DNA of 53,040 nucleotides, the filler included, from Jimgerdemannia flammicorona (lineage: Eukaryota), in the NCBI GenBank assembly GCA_003990765.1. It is 2 parts of 2 records of this genome, joined end to end, with 100 filler letters (N's around TTAATTAATTAA, not from the genome) between each part and the next. Parts side by side here need not be neighbours in the genome. Positions count along the whole stretch, not along the records: positions 26,591 to 53,040 come from RBNJ01000725.1; 1 more part is not named here. The stretch is one strand, 5' to 3'. The position numbers were made by a program, and so were the translations under genes. The notes under the pieces are model-generated. The model was not told the origin of the DNA. It did no database searches and saw only the letters and a program-made list of their open reading frames with translations. Below are positions 1-53,040 of this stretch, in pieces; positions within the stretch are counted from its first letter, which is position 1, and every line of letters starts with the position of its first letter.

Positions 1-19
1 AAAAAAAAAAAAAAGACAT

Positions 20-1265
20 ATTACTACAGACAATATCTAATTAGAAAATTTCTGAGATTAGTTAAGAGTGAGATCTAATATAATATAGATTTACTTAAGA
101 GTAGTTTGTGAATTATTAAATAGATTTATTCACTATTCATAATATTACCTTTAGCTAATATTAGGAGTAGTATATAAAGAAATATTAGTATAGAATTGTT
201 CATACTTAGGTTATCTGTATTCTTGAATATAGATTGAGATTTGAGAGAGAGAAAGGCTAAATATAAGTTTAGTACTTTAGTATAAATGAGTTAGAATATA
301 GTCATATAATACTAACTTAACTATACTAATGACTGTTAAGCTATTTATAGATTTATACACTGTCTGGATATTTATTAATAAGATTACTATCTCTGATAAA
401 GTAGTTATCCAGAAAGAGTAGTTTTTAGACTATATTTTCATACTCATTTATATAGTAATATGTTAGAATAAATTGATTATCTTATAGAATAGTATCATCT
501 TTCTCATATATATACTAAATATAATATTAGTAGATAGAGAAAGAGTATAACATCTTCATCAGATTTGCTATTAGTATACTTTTGATAGGTTATGGTACTA
601 TATATATATATTACAGAATTATAATATACTAAAGGTTGTTCTTTATTTTATTCATACTTAGAAAATAGAGTTATTAGTTTTATCTTGAGAGTTGTCTAGA
701 GATATAGGTTGTATTTTTCTGTTTTTTTATTATAGTTGAAGTAATCAAATATGAAGACAGATTAGTACTCATGCTAGTGGTCATTATTCCAATAAGTCTC
801 ATAAGTAGTTATAAACCATTATAAGTTAAGAATTTTTATATAAGTTATAATCAACTTATTAATAAATTCTGTACTATAGTAAGAGATAAATTCTTCTGAA
901 AATCTATATCTGAGTATAAGATTATAGAAGAGACTAATTATAGTTAAGGCATTAGTGATTTCTATTGAGAATACTTGAGATCATTTGGTCAGATGTTTCA
1001 TAAATACTAAGATATATTTATTTCTTCTTAGTATAACTGATAGAGATTTAATAATATCTACTCTCTATCTTTAGAAGATATAAATAGGTAGTATAATCAG
1101 TTGTAGTAATACTTGATGATTTTTTTTTTCTTAATACTTTTGGTAGATATTACATTTCTTAAATATATCTCTATATAAATTGTATTCTGAGATAGGACTA
1201 GTATTAATATATTTTTTGTAGCTTTTTTTTTTATTTATATTTATCTATCATTAGTAAGTCTTCTG
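20..1265 (-). mobile_element. Decayed Ty3/Gypsy LTR-retrotransposon integrase region
   Basis: Minus-strand manual translation of ~1200->840 gives 'KKCNIYQK' (HHCC CxxC remnant), 'LQLIILPIYIF*R*RVDIIKSLSVILRRNKYILVFMKHLTK' and 'LILRYRFSEEFISYYSTEFINK'. These match the Gypsy integrase core (vDi.gPLp...GNkYiLV.vD.fTK; RfG.P..iisD.G.eF.n). Very AT-rich, CpG-free, many stops. Boundaries approximate. Confidence 0.75.
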
Positions 1266-1289
1266 ATATTTTAATTAGATAAGATATTC

Positions 1290-3297
1290 TATAGGAGAAA
1301 GGGGACCTAATGAGCTACAGGATGTGCTGGAGGAGGACTAAGATAAGTCAGTAAGGATAAATACTAAGAGAAGTCAGAGAGTTGGAGAGCAGGAGATAGC
1401 ACTTGATGTTAATGAGGCCATTAGAGAGGAGAGATAGCTGTGGAAGGTGCTGATGAATATTATAGCAGATGAGTTAGAGCAAGATTGATTTTTATATAAT
1501 TAGTAAGAGGTACTAGAGTGAGGTCCTATAAGGTGAAGAAGTGGTGTGGAAGCTTCAAGATAAGCTAATAGTAGGCTAGGGGTATAAGATAGATGATAAT
1601 AGAGAGGCAGTACTTCTGATAAGTGTGAATGAATATATATTATATCTGTGGGGCCTTAGGAAGAAGGTGGCAAAGTAGCAGATAGTGTGTAAGAAGTATC
1701 AGTCTATTATAGAGGCAGTGGATGATGAGGACTGTTGGAAGATCTTGGAAGCATTGAATACTCAACAGGGAGAGACAGATGAGCTTGAGATAGAGAGAAA
1801 TTTGGATATTACTAGTAATGTAATGAGTATGAAATTATAGAGTAGATGTTTATTTTCCAAATATTATTCAATATGAATAGTATAACTAGAATCTTCTCTA
1901 TAAATATCAATGGACTATAGGGTGAGGTGAGGTATCAGAATATTTTCAGCAGGTTAAAGAGACTGAATATAGATCTGTTCTTACTGTAGAATATAAGATA
2001 TAATGTAGACTTTGATATGCTAGACTAGATGAGAGAATGAGGGGAGACAGCTATATAGTAGGGTCAAGTGGGCATTCTGATTAGAAAGAGCAAGAGAGAT
2101 ATTGGAGATATTGAATATTAGGAGGACAGAGTGACATAGGGAGTGTGAAGGCAGCCAAGCTAGAGCCCCTTGACTGTTGGATTATATTATTGCTCAGCAG
2201 AGAGAGAGGAGTACTTGGAGTAGATAAGAGAATTATGAGATGTAGGTACAATAGTGACAGAGAGGATTGACTATCTGAGTAATAACTTTAATATAATATG
2301 AGATGAGCAGTTAGACAGGACTGATAGAGAGAGAGAGATAGTTGGTAGAAGTAGAGAGATGGAAGACTGAGAGGAGATTGAGAGGCTGAGCTCATTGATG
2401 GATACTAGATATCTTGGATAGAAAGATTGAAGAGTCTATACTCACTAAGTAATAGGGCTAAGTTCAAGGATTGACTGGATCTTAACTGCTGAGTGCTGGA
2501 GAGTAGATGTCTGGAGACAGTGTGGTGCCCATAATCAGATCACTGGGGTTTACTAGACTGCAGAAGATTTGGAGGAAGTAGGGAGGGATCTAGATATTAA
2601 TATCTGAATACTTCATTGCTGGGAGAACCCTCCTTGTAGAATACAGATAGTAGACATTAGCTTCAGAAACTTATACTGGATGGCACAGGAGATAGAGATT
2701 GGGGATCATTGGTGGTATTTGAAATTAGATGCCCAGTGGTTCTGAGAAGAGATAGGGAGGAGAAGGGGTGCTCAGAGGAGAAGTCATTTAAGGTGGGCTT
2801 CCCAGAGGTTGGAGAAGATATTAGAGAAGTGGGCAACATTACTGAATGATAGAGAGAAGGGGGATTGGAAGGTTTAGTAGATCTAGCTAGAGGTGGAGAA
2901 ACTGAAGAGACTGTTTAGGCAGAAGGAAGAATTGCAGGTCAAGAATATGGTAGCCCAGCTGAAGTGGTAGGGCTTGGAGGAGGGAGAGAGGCCTACAAAG
3001 TTTTTGTCAAGGCTGCTTTAGGTGAGGGGGGCAAGGCAGTAGTGGGAAGGAGTATTGGATGAGACAGGAGAGATGGTGGTCAGAACTCCAGGAATCTTGG
3101 ACCAGTTGAGGTCTTAATGGGGGTGATTGTAGAGTGAGGAGGAGGGGGGGGAGGATGTACTGGACATTGAACAGCATCTGGTAGATTGGTACCTGGACCC
3201 AGCAGAGGGCTTAGGTGAACTTGGAGTACCTGTCTGAGGGGAGGAGATCTGTAGGGTGTTGGTGATGATGAGTCTTGGGATAGCTCCAGGAGAGGAT
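1290..3297 (+). mobile_element. 5' half of a decayed L1/Tx1-like non-LTR retrotransposon (possible ORF1 remnant, APE endonuclease, pre-RT linker)
   Basis: From ATG 1873: MNSITRIFSININGL*, DLFLL*E, LSNNFN (GDFN), SRIDWIL, SDH, EEGERPTKF. Ends with EEICRVLVMMSLGIAPGED at 3297, cut inside the K.PG.DG motif. 5' boundary approximate. Confidence 0.85.
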
Positions 3298-4007
3298 CGG
3301 ACACCGGGCTCTGGATCCATCCATCCCTCATCAACCATTCGTGCCTCGTAAATTAAAGCTTCCTCGACATTGGCGATTACATGTTCATTCGCGCGGTTCG
3401 CGACCTTAACTAGGGCGAAGAGGTCTTTGTGGAGTATGTGAAAGTCTTAGATATATACGTACAAAGGTCGCACGAAGAAGCAATTTCGATTGCCAGTGCC
3501 CATTTTGAGACTTTGAGCGGGCGCAGCCGGAGGTGACGCGTCGCCGCGCGGCTGCTCGACGAATTTACGAGGATGCGGCTGGCAATTCAAATGGGCAATG
3601 TGGGCATGATGCCACATCTAAAGATTACCACGGACGAGATTCGTAAGACGTACTCGGCCACTGGTGCGACGACATCCACCCGCTCACGCCTAGGAAAAAG
3701 AAGGTTACCGCTGGCGGTGTTGCCACACCCACGGCACCGCCCGCTTTATTTTCCCACCTGAATGCTTGGCCGGTTCACCCGGGCGGTCCAGACGCTATTC
3801 GAGGCGTTCGAGGTCCTGCCGCACATTGCCAGGTTCAATTTTCCCCGCGTCGACATCGCCATGCAGATTGGAAAGATGTACGGGATGCTCAACAGATTCG
3901 ATGAAGGGGAGCGGTGGAAAAAAGTGGCTAGAAAGGAGTTTCAGATGACTTATGGCGAAGATCAGGGGCTTTGGCAGGAGTATGTGGATGATTTCAACGT
4001 GTGTTAA
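3298..4007 (+). pseudogene. C-terminal half of a fungal TPR-SET (SMYD-like) methyltransferase pseudogene
   Basis: DTGLWIHPSLINHSCLVN*SFLDIGDYMFIRAVRDLN*GEEVFVEY (SET NHSC and GEE..Y motifs), post-SET FDCQCPF* at ~3484-3508, and a C-terminal helix ending ...YGEDQGLWQEYVDDFNVC* at 4007. In-frame stops and frameshifts present. Confidence 0.85.
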
Positions 4008-4199
4008 TTTGAGTTTGGTCGCTGATAAAAGTGTTACTCGAGAGCGTCAAGACAAAATACACGAAATAAATGTCAATAAATTGCTGTCAAGAAAGTAAAA
4101 CGTATATGTTTCCCATGTACACAATGTAAATCCTCGATGCACTCGAGCCTTATCCCACGCGAGGGCGCAACGCTGCCTCTTACTGGAAAGCAAGTCGCG

Positions 4200-5070
4200 C
4201 TGTTCAGGAAAGCCACGAATATACTTCGTGAATGATGAGTTGTTGAATTTGTCTAGGGATGCTTACCAAATTTTCTTTGTGTTTGCAATATGCTGCAGAA
4301 AAGGTAATAATGACACGAGTTTGCTTTATTTCGCAAATTGAGGAAAATGCGACAAAAAGGTATGTTCTATAATACACTCGGGGGAATGACAAGCCATCTA
4401 AACAGGCTTTCGTAATGTATAGAGCATGGGAATACGGAAACGAGGGCGAAATTAAGGAAGAGGCCCGAATAAACACCCTCCCATGAATCGGTATACGATA
4501 AAAGGATCATGCTTTTTGTTAAATATGTAACTCGGAAATTTCTTAGGTGTCTTGTTCTAGATGTGGACGTCATCAATGGTGATATCATAAATTGCGTCAT
4601 CAATAATTTCTGGAACATATATACACAGCACCTTTGCACCTGTATTTGTAAATCGCATTGAAAATCTACAAGGCATGTCCACCTCAAAAAACTTGCATAG
4701 TTGCAGCTAGCATACGCAGGTTTGGTGATTGGGAATTTTACTGATTGTTGTCGATGCAGTCCATCTTTCAAAGAAATAAAAGATTGTAGTGGACTGAACA
4801 TAAGTGCCGCCGCCCGATTGTCGAGGGTTGAACCAAACAAATGACCGTTGGAACCTTTAGCTAGCAGGAGTGTGGGTCCTTGATTGTCGCACGTTTGATG
4901 GAAGTAAGCCATGAACGGAAGCTTGGCATAGCTTGTTGAACCAGCGAATTTCATCCAGCTATCCCATTTGCCTCTATAATCCACGTTTTCAAAAGCGTCG
5001 ATGACTCGCGGTTGGCAATGTGAAACGGATCGCCGGAGTCAGTGGTCTAAGAACAGTATTTAGCGCCATG
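4200..5070 (-). pseudogene. TLDc-domain pseudogene (possibly two TLDc repeats)
   Basis: ORF 4367-4984 contains FHQTCDNQGPTLLLAKGSNGHLFG, SFISL and KFPI, typical of TLDc (FH..CD..GPTL.l.k...g.iFG). The frame is broken. Confidence 0.65.
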
Positions 5071-6895
5071 AGCTGCTGAGCTGAAATGAGCGACTGATCT
5101 ATCCCCTTGCGTCCGCATCGGAAGCCACGTTGCCTGATGCCGTCTCCGAGTGTGTGTCGACATGGATTTCACTAGCAATGTTCATTTCACTTGTGATTCC
5201 ACCACGGGTTTCAAGACCTTTGCGTGGTGACATGCCCAGTCCAAAATTAAATTCCAGACTTCAAATTCGGCCAAGGGGAGCTGGTCGGAGGTGAGGATCC
5301 GCATGGAAAGTTGAGGAGATATTATTCGAAGAATGTGGCGCGCAAGACGGCAGACCCGAGGGTGGTCACCATGTGAACGACAGGGAAGTCAAGAAGCTCT
5401 TGGAAGAAATCGGGGAGAGTGAGTTGATGCGCGAGGATTATGAGAAACTAACTGACTGCGAAGGTTAAAAAGAAGGCGCTCTGGCATTTTCCTGTCGTCA
5501 TCGCCTTCTTTTATAACAACATGTTTTAACAGCTCCATTATGTCGGCTTCACATTCGAAACTCAGGGAGCAGCGATCAGATCGCGAAGAATTGTCGTTGA
5601 TGGTGCAGGAGTGCATGGAATGCGCCATTCGAAATGTTGGGCTTGCGAATTATGCCACTGGTCGTCTCCTTCCAGTCGTGGCTGAACAATGTATCGAAGT
5701 ATTTGGAGCGACAGCAAAGAATCTATGAATGGCCGTACATTGTAACTGACTCAACATTTTTGCACGTCTTGTCGTCTAAGTCACCTCCTCCAATCAAAAA
5801 ACGAACATCGCTGCCGTTGGGGTTGACGGTACGGCCATGTCTTGAGAAAGTTTGATGGCACCGGCGACGGAGGTACGATGTTGGGTATCTGGCATGTTGA
5901 CAGTGAGGGCTGTTGGTGTGAAGGAGTAGATATATAAAATATGGTAGAGTAATGTGTTCACTCTGGTTAAAAGCAGCTTTGGCTCATTTTTATGTGAATA
6001 TATTTGTATCTTCTCAATTGCCTCGGCGTCATATTGAGTCTGTTCAAATCAAAACCGACCTTATCTCCTAACGAAATAAGGCTGGTTTGGATTTTAACCC
6101 ATTCAATATGAATATTGCGGTGGCGGATATACGAGCGCAGGAAAAGAACCTCCCCTCACAGAGCGTCTTCATCCCCGGGCCCCAGCCAGCCGTTCCACCG
6201 CTCACACTCGCAACATGCTCAAGGATTCAGCTCTAAAGAATCTCTCTGTCTAGAGAAAAATCACTATCTTCAAGGCCCAACTCAGAGAACCAGCTCTACC
6301 TTTCTTAATTTTATCCGAAACTGTTGTTCACGACCGCGTTGAGCGCGATAAAATGTTTGTTATCATCCCTCTCCTTCCAGTCCCCAATTTATCTCCAACC
6401 CATGCTCAAGGTCGTTCATGCTGTCTGGTAATGAACAGTCGAGGGTTGGGCGTTTTATTTTGACGAGCCGTGACAGACTACAACCTTGATTCAGAAACAG
6501 GGTGACTCGCAAATTCTGCGATATTCGGAGTGATGATAAGATGCACTTGTCAAATGTCCTCCGTTATGTGTGCATGAAAATATGTCCGAATAGGAGGCGA
6601 AACCGGACGCGATACAACTCTATTACGCAAATGGCAAACAAAATTAACCGTGCTGCCATGTAAAAAAAAAAAAAAAAAAAAAAAACCCCCCGAAGGGGGA
6701 ACCCTGATCCCCAAAATAATTCAAAACAATTATAGACAAAATTTTCTAATGGTAGATGTCGCCCTCTCCACCCCTAAAAGGCCCGAATTGGACCACTTCC
6801 ACAAAAAAAAAGCGTAGCCTCCTCTAGTATATCACAACCCCACAGGCCCTAAATTCACTGCGTGCACGATCGTCCATAGTACCGCACCACATCCA

Positions 6896-6993
6896 TCACT
6901 CGTTGCCGTATTGCTCCAACATAATACTTAGGGCCCAGCGTGCCATTTCCTCATCGTCGACGTACGCTAGCTCGGTGTACTTGCCGTCTTCAT

Positions 6994-7027
<34 letters not shown>

Positions 7028-7751
7028 ACCATCGTCGTCGTCATCGTCTTCACCATCGTCGTCGTCATCGTCATCGCCGTCATCACCGTTGTAACAGAAC
7101 TCGTCAGAGGCGTAGCCTTTGATTGGCGAGTTGTACAAGAGCTCGTTGTCAGACTCTAAAGAGGTCATGATAGATTTTTGTAAATAAGATGGAAAGCAGG
7201 TTAAGTTGTTGGGACCAAAAGAAGAGGAATGAATACCCACCTTTCTCTTCCAGTCCATCACCCTTAGATACGACCACTTCCTACACCGGTACGACCGCCA
7301 CACAGTCTGCCATCTCTTCATTTACCGCCTCTACATTACGGCCTCTATATTTACCACCTCTCCATTCACCGCCATCTACTCCATGACTGCGCCGCTCTGG
7401 TGCGATCCGACCGCCACTTGAGACACCACTTGCGGCACCGCAGACGCCTCTCTGACCCCATTACCTTGGGGCACGAGGAATGGTCGCCGAGGTTTTCTGC
7501 TTGATGGTAGGTCTGATCGCCGTTATTATATTGCGTCTGATCGTGGACTTTTCCCTCCAGACCTTTGGCAAAATTAGCGTTTGGGGGCCTTCTTCCTCTC
7601 TTCGAGTATCCGGAGAGACGTCTGTAGTTTGTCTGGTTCTCGATGGTGGAGCAATCTCAGCCTCATGATATGTGGGAGGGAGGGAGGGGTGTGTTGCAGA
7701 GACAGGCAAAAAGAGATGATGGTGGCTATACGCGAATTGCATCGTGGTCAC
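6896..7751 (-). pseudogene. Hypothetical or degenerate gene with an acidic Asp-rich (GAY)n tract
   Basis: ORFs 7461-7751 and 6896-7321. The GAY codon repeat at ~6990-7087 keeps frame and encodes poly-D. No recognisable domain; in-frame stops lie between the ORFs. Confidence 0.3.
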
Positions 7752-8627
7752 TGCATGCCATTACAAAGTCCTTCAACCATTTGATGCCACTTTGTCGGCC
7801 CAAAATTAACACTCTCATCTGCTAACCCAACCCGTCAAAAATAGAAGTAAAAATAAAATAAAAATCTGCCATAAACTCCACGTCGGCCCTCACGTCTGCC
7901 ATTTGGACATTGTATGATTCACATGCTGAGCATTCGTGCGAACAAGGATCCACTTGAAGAGTCATTCCCAGCGCGTTGACGGATTTCAGGTTTAATATAT
8001 TATCACATCAATAGCTGCCGACCATTTATTACCAGTAACCCACTCCACGTTGCCGTTCCAAGCAAAGATGGAAAGACTCAAATCCTCTTTAAGGTGATGC
8101 GAATCTGTCAGCCCACAGAAAAAGAAAGAAAAATCAGAAATAACAGATGTTGTCGGTTCCATCAAAGCCGCAGGTACAATGCTTGTGAGGTGGGGGGTGT
8201 GTTTGAGGAAATCTGACAAAGAATCAAGACCATGTGTTGGGATGCCATGAACGCAAACGGGAAAAAACTGACACAAATATTTCGAACGTTGACAGTGTGC
8301 ATGCACGCTGCGACGAGAAAGCAATTACCGTTATGCATCCGATTCGATTAGTCGGTTCTTGACGGTGCAAGTTGCCGTGAAAGGAATAATTGCAGGCTTT
8401 ATAAAATGCTCAGCGATGGCGGTTTCTAGTTTCTTACAAAAACCAGAGTAAAACACTACAATAGCTCAAATTCAAACAGACTACAATTAAAAAATAGTAG
8501 AAAACCCATTCCGGCCATATGTACATTATAATAGCATTTTACATCTAACTAATGACAAAGGAATAATGTTGTCACATAAAAGAAAGGAAAAATAAATAAT
8601 TTGAAGGCGAAGAGGGTAAGAAACGAA

Positions 8628-9718
8628 TCAAACCCTCTCACCAACCGACTTTGATGCCACCCAAGTTGAATCATCGCCGTCTGTCACCTGCGTCCCTGGA
8701 GTAGGATGTGAGGTCGTGGCGATGCTCGCTTTGACGAGGATGGAAGGGAAAAACCGCTGCCGAAGCTGGTCGAGTATGTATTTTGATGGTGGTAGAGAGT
8801 AGAAGTCGTATAATATCATCCTGTTTATTGGGAGGGGTGTGTGCATGAACATATGAGTATATATTCGAGCCGCGGTAATGGCATAAGAAAAGTGAGTAAA
8901 ACACTGCTTAGGAACCGAGGACATACCTAATGAAAACCCCGATGGAGTCCAAATTAATGTGAATGTCGTTATAACGTGGGTCGGAATTTGCCATTGTGAG
9001 GCCGAGAGGAACGATGGAAACGATCACTATAATAACTATTCCTGACAGGTACCTAGTTTCGAATAAAACCATATCGGTTGAGCGGAATAGGTTTACGTGT
9101 GGTAAATATAATTTGGTGCATGATATTCCGGTTATAACCTTACCAAATGCCTACGGCAGCCACAGTGGAAGGCACACCGCGCATGCCCGTTCGAGATGTC
9201 ACAACAGGGCGAAATACATAGCAGAACGACAAGAAGAAGCCCGCAAGACCAAGTACGAGCGCCGATATGTGCAACTCCCGGCCCAAATTGTACGTGGACA
9301 AGGATATCATCAAGACTAAGCCGGGGATCTCTAGAATGTTCGCTGCCACGGTCGTCACGATGACGGTCCAGTACAGCATGTTGATGCGTGGATGATCGAT
9401 GTAGAAGCTGCTCCCCAGGTTCAGTGTGACGGCGACGAGAAGGTCGAGGGTGAAGATCATTTCCAAAGTGTTCAGCACCATGAAGGCATGGGTGTCGATA
9501 TCCTGCGATATCAGGAGCATGTTGCCTATCCCCAACCCCACGTTCATGAGTCCCATGACGAGGCAGGCGCCGCGCAATAGGGTGAAGTCGAGGACAGCCT
9601 TCCGACCGACGATTAGGCAGCTAGCGATTGCGAACGCTATGCTGGCCCAGGCGAGGGCGGTGCAGGCGAGTGGGTTGGTGATGGGGGGGGCGGTGAGGGA
9701 GGTGAGTGTAGAGTTCAT
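8628..9718 (-). CDS. Multipass (~7-TM) membrane protein, 3 exons
   Basis: Exons 9718-9144, 9052-8927 and 8820-8628 splice in frame at GT-AG introns (…VGIW|YLSGIVII…; …GVFIR|MILYDF…). Several hydrophobic helices; no stops. Confidence 0.75.
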
Positions 9719-10076
9719 TCTGTGGATTAAGGATTGAAATGGGGCCGTTGGCGGATATGGGGGAGAAAAGAGTTTTTGTGGCGGAAGTCTTGGACAATAC
9801 TTGTGGTTCGTGGTTCATGGCCTAGAAAATTTCTATAATCATATACAAATGGGGATGCCCGGGCGACGATCCTGTCAAGATCAGGAATTTCGTGACCAAA
9901 CCCCACCCCGTTTCAATCTAAACTTGCTGACTGCGCCGTGCAAGCTGGAAAATAAAATAAAATAAAAATTAAAAACTAGAACTAAAATCAGCGCTTTGCC
10001 TGACTATACAGACCATTAATTATTATAGATAAAAGTTGAGGAATAGGAAAAAAAAAAAAAAAAAAAAAAAAAACCA

Positions 10077-10135
<59 letters not shown>

Positions 10136-10838
10136 ACCCTCAACCAACAGCAAACAGTTCGGGGTGGACAGGCCGATCAATCGTCTGGAGTAACCAATCA
10201 AAATCCCAATACAATCGGCACTCGAAGGCGTTAATTATATACCTCAAATAAGATGCGTACAAAAAGTTTAACTACGTAAGAGAAAAAAAGCTTAATAAAT
10301 GAAAGAAATAAAAATGAGAGTGTATTCTACAGAATGGGGTGGTGCGTTTTCGTTACACAAGGAGAATAAGAACGGACGTGCAATTCATAAGGCAAACAGT
10401 AGGTCTAAATTTAGTTCAGTTATGCACGTGTCCGAGGTACGGGAGCGTTAGGTGGGACAAGGCATTCGTGTGTGTGGGAGAAATTTGGTCCGGTTAGAGT
10501 TGAGTCAGATCGGTTCGAGTTGAATCATTGGACATCTGGTGTGCACAACGCAATCTCTCGTGTCCCTCGCAACTACATTGTATACATGTTTTGATTTATT
10601 TTGGGGAATATCGCAGCAAGTCGGAATATCGACATTGCGTGGCGAATGGTCAGTTCGGCATAAGCGAACCCGACAGGTAGAATACAGTAAACAGGGAGGT
10701 GGGAGGGTGCGAAAACGGGATGAAGTCGCTAGTTGCAGGATTGCAGCGAAGCGGAAGAGGAACAACGATGTGTTTGGCAAATTGTATTTAAAAGGGAAAA
10801 TGCAAGGTTGACCCGTTATACCTATTGCTATTCCTACT

Positions 10839-11452
10839 TGTCACAGATGTCTTAGATACCGGATGTCACGTGTCCGTTGGGATACCTATGCAGATTAAAT
10901 CCCCGTCTTACTACTCTGAGCCCAACCCTCCGTGAATAATAAATTGGATGAATATATGTTTGTGTATTGGGTGAGGAAAGTTCTGTCTCGAATGCATTGC
11001 ATTGGTCAGTTCGAAGTACCCAGCCCAAAGAAATTAGATAAGCTTACCTCATTAAGAACAAATCCAGAAATCACATGCAAGATTATAAAGCGAAGTCAGA
11101 TTACAAAGCTGAGTCAACTCAAAGTCACAGAACATAAGACTCACAAAAATGGAATCTTACCAATCAAGATCAAAGATATATATATCAGATACACAGTTTA
11201 TCAAAATAGAGAACTTCAAACAACAACTATAAATTCTCAAACATATATCTAATTCTGACCACTAAAGTTTACAACTACATCTGTACTAATATTTAAAATA
11301 TCATTATCAATCATACTACAGCACTTCTATCTCTAATGAATACCTATAGTCTAGCATCTCTCTACTTTGTAAAAGTCTGATAGAATGCTCTAAATATACT
11401 TAGTAAAGTTTACTGAATCAGACAAATCTCAAACTACTATTTAATCAGCTAT
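10839..11452 (+). mobile_element. Possible LTR/PBS and RNase H remnant of an LTR retrotransposon
   Basis: TGTCAC start at 10839, CA followed by TTGGTCAG (PBS-like) at ~11001-11009, and weak 'IIINHTTALLSLMN…NALNILSK' similarity to the Gypsy RNase H (iTDH.AL; N..ADALSR) at ~11297-11410. CpG-depleted. Confidence 0.3.
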
Positions 11453-14400
11453 TTTTTTTTTTTTTTTTTTTTTTTTAATAGAATTAAGTAGTGTTCTCAA
11501 ATAAATTGAATCAAATCAAATTTAACCCAAACTTGATTCAATTTGATTGAATCAAAGGTCTAATTCAATTCAATTTAAATCAAATCAAAGGTCTAATTTA
11601 ATTTGAGATTTAATTTAAATTCTATTTTTTAAAATATAATAACTTAATAAAAACATATCTATATTTAAAGATATTTAGTTTGTTAAATTTAAGTATATTT
11701 CTATTAAGTTATTATATTTTTAAAAATAAGATTCAAATCAGACCCTCAATTCAATTCAAATTTAATTTGATTTGAACTTAATTCAAATTGATTTGATTTA
11801 TTTAAGAATACTAAAATTAAGTTCTTATAGATATTTATTAGAAGAGTACCTAAACTATATAGACCAAAACTCTCTCCCATCTTTCTCTTAAGCACTATCT
11901 CTCTATTGTTCTTAGGCTATATAGAGAACCCACAGTCTCACCATTCTAGCTATATAAGTGTAGTATTTTATACTTCTATTCCAATAATATATAGACTGAA
12001 CTAGTCTGTTTACTAAGACTGAATCATCAGATCAATACCATGAGAACATATCTATATATTAGATCTAATGATACTAAGACTGAATAATATAACCTCTTTG
12101 ACCTCAAATAAAAGTCAGAGATAAAAGAAAAATCCTTCAACCAATCAATAAGAAGTAGAATAGATTCAAGATAGGTGAGTAAAAGACTTATATGTGAGAT
12201 CTCTACAAAAGAACTTATATATAAGCTAAGATCTGAAAAGATCTCACTTCTACTCTCCAAGCCTATAGGCTTCAATTATATTATCATATTAACTCCTAGT
12301 TCTAGTCAGATACTATCAAATAAGAAAGAACCTACTCTTTAAGCCTATAGGCCTCTTTTTTTTTTATTTTTTTATATAGTCACTTGGACTTCTACTTTAT
12401 TATCCTCTAATCTATATTATACTAATACAAATATATAATATACTCCTCACTCAATCCTACAAAGAGTCTCCTCTTCTCTCCCATTTCTTTCTCTCCATCT
12501 TTTTGGAAATTTACTATCTCCTCTATAACTCTAATCCTCTTTCTAATCTATCTACAAATCTTCTCTATAAGTCTCTTATAGAGCTCTTCTCCAGATCTCT
12601 ACCCTCTCTATCAATTATTCAAAAGGTCTAATAATAACTATTTCTATCTCACAACTTACACTCCAAGTGCCAACTACTGACTATCCTCAAATATATATAG
12701 CTAATATTCAATAAGTTCAACCCAAATAGCCAGAACCCACCTAATAGTTAACTACTTATCTCCAATCTCTTCCACCAATATCCTCTGAAGATCACTCCAC
12801 CTTCTACCCACTATTTGCTCAGATAGATGTACTTCTATCTAATCCTTGATAGTCTTTTAAAAGTCTCTCATAACCTTGTACTCTCTCAGCCAATACTCAG
12901 GTATCTGTACTACTCTACTCTCTTACTCAATATTAAGGTACTCCTCATACTCCAGAGTACCCCCTTTTGTCAAATATCCTGATCTATAGTTCAATATCAC
13001 ATTGTACTATAAGAACCTCTACTATACTACCCAGAACTTAGGGGAAATCTACCTTACCACCTACTTGCTCTAAGACTAAATACTATTCCAGTCCCACTCT
13101 TTGCCAATTCCTACCCCTTGCTAGGTCTCCAGTCACAAATCTCTTCTATACTCTTGAAGATATTCTATACTATTCTCCAAACTAAAATCATCCACTGGTA
13201 TGCTCTCTAATAAAAGATAGTCCCATCTCTATATCTAGAGTCCCCAGTCCTTCTCTTCTCATCACTCTACTACTAAAGACTAATTTATTGAGCACCATCA
13301 ACTACTTCTCACTAGAATTTCCTATAGTGCATCTTCTAGCTCTTCTCTAGTACTATTTGAGAGAACAAGTTACCAGATGTACTATAGAGAGAGAATCATA
13401 CTTCCCACACTCTCTGTATAAGGGATACTCACTCTTGACCCCTCAACTTGCTAGCTTACTTCAGCCACCATACTCTCAAGCAGTATAGATACTTAGTAAA
13501 GTCCACTAGACTCAGCCCTATCTTGTCTACTGATAATGTCATTATCTTCCATCCAATCTGACTCTGCTGCTCTATCAAAATCTATGACCTGACTATCTTC
13601 AATAGTCTCTTAACCACCCATACTAAGAAGTTCAAGTGATATCCCAGATATCATAACTTAGACAGCTAATATATATTCAACATCATCACTCTTCTAGCCA
13701 GAGAGATATATTGGCCACCTCACCTCAGAAGAGTACTGCTCTACTCAATCAGCTACTGCTCTCACTATTTCTGAGATAATAGAGAACTATATACTGAGAA
13801 GTAGATCCCCAGATATCAGACCACCTCTTCTGCCAGAACAACTGTTCCAATCACATTCTCTCCTACTATTCCTCTACCTAATACCAAAGTCTTGCACTTA
13901 TATCAGTTAAGCTTAGTACCTAAGTATCTCTCATACTATTTTACTACACTCTTCAGTACTGTCACATCCTCCACAGAGCCCAGCCTAACTACTATATCAT
14001 CAGCAAAGACCCCCACCTTTCAGTTTATTCTCAGAATATTCAATCCCTCCACTTTGTACCTAATCCTGTCTAACAAAGGCTCTAGAGAGAGGGTATAAAG
14101 GATTGGTGACAGTAGGTCTCTCTGCAGCACTCCTCTGTCTAGAGGAAAAGACTCTCCCCTATAACTATTCATCATAATAGCCACCTGACTCCCCTCCAAC
14201 AGACTGATCAAAGCTTGCTTGAATCCTTGGAAAATCTCTATATACTTCAGCACCCCCTCCAGTCACACTTACTGGACCTTGTCATAGGCCTTCTCCTGGT
14301 CTAGAAATACTAGCTGACCATTGACCCTAGTAGCATGGGCTTCTTCAATAACACTGTGGACCCATGCTGTTCTATCTCTTATTAAATAACTCCTGACAAA

Positions 14401-14670
14401 GCCTCTCTGCTCTGTCCCCAATACCTACTGAGCCACTCCTTGCAACCTAGCCACTAAAATCTTTGTAACCAACTTGCAATCCATATCCAGAAGTATAATC
14501 AGCTTCCAGTTCTTCAAATCCTCCCTTCTCTCCTTGTTCTTATATAAAAGACCCAAGTGCTGCCCCCCAATCCAGGTCTCTGAGCCAATAACCTCATTAC
14601 ACATCCATGTCATCTAATCCAAAGCCACCTCCATCCCCACCATCCTCTTCCAGAAATCCCAAGGTAAACC
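11453..14670 (-). mobile_element. 3' half of the same L1/Tx1 LINE (reverse transcriptase, 3' region, poly(A) tail)
   Basis: Starts GLPWDFWKRM at 14670; LLYKNK…LKNWKLIILLDMDCKLVTKILVARL; RGVLQRDLLSPILY (QGDPLSP); VFADD at ~14000; poly(T) 11453-11476 on + is the poly(A) tail. Confidence 0.9.
11489..11813. mobile_element. hAT-like MITE (325 bp) inserted in the LINE 3' end
   Basis: TIRs TAGTGTTCTCAAATAAAT (left) and TAGTATTCTTAAATAAAT (right, reverse complement). 8-bp TSD GAATTAAG (11481-11488) / AAATTAAG (11814-11821). Internal fold-back (~11624-11660 vs ~11692-11728) and TCAAAT/TTGAAT subterminal repeats. Confidence 0.85.
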
Positions 14671-16200
14671 TGTAACCCTGCGGCGGTATGCATGAGTTGC
14701 TAATTGTGAAGATAGCGGCGTCCGGAGCTTGTCGACGACCGTGAAGTTGTTTTCAATATCGATGTTGGTAGTGCGGGCGATGTCGATTTCCGCGGTCTCC
14801 GTTGCGTTTGTACAATTCGTGGACATGGGTGGCATGTTGGGGCCGGCATAGAGGTTGTAGAATCCAGTTGCCGTCCACGGCTATTTCTTCAATTTGTCGG
14901 TAATCTTGATGACGATGTCGGGAACGGATTTCTCCTCGAAAACTACCGTGAAGGCCTTGGAGCACAGAAGCAGTATTCCTTCCGCAATTTTCTTCGTGGC
15001 CACCATTCCACGGCCCGTTCCGGGGATCTCAGTGATGCGCACGGGGCCCATCGTAATTTGAGTAGTCCAAGTAGGGTGGCCACGTCGACTGAGCTTTTGC
15101 AAAATGTTCATGACGTTGTACCGACCATGTTTTTGTTCCTCGAGCCGCTGCCGCGTGCGTTAGACAATTCTTGCGTCTCTGCGGTCGTTATGGTCAACAT
15201 TTTTAAGCTATTCCATGCCTCCTCATAGCATCTCATGGCATAGAGCGCCTTGGCTTGACGAAGCCGCGCCTTTGGATTCGCTCCATCAAATCTTAAAGCC
15301 GTCTTGTCATCTTGCGGCGTCTTCCGGAACTTCTGGAGTTACAGATGTGCTTGGATAGCAGTACGGCGTCATCCGGCTCCGGCTCTGAGGCTTGAGTATG
15401 GCTGCCAATAGCCGATGCGTATTCTTTACGATTGATTGTTCGTTTCCGCTAAGATGTAGGTCGCCGAACTTTCCGCTTCGAGGCCTTTATTATGCTTGAT
15501 AAGGGGGCCATACTTGATTGACACCGCATCGGACCACCGCAATCCGGCTAACAACGGTCCGTCAATCTGCTCACTTGGTACCAGGACCACATCGTCCGGG
15601 GGATCGCACCGGAGCATTGGGAGGCCGTCCTCCCCACCAGTTTTGTAGGAAGGCTCCCTGATGGAGAGGCCGCTTGCAATGAAATTTTAAAGAGACAGGC
15701 GCGCCGTCGTGACTTTTGTCTCCTGTACGGCAGACGCCCTTCACCAATGATTGGGTCCTCGATTTCTACATGGACGGCAACGGATTGCATAAAGCCATTA
15801 TTATATAGAGCAAAAATAAAAAAAAGGAGAAAGAATCGTCGAACGTCATCTAATTATTGTATGCCACGAATTTCCGTTGTACCTAAGGATATTGACGTAA
15901 TTGGTGACGTCACCATAAATTTCACCAGCCCAACATTGGATGCCAATTCCATCGTTGGTAGTGGTAGTTATGGCATGGTTGTGAGACGATCTAACAAGAT
16001 TATTGGCTATTTCTGTTTGTAAAACTGCCGAATGTGCGGGCGTATGTCGTCTTAAAGCAAATGAGCCAATACCTCCCATTTACCAATCTGAATTATAGTC
16101 GTCCACACTTTGCTGCTCGAAGCATTTTGCAATGGGATGGAAGGTAGCCTGCAATCAGCTAGTTCGTGATACTGAATATGAGCGATCTTTGCCAAAAGGT
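14671..16200 (-). pseudogene. N-terminal half of the TPR-SET pseudogene
   Basis: VHVEIEDP, LSIREPSYKTGGEDGLPMLRCDPPDDVV (family N-domain), TPR-like NPKARLRQAKALYAMRCYEEA, RLEEQKHGRYN, SET start GPVRITEIPGTGRGMVATKKIAEGILLLCSKAF, and IENNF. Frameshifted; truncated at 14671. 5' end approximate. Confidence 0.85.
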
Positions 16201-16479
16201 TCGGCGACTATCTGGAAATAGGGTTGATACGGGCACCATAAAGAGGGGGGAGGAGACTGATTCTATTACCAAGGATAGAGATGGAAAACAGTCGTATGTG
16301 CGTATATGTTAATTTCTGAAATTCAAAGGGGTTCATCAATGCAAAGGGGTGACCACAGCAGGTTGTTAAGAATTTTCTATATAAACTGACGCTATTCGCT
16401 TCCTTGCTTCAACATCACAATTCCAAGAATTTATTCATTTCAACACCCTCAACCAATCAACCAAAAATCTAAAATAACA

Positions 16480-17055
16480 ATGAACTGCGTCTTCTTCGCC
16501 ATCGCCTTCGCGGCTCTCAACTCGGTCAACGCCGTCCCTGATAACCTCGGCCTCAACACCACCCAACCCCTTAACCTCAAGCTCAAGACCGCCATCACCG
16601 AGGTTCAAGGGCAAGCTTTACTTAAATACAAAGTAATTATCCGAAATGCTCCCTCTCCCCTCTGCGCCATCAACCTCCCCCATATCCACCGAGATAACCG
16701 AGGGGAAATTCGAAATCGGGTTCATGCAGGAGAACGGAGTGCATGTGATCTCTGCTATTTTTCATGAAACAATACATCATTCCCACCTCAACTGACATAT
16801 CAACCACACTTTCTCCACCCCAACCTTAGGCCAACTTTACCATGAACCTTCTCAAAAAAGGCATGGTAAAAATTTACCCTCAGGGGGGCGATCCAATCGA
16901 ACTGCGAACCTACGGCGTTCGTCGTTGGCTTCAACAACGAGGATCCCGGTGTCAGCACAGTTGATTGGTGGTTTTCCCGCCAACATCGTCAGCGCCTCGC
17001 TCGGCGACCTCGGCATTGAGAGCGTCGAGGATCCTGCCAAATACCTCCAATGAAT
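16480..17055 (+). pseudogene. Secreted spherulin-1/germin-like cupin, degenerate
   Basis: Signal peptide MNCVFFAIAFAALNSVNA; LCAINLPHIH..RGEI (germin box PC.IN.PH.HPRA.E); NCEPTAFVVGFNNEDPGV downstream. Frameshifts present. Confidence 0.7.
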
Positions 17056-17479
17056 GTGCGGTTTTGCCACGGTCTGAGGTCTTCCTCACACATACACACA
17101 CACACCCCCCGCCGAGCATGAGCACTTTATCGTGATGTGTCGACTGTGAAATCAATTGTCGTCTATTGCGGCATCAGTCTCGAATCGACGACGACGAAAC
17201 TCCCATCCCTCCCGGCCACCACCCGGCCTTCCCCGGCTGGGAGCCTTCCCGTATTTCCTGAATCCGGGGCTGGATCATTCATCCTAGCACGTTTCATCCC
17301 CCGTGACTCCGCGACAATGACATCAGGCCGAGTAAAGCTTTCGAAGTGTGTTTTCGACGCGCTGTGAGGATTGAGATTCTTGTCCTCGTGTTCGTAAAGT
17401 ATGGGCGAGGATCGAAGAGCGGAGCCGCTTGTCTCGGGAAGGGTAATGTTCTGGGGTCGTTATCGTCCAACGGATGGAT

Positions 17480-18030
17480 CGATGGGCTGCATTAAAACGA
17501 AGACAACATTGGAGTCAATTTTTCATTATCGAACTACCTTTCCACGATCTTTACGCTCTAACTCCTAGTCGCATCCATCGAGCTCATTAACCTCCAAATT
17601 GATCTGCACGACTTCCTAACTACAATTTTGGCTCGTGTGAGCACAATCCACACGTGCCTGCACATCTCCTTCTAAAGTGCCGAGATCGCTTTCCCGTCCA
17701 TCCTCGACCCATTGATGGTGCAGATGGGTACATCGTCAAGTTTTCCGCTCACAACTCTAAGCCACTGTTTGCACCCTTGCAGCTTAAAATAACGAGCATG
17801 ACAACAAGTTGTTATATTATCATTTGTTAACGTGCTTGAATCTAGGTAGCGTACAGATATCCTCGGCAATTACTTGTTCCTTTTAACGGATCGGTCTTTT
17901 GTTTATTATTAGCAATTTTTAAGTTATTATTTTATTAATTAAAAATAAAAATATAAGAAAACCAGCTGTACTTCTATAGCGCCCGCCGCCCTATCCCACC
18001 CCGGCGCTTTTTGCCTTGATGACCTAGTTT
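17480..18030 (+). pseudogene. Weak HNH-endonuclease-like gene remnant
   Basis: 'ELINLQIDLHDF' (N.i.L..dlH..F) and a post-intron 'PPPYPTPALF' segment. A paralogous segment lies on the minus strand at 22863-22916. Heavily decayed. Confidence 0.25.
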
Positions 18031-18128
18031 GAAAGAAATTGGAGTTTCACTGTTAATGAATGAAATTGGAGTTTCGGCGTAAGTTGTCAAGCAGTTGAGT
18101 CGGTCGACGGATTTGTAGCTTAACCACG

Positions 18129-18660
18129 TGTCAGCAGCAGCAGTATGCGTCGCGGGAGTTAGAATAGTATATCAACAAGTAATGTGAGTGGACCAACGAC
18201 TGCCTGAGCAACCGCCGATACAAAAGCCACATCAAGTGTGGGCAACGGAGGACCCAAGGTTCGACCGCGCAGTAGACAATTACTAGGAAACAGATAAAGG
18301 CTGAGGATGTGGAGATACTAGTTAACGACGGGGGAAAAAGGGTGACGACCGTAAGACTACACCTCTCGTTCGAGGGCCATCAAGACGGCACAGGTCCCAC
18401 CGACTTAGAGGGTTCAATGGGCCTGGAGGCATCAACCATCCACCTGACCAACAACTTGTCCCCCGTGCCCCGTGGAGCAAGGGGTAAGGCAAATCGCTTC
18501 ACCGGTCGTGGGGGCGATAGGAACGCCGTGCATCAAACCTCGGATCTGCCCCCCTGGAGCCGTAGCTTTGCCGTAGCTTGCCGTAGCTTGCCGTAGCTTG
18601 CCGTAGCTTTGCCCACCCCTCTTTCTCTCTCCCTCGCCGTGGGAGTCTAGATGCACGACA
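18129..18660. mobile_element. Possible solo LTR
   Basis: Bounded by TGTC…GACA, non-coding, and contains an internal tandem repeat. No convincing TSD. Confidence 0.25.
18559..18610 (+). repeat. 10-bp tandem repeat (GCCGTAGCTT) x5
   Basis: Read directly from the sequence. Confidence 0.95.
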
Positions 18661-18879
18661 GACCGCGCGCACATGCTTCCACCAAGTGGTAGTGGGACGC
18701 GTAGCCTGGGAAATAAAATGGGGGGCGTAGGAGTGGAAAGGAATCGTAAAAGCGCTATTGCTTGTCGCGATTTTTTTTTTTTTTGTTGTTGGTGGCGGAA
18801 TTTGCTGACGTCGTCGGCTCTGTCGTCAGTGTTTCAGATGGACTAAGCCATAGACAGCAACATAGTGTGATGCATGCTC

Positions 18880-19292
18880 TAATAATAGCTATTAACCATA
18901 TCTATTAAAATGAAATAAATTCTATAAGCAACAAATTATATTTTATAAAATAGGGCAAGTTATATAATTTAATTATAATAATATAATTTTAGTTAGCATA
19001 TGATATAATATCTAAATTATTTTAAGATAATATATTATATCTTAAAAACAGATATGTTTTCATTTATATTAAATAATCATTGCATTATATAATTATAATA
19101 TATATAACTAATATATATTTAAAGTTTAGTAATTTATTTTTAATTAAAATAATAATTATTATTTTAAATATATTATATTACTACAAATTATATTAGAATA
19201 TATATTACAGCTAGTTATTCCTTATAGGTATAAATAATAATTATAATATAATATTATAATGTAATTTATAAATCCTGATATTGTATATTAAT
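18880..19292. repeat. Extremely AT-rich decayed repeat or low-complexity block
   Basis: Nearly all A/T with no CpG. Followed by AAGCCGCACAAGCCG-type short repeats at 19320-19402. Confidence 0.6.
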
Positions 19293-19530
19293 AATGGGCA
19301 AGGCATATAACATACAAGTCAAAGGCCGCACAAGCCGCAAGCCAAAAGCTGCACATTCCGGACAAGGTATATACAAGCCAAAAGCCGCACAAGCCGAAAG
19401 CCGTATATATAAATACAATTATTGCCCACAAGACCCAAAAACAAAAAAGAGAAATAGTGTTTTTTTAAAAAAAAAAAAAATTGACATTGTACAATTGTGC
19501 AAGGATGAATAATGTTAAGCTGGAAGTATG

Positions 19531-20960
19531 CTATATTGGAAATATACCGCAAGCCCATTTTACATTATGTCTTGGGCGCTCCAAGAATATGTTGAATGCA
19601 TCATCAGTTCGTTTTTTCTCTGGAAATAATACTTTGAAATCAAAGTGCACTTCTTGATAGTAGTGTACCATTGCCTCCTCGCCCTGTTTCACGAAGAGCA
19701 AATAAAAGAGATCTTCTAAACCTATATTCAGTGTAATGCAACTCCATCGAAGCCCAGTTTCCAATCCAACCAATCAGTCTTCAACGCCTTCCAATACTTG
19801 GCAACCAACTTCGCCGTTAGAGGTATGAGCCTGCTGGTCAAAACCAGGGGCTTGATTTCTCTGAGCGCTGCGAGCTCCATGCGAGCACCGTTGAGGAGGA
19901 TAACAGTGTGCTTTAGGCCTGCAGGGACGTCGATGGTGATGTCGTTGATGAACTCAATGAGGCCTCCGAAGGACGTTTTGAAGTAGGCTTTGGATCCAGA
20001 CTTCTCGTCGGCCTGTAACACACCTTAGCCACCACCTTAACCTAATTCTCTTTTTGTCGATTGTTGCGTTCTGGATATCTGCGATTGTCTGGCTCAAATG
20101 GATGAGGCAGTGGGAGACATGGGAACGGCCTTCTCATCCTTCTTAACCTCGGCAGATTTTGTGAATGGCTTTACAGCCTGCAAGTTTCTTATGACAGAAC
20201 TGGTAGCAGGGCCCTGAGTTCTTGGGGCGATTTATCTTGGCGAATTAGGCGTGAGCTGGTCAAAGCCTGTGATTCCAAATGGTCAAGAGAAGTTGAGGTT
20301 AATATTTGTGGGATTTAGTTGAATCCAATACGATAAATTCGTCCAATAGCGTATTAGAAGGTGACTTACATCATCGCGGACCACCTGAATTATCTTTGGG
20401 GCGTTATTGTTCCTCCGGGCATCCATGGAATGCTTCGCAAATCAATCACATCCTGATTTACGAAAAAGAATTCCCGTGAGTCATGAGTGAATAAGTACTT
20501 ACCGCACAAGCAAAACCTTTACCCACAACCTACCTGAATTAAGGATTTAGACGGCAATTAGGGTTCCTGAGAAAATCACCCATATCATCGAAATACATGT
20601 AGATCAAACCCTTGGTCCAGATCCTTACCAATGGTGGTCATCAACACCCATAATTATTCTTTCTTTTCCTCATCTGTATCAGCAACGCAGTTTCTTGATA
20701 CGCTCATGCATGATACATTTAGTCGATATCTGTGGCTTGAATAGTTCGCCGAAGAATTTGGTGGATCTCATCCAGCGCCGCTAGGCCTCGACGGCGATGT
20801 AGTACTTCTCGACGAATAGGGGCTAAACGGCGGCGGCGACGGTACCATCCTCACTCTTGTCGACCTTGGGGAGATCGCCCTTCCATTCCCCCTCGAAGTC
20901 CTCACGATAGTGATGGAGTGGATACTTACCCGCTGGTTATGACGCTTCCCGAAGAGTCGT
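19531..20960 (-). pseudogene. EIF4G: eIF4G pseudogene fragment (MIF4G and MA3 domains), intron-retaining
   Basis: KYPLHHYREDFEGEWK; YYIAVEA*RRWMRSTKFFGELFKPQISTKCIMHE; LMTTIGKDLD; IQ|intron|DVIDLRSIPW…APKII; MA3-like FKTSFGGLIEFINDITIDVP. Stops and frameshifts present. Confidence 0.85.
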
Positions 20961-21699
20961 GTTCTGCATCAAAAACTCGGTTAGGGTGTGCCGCTTTCCT
21001 CGCCAATTTTATTCCCTATAAAATGGGTGGACTGGCAGAGAATATTAACAAAATTCCATCACAAAACCGGACCAGGATAACACAGAAATTTTACGCATGC
21101 ATCGTCCGTGTGTATAAATGGTTGAAAAGAATCGGTTTGGCCTCTCGTAAGTTGGATTCTAGAGCTGCCAAGACGGGGTGAAAAGTCACAGCCAAAAACA
21201 TTGTTGGTTGGAGTCACGAATATCGTGAGAAAGGTCGAGAGAGGCGATACTTACTATTACATCCTGGTCTCCATCAGACGCCAGTGCAGCAAATGTCGTG
21301 GAGGTTGGAACGGTGATGGGACATTCGACAGGTTATAATAATGTACCCTTGGTTTAAACACGCTTGACAATTGTGGCTTGAAATACGACGTCATGCATGT
21401 GAGATTTGCGATCAATCAAAGGGGTCAGTTAACCGGCGGTGAGCGGCGGTTCTCCGCCGACGCTTTTACTAAGGAATTTGCTATGAAATGCGTCTCGGCT
21501 CTACCTATTGTAACGTGCCGGCAAATTACAAGGTTAGGGGGTTTGTGTAGTTTGGCTTGAGCCCCCAGTTACTTTGTCAAAAAGCAACAAAATGTTCCAT
21601 AATTCTTGATGTTGGTGTTTAGCGGTATAATAGACAAATCTGGATACAGCGGTCGATTCTGGCGGATTTCCTTATTGGGACGGTTCTTGGGTGTAGCGG

Positions 21700-22170
21700 C
21701 GATTTGTGTAGCGCGAGCAGTTTCCAAAAGTATCAAAAGTATGCGATTTCTGGCGTCGATCTGGTGTAACAGGGTAACTAAGCTGGTATGGTGTTTACGT
21801 CACCTGGTTATACTATGTTGTTCCTATGAAACCCGAAAAGCGACCTGTCGTTCATCTGGAATCTCCCTTATTCCGGTTGCAAAGACTCTGCTTTATTGCT
21901 TATTCAAACTACAACAAATGTTCGGGATCCGCGGTGGCTATATTGAAACGGTTCCAATGCGCGTAGAAGCCTTGCTCCCATCCATCCCAACGCCCCATCC
22001 TGCATTATGCGCTGAATTCTCCCCTTTACGCCCTTATTCTAGACCGTTTCCCGAGTTCGACAAGGCTTGCTTTGGAACGCGTCGATTTTTGGGCACGTGC
22101 CCTCACAATCACCTGTAAATCGAACGAAGACAAGGAACGTTAGCCTTGGTGCCTACGTAACCTGAAACCG
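21700..22170 (-). pseudogene. Possible Sel1-repeat remnant
   Basis: Fragments 'GWGVGMDGSKA' and 'GHVPKN' resemble the Sel1 G.GV..D..KA pattern. Very weak. Confidence 0.2.
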
Positions 22171-22479
22171 CACTATGCAAACTGAGATCGTATATACACG
22201 AAACTTCATAGAGTGATAGTCAAAGTTATCGATATGTTTATTGACTATTCATTTTACGTAATCTCTTTTCCAGTCTGAACTATCAATATGTTTTCTGTCT
22301 ATTCATTTTATATTCGATAATAGACACGCTATTTTGCCCAATCTAAGCTATGTGCTGGTCACGATATATATATATATATATATTACTCTCGAAAATATAA
22401 TGCCCTCCAATGTATATGGCGCGTGATGAAAAATGGCAGATCTATTTGTATACCCGCTAGAATCTAGTACTTTGCGGTT

Positions 22480-23290
22480 GGATTTTGTGAAGGGAAAAGC
22501 AAACGGTTGTCATCCATTGGTGGCTGGGAACTTTCGATTGACCCCTGAAAAGGCCCTGGCTCTGAATTACACGCCTGCGGATCCTGCATTTCGGTGTTGG
22601 ACGTGTGCGGAGCTCAATTCCAGCCACAAGCTGTCGGAGAAGTTGGTTGTTGTCTTGAACAACGTCCAGGATCTCGCTGATACGATCGGGATACCGAATC
22701 CAATCTCCCTGAGGTTAAACGCCTTGCACGGCGGGAACTTCAGGCTGGTGGAGTCGTGCTCGAAGATCTCTTGTAACTAGGGTTTCATTGAGAGTGTATT
22801 GCGCTGGGTAGCGTTACATGGCCAAAATCGCCGAATCGAGGGCGTGGAGGTTACCAGGGACGAAAAAGCGCTGGGGTGGGATAAGGCGGCGGGTGCTCTA
22901 CAAATACAGCTGGTTTCATTTTATTTCTCTTTTACAGTTGTAATATATTATAATACAATAATACAATAATAAAATAAATATTAATAATAAAAATAAAAGC
23001 AATAATAAATTAATAATACCCGTAATAAGATAAGTAAAAATGATAAGTAAAGTAAAAATGATAACTATCAGCAACCTGTTCCACCACTTGCCACTTACAT
23101 ACGTCATAAGCCTACTAGATAAACTGCACGAACGAAATCCCATAAGGAAGACAACTGCTGCGATGGACTTGTAGACAAAAAAATTATCGCGGCATAATAT
23201 GATCCGAGATTGAGCCATTGTGCAGCGCCCACCATTGATGAGAGCACGGTGCATCAGGTGCAGGACTGGAAAAACTTGTGGAAATTTCCC
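22480..23290 (-). pseudogene. Degenerate gene paralogous to the 17.5-18.0 kb remnant (possibly HNH-like)
   Basis: AT-rich intron-like tract 22920-23060 followed by CAG and 'PPPYPTPALF'; upstream 'SRIILCRD'. Confidence 0.25.
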
Positions 23291-25849
23291 ATCTGTAGCT
23301 GTGTGTACATAGCATGATGTGCTCGTTTATCTTCCGGTTTACTCTTGCCCTCTCCCCTTTCCAATTATATTTTATATATGAACTAGATGATGTACCAGCT
23401 GACGATAGGCAACTGACCGAATGTATGCCGGATGTTCTACCGAATGGATGATATGGCTTGAACGATTTATGTTCTTTAGGAAATAAAACAGCCCTCCAAT
23501 TTAAACATTCGCCTTGGTGTTTGCAATCATTTCAAGTCCAATCAGTCATTTTTGTTCGGGGAACTGGCAAGGTCAAACAACTGAGACCATCTCATTGGTG
23601 TAACCGTCTCTCCCATCACCCACCTCTCGCTCGTCGGATGTCACCGCATCACCGACAACTATTGGTGTGCAATCACAACAAACTCCTGGGTTTAAATTTT
23701 TAATAAAAATGAGGATATATCATTGTTATTAATTATAATTATTTTATATAAGATAATGGTCATACATAACAAACTAATTTTGGGTAGCATTTCATTTCTG
23801 GATGCCGACCATTTAGTACCCATGATATTGCGTAGAGACTCCCCTACAGAGAGAGACTCGTCTACATTAAGTGTATTCAGCATCTTTATCATCTAATTAT
23901 GTGCATGGATTTGTAATGTAAGAAATGGGGACGTGACAGTGACTATGAAAACATTCCGGACGAGTCTGCGGCTCATCTTCGTCATTTTGTCCCTCGTTGT
24001 TCTCAGCGGTGTATAACCCCTCCACCGCTCGCCCTCCTACAGCGGCTCACCGTCTTCCAGTAGCCATTCCCATACCCATCAAGGTTAATTGCTGCCTAGC
24101 CACCCCACTGTAACAAGTTGTCATGCTTCTTAATCATCGGATAATCATTCCCCGGAAGCTAATTATCCCCCAGAGACTACGCCGCCACCGGTGAATAATT
24201 GTCGGTCAGCGGCAACGCGTCGCCCAGCTACAAATCGTCACTCAGCAGTAACTTGGTGCCCTTTTTCCAGCAGTAACTCGTCACTCTTCGCCAATCCCAG
24301 CGAGCCAGGCGAGATTCGCAGTATTGCGGTCGCCAGCAGAGCTTCGTCACTGGCAGTCACCCATAATTATCCCTCCTCAATGGCAAGTTGTCGTTCACAT
24401 GCAAACCGTCCAGTGGCAAGTCATCAGGTAAGGTCGGTCGGTCCATGATGTTCATGATTGCAAGTGTGATTGTGATGGAGTGGGAAAAGAATGGGGATTG
24501 ACATTCGGGTAGACGTGGTGTGTCAATTTAGCAAAATGGGAGTGGCCGGAATTTCGTTTCTCGATCGGACGCGTTACAAGTATAATAATCCTTATTTGTT
24601 TTTATGACTGAGACCTAAAACTGAAAATTAGACCCGATGAACGGTCGCTTCATATCCAAAACAAGTTCGAATGTACCTTGTTTTATTCGAGTTCGGCGAC
24701 TTCGAAAATGTGAACGCAACCTCTCACTATCTCGATTTTCCTGTATCACAAATCCTTCGCGTTAATGTATGGCGGATGCGGATGAGGTGAAAAGGATAAT
24801 ATGGAGTTGGACATGAAGTTCGGGGAGTGTCAATCACTGCCAAGAGGCCGAGTTGATGAGATGAAGGGAGCCATTCGACCGATTGGCGGGATTGGGCAAA
24901 ACCTTTTTCGAGAGACCTCTAGAATACAGTCCTTTGACACTTTCAATGAATAATCCTGCATGGTAGCAATATTAACGCGTCAAGGCCCATGTCCATTTCT
25001 TTCTGGTCGCCGCACCATTACTGCGCGCCGTCTGTCCATGTTTAAAGGTAAATAGAGGGGGCGAATAGTTGAGTTAGTGGTTATTTTTTTTTTTCTTCTA
25101 TACCTATTTTTGCAAGCACCAATCTCACAAAATTGTTGGTGAGTTGATTGGCGCCTTTATCTTTTCAATTGATATACCCGTGCAAAATCCTTTCAAGTCA
25201 GATGAGAATATCGGAAACACAGTGCCAAAGTCAAATACATAGCAACATCCTTAAACTATCCGGCACCATAATATTTTTGGTGTGCTTGTTATTGTGAATA
25301 AAAACAGGGCTTGGTTCTGATACACATGGATATTTTGTCTTTTTTGAAAATTAAAGGTGGCAAATGAATTTTCTGATACTTGTATTTCATACACATGGAC
25401 AAAATTTTATAGTAAATAAATAAAATATGCCAATATTTATAATTATGTGAAGTCATATGATGGTCTGCCAGAAAAAACAAAGGCTTGAACTTCAAAGATA
25501 TCATACTAAGCAGTGAAATATTGTTGTGATTAACAACATACTACTACTAATAATAAAGTGGTTTAGATATTCGGGTAACTATTATAATTATTCAAATGTT
25601 CAAACAAATTCATCCATTGTGCATGGTTGGACCAACAGCTGACTGGCCACAAGTGTATAAGCAGACTGTGCGTGTTCCTGACATCAGCGTCCTGTTGGGA
25701 CCCCTGGCACTAATGTGAGGCCTGCGATGACGTATCATGACGTGACGGGGTTTTTTTTTTGCTATCAACACACGCGCGCCCTGCAATTGCAACAATATTC
25801 ACCCCACCCCACACTCCATTGCAAATGCTATCCTTCCACCCTTCCATAT

Positions 25850-26045
25850 TATTCGCCCCCTCAGGATATTCTTCTTTCCACATTGCTTGCCCCCACAAAG
25901 TATTTCCCCTTCCACATTATTCCCCGCACAACTACCCTTCTTTCCGCATCATTCGCCCTCACAAAATATTCCTCCGCATCGTTCAACCCTGCAAAGTATT
26001 CTTCCTACCGCGTCGTTCGCCTCCACAAGGTATTCTTCTTTCTAC
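25850..26045 (+). repeat. Degenerate ~30-35-bp minisatellite, ~6 units
   Basis: Recurring TCGCCCYCACAARRTATTCYTC(T)TTCCRCATYRT-like units. Confidence 0.7.
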
Positions 26046-26159
26046 CCTTCCATATTTTTCACCCCTGAAAGGCTTCCTTCCCCCACCCCGACCCTCACAA
26101 AGATTTAAAATCTAACCCTTTCAACTTTTGACATGTCACGCTCTCTCAAACTCAAACTC

Positions 26160-26490
26160 ACTGACATCCACATCCGTCCGACATCCACATTCGTCGAACA
26201 TCCACAATCGTGCAACATCCACATTCACATCCGTCCATGTCCATCGACATCCGCATCCATCCACCATCAACATCCATCTTCACCTGCGATAGCAATTTAA
26301 GGTCAGTTTTCTTTACATCTGTTGGGGGGTTCGGATGGAGGGGGCGTAGCGAGATGGGGGTGGGGTTTGGGTTGGGGCATAGGGAGGAGGTGGAGGGCAT
26401 GGGGTGGGGTTCGGGTTGGGGCGTGGTGAGGTGTGGGGGTGGGGGTCGGGTTGGGATGTGGGGAGGTGGTGGAAGGGTGTGAGGGTGGGG
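26160..26490. repeat. CATCCRCAT short repeats followed by a G-run-rich tract at the contig end
   Basis: CATCC repeats at 26165-26280; GGGGTGGG-like runs at 26323-26490. Confidence 0.7.
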
Positions 26491-26590
26491 NNNNNNNNNN
26501 NNNNNNNNNNNNNNNNNNNNNNNNNNNNNNNNNNTTAATTAATTAANNNNNNNNNNNNNNNNNNNNNNNNNNNNNNNNNNNNNNNNNNNN
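26491..26590. other. Artificial contig spacer (44 N + TTAATTAATTAA + 44 N)
   Basis: Exactly 100 bp and symmetric. The central 12-mer gives stops in all six frames. Confidence 0.95.
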
Positions 26591-26631
26591 AAAAAAAGCA
26601 TAATCGCCCACCCAGTCACGTCAACGCCGTA

Positions 26632-27616
26632 CTATGCCATGCTGGTAGTTTTGACCGCGTGATTTTCACGCTCCGGCATAATTTGTAAGGCAATGTTCTC
26701 CGTAATGTTTGATTCGACACTGGCCAGCTTTATCCTAACGTCATCGCACAGGTTTCCGGCCATGTCGGCAAGAAGGGCAACGTTAAAAGTCGCGGCGTAG
26801 AGGAAGAGAGGGTCCTCAATGTCGGCCTCCGTCGCGTTTGCGACGACGTCGCGGATATAGATGGCGGGTGTGATATTCGCGTACTTGCATTGCATGCATT
26901 TTTTAACTTCATGTTTCTTTAATTTTTCCCAAACGATAATGAGGATCTTGATTAGATCGCTGTTATTCCACTTTCTTAGCTCGTTGGGGCAATTTTTGGA
27001 CTTGCCATAGGTATTAAGGATTTTATCGTGATCGGCGATGTTTGGTTTCGTGTGGTATTCTTTGATACGTTCAAGCAAGAGGAAAGCGGTGCTGCCGGCA
27101 TATGCCATGATTTTCTCGTGAATAACCGAACGCTTATGCGTTTCTATGATCTCCCCTGCTTGCAATTTTTGTTCGTAAGCGTCAATGATGCCGTTGTTGA
27201 ACAGATCGATCAAGTTCCTCGAGATCTTGACAAGGTCGTCGCCGGTCATGTCGAAAGGCTGCTCGTCGCCATGTCCCTTGTACTGGAAGCGAACGCGCCC
27301 ACACCCGGCCCAGCTACACATCATACGCACGACGAAGAGTGAGGTTCCGAGGAACGCGTCGGTGAGGGCTCGATTGTGACAGAAATGGCACCTGAGCAAG
27401 TAGAAGAGGTCGCAGTAGAGAACGTCATCTAAAGCGGCTCCGAAACGGCGGTGATGGTCACCAAGCTCGGGCCAGATGGTGTGCAGGGCATATTTGAGGC
27501 TGCTTTCCTCCCACGTGTAGATATTTTCGATGTTAAGGACGACGTTTTTGGAGGATAAATTGATCGATGGCCCGCTTATATTTCACGTCACCTTGGTTAG
27601 TGTAGAGGTCTGCCAT
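26632..27616 (-). CDS. Intronless hypothetical protein with two putative Swt1-like HEPN repeats (one frameshift near 27545)
   Basis: MADLYTNQGD…FILQK (ATG 27616) shifts frame at an A5 run into NVVLNIENIYTWEESSLKYALHTIWPEL…FYLLRCHFCHN, which is continuous with ORF 26632-27399 (KWNNSDLIKILIIVWEKL…IYIRDVVANA). Confidence 0.5.
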
Positions 27617-28578
27617 GATTGCGGCAAGAGAAATCGATGTCACGGCAGCAGACGTGTGATACACCTGCCTGAAGACGAGATCAGAAAGCGATGTTTGATT
27701 TTGAGGGCGATATGGAAGAAATTTAATGTCTCTCTTGGTGCATGGCGAATATTTCTGAGAAGTGGCACACTTCACAGGGCTCTTCTCAAGGGTTGAGAAC
27801 AAAGACGTCCACAGCGCAGGGACGTGATCAGAGTTCTGCTTAGGTGACTGCCTATCGTAGGAAGGCGCAGCGCACCGCGTGACCGTCAATGTGATAGTCC
27901 TGCTCCCCTGTTTTCCTCTACACCGGCTTGCAAAGGAATATCCTGGTATGATATCTGCTATTACACTCCGAGCACCCTGAAAAACAGTACGGAAACTCAT
28001 CTTGCATGCCAAAATTCTTCGGATCGACGGGCACCCTCCTCTAACAGTCTTGACGAAGCCGCCCGTGGAATTTCCCTCACCAGGCGTACGAATGAGCCTG
28101 GATGTGTTGCTACTATTCGCGATCGGTAGTAGCGCTCCGCCTCTGGTTTCGACTGCTCTTCCCTTGAGCAAGAGCGAAACCGTGCCTATTTATTGTCACA
28201 CAGCACAACATAATCTACACTTCTGAATCATTCACTCTGGCTATTCGTTTTCATGACCGAACCAAAATCCCCCTTTAAAATTGATGGATTGAGCCCATGA
28301 TATATCATGGCGGTGTAATCGAGATTTGACCAACGCCAGGATCCCTTGCTTTTTTTTTCAATCTTGCCGTGTCATGCGATGGAAAGCGAAAGAAAAAACA
28401 CCTGTGCCTCGATGACTTGATTGTTACGACAATAAACTCAAAAAACACCACGCCTTACAATTCAAATTCTCCCTTCAAAGTCCATCTCAAATGTCAAACG
28501 AAGAGAGTCCGTTATCTCTTAAAAAAAACGTCATTAAGGTCATTGGCAATGCCTATGCCACCTAATTTAAACAACCAT

Positions 28579-29932
28579 CTACCAAAACCTCCATGATCCC
28601 CATCCGCCGGTCCCGCCCTTCCCGCCATCACTCTTCCCGCCATCACTTTCCCTGGCTATGCGCTTCCGCATGCCCATCCGCTGCTCCGTTATCCTCTCCA
28701 CCAGTGGCAGCCACACGTACTCGCGCCCATACTGCATGTAGCCCAAACCGAGAGATGCGCCCATCAGATGGGCCTATTGCACGTGTTATGAAGGATGACA
28801 GTACAACGTTAGCGTAAATCGGAGAGAAATAGTTTGTCAATAATGTACTCACGTAATGATCGAATGTGCGCCATCGAAAGAGGATTCCTGCCATGTCGAG
28901 GCTCATGAGGGCCGGCAGCGCGTGGCTATAATACGTAGATGATATGATTATGGGCGCGGGCAATCAGAACATTGACAAGATATTATATGAAGAAATTCAT
29001 CGCGTTCACGTTCCACTGAGCAACGATTCTCATCTGGACAAGACACACGCGACTCACCCAATCTGGATCGGGAAGAACGGGAAAAAAATAATCATCACTG
29101 ATGTTTTTGGGTACTCCACGGCAGTTGCGGCCAGGCATCCATATATCGCCCCGGACGCGCCCAGGCTTGGTAGTACATCCCCCCGAACCTTGAATTTCAA
29201 TGTGAGCATGTGGCTGACAAGGCTTGCCCCCATGCCCGTGGTCAAGTAGAAGGCGAGAAACTGCTCCCTCCCCAGAGCTTCGTGGACGAGACCGCCAAAG
29301 GACCAGAGGGCAACCATGTTGAGGGCAAGATGCCAGAGGTCGCGGTGGGAAAAGCACGAGGTGAGCAGGGTGATGGAGCGGCCAGAGAGTGGGTGATGCA
29401 TAAACCACTGGGTCATGAACGGCGTGAGGCGCGGGACCCTCCAAGCGGCAAAGACGATTGTATTGATGGCGATGAGTGAGAGCATGGTCTTATCCGAGTC
29501 TTTGAGGTCGTTCCATCGGGCAAGGAGAATAAGGTAGGCGCGGCGGAGGTCCTCGGGGATGTTGAGACGGTCCAGGGAGTCGAGTTGGCGGCGTAGCTTG
29601 TCGCGGAAGTATAGCTTCTGGGCCTGGATGAGCTCGAGCATAGTCGGGTCATGGGTGGCGTTGGGGCTGAGGTAGCGTTGGAGACGGTGCCACATAACGA
29701 TCCGCTTTTCCACGTCGGCAGTGGCGGCAAAGAAGAAGGTTAGGCTGGAGACGGCGACGGTGAAGGCGATGGGACGAAAGAAGACGGGACGAGGTGGTGG
29801 TGGTGGGGCATTGTATGTGAGGCGGTAGGTTGTGTAGTTGCGGGAGAGCGAACTGAGGCGGCGACAATAGCGCAAGAGGGCAGGATGTGGTGGTCGTGAG
29901 GACAGAGCATTTCGTGCAAAGATAGTCAGCAT
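28579..29932 (-). CDS. PCP1: Mitochondrial rhomboid protease (Pcp1/PARL), 3 exons
   Basis: Arg/Ser-rich mitochondrial presequence; SCFSH..LWHLALNM; catalytic LGASGAIYG; FDHY|AHLMGA across GT-AG introns; stop at 28579. Confidence 0.93.
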
Positions 29933-30247
29933 GGTTATGTGGAAGGATATATATTATCGATATATCGATTCTCGCAAATCGTTGGGAAAAGCCACTATGT
30001 CGCCATCACCCCATATTCACCCCATTCGGCAAGCCATCTCGTCGTACAAGAACCGATGAAGCCAAATATACAAACAAATGTCTAGAGATGATATATCTAC
30101 AGTTGATTTGATGCGTCAGTATATAACGAGTAAAGCCAAGGTACCAAACGATTAGATACTCTAGAGTTCTTTCCAAGAAGCCAAGCAAGCACACGATAAA
30201 TGCCCTCAATCCCCGCCCTTAGCAATTCCCATAACCCTTCGTCCCCA

Positions 30248-33200
30248 TCACAGCACTTCAATCGCATGCACTGAAATCGACACCTTCCTCTTCTTGGCCG
30301 ATCTTCCGTCCTCGCGGTCCAGCTCCGTGGTTCTCAACGAGAGCGCGCTCTCCTGGCTATCGGGCGGCCGAGTCACGTTGAGCTGGTTGGTGTGCCAGGA
30401 GAGTGTGATGCAAATGTCATATCAAGCGACTCCATCGCAAGGAATCACTCGTCACAGCAAGAAAAGAAAAAAAACGTTGTAACACCTACTCTCTTCCTGA
30501 ATTCCGCCTGTAATCTGGCCGCATTCTCGTCATATCTACCGGGTCGAACCTGGGCTCCAACCGTCGGCGCGTCAGATTCTTGCTGCGCGAGTTGGTTATT
30601 TTCGGTCATTGGATGATCGCCGCCATGGGTATCTGTAAAGGTCTCGTGGGAGTCAGAGATAGTCGGGGGATCAGAATCACGCTGTACTGACGACATTTGG
30701 GTTTGGCTCAACGTATGAGATGGGACCGTTTGTTTGGAATGGTGGGCCTGTTTATGCGGTGATTGATTGGAACCGTTAGGTCAAGGCCGCACAGGCCATA
30801 TATGCCATCATCATACGTGGTGGCAAAACCGAGAGCAAGCAATGGTGCCAACAAAGGCAGTCATTCACCTGCTTCCCTAGCCCCAGCGTCGGATCGAAGA
30901 AGGTACGCTTCTTTTTCCTTGTCTCATCGTTCTTCACCACACGCAGGATATTTTGACCGCCAAGCATGTTACTCCCGCTCTTTTGCAGCCCGCGTCCCTT
31001 CCCGCTCTTGGCAGGTCCGCGCGGTTGAGCCGCTAGGAAGCCTTCCGCCTTGAGCCGGATCTCCAACTGACGTGCGTCGGAGATTTTGAGGCCTTGCGAC
31101 GATATATTCAAGAGGGTCAGAGAAGTATAATCACACTTCGTCTACTTCGCACGGAATGATGAAATATAGTTTCTCACCCATCCTTTCAGCAAAATAGCGA
31201 GTAGCTTGCGGCCATCCTTCCTCCCAGACGACCTATCCAATGTTTTAGACAAGACAGTTAGATCTACACTCAACCTGCGCCCCCGACATCACCAACGACG
31301 TTTAATCCGCAAAGGGAAAAATAGGCACGTCCTTGTGCTTACATAGATAGCCCTCCTCAGCAATGCAATATCACCCAACGCCTCCAGATCCAGCGTCCCC
31401 TCCAGCATGAGCGCACCCACAGGATCCTCTTCCTGGCGGCGCTTGAGGCAGCGGTAGCAGGAGTGGTCTAGTGTGGCGAGCCTTGGATCACCAGGTAGAT
31501 AGCCGTAGCAAACAACGTGGCCCCAGCTGTCGCAGGAGCGGCAGTGGATCTGTGGGTTCGAATAACGATTAAACGTTGGTGAATACCATCTCCTTTTCGT
31601 AACAAACTGAATAATTGAACCGACATGCTTGCAAACATACGCAAAACTCCAGACATACCATATCACCATCATCCTCATATACCCCGCAATCGCACCTTGG
31701 AATCTCATGTCCATCATTCATGACGTCACCCACATGATGCCGTCTCGCTGCCGCCTCGCTCGTCTTCTCGCTCGCCGAGCCGGGCGGCTTATTCTCCTTC
31801 TCCGCCACGTTGGTCGTCAGCCTGGCCGTCTCCTTTCCTTTCTCTGCTTCTTCGAGGTTGTGCACTGAGGCCCTGGTCACACGTGGCATAAATGTTTGGA
31901 TGTTCTGCTGCTGCGACTGGGATGGGCTCAGGACGGATTGCAAGGCTTGGCTGCGGGTCATGCGACGAGTCGAGGCCCGGGATGCAGAAGCGCGGGCGGT
32001 GGTATCCGGGGTTGCGGTTGTAGTTTGGACACGTTGGCTTGCGGAGTCGGATGGACTGATCTCCGAGACATGATCGGATGCTGGCGATCGCATCAATATG
32101 GCAGAAACGGCGATGCATAATTAGCCATTTTTGCTGTGTCTACAAAAGATAAGCTACACATGAACACAATGGCATGCTACTTACCTTCAGCAAAGCTCAT
32201 GGATACATCACCATCACTGTCACAATCTTGGAGCTCTATGAGGGTACTATCTTCAGGAAAGAGACTGCTGCTGCCGATCGGCATCTTGGAAATACCGGTG
32301 AGCGTGGAAACGGAACACTGGGTTCCAAGTGGGACGGTGGGTACAGTAGACAATTGCGAGGCTATCTGGGTCTGCTATCGATTGATTTGTAAAGTGAATA
32401 GAGTTAATCGAACATTGAAAGAATAATGTTTGTGAGGAGACACGAAGACATCAACGTCAAATACGTGCCTGATTACCATTTAGCCCATATAAAGCATTAT
32501 GGACTTGACCTCCATCATCTCCTATCATTGCATCATTCACCGACGGAAGTCCACCCTGGCCTTCGCCTTCACCCTGGCCTTCGTCTTTGCCCTCGCCTTC
32601 GGCCTCGGCCTCACCCTCATCAATCTCCTCCTCAGCATTCCATAGCACAATCTTTTCGTTCTCTACCACATTATCTTTGCCGTTGCTCAGGCTCGTCTGC
32701 GTACTGCCTTGAGACCATGAGCCTGCGTGCGGACCCTGCGCCTGCGATTCCGGCTGGCTGTCCAAGCCGACCGTTTGCGTCTCCTGAGAGGCCTCGACGG
32801 TGGCGTTTTGATCGGCCAGCGTGGCAATGTAGTCCTCATCCGGAATTTCGAAAGTGTCGGTGACTGTCTGGATTCCGAGGGTGAGCCTTAAGGGTGTGAT
32901 GATTCAGGCAATTACGGCGGTAAGAAGGAGGCGAAGAAATATGCAATAAACATTTTTCCAAAGTTCATTTTAACGCCAAACATAGAATAATACCGCCTGA
33001 GATTCTGACACAGATTGCTACTTACGTGTGGTATGGTGTCTCCACCTCGCCGACCTGAATCTTCTCGGGCTTGGTTTCAAATGCGAAGCGATCTTCGGGT
33101 GCGGCACTACCGGGTCGGAAGAAGGGTGGCTCGTAGTCTGGTGGCGTGATGTTTTCATAGTAGTATAGCTTCATCGTGATGAAGCGGTTGTCGGGGAGCG

Positions 33201-34322
33201 GCTATTTTGCGGCGTTCGAAATAAAATGACGTTTACGCGAGGTCATTCAGATGCATGGCCTGAGATACAGTATGTGGTCGCTACCAAGATTCCACTAGCT
33301 TAACATGATTTATTATTATAATTGTACAAACCTTCAACGTCTGGGTCAATAAAATGAGCCTCCTCAGCAGTTGCTGTACGGATTTTTTGACCTCGCCGAC
33401 GGTGATGGTCCTGCACGGCTTCCCCTCAACACCATTACCGCCGGTGCCCCTCATCCTCGAGAACACGTCCGCAGAATCCCACACCTCCGTCGACTGACTG
33501 TCCTCCCCCGACCGCTCAATGCACATCTGCGGCTCACCGTCCGGGTAGGCTATCTTGAATGTGTAGCATTCGGCGAGCCGGTTGGGGTGCTTGGGGTCCA
33601 GATGGATGCCAAGAATGAAGGCGCGGAGGTAGTGACGGTTGAGGGCGTCGAAAATACCGGTTTCCTGAGGGAATTCGTGTTTTTGGTAAGTTAATGTGGG
33701 AGGTTGAGGAAGGTATGAAGAGGAATGGTTGCGAATTTTGGTCGTGGCGGCTCACCAGCCAGTCCAGTAATTTGTCTGCTTCCTGCGAGTAGCCACGCTT
33801 AAGAGTCTTCAGCGAAATATCTGGATGGTTGTTTAACGAATACAAAGGGATGAGTACGCGAGAACGACAAATAGTAAATGAAGCAAAGAAAATGGTGCCA
33901 GGAGCCAAACATACTTCCGACTGATTCGTCTTCGTAGTTTTCTTCTGGGAAGAGAGATCTTTTTTTAAAATAAGTTAAGGCGGGGAGATAATGTTCATAA
34001 AACAAGGGACATTAATGTGCAAGAATATAAAATATAACAAGGCGGGAAGGTGCAAATGCTGGGCTTTGGAAGGACTTATGGAGTCAATGTTATTATTGCC
34101 TCAGTAATTCCACATACAGCACTTACCTCAAGTATGTGATGCAGCCTAAGCTCGTGGCCAAGACCTTTCTCACGACCTGCAGGCTTTGCTGCTGGGTGAC
34201 GGTTTCGGTGTCGACGCGTTGCCGAGGATGAAGCTACAATGCACGACGAACAAGTGAGCAACAGAGGTTGGAGAATGAACAGCAAGGGAGGATATTCGTA
34301 CTTGAGCGAGAGTGGTTGGCAT
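30248..34322 (-). CDS. HOP1: Meiotic HORMA-domain protein Hop1 with PHD and winged-helix region, multi-exon
   Basis: TQQQSLQVVRKVLATSLGCITYLR|SLFPEENY; LKRGYSQEADKLLDW; LLRRLILLTQTL; PLPDNRFITMKLYY…TPPDYEPPFF (HORMA); CDCG…CRSCDSWGHVVCYGY…HSCYRC (PHD); LLRRAI, RLKAEGFL, FFDP; many SQ/TQ sites; C-terminal KKRKVSISVHAIEVL*. Confidence 0.92.
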
Positions 34323-35073
34323 GGTATGCGTTATCTTTTCGATTTAACTAAAAGGTGCAGTAGTAGTAGTAGTAGTAGTGTAATGTGTAATGTGTGAAGC
34401 ATTCACGCGACTCCCAGTCACGAATTCGAAGCAATGTCTCCACAGTCACCTGATATGTGACGAGCTATATATTGTCCCCTGTCTCTGTTGGGAACCAGCA
34501 CCTATATTGAATAGCACCTATTCCAGTTATTTTCTGTCCGAGAATAGTATCGCACCATCAGATGATGTGACGAATGGACAGAATCAATTGTGTATGGTGA
34601 TTTGAATTATGATTCAATGGTTCAGAATTCGCGTGTATATATTCTTGACATATGCTTTTCCGTGGTATGAGTGTATATAGCAGTTCCCCATTTGACATCA
34701 AGAACCTCCGTTGACTTGAACCTGCCACTTGGCAGCCTAACATACCATTACTTCAAACATGGCGGCGTTATCGCCGTCAATAGGCTGATTGGCTCATCTT
34801 CTCTGCTAAGAAACTAAGACTTCATTATACGAACCAATGTGCCAATAAACTTTTTTTTTTTTTTCTATCAAATCTTTTTGGCTGGTGACAGCTGCTCCTC
34901 GTCTCCCTGGTATGCTCTAGAATAGAGCTTATATGTCAAATAATCTAAATGGGATCATAGATCTAATTAGTAACTGGAGCTAAACTCGTTTGTCACGTAA
35001 GGCGTTTTTGTGACTTCATGCATATCAACCCTTGCAATGCTTGCTATGGGTTCTCCCAATCTCTCTCCACAAT

Positions 35074-35943
35074 ATGGAAACCCCTCAATTCACCGAAACT
35101 CCTCAATCCACCGAAACAGACACAATCCTCCACCAAACCTTCGCCGGATTCAAAGATGCCCTCGACAATGTCTACGATTCCACAATTCAGAAAATGAAAC
35201 GCAGCGCCTCCGTCTCCGACAACCACACTGAAGCCACCGACATCCTTTCCACCCACGTCCCCGCCAACGACGTCTTCGTCCCCACAAAGAAACCTTCCTC
35301 CCGCCGCCACACCATCAATCTGCCTCCCACGAGCGAGACCTACCATCTCCACGAGCACTCCCTGTCGCCCGAGAAGCTCGGCATCGTCGGCTACGTCAAG
35401 GACGTGGGCAACTTCATCAAAGACGTAGCCCATGATCTGACCGACAAGGTCCGCAATGCCCCTCCTCTCCACACCTTACCGCACCCGTCCATCTTCCTGC
35501 CTGCCGATGAGGGGCTAGGTGTCTGGGAGGTCGACCCCATCCTTGACGGCAACAAGCCAAATGCACAGGATGGCGACCTCGCCGCCCAGTCCGATACCGG
35601 GCCCGCGACCGAACCCCATCATTTGACCCCATCCATCCCTGTTAACACCGTCCAGGCCGCGCTGGAAATCACTGCCAAAGAATCCCACACAGGATCGATC
35701 CTCGAGGCTACCACAAGGCTGTTCCCGCAGCTGCAGGACAGCCCGCTGGGCTCGCCCAAGAACGAGGGCGTGGGGAGGCATGAGTGGCGCCCGCTGCATC
35801 CCGAGGACCATCATGGCGATTTCCTTAGGGACATTCGGGAGGCGCATCACGGCGCTGCCGGTGGGGAGAGGACGGCCGGGGCGGACGAGGGGAGGAGGAA
35901 TGTTACGTGGATGATGGGTGCGAGTATTGGGAATGGTACATAA
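35074..35943 (+). CDS. Hypothetical single-exon, largely disordered protein (~289 aa)
   Basis: Long ORF with coding-like GC3 bias; first ATG at 35074 (METPQFTETPQ). No domain recognised. Confidence 0.7.
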   Translation: METPQFTETPQSTETDTILHQTFAGFKDALDNVYDSTIQKMKRSASVSDNHTEATDILSTHVPANDVFVPTKKPSSRRHTINLPPTSETYHLHEHSLSPEKLGIVGYVKDVGNFIKDVAHDLTDKVRNAPPLHTLPHPSIFLPADEGLGVWEVDPILDGNKPNAQDGDLAAQSDTGPATEPHHLTPSIPVNTVQAALEITAKESHTGSILEATTRLFPQLQDSPLGSPKNEGVGRHEWRPLHPEDHHGDFLRDIREAHHGAAGGERTAGADEGRRNVTWMMGASIGNGT

Positions 35944-36681
35944 TTGTCTCGTGACATGTGAGCTATTGGATGCTAACAGTATTGTGTGTGTCGAGGCATT
36001 GGTTTTGGTGAGGTAGATGAAGTACTTGAATCATGCAAGTACATGTACGTATGTATATATGTTATATATGGGTCATGGCGAAACGAGATTTTGGCCGTTT
36101 CTCCGAAATATCTCGTGGTGATTCCGTGGCGAGAACGACATGAACCAACGCAGTACCTTGAATTTCAATAAACTTCCAAAAACTTCGCATCGATCGGTAA
36201 GATCATTGGGAATTTGTCGAACAGATCAACCTCCGTATCATTCGCGATATGGCCTCAATATCAAGGCAACAAAACAAACCCTTGTATCAAAAACCCCCAA
36301 TGCCACACGGCCAAAAGAGGTCACAAACGATACTGGTATAACATTGTTAAACAACCCAAACAAAATCGACATAATAAAACAATAATAAAGGCACGTACAA
36401 TATACACGCATTACGTTGGGTATGAAATGATATGATGTGATAGCTGTAGTGCAAGTGCGCTCTCTTCGATACCGAATACAGAATCGAAGATTAAGGAAGG
36501 GAGAAAATAAGTGAAATATGAAATACGCGTGTTTGCTTCTACATACTCTCGACAGGCACGGAACTGCCCCATGAGTCAATATTTCAACTCGATCGAAACA
36601 AGATATCATCCGCCACCCAGTGTCCTTTGTCTCGTTGCGAGCTCCGGAAACCATGCGCCTCATCGCTATGGTTCTCAACGC

Positions 36682-39550
36682 TTAATTCAAGCGCGCCCAG
36701 CCCTGCTTGTTCGCTTTCCCGGTCAACGGTTGGTCGTCCTCGTAACTCCATCCCTCTTGATCCGGCTCGCTCAGCCCTCGCACCTGCTCCCATAGCTTCT
36801 TGTGCCGCTGCGTGGCCACGCCGTCCTGCACGGGCTCGTCAGGCCCGTCCATGTCCTGATCGAAGCGGTAAGGCGTCGCAGTTTTGTTAGCGCCGGCAGG
36901 TTCGGCACCGCCCTTCATGGTATTAGGGCGTGGGGAGTAGACGAATAGCGGGTAGTTGTTGTTGGTGGCCGAGGCGCCGGCACCACCTGTTGGAGGGAAC
37001 GCACCCAGTTCGTGCGATGCCGATCCGGGGACCCAGTAAGGGACTGGAGTGCGGGAGCGTTTCCGACGGCGGTAGATGACGTAAGCCGGGATGCCCGCGA
37101 GAGCTAAGAGGGCAAAGAGGCCGAACAGGCTGGAACCGCCGCCGTTGCTAGAAGCGGATTGCGGCGTCGGCGTCGACGTCGACGTTTGCGTGGAGCCAAC
37201 TGAGGCGGTGGTGTTGGGGGTCAGCGTCTGGGAAGAGAAGTCGAAAGAACAATTGGCCGTGGCGGCGCTCCAGCCGGCGGTGAGGTCGGCCGGAGGAGTG
37301 TAGCTGTCCAGCCAAACCCAGTTGACCAGATCAACGATACCGGCGTCATTGAGATATGTCCGGTTGGCTCCATAGCCTGTTTGACGTAAATATACATATC
37401 AGTTTGAGACGTTCTTGGTGACCCTTTCCAGCATTAATCGTGTGCATCAGCCATTCATACTCAAAGCGTTGTCTACTATTCGTCATCTTGTCTCAAAACC
37501 CAATGGTCCACACCATCCAATACAGAACAAAGCACGTCGGAAACTAATCCTCACCATTTATAATCAGCATCAAATTACCAAGTCTGATGGCGGCGTGACC
37601 CCCACGCGGAGCTATTTCGGTCCCGTTCACCTGCTGGTAACGCCACTTCATCGCACACGTATTCAGAACGTACATGGAACCCGTAACTATGAAATCATTG
37701 GTGGTCAATATACCTCCGTAAAGGGCGACGGAAAAGCCATCAGGCGCTGTGGTAGTAGGGACGCAAGTCTTGTTAGAGAATTCGGGACAATGCGGGACAC
37801 TACAATTTCCAATGGGGAACGACAGGGATGCAATACGAACCAGCGACGGCGGAGTGGCTATATGGGTTTCACAAAGAATAACAGATGGGCCACTTTAGTT
37901 CAACCTCCTTAGAGTACGGTATAGTATTCAACTAAGGAAAAATCGAAATTGATTCTTACGAGGTGCGTGAGGCTGGAATATCACCTGTCGTCGGTGACAA
38001 TTCCCAGAGAAGCAGAACAGTATCAAAAACTGAGAATACGTGGAAAAAAAAAAAAAAAAAAAAAACGTTCGGCTGTGCTCCAACCCTCTGATAATAGCCC
38101 ACACCCCTCTAGCTTACTTACCAAGAACATTTTCGAAACCAGCAACAAGTAAGCTCCAGCTTTTCGAGACGGCATCTTGAATACAGTTAATACCGCCCAT
38201 GATAAAGAGTTTGTCCCCGCTGTAGATTCGACGGGAATATCGAATGTCGACAGTGAAATAAAGAGGATCGATGCATGCGGTCGGTAAAAGGTATCAGCGG
38301 GTTTCGAGATATTCTCAATTCCTATCGGTTGTGGGTGTCCATCACAGCCGGGAATGCCAAGAAATCCCTCTCTCCTTGCCCTCCTTCCTCTCTTTCATAC
38401 AGCGTGTGTCATAAAATCCAAAGTATTGAGAACCTACACAGCGGTCATGGTATGCTGATAACGGCCCGGCGGCTTACCCCCCGATTGCAAGACCGGAGTA
38501 TCATAAAAGTTTGTAGCCGTGAAGAGACGATAGAAATCGTTGAACTAGCATCGTTAAAAAAAAAATAAAAATAAAAAAGACGAAGGATAAGAATCGGAGA
38601 TAAATGGTGTAGATCGCGTTAATAACATCGCTACACCACCGCCAATACAATATGGAAAGCCCCACACACACAGAGAGTGAAAGTTCACAACGCGATGCCA
38701 ACGTTCCTGGAGAACTGGAGCGCGCTACTCACATAAGTCCAAGTATTATTGTTACTGGTATCGGTGCCCTCGCCACCAAAGAACCAGACCTCACCGTCCG
38801 CGCCCGGCTCCGCGGCATGAAGCTTCCTGGGGGCCGGTCGGCTTCCCCATATGATAGGCAAACTCCAAGATTGTGTTGTGGCATTGAACATGACCAAATT
38901 GAACGTGTCGTTGAGGTTGCCGTTGTTACCAGCGCCGGCGAAGAGAGAGGTACCATCAGAGGTGGAAAAGGCCACACCTGATTGTGATACAGAAGGAGGC
39001 AGGGGAAGCATGAGCGACAAGCTCGAGAGTTATTTTCGAAGCCGACCTAAGACCCGCCGCACAGAGTCGTGTTAATGTACCTTCGTTGTATCCGTTAAGG
39101 ATGGTTGTGCTGTTGGCGATGGCGCTCAGATCCGTCCATGGAATGCTGGAGAGATTCCAGGGTTGAGATATATCGACAGACCAGAACTGGAAAGAAATCT
39201 AAACGGGAAACCAAAATGAACAGACAGAGACCGAATCAGTCACAGGGTGTTTGACCATTAATGAAGATAAATATCAATAAGACATACGATGCTGCCTGCA
39301 ACGGAATATAGTTTGTTTTGGAGGCGCACTACGCTATTGAGAACAAGAACGAGACGTGTGTGCAAAAGTAAGTAAACGTCAGTGTCATTTCCACCGCAAG
39401 AGAAATGCCTGGCACCCAAAGCAATTGTATGTTGTCTGGAGCTCACTTGAATTCAGTGACGTTGGTTGGTCCAGCGGTGGCTCTGGATGTCATCAGAGAC
39501 AACATGGACAGAGCTGCCAGGGCAACACAGACCGAGACTTTCGGGCTCAT
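36682..39550 (-). CDS. Kelch/beta-propeller single-pass membrane protein, multi-exon
   Basis: Signal peptide MSPKVSVCVALAALS…; kelch motifs (FNATTQSW, PAPRKLHAA, VWFFGG, LFIMGG); Ser/Thr stalk, TM helix (~37085-37135) and cytoplasmic tail ending at 36682. Confidence 0.85.
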
Positions 39551-39880
39551 GGCGGTCAAAGTACTGTATGCTAAGTGTTACAGTGAAGAGAAGAGTGTCC
39601 TGTTTCTTGTCAAGAGGGTATTAAAGTCTTGATAAACATCTCGCCATTTCCGAGCAGTGTTGCACGGCTTGCCCAATTGGCTGAGCTTCCATATGTCCTA
39701 AACAGGGAGATACGTTTAATCGACCACAAATTGCCTAATTGCGAACCTTGTCAAGGAATCGAGGCATGCTCATTTTAGAGGAATTCTGAAGCATGAATCG
39801 ATCACAAAAATCCCACGCTAAATTCGCTGCCATAGCATTTCGGCATAAGTCGGCCGATCGATCGAAGAGGATAATCGAAA

Positions 39881-39913
<33 letters not shown>

Positions 39914-40214
39914 AGAAAAAAAAGACTAAATTGATTTGTGTTTGTTGTGACCCGGCCTTACTCCCGTCATAAGTAGGCTCGAGGTCCTGCGTATGGCTTG
40001 TACAACCTCGACATGTTAGCACTCAAAGTCCATTCAATCGCGGAACCTATTGTGGCCTTTTGTTTTTGATTGTACATTCTTCGAAAAATCTTGTACATAT
40101 TTCATGAACGGATTTGTTATATGGGGCGTGCTGCAACAAAATCAGACAAAGTGAACATTAATTTTGACGTCACTCAATGCATCAGCTCGAAGATTTTATT
40201 TTTGCCATCGCTTT

Positions 40215-41160
40215 GCTTGTAGCTTTTTAATAATGAGAAGGACACAACAAAAGTTCACAAGAAAAGAAGAGCAAAACAGCAACAAGCTTTGTCTAGATTT
40301 TTTCTTCTTATTTATTGATTGTGTCAAGCAATCTTTGCTTGTTCTTGCACTTCTTTGGCTTCTCATTTTGCTCAATATTTAGCAATAGCTTTGATAAAGT
40401 CTTCATTTTTGAGATCTGAAATAGTAGTTTTAAGATGATAGATATTAGGAGCTTTGATGTATCTGTTGACAGCATTATCAGGTAGAATCAAATATTTATC
40501 AGGGAAAAAATCTCTTGTTTTTTCTATTATAACTGGATTATCATCAATAAAAATATCAAAGTCTAGGTTCTCCTCTTTCAATCATATCAATGAGTGAGAT
40601 ATCAACCATTGCCATCTTTAGCAGGAGGATTAGTTTTGATAAACAATAAGTGGGTATTAGGAAAGTTCCTAAAAGTTTTCTGAAAAGGTTTTATTTTTCT
40701 ATAAAATTTAATCACTAGCTAAATCCTTATATTTTCCTTTCAGAGTGGTAGTTAAAATAATTAATTCCTCAATTAATTGACCATCTTGGAGTACTAATAA
40801 TAATTCCTTTTCAATAGAAAGAAAAGATGAATAATTATAAAAAGTAGATTGATCACTATAATATTATTTATCTTTTTAATTTTCTTCTTTCTTCTCAATC
40901 ATCAAGCTTGATAATTCTTTTCTTTTCATCAGAATTATCAGGATCAATGTAGGAAATTTTCATCAATTAGTATTTATTTTAGTATTAGGAGAAAATGAAT
41001 AATCTTTATTCTCATAGAGTATAATTTTTGCTTTCTCTTAAAATCTTTTAAAGTATTCTACAAAATTTATATTTTTCTTACTAACTTCTTAAAGAAGAAA
41101 TAGCTTGAAAGATATTAAACATTCACTCAGTTATAGATGACTTTGACTTTTCTCTCTTTG
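40215..41160 (-). pseudogene. Left-arm HAD-like (5'-nucleotidase-like) gene remnant of probable Mollicutes origin
   Basis: KVKVIYN[TGA] (motif-I-like, 41150-41127); STFYNYSSFLSIEKELL…LIEELIILT; [TGA]LKEENLDFDIFIDDNPVII (HAD motif IV-like D..IDD); hydrophobic C-terminal tail. Intronless, decayed. Confidence 0.6.
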
Positions 41161-41829
41161 AGTTTAACTTACTCTTTGATAAAAGTATAGAGAGAGTTAG
41201 TTTTATTTTGATTATTTATATTTTTACAACTTTAGTAATATAAATAATTTTATTTATTAATTATGTAGTTTTGGATAAGTAATATATATCTTTAAATTTA
41301 TCTCTGACAAATAGGCAAATATTATAATAAAGATATTCCTGATATTTAAATTCTAGCATTAGAAATAACAAGGTCTTGATTTTTTTTATACTCTTTAAAC
41401 TCTCAAACTTACTGGTTTTTAATAACTTGAATTCTTGAAAAGAACTGTTTGCAACTTCTTAGACTTTAACAATACCTAGATTTGCTCTAGTGAAAAAAAA
41501 AATATTGAAACTTTTATAAACTAGACAATTTTTTAAAATATATTTCCAGACTACTTATAATGTTATAATATTGAAAATCTTTATTACTATTATAATGCTA
41601 AGCTTTATTTAATCTAACAATGCTAGATCTTTTTACTATATTGCAGATATAGTCTATATAGTCTATCATAGTTTTATGATAAAGTCTTTTAATCAAGCTA
41701 AAACTACCATACATTTAAATTTAGTATAATCTAAAACTATAAAATTAGCTCAATAGTTTCATAATAACCAGTAATTATCAGATATAAATATATAAAACCA
41801 AAGAGTAGTATTGTTTTTATTTTATTTAT

Positions 41830-42660
41830 CTACATTATTATAAGTAACTTTTAAATACTTTTCTTCTTTATTTAATTGCTTAATACTATCAAATATTAGG
41901 CTAAGAGTACCATTCAGACCTGTTTTAAAAAGCTTATTCTCATCTAGTATATAATTAATTTACTCATATACTACTTTATTTTAGATTTCAAACAACTATA
42001 CTAAGATAATATATTTTACTGATTTATTAATTTGAATAAGATATATAGATATTTTGGACTTAGTTATAACTGTAATAGACAGTAGTATCAATGTCTTTAG
42101 AACTTGTTAGTATTAGCTTAAAAAGAGGATCTGGTTGAAGAATTAATAATTTTAACTGTTGCTATGAAAGAGAGGTATCCTAATAATAGTGGTAATCCTA
42201 AAAAAATTAAACCATTTTCCTCAATGTAAATTAAAATTCATCCTAACTGTCAAGAAAATGATGATTATTTTCCTCTAAGATGGGTATGAATACTCTGGAT
42301 TTCAATATTTTTATTGAAGATAATCCAGTTATAATAGAAAAAACAAGAGATTTTTTCCCTGATAAATGTTTGATTCTACCTGATTATGCTCCCAACAGAT
42401 GCATCAAAGCTCTGAATATTTATCTTCTTAAAACCACTGTTTCCGATCTCAAAGATGAAGACTTTGTCCAAGCTGCTACCAAATTTGAGCCAAGTAAGAA
42501 GCCAAAGAAGCCTAAAAACAAGCCAAGATTGCTCAGCACAATTAGCAAATAAGAAGACAAAATTGAGACAAAGCTGGTGTTGTTTATGGTCTGCTTTTTC
42601 TGGTGAACTTCTATTGTGTTCTTCTCATCATTAAAAAGTGATGAACAAATGGCAAATAAA
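41830..42660 (+). pseudogene. Right-arm paralog of the HAD-like gene
   Basis: EDLVEELIILTVAMKERYPNNSGNPKK; RWV[TGA]I…DFNIFIEDNPVIIEKTRDFFPDK…; hydrophobic tail at ~42575-42635. 5' boundary approximate. Confidence 0.6.
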
Positions 42661-42799
42661 ATCTTCGAACTGATGCATTGAGTGACGTCAAATGTTCACT
42701 GTCTGGTTTTATTGCAGCACGCCCCATATATAATTATATGCTTAATCTGATCACAAAGTACACAATTCACGTTGCACCCCCTCCCCAAAACCGCAACGT

Positions 42800-44240
42800 T
42801 CAGATGAACGCACTGAACCCAACTGACACTGTCACTATTCCAGCGACCGCCCACGACGCGGATCTGCCTATCCCGCTCGTCGCGCTCACCCTCGACGACG
42901 TCCCGCCGCTGTGCTGGCTCCCAACCGCCCCTGGCTGGTCCATGCCGGTCTTTGGATTCGCGACGGCCGCCTTGCACACGTACCCGTTCCCTTTGACAAC
43001 GCCGTTCTGCCAGCCGTCGATGGACGAGCACTTAAATTGGTTGCTCGTAGTCTGAACGTTCATACTGCCACGTACGTCATTGATGTTCGGAAGCTGGAAC
43101 GAGTCGAACGCACCCGTGACGTCGACGGTCCCATCCACCTCTTGGAGTTGCGGAAAGCCAATGATGGATCTCAAATTGGTGTTGTTGACGATGGAGAGGG
43201 CGCCGCCGAGAAAGGAGAGGGAGGGCATGGAGAGGTTGGCAAGTTGGTTATTAGCTATGATTGTCAGGGTGCCGCCGATGCGCGTCAGATTGCTGAAGGT
43301 GAGAGATTGGAAGGCATTCTGGTTGAACGAGAGGTCGCCCTCGACAGTGCTGAGGGATGGTAGGTTGAGCGCGCCGACGTTATCAAAGGTACCATTGTTT
43401 ATGGTAGTGAGGTTGGGCGCCTGGAATCAATGGTGTTGTCCGAAGGAAAGAGAAGTCAATGGAGGTTTGTCAGTATGATGCTCCCTTGTATATATGTTGT
43501 TGTCATATATACGTGAAATGAGATTCATCACTCGCCTTAACATCGACGGAATTCTGTCCATTCGCCGTCACATAAATCCCCTTCGTCAGCTCCAGCCTCG
43601 GTAAATCGACCAGCTTCAGATACAAATTGTTCGACACTATCACACTTGTCGCCCTCGTGAAACTCAGTCCGGCGGCTTTGGTGATGTACGTGTCAGCGAT
43701 ATGTAGGCTATTAACCTGGTTCAGCCCCTGCGGGAACACCAGCGCGTCAAGTGCCGGTGCTACCAAGACGGAGAAGGAGTCCACGTCCGTCAAGGCTGGC
43801 ATGTCAAGGGTGCTCATAACGGTGTGATTGGTTATCGATAGCTGGCCGGTGACACCCTGGAGGTTGGGGAAGGATACGCGCGCCGTGTTGAGATTGTTGG
43901 CGAGTAGCAGATTTCCGTTGATGACCTGGACGCCGGCGAGTGTGATGGTCGGGATGCCGAGGTTGGCGATGGTGATGGTCCCCGTGAAGGTCTGGCAGTT
44001 GGAGATGCTGTCCAGGTCAGATTGGGACTGAACAGGAAGCTCCCGGGAGCAGCCAGCGCCGGCTTGGCCTGTGGAGATATCGAGCATATGGGTCGCAATG
44101 GAAGAGAGTGTTAGCTCGTTATTACAGTCGTTTTGGTTGGAAATTTAGTTAACATGGGCGAAGCTTCCGAACCTACATATGCTCCCGAATGGCCTAGTTC
44201 CTAGGACAAGAAACAGCAGAACGATTCTCAACACAAGCAT
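42800..44240 (-). CDS. Ecm33/Pst1/Meu10-like GPI-anchored cell-wall protein (receptor L-domain repeats), 3 exons
   Basis: Signal exon MLVLRIVLLFLVLG… (ATG 44240) splices in phase to C-QAGAGC; SQSDLDSISNCQTFTGTITI; L-domain LRR-like repeats; C-terminal S/G omega region and hydrophobic GPI signal ending …VGFSAFI*. Confidence 0.88.
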
Positions 44241-44878
44241 TCCTTGAGTGTTCAGAAATATATTTGTAATGTGTAAGCTGAAGACAATGGATGTGAGAAC
44301 CGAAAGATGGCTATTCCTTTTTTACTTTTTTTTTACCAGTTTAACGAACCAGTAAAGAACCACATAAATGAAATCCAATATTAAAGTCGGCATCCCGGCA
44401 AGAGCCCAAAAAATGCTGCGCAAATATTGAGTTGAGTCACCTGTAAATTGAAACCATCGTCATTTTTAGTACATTAATCTTATTATTCTTAGAGCATTCT
44501 TGAATGCGCGAAGAGTTGGTGGGTCTATCAAATATAAAGATTTTAGTCCTTACTGAGCCGACCCATCATGCGATGAAATGAATTCTCGTTATCTTTGGGC
44601 CAAGAGATGAAGGCGGCGATCCGAATCCGAAACATATGTATGCAAGTCTGGACAGTAGGGCGAGAGGCGCAAAAGCTGCCACCAACAAATTTATGGGATG
44701 CGGCAAAATGGCCCCGATTCATTCCTAGAACAAAGAACACCTTTTTTATCCTGCTGGTCGGGGTCAACATGTCCTTTACACACAGCGGCTCTCTTGTATA
44801 GAAAACCCGGTTACAGTTATTTTTTGTTGAAGGTAAAGTTTATGTTTATCCACGCTTACGACATCTACCGTTCATCAA

Positions 44879-45830
44879 TCAATACCTTCTTACCACTCCG
44901 TCCCTCCCCGCACACACCACGCCCTGCTTTCCCAAAAGCCGTAGGTTGGCGATCGGATCCATGTCAAACCCAGAATACTCGTGCGTGACTCGCAGCGATG
45001 ATGGATCAGCGGAGAGGAGAGGGCTGGTTTGGCACGCGGCGCCATCAACTAGTATGATAACAATGGTAAGAAACTCTATTTCACCGACATCAAGTCCACT
45101 TTCGTTTTCATACAACTTGTCCGTATAGGAAGTATTCATACCAGTCGCAATGAACAGCACCGGTGCTCCTTTGTCATCTTTTGAGATAACAACATCCTGG
45201 ATTGGATACTCATTACGATAGAATGTCACAAGCGGTTTGCTATCGTTATTTGTTGAAAAAAAGTGAGAGTATGAACGCGATGATGTACAGTTCAAAAATT
45301 GTACCCGGTGTAGAGTACTGTCTAGAAATCGAGGGTTAAAAAAACAAAATAATCATGACGCACCTGATATCTCTTAAATCCCAAGCATTAATCACGCCTT
45401 GCGCATCACCTGACACGACTAGATTCCATTGTGGCGCGTAGGCACACGCAATCGAAGCGGCCGATTTTGCGGATGTTGCGAAAACCTGATGTGGTTATGG
45501 CGTTGCGAATCCAATCAAAAATCGAAGCCGTAAGACGAGCCAAAAAAAAAAAAAAAAAACCCCCCAACGATCGAAGAGTAGCAATAGCACGTAAACGTAG
45601 ATCTTATCATACTTCAGCCTTGCTCCTCAGGTCGATTCCCCGCAAAGAACCATCGCTCACAGCTGCGAGCAAGAGTTTATCTTCCGTTTCCACCTCCCTC
45701 GAATCTATGTAACCGAGGCCAAATTGAAAGGTCACAAAATAGTAATGGTTAGTCTTGTGCCTAATAGAAACAAATGTCGTGAATAAAATTGAGAGTAACG
45801 AGATACGATGCTCCGGTTCAATTTGTCCAC

Positions 45831-45867
<37 letters not shown>

Positions 45868-47582
45868 AGAGACAACATACCCACTTCAACCTCGACATCT
45901 CCGCCACCGCGCAATGTGCTCGGCACCGTACCAATGGCAATCTTGTTCACGGGTGTGGCATAGTTGCCCAGCGTCGAGATGGTGGCCGCAGAGCCTTTGT
46001 GGATTAATAACAAGGACACAGTAAATGAGGGAGAGAATGTGCCAGGAGTACAAAATGTTGAGCAGCCGCCACAGGCCACAGGAGCCACGAAACAGTGATG
46101 TAGTCCATGCTTACCACACTCCCAAAGTTTGATCGTGCCATCCCGCGAAGATGCTTTGTGTTCGATCGTTTGTGATGTCCAAGAGATATCAAAGGGGAGG
46201 TATAGCCACGGGTGTGCGACCAGTAATAAGCAATGATGTCATGCAACGCCTCTGTGCAATCCCGCCCGCTATATGACGGCCCGAAAAGTTCTTGTACAGC
46301 AGGTATACATACACAATACATTCTTCCCGCGTGAGATTATTGCTGTATCACTGATGCCTAGGTCCGATTGTCCGTACCAACGATAATTCGAGAGTAAAAA
46401 AAAGAAAGGAATCACGTAAGAATGAACGCCATCACCCATATCGCCGGTCAGATATGGCATTTTTCAACTAGCTCCCCTCTCGCGTCTTTCCGCAAAAATA
46501 TATCATTAGATCATACACCGAATCAACCCGACTTCTCGTACCTGCCCTGTGCCCCTTCAGCGTGACTGGGTTGAGACCGTCCAGAGCAGACCATATCCGG
46601 AGTTGGAAATCGGAAGCGCCGCTGAGGATTACTGAAGACAGGTGGGTACAGGTAAATGAAAGTACACTAGTTTTATCTCAACCAGCATTCTGATTACAAC
46701 TCGGTCTCAACGGCGATGTTACCTTGTCCGCTGGGAAAGAATCGGCATGTTGTGATGTCGCCGAAATGTCCCTTCAGATCTCTCTGCGAGTGCAGTTGAA
46801 CAGCAAGGGTCGGCGAAAATCAGTAAGGACACTGTAGCAACATGTTTCACCTTTCTAATACAACTCGACGATAACGATACAAAAGTGTCATGGTGCCATG
46901 CAACTCACACGAATGGCACCCCCATCCAGTTCGCCAATTTTTAGGTCTCCCGCGTCGCCTCCAACAACAAAGAGTTCGCCTCCAGGAGAAACGTCAATGC
47001 TGTTGATCTTAATGGTGATAGTGGCAAAAGTTCAAGGGTTCAGCGAAGGGGTGGAAAGCCTTGGCATTCAATTGAGCGACATTGATAGATTGATGTCGCA
47101 ACCAAAAATTACCGACTTACAGGTTTGGGAATGCGCGTTGGCGAGTCAGTCACCTTGTAAGCCGCGCGAGGGGCGTGCACGGTGACATTGGAAATGTCCT
47201 GAGCAGGGTAGGAGATTTTAATGGTTTTCTGTGAGGTTTCCAAAATGATGAAATAAAAAGGCGGTTGGCAGGGACGGATGTCAGGAGGGTTTTTCTTGAG
47301 TATATGAAATCGAGCGAGCAAAGAACAGACGAGGCAGAGTTTTACATGATTCACGAGGGTGACTTCCATGCCACCCTCGCCTGTAAGCTCCACGCCCGCA
47401 TGACCTGAATCGGCTTTGCGTACGGTTACGGAGGTATGGATAGAGGCACCCTTTCCATGGCCATAGGCCGAGATCCAGAAGGTGTCTGTAGAGTTGGTGG
47501 GCTTGTCATGCGCACAAGCAACGTCTGCTATGGCTTCGTGCCAGTCGTGCTGGACAGAGATGTAGGGGAGTTGCAGCAGCAT
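44879..47582 (-). CDS. PAAF1: Proteasomal ATPase-associated factor 1 / Rpn14 (WD40), multi-exon
   Basis: N-terminal ISVQHDW…FWISAY; INSIDVSPGG; LKGHFGDITTCRFFPSG; ILSGASDFQLRIWS…PVTLKGH; ISDTAIISRGKNV; GRDGVVRRY*. Confidence 0.85.
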
Positions 47583-47697
47583 GATTACGACAAGGAGAGA
47601 GAGGTGAGGAGAGTGAGTGGCTGACGCGACCTTGTAATTAATTAATTGCAGTCACGGTCAACGCGACTTTCTTCCACGTCTTCCACCATCCACCATC
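47583..47697. promoter_or_regulatory. 115-bp bidirectional intergenic region (PAAF1 / metaxin)
   Basis: Head-to-head ATGs at 47582 and 47698; two ACGCGAC copies flank a TAATTAATTAATT core. Confidence 0.55.
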
Positions 47698-49042
47698 ATG
47701 CTCTCCCTGTTTCCCATCAAGACCTTCCCCCCCGTCTTCGACCCAACACCCTTCCCGAAGCCTACCCTCTACACATATGGCCCCGGCTGGAGGAACCAAC
47801 TTCTCAGCTTCGACCCTGACTGCCTCAAGTGGCAAGCCTATCTCACCTTCTGCCGAGTCGACTTCGGCCTGTACAACTGCAACGAGCCGCTCGCCTCGCC
47901 CTCCGGTAAAGACACGATATTGTGCACCGTTGCGGATCTGTTTCCCACAAGGTAACTCTGAACTAAACTTATCGCTCCTCCACGTTTATTCTAGGCAAGC
48001 TGCCTTTCCTGGCGATGCCCACGGGTGAGACTCTTTACGACGAGCAGATCACCTTCTGGCTTAGGAAGAACGTAGGTGGACCTACTCAGAAAACGCATCA
48101 TGGGCATTCATCAGCATTTTGATACTATGGTCTCGGCTAATTAAATCATGGCTGATCTATTTCTACTATGTCAACCTCAGGAGACCGAAAAGAAACTGGC
48201 CGAAGATTCTGAGGACGCCGAGGCGACTGCCTTCATCTCGCTCGCCGAAACGAAGTTGCGCACAGCCCTGGTCAGTCGGTCACTCATCGATCGTCAAAAC
48301 ATGAACTTTTGCCACTGCATCCTTACATTTCGCCCATTGTTCTCCGTTTCTTCGTACCCCCACTCCAAACCAGCTCTTCTCCTTCTTCCTCGAGCCACGC
48401 AACATGAGTGAAGCCACGGGCCCAAAATACTTTGGCCACTACGCGAAACCCATCGACGCCATCATCCAGCACCGGAAGAAGAACGCCATTATCCAGCGGA
48501 TGTTGGCCAAGCGCGCCCTCCTTGTGGCAGATGAGGTAAGCATACGTGATCGAGCTCTCGGATTGATTTTGGCGACGAGGAAACCCAAGGCATTTTCCAA
48601 CATGCACCGTATTATAAGACACATCCACGTTTATCGACTGACCGTATCAAGAGCTGACATATATTTCCCTATCAAGGTCTACCAGGACGCAGCGGACGCC
48701 TTGTTGTCCTTTTCCACAAAACTGGGCGATGAGCAGTATTTCTTCGGATCAAGGTGAATCCTGTACCCCAACTTCATTTCCCCCAAACTGCAACAACTTC
48801 GTTAACCCAAGGTTTTCTTCTCTTACCACTCCAACCTTCCTACATACAGCCACCCGACCTTCCTCGATGCTACCGTCTTCGCCTACTTGCACACCATCCT
48901 TGTCCCCCCGCAGATCGCCGCCACTGAAGAGAACGCAGACGACGCAACCCGACTCCGCGAGCTGGTGATGAAACATGACAACCTGGTGAATTTCGCGAGG
49001 AACGTATACAAGACCTGGTGGACGCCGGAGAAGGCCAGATAG
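47698..49042 (+). CDS. Metaxin (Sam35/metaxin-2-like SAM complex subunit), multi-exon
   Basis: FPIKTF…SFDPDCLKWQAYL…ASPSG|KLPFL (metaxin N-domain); LSFSTKLGDEQYFFG and PTFLDATVFAYLH (GST-C-like); stop at 49040-49042. Confidence 0.88.
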
Positions 49043-49466
49043 AGCGCAAAAGGTGCACTGAAAAGCATGTGTGGGCGATAGATGAATTTACGGCGGGTGT
49101 AAATGTAAATTGGGGTGATTTTTGTTATATGGAAAATAAAGTGGACGTGCATCAACTACATTTGTTGATACAATGCTCGGTTTCCATTCATAGTATTCTG
49201 GATAAAATATGAAAAAATAACCTACGATTGATTGACTAAATAGACAAGAAAGTTCGACTGAATTGTGCTGGTGTAATGACACACACACACACATATATAT
49301 ATATACGAATTATGTATATATTTATACATTATATATATAAGATGGATGTCTGAACGAGCAAAGGTATAACGAACGTAATACTTAAATTTCTAATTCACTT
49401 CAAGCTTGCTTGAGTCCGTTCGACAAGATTGTCATTTTTAATCATCACACGCTCCACGCTTCATCC

Positions 49467-52400
49467 TCAACTGCCTATAACACCGCGATATTCCTCCAAT
49501 ACCATTCCCACCACACCGCCAGGTTTCACGCGTTCCTCTTTAATCGGGCCGGTCTCCTCTTCCCATAGTCTCTTCCCCTCTCTTCCCCTCGACTCGGCCT
49601 TGTTTCCTAGAGACGACCCCCTGCTCCTGCCTTCCCTCTCGTTACTGTAATCGTCCGTCTTGTTATCATCCGTCTCCCTCCTCATTGTCCTCGACTCGGC
49701 CCTGTTTCCTAGAGACGACCCCCTGCTCCTGCCTTCCCTCTCGTTACTGTAATCGTCCGTCTTGTTATCGTCCGTCTCCCTCCTCATTGTCCTCGACTCG
49801 GCCCTGTTTCCTAGAGACGACCCCCTGCTCCTGCCTTCCCTCTCGTTACTGTAATCGTTCGTCTTGTTATCGTCCGTCTCCCTCCTCATTGTCCTCGACT
49901 CGGTCCTGTTTCCCAGAGACGACCCTCTGCCCCTGCCTTCTCTCTCGTTACTGTTATCGTCCATCTTGTTATCGTCCGTCTCCTTCCTCGTTGTACTTGA
50001 CAACCATCTGGGCGACTCGCGCCCATTTTCGTCGCCCATGTACCTCAGCCCGGACCGTGACGACAGGTTCGATGCCGACTGCGCCGCGCTGCTGGCACGA
50101 TAATTTCCTAGCGACCCGCGTGATTCTGACCGAGGTCTCGTCGACGTGTGCGGCGAGCTGGGGCGGTCGCGATCACCGTAATCGCGTTGCGGTTCCTGCA
50201 TCCCCTTCCCGGCGCTCAAGCTTCTCGCGTGCCTCTCGTGCGTCAATCCGATCGGACGATCATCCGACCCCCGTATTCCCTTCCCGGCACTCAAGCTCCT
50301 CGCGCTCCTCTCGTGCGTCAATCCGATCGGACGATCATCCTCCGATCCATCGTCGCCTGGGGCTCTCCTCTCCTCCCGCTCACGACTTTCTCTCTTCAAT
50401 CGCCTTCCCCTCCGAGCCTCCTCCGCCGCCGCCGCTGCGGCGCGCTCCGCCCACGGGTCATCCTCCCTCGGCAACCGATCTGCCCAGGGGTCTATCTCCT
50501 CGTCGTCGAAGAGGCTGCTCTTGCTGACGCTGCGGCTGTGTGACGTCCTTGACTCGGGATTCTTGCCTGTCCCAGGGATCGGGAATCCGTTAAGATCGAG
50601 CTGAGAGCCGATCCTATCCAGGGCGGGCGAAGATGATCCGGATACAGGCTTGCCGTGACTCCCGCGTATGCGGTCCATGGGAGATTCGGCTCCTTCCCTC
50701 TCGCGCGCGAATTCGTACTGCTTTTCGCGCGTGCGGTCGCGGACCTTGGCCGCCGGGGTAGCGAGGAAGTCGGCGGAGGGCGAGACCACAGGGACGTTTT
50801 CGTCGTCGTTGTCGTTGCCTCGCCGGCTAGACTGGCGGCTAGACTGGCGGCTGTCGCGAGGAGAGATGACGCGGTTTGGAGAGTCGGCGGATGCGCGACT
50901 GTTGGCGCCGCTGTTATTGTTGTTCGCACTGCCCTGACCGGCCTTGGCGAGCCACTCATCGCGTTCGCGTTCTGCCGGGGTGCGCAGGTCAGCCAGGCTG
51001 CGGCGGGCGGAGATAGAGAGGCGTTCCGTGTCGGCCATCATGCCAAGGGGAACGCCGTCAGAAACGGCGATAGGGACATTGTCATCCGAAGCGTTGTCGT
51101 CGAGGGTTTTGTTGGAGGAGTAAGTGCGTCGCGAAGGGGTTGATTTGGTGGCGGCGTAGGAAGAGGCGCTAAATTCCCTGGAGTACAGGTCAGATCTCGA
51201 AGGCAGTTTGCGCAATGGTGAGTTCACGCCATCGCTTTTCCGATAATCCAACGACTCGCGCTGCGATAAGAACCCGTCGGCTTCGTCTTGCCAGAAGAAT
51301 TTGCTTCGACCCGTGGGCGACGTGGGACTCTGATGTTCGACAGGGATGGTGGGCACGGGAGGAAGCCCACCGCGCGGAATGAACAGGTCCTCGACTGGCG
51401 AGCCTACCTGCTCGCCCCTTATCCGTTCACGGGAACGGGATCGTGCACGCTGCTCCATGAAATCGCGGTCCTCGCGCGTGAGCGATCGAGAGCGGCCGTC
51501 GGCAGTTAAGGAGTTTTTGCTAGACTGATGGCGCAGGCTGGCCCTGAGCTCGGGATCGGCTTCGCGTGACTGGCGCGCCGACCAGCGGCCTCTCTCTTCG
51601 TCCTCTCTGTCCCTTTCGCGCTCGGCCTCTCTGCTACGTCTGGACATAGCCGAGGGGAGTGGTGGCAAGTCCTTAGAATCGCCGAACGATTTACGACTCG
51701 CATCGTCGCGCAACGACTTGTTCGACTCCTTCTTTTGCAGGCTGTTCTTACTCTTGTTGAATTCCTCCATTCTCATCACAGGCGTCGAGTCCCTACCCTT
51801 ACCGGAATACGACCCGCGTACTCCCATGTCACCTTCCTCGTCTCTCATAATGTCCCTGTCCCTCGACTTTCTCGACGTGCCTGGAACAGGCCTACGATTC
51901 AGGAATCTTGACGGCTCTTCGTCATCACCCGAACCGTGCTGCAGCTCCACCACCACAGACGACATGGGAAGCGTGGACGGGCCCCCCCCCGATCCCAGGT
52001 CGGCGACGTGTCTAGGCAACTGCGGCACGTGCGATCTGCCACCGCTCCTTTCCAGCGACTTGCGGATCAATGAACGCTTCGACGATTTCCCTGAGTTCCC
52101 TCCCTTTCCAATATCCTCCAGTTCGGATGAGTCGTCACCATTCCCATGCCGGCCGGCTGTCTCAGCCGGCATGATCCCGCGCGGGGCACGTTCTGCCACC
52201 GTGGTCCTGCCGTTGCGGTTCCGCGTCTCGGGATCATGCCTGGGCATCATGCGCCGCAGAATAACGAACATGATAACTGCGATCACAATAACCACGGCCA
52301 CAAGGACAACGACGACGGCCCATGTCGGGAACTGCCCGAACCCAAGATCGATGGTGTCCGTGCTTGCGGGGTACATGGTCTTGGCCTGCGTCATCAGGCC

Positions 52401-53040
52401 ATTGCAATTGTCCGAGAGCGGACATTGGTCGCCGAACATAGCGAGGCTCGCGACATGTGGGGGAAGGCCCAGCAGCGCAGCGTGCGCCGTGTTGGCGGTA
52501 AAGATGGCAAAGAACTGCTGCCTGTACCACGATTCACAGTCGTACGTGTTGTTGGCGGACATGTTACTGTTCTGGTCTCCTTCCCAGGTACAGGTGAGGA
52601 CGTATGGTGACCATGGGCTGCCTTGCATCTTGTAGTTGTCGGGAAAAGCTATGGAAGTGCGGAAGTCGTAACCGTATTTTGCGGCGTCGGAATGGAACGC
52701 CGTAATATTCATTTGCCAGTTGTTTGGGGAGAATTGTTCATAGTTCAATTGATAGCAGCATGGTGAGACTGCATGGATGGTTGACGAATGCAGGGACGAT
52801 AGGCCGAATGTATAGGCGCGATGGTTTGAAGGAAATAAGAGAGGAATATATTACAATTGTGTCAATAATATCGGGTGTGTTTCGCTGCTGGGAGTGTTGG
52901 TTGCATAAGCTTGCTTCCCCCTCTGTTGTGTAAGTGAAAGCGGCAAACGTTTTCAGGGATCACGGACAAGAACAAAGATCCCGGAGGTGCATTGTATGAC
53001 GAAGAGGACACCGTGAATGAATCTCGGACCAGTTGGGGGG
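49467..53040 (-). CDS. Large single-pass membrane protein (Cys-containing ectodomain, TM, ~930-aa disordered R/S/E-rich cytoplasmic tail); 5' end outside the window or unresolved
   Basis: 1093-codon open exon 49467-52748 extending to a CAG acceptor at ~52770; TM WAVVVVLVAVVIVIAVIMFVIL followed by RR. Confidence 0.8.
49590..49990 (-). repeat. 102-bp (34-aa) coding tandem repeat, ~4 copies
   Basis: RRETDDNKTDDYSNEREGRSRGSSLGNRAESRTM repeated, with near-identical DNA units. Confidence 0.95.

Follow-up and report, generated by a model that had tools for sequence, protein, structure and literature searches.

An 11.4-kb inversion through a decayed LINE and a TPR-SET pseudogene in a soil fungus, and the C/G letters spared from decay beside its joins

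Results

A decayed LINE and a TPR-SET copy are split by the same segment

The window analysed here is a stretch of 53,040 nt (filler included) from the soil fungus Jimgerdemannia flammicorona, in which an 11.4-kb piece of the chromosome appears to be inverted. Its two ends lie within a decayed LINE and an intronless TPR-SET copy, and the LINE is itself nested in an older repeat (Table 1).

Table 1. Features of the inverted locus (positions in the window).
Feature	Position	Strand	Remarks
Left part of older repeat, host to LINE and other insertions	19..827	+	Collinear with 11452-11056 (-) in L047, L039, L042
5′ part of decayed LINE	1288..3297	+	Ends at APGED; homology stops at ~1288, other copies extend upstream
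Left halo, spared C/G in LINE	2550..3297	+	Strongest in last 250 nt, fades by ~500-750 nt
Junction 1, LINE 5′ part / SET C-half	3297..3298	.	Blunt, 0 extra bases, no microhomology
Inverted segment	3298..14670	.	11,373 nt; flip restores LINE, TPR-SET, enclosing repeat
C-half of intronless TPR-SET pseudogene	3298..4007	+	86% identity to intact paralog L022
Right part of older repeat	11056..11452	-	Strand correct only once flipped
3′ part of same LINE	12357..14670	-	Reverse transcriptase, 3′ end, poly(A) tail
Right halo, spared C/G in LINE	13920..14670	-	C/G loss below expectation
Junction 2, SET N-half / LINE 3′ part	14670..14678	-	SET end net 4 nt short
N-half of same TPR-SET pseudogene, alignable part	14671..15791	-	82-83% identity to L022

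The 3′ part of the LINE gave an RVT_1 Pfam match (E 1.9e-20), and its poly(A) tail is seen as a T tract at ~12357-12374 on the + strand; a 3′ end with an A-rich tail is common to the window copy and to 8/8 copies shown. A Pfam search of the decayed 5′ part returned no match, and an endonuclease-like region was recognised there by eye only. No target-site duplication of the LINE was readable. A 9-nt deletion in the LINE, 123 nt from the break, was treated as unrelated.

The intact paralog of the TPR-SET copy carries TPR and SET Pfam domains, and the copy in the window has accumulated 15 indels in ~1.8 kb and 36 transversions at 1307 sites. The LINE has 6 indels in 4289 nt and 23 transversions at 4037 sites, so that the SET load is about five to six times higher, a comparison that presumes indels and transversions to arise at similar rates in the two types of DNA and in which the agreement rules differ. 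Because of this excess, the possibility that the inversion killed the gene is disfavoured: the SET copy was probably a pseudogene before the flip, and its decay is probably older than that of the LINE.

Flipping the segment restores the LINE, the TPR-SET copy and the enclosing repeat

The original prediction of an inversion of 3298-14670 that splits both sequences was borne out by alignment to paralogs, with its limits (3297|3298 and 14670|14671) exact to the base. Once the segment is flipped, APGED-GLPWDFW is indeed read in frame across the LINE junction, and all LINE (18/18) and TPR-SET (4/4) alignments are collinear. The restored LINE junction is spanned in a single alignment by every LINE locus returned by the search, 16 of the 18 being gap-free there over the 50 columns shown, and the restored SET junction is spanned by all four distinct TPR-SET paralogs matching the flipped query. 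The enclosing repeat also becomes collinear after the flip, and only then (3/3 copies examined); before it, the break site was surrounded by clustered repeats spanning at least 6.9 kb (1-3297 plus 14670-11056). At both junctions the identity to contig G000:C724 is 100%, the nearest N lies at 26491, and no shared k-mer, gap or N was found at either of them. The continuity of the paralogs and the split of the enclosing repeat support a single end-joined inversion that is real in the sequence.

No un-inverted ortholog was found in a protein search with the intact paralog (29 matches), or with a 134-aa piece of the N-half against longer proteins (4 matches among 765 candidates, the best, at 79%, being the paralog itself). 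A metagenome scan for the un-inverted locus gave 26 pattern matches, of which 0 were confirmed.

The junctions are nearly lossless

The ends had been described as perfectly blunt, with no apparent loss or filler. This holds for three of the four ends, the LINE side having lost 0 nt, and fails for the SET N-half end, where the window copy lacks a net 4 nt beside 14671 relative to L022, 4 nt from the break. The SET side being short, the proposed QGY reading across this junction is out of frame; the frame of the N-half gives HAYRRRV. The 4-nt loss may be a background indel unrelated to the break: indels occur about once per 130 nt in this pseudogene, which puts the chance of one within 6-20 nt of the break at 5-14%, and paralogs L023, L024 and L026 have indels of their own at the same spot. 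The absence of microhomology was upheld at junction 1. Junction 2 has an 8-of-9 near-tandem repeat on the minus strand across 14670|14671, which was noticed after the fact and is equalled by 61 of 3000 random SET-LINE joins. The terminal SET bases are similar to those with which the LINE partner begins and are possibly templated filler.

As predicted, the breaks have no flanking repeat (inverted match of 0 nt outward and 0 nt inward), and no extra paralog-defined bases that would indicate duplicated ends were found at either junction. A staggered-break inversion was rejected. Ectopic, repeat-mediated recombination was rejected as well, since the break sites, in a LINE and in a TPR-SET copy, respectively, share 0 nt of match, as was a transposase-driven inversion (alternative transposition), since both breaks are internal to the LINE and the gene copy and none lies at a DNA-transposon terminus. 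The locus thus has two reciprocal junctions, parental loci that are both restored on flipping, and ends retained to within a few bases, as in inversions of the cut-and-paste kind.

Non-CpG C-to-T decay of the LINE is weakest at the break

CpG is absent from 1-3297 and from 11092-14670 and is present at 3298 and 14681. The abrupt CpG switch noted earlier is therefore present at both junctions, but it is not peculiar to them: the native repeat edge at ~11056, where the last CpG lies at 11091, is almost as sharp, and for this reason the switch was discarded as a dating argument.

Non-CpG C-to-T loss, by contrast with the complete loss of the 23/23 inferred CpG sites within 300 nt of the break, is reduced on both sides of it. 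Away from the break, the expected loss per site is highest for CpA, then CpC, and lowest for CpT. The left halo shows 12 losses against 34.1 expected at 125 sites (0.35) and the right halo 13 against 33.4 at 106 sites (0.39), ranking 1/25 and 1/23, respectively. Among 97 paralogous pieces, the symmetric dip was matched by 0/638 adjacent control bin pairs and the dip itself by 1/737 single bins. When the centre was left free (scan of +/-1500), it was fitted at 0 (-50 to +100 nt) from the break (LRT 63), with a loss at the join of 0.23 (0.10-0.38) of background; the taper length on the right side is poorly constrained in this fit, which reached a bound. The profile is a smooth gradient with no step. 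No spreading of mutation to either SET half was seen: conserved CpG sites were lost at 4/25 within 200 nt, 3/38 at 200-500 nt and 9/45 beyond.

Other LINE ends were then compared by their flanks, after an earlier control by distance to CpG-rich DNA had given a mixed outcome (clear halo in 1/5 pieces) and was redone with more copies. A halo occurs at 1/80 ends beside CpG-free DNA, 0/9 beside intermediate DNA and 2/5 beside CpG-rich DNA (Fisher p 0.008), in a small control where 3/5 CpG-rich ends lack a halo, copy number having been checked for just one of the three flanks concerned. CpG-rich and CpG-free ends did not differ significantly in a rank test (p 0.14). One of the halo-less CpG-rich flanks is a young repeat with copies 92-95% identical; of the flanks that do have a halo, one is low-copy. 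Classical RIP, which depends on pairing and should weaken wherever homology ends, irrespective of the flank, was rejected, as a halo is seen at 0/58 truncated ends next to CpG-free DNA. The 5′ end of the window LINE itself has none (loss ratio 1.01).

Other origins of the halo

The break could have fallen in a spot of the LINE that was already under-methylated, in which case the flip may be recent. Such a spot would likewise put the dip at the break, and the complete loss of nearby CpG implies that some decay is finished; however, the spot lay inside the repeat cluster before the flip, an internal two-sided dip is absent from the 97 other LINE pieces, and some ends beside CpG-rich DNA have a matching taper. 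We therefore hold this to be very unlikely. Equally improbable is an origin of the halo, at the time of breakage, in repair synthesis or gene conversion with a less decayed LINE copy as the donor. Resection and resynthesis operate on both sides of a break and would raise the C/G content around it, but the profile then lacks the expected step, CpG was restored at 0/23 sites, the left half stays in the subfamily cluster of the right half, and similar tapers occur at some unbroken LINE ends beside CpG-rich DNA.

An assembly or processing artefact, an in silico flip of a chromosome that is not inverted, was the alternative originally offered and is more doubtful still. Three lossless ends are what a computed flip would give, but it would leave the SET end intact and the junctions free of any reason to carry the only such two-sided dip among the 638 bin pairs, centred on the break, and neither junction has a shared k-mer, gap or N. 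Least credible of all is that the halves stem from two LINE copies or two events: distance profiles failed to single out the partner half (rank 4 and 8 of 19, an uninformative test, as intact controls rank 1-12) and the target-site duplication is unreadable, but the two parts of the LINE join with base precision and those of the SET copy within 4 nt, the same flip splits the enclosing repeat, and the decay levels of the LINE halves match (both rank 2/19 in GC; residual 0.002 against an SD of 0.021).

Discussion

The inversion itself is ordinary, probably of the known kind in which two double-strand breaks are followed by end joining, and as the two sequences it split were probably dead beforehand, the rearrangement matters little. 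The anatomy of the junctions points to end joining as the pathway, and we consider it highly probable that two double-strand breaks ~11.4 kb apart, mispaired end joining and continued repeat-directed C-to-T decay together explain the locus. One break would have occurred inside the LINE within its repeat cluster and the other inside the already decayed TPR-SET copy, on one chromatid, and the ends would have been rejoined in the wrong pairing, three of them without loss and the SET N-half end with a net loss of 4 nt and possibly a gain of a few bases templated by the new partner. The C-to-T process would have continued after the flip, weakly within ~0.5 kb of non-repeat DNA, and both newly edged LINE halves would therefore have been spared near the joins. 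Methylation or chromatin is the putative cause of the halo.

The spared LINE letters beside the joins thus argue that the flip is real and make it datable. The inversion had been placed after the decay of the LINE, but most of the non-CpG decay appears to have followed the formation of the junctions, with at most about a quarter (10-38%) preceding it. CpG loss may be earlier than the flip, given that no inferred CpG site near the break survives. The likely order is then SET decay, LINE insertion, inversion and most of the non-CpG decay.

Repeat decay at this locus appears to track the neighbouring DNA and not the ends of the element. The locus is of value as a test that tells the edge of homology and the edge of the repeat domain apart as causes of the taper in C-to-T decay, here in a Mucoromycota fungus, and it offers a way of checking and dating rearrangements in fragmented assemblies without reads or relatives. 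We find it reasonably likely that it amounts to a natural experiment, in which the middle of a LINE was moved beside non-repeat DNA and gained a new protected zone of ~0.5 kb. If so, the surrounding chromatin domain, and neither the element nor the end of homology, would set the repeat-directed C-to-T mutator in this early-diverging fungus; decay would split into a CpG phase that is early or insensitive to edges and a CpA/CpC phase that is sensitive to them; and the depth of the zone could date and verify rearrangements from a single assembly. No literature on dating inversions by breakpoint mutation gradients in methylated transposons was found in a search that covered few subscription journals, and the genus name was absent among the matches listed.

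Cut-and-paste inversions, as described for Drosophila subobscura O7 (PMC7584159, citing Wesley and Eanes 1994), arise from clean double-strand breaks and non-homologous end joining, and short filler resembling the neighbouring end is reported for them there. The present case shares the two reciprocal junctions and the lack of break repeats in either state and of inverted duplication; it differs in being small (11.4 kb), in an Endogonales fungus, with both breaks in dead sequence, and in being reconstructed from paralogs in one assembly instead of from an un-inverted chromosome.

In Zymoseptoria tritici, according to PMC8016269, Dim2-dependent 5mC accompanies C-to-T mutation of transposons, with methylation of CA above CC and CT least. 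The repeat-confined C-to-T loss beyond CpG is alike here (CpA > CpC > CpT), where it is a record of mutation; the words edge and boundary are absent from the main text of that paper. In Neurospora crassa, RIP is described as fading at repeat ends over ~150 bp, and weaker pairing where homology ends is given as the cause (10.1101/344036). Mutation declines toward the repeat end in both cases, whereas the zone here spans ~500 nt or more and is absent at 58/58 truncated ends abutting other decayed repeats. In Tuber melanosporum, transposon methylation is reported to be lower within 0.5-1 kb of expressed genes (PMC4165359): length scale and direction are the same, with weaker marking, in both CG and non-CG contexts, of repeat DNA that lies close to non-repeat DNA. 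Methylation was measured in that fungus, whereas here a mutational record lies beside a pseudogene, with CpG fully lost, and the zone arose at an internal site of the element after a rearrangement.

Restored Collinearity upon Flipping the Inverted Segment

When the segment 3298-14670 is flipped, the two halves of the decayed LINE are rejoined in frame, as originally predicted, and this was borne out by alignment to paralogs. The top 40 of 946 candidates gave 20 loci. Each of the 18 LINE loci obtained spans the restored join within a single alignment, with no gap in 16 of these over the 50 columns displayed, and 4/4 distinct TPR-SET paralogs matching the flipped query span the restored SET join. 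Independent evidence comes from an older repeat, whose two parts are successive and in the same orientation in the three copies examined, these having been selected for matching both parts. The GC rank of each LINE half is 2 of 19; a distance-profile test, in which partner halves were unidentifiable even among intact copies, was uninformative on the LINE halves.

Features of the inverted region and its surroundings
Feature	Position	Strand	Remark
Older repeat, left part	19-827	+	
Older repeat, right part	11452-11056	-	
Open frame	9140-9814	-	Seems hydrophobic
Open frame	4367-5038	-	
Open frame	6896-7321	-	

None of the three open frames of the inverted segment scored above the Pfam cut-off. Within the repeat cluster, a short AT-rich element (11500-11791) matches L050 in both orientations and resembles a miniature inverted-repeat element. 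Positions 1-26490 correspond to contig G000:C724, starting at base 1 of the contig, and its end is marked at 26491-26590 by two 44-N runs with 12 bases between them.

No inverted match is present at the breaks, in agreement with the predicted lack of a flanking repeat. Judged by its anatomy, the inversion is of the cut-and-paste, end-joined type, according to the definition in PMC7584159; staggered-break, repeat-mediated and transposase-driven inversion were rejected on the same grounds.

Sequence Changes at the SET-Side Junction

The SET side is not clean, contrary to the original prediction, since the window copy is short of a net 4 nt compared to the intact paralog L022, a deficit that falls 4 nt before the break with L022 as reference. 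The residues QGY, previously read across the restored join, lie outside the frame of the SET N-half. The bases that close the SET end are similar to those that open its new LINE partner, forming an 8-of-9 near-tandem repeat, a score reached in 61/3000 random joins. The SET end may have been trimmed and then received a short templated fill, which would fit the observed bases. Two reports describe trimming with short templated fill in fungal break repair (10.1101/2021.09.08.459484) and the same type of fill at a Drosophila breakpoint (PMC7584159). Across about 1.8 kb, the pseudogene has 14 further indels (19 listed, less four at the unalignable 5′ end and one at the break), giving a background chance of 5-14% for an indel as close to the break. 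Three paralogs (L023, L024 and L026) have indels of their own (-1, -43 and insertions) at the site matching 14671-14681, and given these the break spot could be a fragile site or encode a variable loop.

Timing of the Inversion Relative to LINE Decay

The abrupt CpG switch at the junctions is no guide to the date of the inversion, since the native repeat edge near 11056 almost matches it in sharpness. We scored non-CpG decay at sites where paralogs differ C/T or G/A, and found a zone of spared C and G (halo) beside both joins. Over the nearest 250 nt, the window LINE has lost 12/125 sites on the left side of the break compared to 34.1 expected, and 13/106 on the right side compared to 33.4; observed/expected loss climbs to 0.68-0.73 at 250-500 nt and to 1.03-1.05 past 1 kb. 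Equally low loss was found in 0/638 adjacent bin pairs and 1/737 single bins of 97 paralogous pieces on 78 contigs. These pieces ranked highest in likeness to the window copy among hundreds to thousands of candidates, a sampling that should shrink the contrast rather than inflate it. A dip fitted freely within 1500 nt either side is centred at 0 (-50 to +100), with a likelihood ratio of 63.

That the segment was flipped by computation only, during assembly or processing, is very improbable: a flip made in silico would be unlikely to land on the only two-sided dip of such depth, both junctions lack a gap or shared word, and one joined end is 4 nt short.

For a real inversion, loss at the join in the free-dip fit is 0.23 of background (0.10-0.38), implying that, provided this mirrors the state at the flip, roughly 60-90% of the non-CpG decay occurred after the junctions formed. 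Hence, the proposal that the flip followed LINE decay does not hold for most of this decay. Within 300 nt of the break, 23/23 inferred CpG sites were lost, so CpG decay was either earlier than the flip or insensitive to edges.

Probable Earlier Inactivation of the TPR-SET Copy

The broken copy belongs to a family with TPR repeats and a SET domain, in an Endogonales (Mucoromycota) fungus; the intact copy has no introns. One intact paralog has the same sequence as a public Jimgerdemannia flammicorona protein. Private transversions number 36 at 1307 sites in the broken copy and 23 at 4037 sites in the LINE, and indels per kb are about 8 and 1.4, respectively. The substitution rate of the broken copy is 0.081 at codon positions 1+2 versus 0.099 at position 3 (intact paralog, 0.046 versus 0.110). 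Because of this heavier load and the codon-position rates, the SET copy was probably dead before LINE insertion, and hence before the flip, assuming comparable rates.

Beyond Endogonales, which are partners of liverworts, the best TPR-SET matches (P0014 and P0015; 34-35% identity, E 8e-89 and 6e-82) come from the liverwort Riccia, where the proteins are encoded on chromosome-scale contigs; matches in Glomus, nematodes and springtails rank lower. Transfer of the gene between symbiotic partners could account for such a patchy distribution.

Origin of the Halo and Comparison with Known Systems

We filtered LINE ends for 500 nt of flank, 40 near sites and 60 far sites, and called a halo at near/far < 0.7. 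Halos occurred at 1/80 ends by CpG-free DNA, 0/9 intermediate ends and 2/5 ends by CpG-rich DNA (Fisher p 0.008; rank test p 0.14); a further one, by CpG-rich DNA on contig C269, lies outside these counts. One halo-bearing flank is low-copy. The three halo-less CpG-rich ends adjoin, respectively, a young repeat with copies 92-95% identical (L046:2450-3250, G000:C1437), a CpG island that extends for only some 400 nt, and a flank whose first CpG lies 214 nt outward. The young repeat, next to a decayed LINE end, is very abundant (5550 candidates) and still keeps its CpG. The end of homology alone gave no halo at any of 58 truncated LINE ends beside CpG-free DNA, and spread of mutation was not seen into either SET half of the window copy. 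In a CpG-free element at 40118-42730, GC is about 0.2 in the interior and about 0.35-0.4 at either edge, a taper that the edge model predicts.

Methylation may underlie the halo, and the four genomic matches to the C5 methyltransferase family (L144-L147) are candidates for the mutating pathway. The inversion itself is ordinary and the halo is its useful by-product: the locus adds a case in which the taper arises anew at an internal LINE position following rearrangement. No published precedent for dating an inversion by such a halo was found in a literature library with few subscription journals; PMC12543289 and PMC13297926 are background and not support. RIP is reported to fade over roughly 150 bp (10.1101/344036), whereas here the end of homology is not sufficient for a halo; the LINE decay pattern is similar to the Dim2 context preference in Zymoseptoria (PMC8016269); and the halo resembles the pattern in truffle, where transposon methylation is lower within 0.5-1 kb of expressed genes (PMC4165359).

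Follow-up and report, generated by a model that had tools for sequence, protein, structure and literature searches.

A probable defective DNA transposon with a DUF7869-family transposase remnant and a passenger gene from a TGA=Trp family in Jimgerdemannia flammicorona

That DNA from intracellular bacteria enters the nuclei of their hosts has mostly been deduced from scattered fragments lacking ends. The integration step becomes testable when a foreign block is found with exact transposon ends, a target duplication, and a gene written in the symbiont's code. Here, we asked whether an AT-rich block in the window (the whole stretch of 53,040 nucleotides of Jimgerdemannia flammicorona DNA, assembly GCA_003990765.1, that we analyzed) is such a case, what kind of element it is, and by which route it could have arrived. 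Our results indicate that this element may show how symbiont DNA reaches the host nucleus.

The block differs sharply in composition from its setting, with a GC content of 26.4% in the element versus 45-53% in the flanks; the surroundings are eukaryotic, at ~48% GC. From the element end to the stop of a minus-strand ORF (42800-43228) there are 70 nt, and this ORF is part of a gene with Receptor-L-domain matches, as in Ecm33. The initial annotation, which had placed the block ~70 bp past the stop of an Ecm33-like gene, was thus accurate. It had also described a perfect 19-nt inverted tip followed by ~450 bp of diverged inverted similarity, and we recovered both. Positions 40118-40556 pair inversely with 42730-42305 in BLASTN (441 columns, 83.9% identity, E about 1e-128), and the 19-nt tip is identical at the left and right ends. 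A repeat search resolved the inverted repeat into five collinear pieces of 77-97% identity, and beyond it weaker similarity continues inward to about 40772/42135. The 17-nt core of the tip occurs in the window at two exact sites and at one site with three mismatches, where shuffles expect 0.06. Read from the terminus inward, the left arm comprises a short spacer and then the final ~120 cargo codons. No tRNA genes were found in 39500-43400, and the sole Rfam match in that interval lay far under its gathering score. The other AT-rich blocks of the window (1-3002, 10401-14002, and 18501-20402) gave no Pfam matches in six-frame scans. The features of the element are listed in Table 1.

Table 1. 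Coordinates of the features of the element along the window
Feature	Position	Strand	Basis
Left arm of the long inverted repeat	40118..40556	.	Partner 42305-42730; 441 columns, 83.9% identity
Left target-site duplication ATAT (putative)	40119..40122	.	Identical 4 bases after the right end; 4-bp NNAT duplications in relatives
Left terminal inverted repeat, begins GGGGCGTGCTGCAA	40123..40164	+	Pairs with 42684-42725; terminus common to L012 and L008
Cargo copy A, full-length but dead	40196..41219	-	Maps onto the intact L008 gene (L008 768-1808)
DUF7869 transposase gene remnant, residues ~300-584 of 589	41254..42098	-	tblastn with P0094; collinear with L008 ORF-U
Cargo copy B, partial, inverted, dead	42100..42659	+	Three-way alignment with copy A and L008
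Right terminal inverted repeat, ends TTGCAGCACGCCCC	42684..42725	-	Pairs with the left terminus; terminus also in L008 and L012
Right target-site duplication ATAT (putative)	42726..42729	.	Matching bases at the left; 4-bp duplications in relatives

Homology ends directly after ...GCCCCATAT at four places with four different flanks: the left end of the window copy, its right end, and the ends of L008 and L012, two unrelated metagenome contigs. The left terminal repeat, about 42 nt long, has 86-90% identity to the L012 terminus and also aligns with that of L008. These data support the earlier view that the block is mobile and not a plain inverted duplication. The suggestion of an invertible segment was not supported, as a recombinase is absent and the ends are those of a transposon.

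The initial annotation had described the 19-nt tip with TA at both ends. Four of the 19 bases, ATAT, are most likely target-site duplication rather than element, by analogy with relatives. Multicopy bacterial insertion sequences that encode DUF7869 transposases end in GG(C/G)G...C(C/G)CC and are flanked by 4-bp duplications in 8/8 copies (ATAT four times, AAAT twice, TTAT, and AGAT), all of the form NNAT. Because these bacterial transposase relatives make 4-bp duplications, we delimited the element by analogy as 40123-42725 with ATAT flanks. ATAT follows all four termini seen in the window lineage, so the call between target and element is made from the bacterial relatives, at about 30% protein identity; judged by the window copy's own sequence, a 2-bp duplication would also be possible. 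The empty target site of the window copy would read GGATTTGTT-ATAT-ATAATT.

Across 16 comparisons, the likeness between the terminal repeats and the bacterial insertion sequence ends was not above that of shuffled controls, with 24-31 identities of 45 in 11 comparisons and 10-14 in the remaining five; the highest values among shuffles were 27-31. The exact 19-mer matched twice among 596 billion bases of prokaryote genomes, and we disregarded both matches because about four are expected by chance. A degenerate terminus pattern gave no matches in genome contigs or in viral contigs. One public soil run with 5% of words yielded a 244-nt contig identical to the host flank at 42796-43039, together with short unrelated pieces, but no sequence from the element or across its junctions.

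The initial annotation stated that no transposase was recognizable, which our data contradict. In a tblastn search, residues 338-584 of the protein P0094 matched 41995-41267 at E 1e-41, and residues 300-332 matched 42098-42000. The remnant lacks the N-terminal half and has frequent stops, and it is collinear, at 73% nucleotide identity, with ORF-U of L008. The latter matches the Pfam model PF25273 (DUF7869) at 60.5 bits (cut-off 26, E 2e-16), and P0094, P0104, P0117, and a Desulfobacterium protein score 62-79 bits to the same model. The model is thus matched by full-length relatives, and the window remnant is linked to it through the P0094 alignment. Scanning of four full-length transposases revealed no Pfam family besides DUF7869 at E up to 0.01. 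Further relatives comprised 27 longer proteins, most of them from annotated assemblies of Glomeromycotina, plus 45 loci from bacterial and metagenome-assembled genomes; a search of viral contigs with the transposase alignment gave no matches. Among the 12 sequences of alignment A3, the acidic positions Asp-390 and Asp-432 are invariant, and Asp-311 is present in at least 90% of the rows; the three are putative members of a DDD triad like the one that Sola transposases have in an RNase H-like fold. A structure model of the transposase was poor, with a pLDDT of 63, and Foldseek returned no matches at E ≤ 0.001. The name "DUF7869" was absent from the literature searched by that term only.

The cargo is a ~300-amino acid HAD-fold phosphatase with a C-terminal membrane anchor. 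Each arm had been described as holding the 3' part of a HAD-like gene that ends close to the terminus. The gene is indeed present in both arms, and the motif quoted for it occurs in both, but the left copy (copy A) is full length, reaching 41219, and only the right copy (copy B) is partial. Copy B spans about residue 125 to the end, with an approximate inner boundary, and relative to copy A it carries deletions and a frameshift; its ancestral-frame stop lies at 42657-42659. In copy A, positions 40375-40848 form one frame with six TAA/TAG and one TGA, flanked by frameshifts upstream and in the tail. The ends of the gene are close to the termini; in the ancestral frame, however, they lie 66-73 nt inside the element ends, at 40196 (left) and 42659 (right), and the 90-amino acid ORF in the right arm owes its tail to a shifted reading frame.

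A Rossmann-like HAD fold was found for the cargo, in agreement with the initial assignment. HAD motifs I-IV (DxDx[TV], S/T, K, and DD) are present in the alignment of the cargo family, in which Asp-201 and Asp-202 are invariant, Lys-152 is nearly invariant, and DWDE and IISS appear in the consensus. Motif I does not survive in the window: copy A has it destroyed, and copy B lacks it. A read-through of copy A retrieved 79 relatives at E ≤ 1e-3. The window cargo copy had no Pfam matches up to E 10, 10 relatives matched no HAD-family Pfam model up to E 0.1, and no relevant NCBIfam model came up, so membership of the HAD group is assigned from fold and motifs only. The 90-amino acid ORF gave only sub-threshold leads in the ESM Atlas (0.84-0.88), to HAD-type clusters, and no matches in a phage collection.

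The genetic code of this family supports the earlier proposal of a bacterial cargo. In-frame TGA falls at conserved Trp positions in 19/19 cargo-related stretches, each of which has two to eight TGA and no TAA or TAG; two of the 19 belong to the genome of a Mollicutes-related endobacterium (MRE). The family's only two matches in prokaryote genome contigs both lie in the genome of DhMRE, and a search of that whole genome located cargo-family matches at three places. Both window copies retain the TGA that precedes the FDIFIDD motif. Because of in-frame TGA codons, the cargo could not be translated in the nucleus. We also tried alternative codes on the block: tables 1, 4, 6, 10, 12, 14, 15, 16, and 25 gave short frames, or left all frames open alike, which is expected in AT-rich DNA, and tables 27 and 31 have no stops at all. 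Neither the transposase nor the cargo is intact under any genetic code because frameshifts are present, and the TAA/TAG stops likewise leave the cargo copies dead.

In the metagenome contigs, by contrast, the passenger is open. L008, a soil metagenome contig, is collinear with 40115-41981 of the window (1.85 kb of the element). Its passenger gene has 346 codons with 10 TGA, and that of L012 has 157 codons with three TGA; both form open frames only when TGA is read as Trp, and each is the last gene before the common terminus.

We conclude that 40123-42725 is probably what remains, in defective form, of a cut-and-paste DNA transposon with a DUF7869-family transposase, carrying a passenger from a TGA=Trp family. 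The window copy is non-autonomous, as had been supposed. As deduced from the family, the transposase of working relatives would bind the ~40-nt terminal repeats, excise the element, and insert it at an NNAT (often ATAT) site, where fill-in of the staggered cut would yield the 4-bp duplication. The lineage carries its passenger by the right end. The window copy inserted into intergenic DNA, 70 nt after the Ecm33-like gene of a eukaryote, probably a fungus of the Endogonales. Its original left end and the first ~300 transposase codons are missing, and the right-hand ~625 nt, duplicated in inverted orientation, occupy their place. Either the lineage natively has long terminal repeats and the window copy lost an internal piece, or template switching during repair rebuilt the left end. 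Such a copy is unable to move on its own, and host C-to-T hypermutation struck its interior after insertion.

As for its origin, one reading, less likely than not, is that a transposon of fungal ancestry settled in MRE, gained a bacterial membrane phosphatase gene there, and can transpose straight into host nuclear DNA, the window copy being a fossil of this process. The step on which this depends, in which transposon and passenger reside in MRE genomes and a copy with its own ends jumps directly into the host nucleus, is a plausible reading that we hold at somewhat below even confidence. The passengers of L008 and L012 adjoin the common terminus and have diverged to only about 40-52% protein identity to the window copy, yet they remain open, as expected if they evolved for a long time under selection where TGA encodes Trp. 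The window copy also has exact element ends with matching ATAT on either side. Sections of the published record are consistent with this step: transposases make up 1-8% of non-orphan MRE genes according to part of PMC4916391, and MRE are reported in Endogone in part of PMC5729711. Against it, the DUF7869 gene was not found in one complete MRE genome, a weak negative because the control genomes also gave nothing. In a quick tree, moreover, the L008-type transposase groups with rows from Glomeromycotina assemblies, sister to Rhizophagus rows on megabase scaffolds, and apart from the bacterial insertion sequences, which form separate clades from the fungal-associated transposases. The only Trp codon of ORF-U is TGG, so the transposase shows no sign of its reading code.

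The same tree suits a second route, which we hold at only slightly lower confidence, by which a resident transposon of Glomeromycotina or Endogonales once captured an MRE gene, and the window copy arose by nuclear transposition or fungus-to-fungus transfer. The other members of the transposase clade come from annotated assemblies of fungi, among them Rhizophagus proteins on 0.7-2-Mb scaffolds. In the Geosiphon gene model P0092, located on a contig of 258 kb, the tail of the transposase is fused with the passenger, and P0004, a J. flammicorona protein, shares 89% identity with the left arm, suggesting more nuclear copies. Sola elements are reported in Rhizophagus in PMC5751038. Against this route, no Sola1-3 was recovered in that study from the sampled Mucoromycotina. 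A passenger that cannot be translated in the nucleus should also decay, yet it is intact under TGA=Trp in both L008 and L012 despite their divergence. Direct insertion from the endobacterium is still a live reading, and with it the early suggestion that the element is a candidate vehicle for symbiont-to-host transfer.

The remaining explanations fare far worse. The initial annotation pointed to an element of the Tc1/mariner/IS630 or Pack type, non-autonomous, lacking its own transposase, and duplicating TA. TA does adjoin TATGGGG... at both ends, and the window copy is a non-autonomous, gene-carrying element. However, the transposase remnant belongs to DUF7869, the four full-length transposases scanned match no other Pfam family, and all eight bacterial copies duplicate 4 bp, including AGAT, TTAT, and AAAT, which makes this assignment very improbable.

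A misassembly that spliced a contig from a co-assembled endobacterium into fungal DNA would account for the foreign composition (26% GC) and the bacterial-code cargo gene, and parts of PMC10386755 and PMC5729711 indicate that endobacteria can be included when such fungi are assembled from sporocarps. Both junctions, however, fall exactly at the element termini, with four identical bases outside each, and both genes are dead through stops and frameshifts. In addition, the element interior is heavily hypermutated from C to T and lacks CpG. Between the transposase part and L008, 143/194 differences are C/G in L008 and T/A in the window, and only 21 are the reverse. The observed/expected CpG ratio is 0.0 in the interior, whereas L008 has 0.68-0.83 and the host flanks have about 1.05-1.1; two further blocks of the window are also at 0.0. 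We regard this one-directional change and the lack of CpG, the latter shared with the two other blocks, as signs of nuclear residence that argue against a chimera, which is highly unlikely.

The outermost ~230 nt of the arms escape the hypermutation, and a RIP-like signature (TpA/ApT 1.09-1.23, substrate index 0.81-1.01) is confined to the center; classical RIP of the arms was rejected, as the arms lack the signature. The idea of an immobile host gene, duplicated locally in inverted orientation and then enriched in AT by repeat-induced point mutation, could draw on these interior indices and on the presence of all three stop codons in frame, but it is scarcely credible because the element unit and its terminus recur in metagenome contigs with other flanks, the duplicated arms are the least mutated part, and the cargo family is a TGA=Trp family.

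If the direct-insertion reading is true, the element would represent a natural, transposase-mediated shuttle between symbiont and host genomes. If it is only a fungal transposon whose bacterial cargo is old, the locus still offers a clean, though ordinary, example of a captured endosymbiont gene. Pfam DUF7869 gains a function, that of a transposase with 4-bp duplications in bacteria and eukaryotes, and a membrane-anchored HAD phosphatase family comes to light that is so far seen only in MRE or in similarly AT-rich, TGA=Trp sequences. The locus also provides evidence that the host removes every CpG from certain repeats.

Within the HAD superfamily, the cargo shares only 10-14% identity with the class B acid phosphatase AphA and the 5'(3')-deoxyribonucleotidases, and unlike these enzymes, many members of the cargo family have a C-terminal membrane anchor. 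Among transposons, the closest fit is the Sola superfamily, reportedly described by Bao et al. in 2009. Judging from the parts of PMC10741241 and PMC5751038 that set out Sola features, the DUF7869 family resembles it in three conserved Asp positions of the transposase, in the 4-bp target duplications of the bacterial copies, and in its occurrence in both bacteria and eukaryotes. Sola terminal repeats of 11 to 1124 bp are on record, so long terminal repeats are known there. Unlike the Sola elements so described, the window lineage carries a bacterial-code passenger gene. By these traits, the window lineage is a putative member of the superfamily.

The bacterial DUF7869 insertion sequences, exemplified by a 2.07-kb unit with five copies in one Desulfobacterium chromosome (L036-L039 and L062), share with the window lineage homology of the full-length transposase (27-41% identity over the best-matching segment, 45 loci), the Pfam DUF7869 match, ends that start with GG(C/G)G, and ATAT-type 4-bp duplications. 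They differ in having one gene only and no passenger, in repeats of about 40 nt, in their separate clades, and in terminal repeats whose likeness to ours stays within shuffled controls. Pack-type and other gene-carrying non-autonomous DNA transposons are defective elements whose ends bracket captured coding sequence, and the window element is likewise defective, with ends around a captured coding sequence. In contrast to these, its passenger seems to be an entire gene that persisted while the lineage diverged deeply (L008 versus L012), not a chance fragment, and is written in a genetic code other than that of the host.

BLASTN of the element, the AT-rich inverted-repeat block at 40118–42730, against the window paired positions 40118–40556 with 42730–42305 over 441 columns at 83.9% identity (E ~1e-128), and a repeat search recovered the same inverted pairing of the arms as five collinear pieces of 77–97% identity. 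The 19-nt tips are identical at both ends. These data confirmed the perfect tips and the diverged inverted similarity of ~450 bp described in the initial annotation. The 17-nt core of the tip has two exact sites and one site with three mismatches in the window, compared with 0.06 expected from shuffles, and BLASTN found no further copies of the element in the window. The GC content is 26.4%, with flanks at 45–53%. A gap of 70 nt separates the right end from the stop codon of an ORF on the minus strand (42800–43228), part of a gene with Receptor-L-domain matches, as in Ecm33, in agreement with the site ~70 bp past an Ecm33-like stop noted initially. Because another window ORF encodes a rhomboid protease of eukaryotic type, we regard the surroundings of the element as eukaryotic. 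Some 200 nt to the left of the insertion site is a long A-rich stretch in which G residues interrupt poly-A (39871–39925).

A Pfam search with the ORFs of both arms returned no match for either. On the minus strand, positions 40848–40375 of the left cargo-gene copy form a single reading frame that is interrupted by six TAA/TAG and one TGA. When this stretch was read through under table 27 and queried against 1.84 billion representative proteins, we obtained 79 matches at E ≤ 1e-3, 31 of them at E ≤ 1e-10. Full-length relatives, of ~300 aa, have in common DWDE in their N-terminal part, a strand that terminates in Ser-Ser, a conserved Lys, and PDFDIFIDD; a C-terminal transmembrane helix is frequent among them. 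One Jimgerdemannia flammicorona protein shares 89% identity with the left arm and 70% with the ORF of the right arm, and the other named relatives come from the annotations of Entrophospora sp. SA101 and Geosiphon pyriformis. Judged from these named relatives, the host may be an Endogonales fungus. The structure model of the relative P0007 was confident (pLDDT 89.8, pTM 0.81), and its best structural matches were HAD-superfamily phosphatases, which Foldseek also placed on top, only at E ~2e-3. The initial label "HAD-like" is supported by fold and motifs, but curated sequence models give it no support. At its tail, the 90-aa right-arm ORF reads the ancestral membrane-anchor region in a shifted frame.

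Scanning prokaryote genomes with the family alignment returned two loci, both in DhMRE, the Mollicutes-related endobacterium of Dentiscutata heterogama. A search of the whole DhMRE genome gave four matches at three places, and 120 other genomes sampled from its class gave one weak match (E 1e-4). The metagenome scan found 20 loci of 28–36% GC. We checked the genetic code in 19 stretches, two from DhMRE and 17 from the metagenome, where 16 loci of the 20 were covered (all but L011, L015, L016, and L022). All 19 carry two to eight in-frame TGA and none an in-frame TAA or TAG, a pattern which argues that the cargo gene evolved in a genome reading TGA as Trp; such a gene is untranslatable in a fungal nucleus. 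Both window copies also retain the TGA that immediately precedes the FDIFIDD motif, and the TAA/TAG stops and frameshifts of these copies are later decay. One metagenome contig carries two tandem, diverged HAD-like copies (L006:184-1843; 6 and 8 in-frame TGA), indicating that local duplication enlarges the family in its TGA=Trp hosts.

When the element was compared by BLASTN with all retrieved loci, a 1893-nt soil metagenome contig, L008, proved collinear with window 40115–41966 at ~73% identity. The central 962 nt aligned at E 2e-154, and an end-to-end alignment extended the collinearity to 41981. L008 encodes, in order, a 5'-cut ORF of 244 aa (ORF-U) and an intact HAD-like gene (346 codons, ten TGA), followed by spacer and terminus, together 73 nt. 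This end of ~42 nt is common to L008 and a further locus, L012, with one and three mismatches, respectively, in the 19-mer. In four of four instances (window left, window right, L008, and L012), similarity ends directly after ...GCCCCATAT, and the flank beyond is different in each. The last gene before the shared end in L012 is likewise a HAD-like family member (157 codons, three TGA), which is open only under TGA=Trp and shares only ~45–52% protein identity with the window copy.

ORF-U matches Pfam DUF7869 (PF25273) with E 2e-16 and 60.5 bits (cut-off 26). Its longer relatives are 27 DUF7869 proteins of 443–762 aa, from Ambispora leptoticha (53–88% identity), Geosiphon pyriformis (56%), Gigaspora rosea (47%), Rhizophagus irregularis and R. 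clarus (44–48%, on scaffolds up to 2 Mb), and a bivalve (32–33%). In the Geosiphon gene model P0092, the ORF-U tail and the HAD-like gene are fused, so the L008 gene order recurs in this fungus. Another relative, P0094 (589 aa), matched the minus strand of the window with residues 338–584 at 41995–41267 (E 1e-41) and residues 300–332 at 42098–42000, through many stops. The central part of the element is therefore what remains of a transposase-like gene; no transposase had been recognized in the initial annotation. The same DUF7869 alignment also detected bacterial relatives at 45 loci (genomes and MAGs), most of the matches being full-length, with 27–41% identity on the best segment. In the family alignment, D390 and D432 are invariant, and D311 is nearly so. 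The structure model of the transposase was too poor to judge its fold, and a term search of one literature library for "DUF7869" found no mention. In a "Stappiaceae" MAG with many "chromosomes" (L056–L064, L068, and L072), DUF7869 matches span ~2.2 kb compared with 1.7 kb, which suggests interrupted genes and perhaps eukaryotic host DNA binned as a bacterium.

Two readings of the element's arrival remain. The transposon and its passenger may have been resident in endobacteria and jumped directly into the nucleus. This is best supported by the passengers of L008 and L012, which are diverged, both open only under TGA=Trp, and each beside the same terminus, a combination that requires prolonged selection in a genome with the TGA=Trp code. 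Alternatively, a fungal transposon may have captured an endobacterial gene. In support, a quick tree groups the L008-type transposase with rows annotated in Ambispora and Gigaspora, sister to Rhizophagus rows and apart from bacterial insertion sequences. The lack of DUF7869 matches in DhMRE fits this route too, in a search that was also blank in its control genomes. The transposase gives no sign of its code, because the sole Trp codon of ORF-U is TGG. A mixed history, in which a fungal transposon entered endobacteria, acquired its phosphatase gene while in them, and later went back to a nucleus, would fit the TGA=Trp passengers and the transposase tree alike; gene transfer from fungus to endobacterium has been reported (PMC5982333).

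The window copy, mapped onto L008, is without its original left end and the first ~300 transposase codons, and the right ~625 nt, copied in inverted orientation, take the place of these lost parts. Long terminal repeats may be native to the lineage, as in some Sola elements, the window copy having lost an internal piece, or the left end may have been rebuilt via template switching during repair. A three-way comparison gave 113 states common to the two arms against L008, with 66 states shared by L008 and the right arm and 51 by L008 and the left arm, in a mosaic along the length; these counts are compatible with both explanations and do not decide between them. The best-kept arm segment (40163–40201 and 42654–42692; 39 nt, 97% identity) lies between the cargo-gene stop and the terminal repeat, contains the palindrome TGACGTCA, and is conserved in L008 too; this makes it a candidate for a subterminal site of transposase binding or of termination.

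Anatomy of the window copy, with coordinates from mapping onto L008
Feature	Position	Strand
ATAT	40119-40122	
Terminal repeat	40123-~40164	+
HAD-like copy A, full length, dead	40196-41219	-
Transposase remnant	41254-42098	-
HAD-like copy B, ~residue 125 to end, dead	~42100-42659	+
Terminal repeat	42684-42725	-
ATAT	42726-42729	

In the transposase part, the window and L008 show 194 differences, of which 143 are C/G in L008 and T/A in the window and only 21 are the reverse transitions. By context, T in the window replaces 72% of L008 cytosines in CpG, 52% in CpA, 40% in CpC, and 31% in CpT. This bias weakens from strong in the centre to moderate across the 5' part of copy A, and the last ~230 nt lack it altogether. 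The CpG observed/expected ratio is 0.0 in the element interior, 0.31–0.37 in the arms, 0.68–0.83 in L008, and ~1.05–1.1 in the host flanks; the interior has lost every CpG, and hypermutation spared the terminal ~230 nt of both arms (40118–40350 and 42500–42730). The ratio is also 0.0 at window 1–3000 and 12001–14000 (0.14 at 11001–12000), and because these two other blocks are CpG-free, the element has been treated like the host's own repeats. Blocks 1–3000 and 11001–14000 are AT-rich (23–43% GC), have strong, opposite GC skews (+0.24 to +0.49 and −0.26 to −0.47), and resemble repeats in which a single strand was hypermutated; BLASTN found no similarity between them, and six-frame scans found no Pfam domains. 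The exact ends, the dead genes, and a CpG-free interior like that of other window blocks argue against an assembly chimera as the source of the foreign block, the single public run with matching sequence holding only 244 nt of host flank. Elsewhere in the window, tandem repeats of ~102 nt (88–95% identity; 49587–50001) and ~75 nt (50200–50340) sit inside a 1093-aa minus-strand ORF (49467–52748) with no Pfam match.

One Desulfobacterium chromosome carries five copies that delimit a unit of 2.07 kb with ends GGCGGG...CCCCC and repeats of ~40 nt; the 4-bp duplication is ATAT in three of them, TTAT in another, and AGAT in the fifth. A gammaproteobacterial MAG with two copies and an additional locus with one add ATAT, AAAT, and AAAT. 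The bases of the TA duplication proposed initially are present at both tips of the window element, but the bacterial copies of DUF7869 elements duplicate 4 bp in eight of eight cases. By analogy, the window element would span 40123–42725, flanked by an ATAT duplication, and the site before insertion would have read ...GGATTTGTT-ATAT-ATAATT....

Together, these data identify the feature as a Sola-like (DUF7869) transposon copy that is dead and rearranged, carries a passenger gene of bacterial code, and is cleanly inserted in fungal nuclear DNA. The observations of the initial annotation hold with corrections; its interpretation, a transposon built around bacterial cargo or an integrated endobacterial segment, is supported in part only. 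The integration step of symbiont-to-host DNA transfer may become testable through this element. Sola elements are described as having DDD transposases, 4-bp duplications, and terminal repeats of 11–1124 bp, in bacteria and metazoans (PMC10741241), and have been reported in Rhizophagus, with none in the Mucoromycotina sampled there (PMC5751038). The family of the window element resembles Sola, as published descriptions present it, in its three conserved Asp positions and 4-bp duplications, and a Sola-like transposon is a good fit to these traits.

Follow-up and report, generated by a model that had tools for sequence, protein, structure and literature searches.

Organization of the insert

Within the window, by which we mean the whole 53,040-nt stretch of Jimgerdemannia flammicorona DNA that was analyzed, positions 40123-42725 hold a 2.6-kb AT-rich insert whose ends form a terminal inverted repeat (TIR) of ~45 nt, with ATAT outside each end. 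The AT-rich character ascribed to this stretch when it was read from its sequence alone was borne out, since the insert has a GC content of 21 to 31% and its two flanks have 44% and 54%. It is located 13.5 kb within a contig of 26,450 bp. Endogonales-like genes flank it on both sides; the gene on the right matches an Endogone sp. protein at 62% identity and the gene on the left does so at 45%. The following features were assigned.

40119-40122, no strand: ATAT, left copy of a probable 4-bp target-site duplication (TSD), directly outside GGGG...CCCC
40123-40173, plus strand: left TIR, GGGGCGTGCTGCAA...GACGTCAC, inverted match to 42683-42725
40174-40304, minus strand: spacer downstream of the left HAD-like copy, part of the inverted duplication (81 to 96% in the arm alignment)
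40305-41100, minus strand: left HAD-fold cargo copy, pseudogene (from read-through homology; 5' limit approximate)
41285-42098, minus strand: remnant of a DUF7869 DDE-type transposase (tblastn, translation table 4, query P0108)
42122-42552, plus strand: right, inverted partial HAD-like copy, spanning the motif II region through the stop; frameshift at ~42290
42553-42682, plus strand: right-arm spacer (from the arm alignment)
42683-42725, minus strand: right TIR, inverted match to the left TIR
42726-42729, no strand: ATAT, second copy of the probable TSD, adjoining the right TIR

The interior cargo copy (left) and the C-terminal transposase half are both encoded on the minus strand, and the N-terminal transposase half is replaced, at its expected place, by an inverted partial duplicate of the cargo end together with the TIR. 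Alignment of the arms revealed a long inverted duplication, with the outermost 90 nt 96% identical between the arms and the following parts 81 to 89% identical. A palindrome spanning the whole element was considered and rejected: a first local alignment of the arms had reached the center at 75% identity, and the center is a transposase remnant on a single strand. No Rfam family was detected anywhere in the window, and no Pfam family matched the ORF pieces of the window at E ≤ 1.

In run X1, 69 contigs were aligned, 24 of which fit both ends, and their flanks differ. Coverage by these contigs included the TIRs, the right flank and portions of the arms (one contig matched 40186-40265 with 2 differences); no joint was indicated, and no contig spanned a junction together with the interior. 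This last observation is a point in favor of an assembly artifact, in which a fragment of a Mollicutes-related endobacterium (MRE) or of other foreign DNA was misjoined into the fungal contig. Endobacteria are possible in this type of sample, MRE contamination of Mucoromycota assemblies is documented in PMC11423566 and PMC10507103, and the window itself is made up of two contigs with N runs and a TTAATTAATTAA linker (26491-26590) between them. We nevertheless regard a misjoin as highly improbable: the insert lies deep inside its contig, ends exactly at the TIRs of a family with ATAT on both sides, and is bordered by Endogonales-like genes left and right. Moreover, it is heavily pseudogenized, unlike a resident bacterial gene, and eukaryote-type genes adjoin other TIR ends of the same family.

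A HAD-fold cargo family found in endobacteria and Endogonales

We then considered the cargo gene. The read-through of the left copy, whose frame-0 piece KISYIDPDNSDEKKRIIKLDD matches P0015, served as query in an exhaustive phmmer search, which returned 87 matches at E ≤ 1e-3, of which 33 were at E ≤ 1e-10. Among the 10 matches that were looked up, those named belonged to two Endogonales (J. flammicorona and Endogone sp.) and one MRE ('Mycoplasmataceae bacterium CE_OT135'). When prokaryote species genomes were scanned, 3 copies, with 3 or 4 in-frame TGA codons each, were located on the complete chromosome of the Dentiscutata heterogama MRE (DhMRE); of the five DhMRE-family genomes searched, one contained the cargo family. 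The same scan gave a weak third match, L003, in a Leptospiraceae MAG (E 2e-4). The tree of the family was poorly resolved (4 of 38 inner branches starred; quick search, midpoint-rooted).

The fold was assessed on a model of the family, not on the broken window copy. An AlphaFold model built from DhMRE P0095 and 28 homologues (pLDDT 88, pTM 0.87) matched HAD phosphatases almost exclusively, with 28 PDB matches at E ≤ 1e-3, all of those listed at that level being HAD phosphatases; they included the deoxyribonucleotidase-like 3bwv and the 5'(3')-deoxyribonucleotidase 4mum. The motifs that the sequence-only reading had likened to a HAD-like family of endobacteria do belong to a family with a HAD-phosphatase fold, whose named members are MRE (DhMRE and CE_OT135) and Endogonales gene models. 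HAD motif I reads DWDE (D-x-D) in the homologues. The left copy has a 14-residue alignment gap there and the right copy begins downstream of it, leaving both window copies without motif I. Motif IV reads DFDIFIDDNP in the left copy and DFNIFIEDNP in the right copy (FIDDNP in the homologues), with D165 and D166 nearly invariant. Pfam searches with nine full-length homologues at E ≤ 0.1 gave weak sub-threshold matches, none to NT5C or another HAD family; a class C acid phosphatase profile matched weakly at motif I (E 0.08). Many members of the family end in a membrane anchor.

In-frame TGA codons of the window copies

The TGA codons from which a Mollicutes code had been proposed are all present: at 40584-40582 on the minus strand, at 42287-42289 on the plus strand (R-W-V-TGA-I) and as a TGATGA pair at 40965-40960. 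Their equivalence between the two arms holds under one alignment; it is lost under another, about equally good one, which sets the right-arm TGA against TGG 40608 of the left arm and leaves the left-arm TGA behind an internal duplication of 24 nt. KVIYN-TGA is likewise present, at 41129-41127, but falls outside every stretch aligned to homologues and is therefore no evidence for code 4. The TGAs at 40374, 40365 and 40326 are artifacts of a 1-nt insertion, the true frame being IEQNEKPKKCKNKQRLLDTINK-stop as in the right arm.

The left frame, 41037-40315, contains 6 TGA and 8 TAA/TAG codons, and the left copy shows 3 TGA within its aligned part, at least 2 frameshifts and no DWDE motif region. 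Use of translation table 4 did not open the frames of the window, the longest reaching at most 101 codons, since TAA/TAG codons and frameshifts persist. Given the 8 TAA/TAG codons, the frameshifts and the lost catalytic motif in the left copy, we concluded that both copies are pseudogenes.

There is no overall enrichment of TGA, and the argument for code 4 is positional. In DhMRE, TGA encodes the Trp of DWD, that of NFW and, in KWQW, the second Trp, and a DhMRE paralogue has FWWK at the FW site, the second W again being TGA. The second TGA of the pair (40962) corresponds to the near-invariant W of the FW motif of the cargo family, and the right-arm TGA at 42287 to the second W of RWxW. At both sites, the FW TGA and R-W-V-TGA-I, DhMRE has a TGA-encoded Trp. 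The left-arm alignment at RWxW is ambiguous; TGA 40584 lies opposite W219 of DhMRE copy 2, also written TGA. As evidence for code 4, the TGAs of the window itself are only suggestive, in agreement with the caution expressed in the sequence-only reading.

Such TGAs could also belong to a native fungal, standard-code transposon in which TGG codons decayed by G-to-A changes, the MRE having taken both cargo family and transposon from fungi. Points in favor of this explanation are that many of the window stops are C-to-T products and that at two sites the window has TGG where relatives use TGA (41800, opposite W403 of the sister element L008, and 40608, opposite W173 of DhMRE). However, CpA-to-TpA decay of the kind seen here would make TAG out of TGG, whereas TAG is absent from the Trp sites of the window, which carry TGA in three cases and TAA in one, the relative having TGA there. 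That TAA, at 42062, is one transition away from the TGA-Trp codon of L008 opposite it and two from TGG. In the transposase remnant, the stops mostly reflect CAA-to-TAA changes. Repeat-induced point mutation (RIP) as the source of the AT-richness was rejected, the arm indices not being RIP-like: TpA/ApT and (CpA+TpG)/(ApC+GpT) were 0.73 and 1.74 for 40001-41000, and 1.23 and 0.81, a weak signal, in the center (41001-42000).

The DUF7869 transposase remnant

The remnant covers approximately residues 300 to 578 of a protein of 585 to 589 residues and has at least 4 frame changes and 11 stops. Its frame-tiled composite is 61% identical to P0109 across 261 residues. The transposase ORF of L008 matched Pfam DUF7869 with an E value of 1.3e-17 and 64.5 bits (cut-off 26), and the D...D motifs YDWAQN and CDNxGGQNKN are conserved. 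A transposase model (pLDDT 82) matched nearly exclusively transposases and integrases, among them IstA, TnsB and retroviral integrases, all weakly (best E 8.9e-4, TM 0.2 to 0.4). The name "DUF7869" was not found in our literature search.

In the transposase tree, which like the cargo tree came from a quick search and was midpoint-rooted, the window and the code-4 element L008 share a clade of 9 rows (SH-aLRT 97). This clade is nested in one of 19 rows that also contains a protein encoded on a 124,773-bp contig of a 'Ca. Moeniiplasma glomeromycotorum' MAG. Copies from Rhizophagus, which lie on Mb-scale contigs, belong to other clades. The nearest ESM Atlas clusters to DUF7869 are 85 to 100% Eukaryota, the family being otherwise eukaryotic. 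Searching with P0108 gave no match in any of the 149 scored genomes of the DhMRE order, and neither DUF7869 nor the TIR was present in any of the five DhMRE-family genomes searched. These absences are compatible with a code-4 source other than MRE, such as a mitochondrial element, another Mollicute or another compartment or organism reading TGA as Trp. We consider such a source very unlikely, because the cargo family has three chromosomal copies in DhMRE and one in the MRE CE_OT135, and because one transposase of the clade, on the contig of 124,773 bp, is labeled Ca. Moeniiplasma. Furthermore, the cargo types of sister elements (LRR protein with a membrane anchor, HIT, uridine kinase) fit descriptions of MRE, LRR genes being mentioned in PMC10507103.

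Sister elements with the same TIR

The exact TIR 22-mer was found in 28 soil-metagenome loci, where the next ~25 nt are conserved as well. Across 31 TIR ends, conservation is 80% or higher over the first ~36 nt and reaches 90% or more in most columns. Position -4 is an A in 30 of the 31 ends, positions -3 to -1 having been fixed by the search pattern, so that three of the four TSD positions were not free. TSDs of 4 bp are known from the Sola transposon superfamily, which, like any other superfamily with a TSD of that length, is a candidate for this family.

Several soil contigs show the order TIR, variable cargo, transposase, with ORFs that are open under table 4 only. The cargo, one or two variable genes that read outward, occupies the interval from one TIR to the 3' end of the transposase gene; types seen in sister loci are an LRR protein with a membrane anchor, HIT and uridine kinase. 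L008 carries a 313-aa cargo ORF (5 TGA, 0 TGG) and a 585-aa transposase ORF (3 TGA, 2 TGG). Frames open with TGA read as Trp were likewise seen in L013, L015, L025 and others. Over 15 loci, the outward-reading ORFs contain about 90 TGA versus 16 TGG codons; read with table 1, even the longest frames are much shorter. It is these intact sister elements elsewhere, rather than the window, that provide the decisive evidence for code 4.

At L014 and L017, the same TIR accompanies a standard-code P-loop NTPase with 0 TGA and 7 TGG, and the TIR ends of L005, L006 and L017 adjoin eukaryote-type genes. Intact code-4 cargo lies at TIR ends with GC-rich outer flanks (43 to 53%) in L004, L020, L024 and L031, so that intact copies may reside in MRE or elsewhere. 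The cargo in two codes suggests residence in two genomes of one symbiosis.

Both the standard-code cargo and the eukaryote-type neighbors also speak for the native fungal transposon introduced above, as do the eukaryotic distribution of DUF7869, of which Rhizophagus has true nuclear copies located on contigs of Mb scale, and the direction of transfer mostly reported, from fungus to MRE, in PMC10507103 and PMC5982333. Against it, sisters of the same clade and with the same TIR are open under table 4 only, with Trp written TGA about 90 times and TGG 16 times, and the GC content of the interior (21 to 31%) departs from that of the flanks (44 to 54%). We therefore judge this explanation unlikely for the insert; for the origin of the transposase further back, it could still be correct.

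Discussion

We propose that the insert is probably a cut-and-paste transposon of a code-4, MRE lineage that was inserted into a fungal nucleus and then decayed. Positions 40123-42725 would represent a dead, rearranged copy from a family with ~45-nt TIRs, a 4-bp ATAT target duplication and a DUF7869 transposase. The lineage of this copy would have replicated in a code-4 organism, most likely an MRE in the fungal cytoplasm. Entry into the nucleus would have occurred by transposition, not by random integration of bacterial DNA, followed by decay chiefly through C-to-T changes (CAA to TAA). Because of the in-frame TGAs, the genes of the element are presumably not expressed in the nucleus. Since both TIRs survive, the element may still be moved in trans, and its multiplication within the fungal genome is suggested by related copies seen in both Jimgerdemannia and run X1. 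Two Endogonales gene models, RUP44057.1 and RUS22880.1, probably represent pieces of dead elements of this kind. Intact elements would reside in MRE, although the TIR and the transposase were found in 0 of the 5 MRE-family genomes searched.

The original proposal, of a Mollicutes-derived cargo that passed from endobacterium to fungus, agrees with the homology, the TGA-Trp sites and the fold. It was too narrow, in that the whole interior, including the transposase remnant and not the cargo alone, is of code-4 lineage, and the copies are dead. The transposon genes come from a lineage reading TGA as Trp, most likely the MRE living inside such fungi, and the carrier of bacterial DNA into the nucleus was thus probably the transposon itself.

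More tentatively, a eukaryote-type DUF7869 transposon family might have colonized MRE, been recoded, and now pick up MRE cargo and jump back, forming a currently active two-way shuttle between fungus and endobacterium, a possibility to which we give distinctly less credence. Cargo gained in MRE would then comprise the HAD-fold phosphatase, HIT, uridine kinase, LRR and coiled-coil proteins, and return targets would include the Endogonales window and Geosiphon gene models on contigs of 0.2 to 1.2 Mb. Present activity would rest on a TIR almost unchanged across 28 soil contigs.

If the MRE-lineage transposon is accepted, the transfer has an identifiable vehicle, intact copies of which need the bacterial code while dead copies lie in fungal chromosomes; with a TIR transposon as vehicle, the route is testable. 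TIR plus ATAT junctions could be searched for in any Mucoromycota assembly and would serve as a marker separating true nuclear insertions from MRE contamination. It would also follow that a eukaryote-type transposase is able to live in a bacterium. We found no published description of a transposon as a vehicle from MRE to fungus, although Sun et al. 2019 or the Endogonaceae genome study of Chang et al. 2019 (10.1111/nph.15613) may contain such inserts.

Gene transfer from MRE to Diversispora epigaea has been reported by Sun et al. 2019 (New Phytol 221:1556), as summarized in the review PMC8227670. It has in common with the present case a donor lineage of Mollicutes-related endobacteria and the nuclear genome of a Mucoromycota host as recipient. 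Our case differs in its Endogonales-type host and in its dead genes. In addition, TIRs and a TSD delimit what was transferred, so that the vehicle appears to have been a transposon rather than bare DNA.

The cargo family shares with HAD phosphatases (5'(3')-deoxyribonucleotidase/NT5C-like and class B/C acid phosphatases) the fold and, in the homologues, motifs I and IV, but it has no Pfam match, including to NT5C, and the window copies are broken and lack motif I. Like Pack-MULE-like and other cargo-carrying transposons, and as in horizontal transposon transfer, one TIR family carries differing captured genes at a fixed position; unlike in those, the cargo comes in two genetic codes, most loci having code-4 genes and L014 and L017 an NTPase in the standard code. 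Finally, eukaryotic DUF7869 (PF25273) DDE transposons, which are abundant in Glomeromycotina nuclear genomes, share with the window's clade the domain, the D...D motifs, TIRs and a short TSD, and may share an RNase-H-like DDE fold, to which the matches of the transposase model are weak. In contrast to these eukaryotic transposons, intact members of the window's clade require TGA to be read as Trp, have a GC content of 27 to 35% and carry MRE-type cargo.

Architecture of the insert and its transposase remnant

The window has a GC content of about 50%, and the AT-richness that the sequence-only reading had remarked on is that of an island at 40.1-42.7 kb. This island is enclosed by an inverted repeat, 96% identical over the outer 90 nt, 81% over the next 170 nt and 89% over the next 190 nt, and the motif DF.IFI.DNP was observed in the outward-reading frame of either arm. 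The window is two contigs joined at 26491-26590, where TTAATTAATTAA, between two 44-N runs, is an artificial six-frame-stop linker; the insert's own contig is window 26591-53040 (26,450 bp).

At the centre lies a relic of a DUF7869 transposase of the type found at L008, a metagenome locus with the same TIR:

Window 42098-41285, minus strand: residues ~300-578 of the L008-type protein

This remnant was 61% identical over 261 residues to its relative P0109, with at least four frame changes. The right arm is thus a partial copy of the cargo end in inverted orientation, standing in place of the N-terminal half of the transposase. The structural model of DUF7869 (pLDDT 82) gave weak matches to IstA, TnsB and retroviral integrases, and the Atlas clusters nearest to the DUF7869 protein were 85-100% eukaryotic. 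Eleven stops interrupt the frame-tiled remnant, most of them aligned to Gln (CAA/CAG) of relatives, and W312 of L008, written TGA there, is TAA in the window. CpA-to-TpA mutation would convert TGG to TAG. The Trp sites show TGA and TAA and never TAG, which favours an ancestor already writing Trp as TGA.

Cargo copies and TGA at tryptophan sites

The TGAs that had been read in the cargo frames are present in the sequence. Taken as a whole, that observation held only in part, since eight in-frame TAA/TAG codons remain in the left copy and translation table 4 (TGA read as Trp) opens no frame longer than 101 codons. Another three TGAs, close to the 3' end of the left copy, result from a single nucleotide inserted into the left arm, past which the true frame agrees with the right arm. 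The left-copy piece KISYIDPDNSDEKKRIIKLDD, in a different frame, matches the homologue P0015, and alignment of homologues showed the DWDE motif region to be absent from the window cargo. Both copies are therefore pseudogenes. None of the eight TAA/TAG codons falls on a Trp site; they coincide with residues such as Q, K, E and G.

We compared the TGA sites with the endobacterium of Dentiscutata heterogama (DhMRE), one of the Mollicutes-related endobacteria (MRE). DhMRE copy 1 writes TGA at the Trp of DWD, at that of NFW and at the second Trp position in KWQW, whose first Trp is TGG, and in copy 2 the second W of FWWK is TGA. The proposed alignment of TGA to homologue Trp was borne out at the window FW site (TGA-TGA-K) and at the right-arm RWxW site, R-W(TGG)-V-TGA-I. 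The claim that TGA sits at the equivalent position in both arms is true under one alignment but depends on it, because the left arm reads TGG-x-TGG, then a 24-nt duplication, then TGA.

A HAD-like cargo family shared with MRE

The left copy, read through under NCBI table 27, was searched against 1.84 billion representatives, giving 87 matches at E<=1e-3, of which 33 reached E<=1e-10. Full-length relatives measure 260-320 aa, with residues 47-235 aligned. Among 10 matches looked up, the named relatives were two Endogonales models (RUP44057.1 of Jimgerdemannia flammicorona, 88% identical, and RUS22880.1 of Endogone sp.) and one MRE protein (KLL03255.1 of 'Mycoplasmataceae bacterium CE_OT135'); two of the 10 carried a generic function label alone. 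When prokaryote species genomes were scanned, the family turned up in the DhMRE chromosome, in three copies; of the five DhMRE-family genomes examined, DhMRE alone has the gene. No Pfam model represents this family. Nearly all matches of the AlphaFold model (pLDDT 88) were HAD phosphatases, deoxyribonucleotidase-like proteins among them, in agreement with the earlier HAD-like guess. In the cargo tree, the Jimgerdemannia model groups with both window copies in one clade (support 97), the remainder being poorly resolved.

Protein P0008 (863 aa; 124,893-bp contig) fuses two HAD-like modules to a HIT domain, and HIT is a separate cargo gene in locus L012. This association hints at a nucleotide-related function in common.

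The TIR family and its code-4 members

The element's 22-nt end was found at 28 metagenome-contig loci, with ~45 nt near-invariant and all outer flanks different. An A at position -4 in 30 of 31 TIR ends, together with ATAT at both window ends, points to a palindromic 4-bp target duplication. L008 (29% GC) encodes, inward from the TIR, a 313-aa cargo-family ORF (5 TGA, 0 TGG) and, on the same strand, a 585-aa DUF7869 ORF (Pfam E 1.3e-17; 3 TGA). At 15 loci, only table 4 keeps the outward-reading ORFs from TIR to transposase open, with ~90 TGA and 16 TGG Trp codons by manual count. By Pfam, code-4 cargo includes uridine-kinase family, membrane-anchored LRR, HIT and coiled-coil/zinc-ribbon proteins. 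Where other TIR copies hold code-4 genes, L014:374-2380 and L017:44-1987 (45% GC) hold a standard-code P-loop (STAND/AAA-like) NTPase of 650-670 aa (0 TGA, 7 TGG). Outer flanks of L005, L006 and L017 carry a frame-broken aldo-keto reductase, a Tc1-like ORF and a copia-type RT, named by reading translations, and these genes look eukaryotic.

In sequencing run X1, 69 contigs matched, piling up at both element ends on the outermost ~45 nt and then diverging in flanks and interiors, so that the TIR family is multi-copy in that organism; other X1 contigs align with portions of the arms at 85-97%. Two TIR ends stand head to head at L009:1485-1526 (CCCC-ATAT-GGGG, one ATAT common to both) and at L026 (about 1040-1084; 8 nt between), and could be adjacent insertions or an excised-circle junction.

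Transposase phylogeny

A quick ML tree of 42 transposases placed the window row, a frame composite, in a 9-row clade (SH-aLRT 97) with L008, metagenome proteins, small-contig Ambispora models and one Geosiphon model. This clade is nested in a 19-row clade (96), one member of which is a MAG protein of 'Ca. Moeniiplasma glomeromycotorum'. Copies from Rhizophagus and Gigaspora that lie on Mb-scale contigs group in separate clades. Geosiphon models P0030, P0123, P0143, P0183 and P0188 lie on contigs of 0.2-1.2 Mb and are 55-69% identical to the code-4-clade transposase; P0030 (Geosiphon pyriformis G9A89_005473; 211,609-bp contig) matches the HAD-like cargo as well, and the Geosiphon genome may hold insertions of a similar kind.

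Other features of the window

Window 1-2600: AT-rich, C nearly absent, GC skew up to +0.49
Window 12000-14000: AT-rich, G nearly absent, skew down to -0.47
Window 11562-11789: AT-rich near-palindrome of short 'aatttgatt/caaatcaaa' units (107-nt arms, 70% complementary, 14-nt spacer)
Window 49485-49994: a 102-nt unit repeated in tandem at least four times (copies 94-99% identical) within a 1127-codon open frame (49467-52850, minus strand)
Window 10057-10134, 39877-39921, 45830-45864, 6660-6685 and 38040-38064: long intergenic poly(A) tracts (to ~80 nt), one of them 200 nt left of the element

The first two segments look like repeats that have undergone heavy C-to-T mutation on one strand; such RIP-like mutation would be unexpected in a Mucoromycota-type genome.

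Genomic setting and comparison with known transfers

Flanking genes had their best non-self matches in Endogone sp. on both sides (right flank 62%, left flank 45%), and none of the 69 X1 contigs gave read-level proof of the insert junctions. GC-rich outer flanks at some intact code-4 elements count against the MRE reading. Neither the TIR nor DUF7869 was found in the five DhMRE-family genomes examined, nor the transposase relative P0108 in 149 scored genomes of the order, so that residence of the element in MRE would rest on the genetic code, the cargo relatives and one MAG label. An endobacterial origin, first suggested for the cargo, is supported and widens to the transposase-bearing element.

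The literature searched, which did not take in Sun 2019, Chang 2019 or any supplements, describes neither this transposon nor DUF7869 in MRE, nor any insert of MRE origin in Endogonales. Passages of PMC10507103, PMC11423566, PMC5982333 and PMC4916391 deal with transfer from fungi to MRE, with assemblies contaminated by MRE and with the richness of MRE in mobile elements. Transfer from MRE to Diversispora epigaea is described by Sun et al. 2019, as summarised in part of the review PMC8227670.
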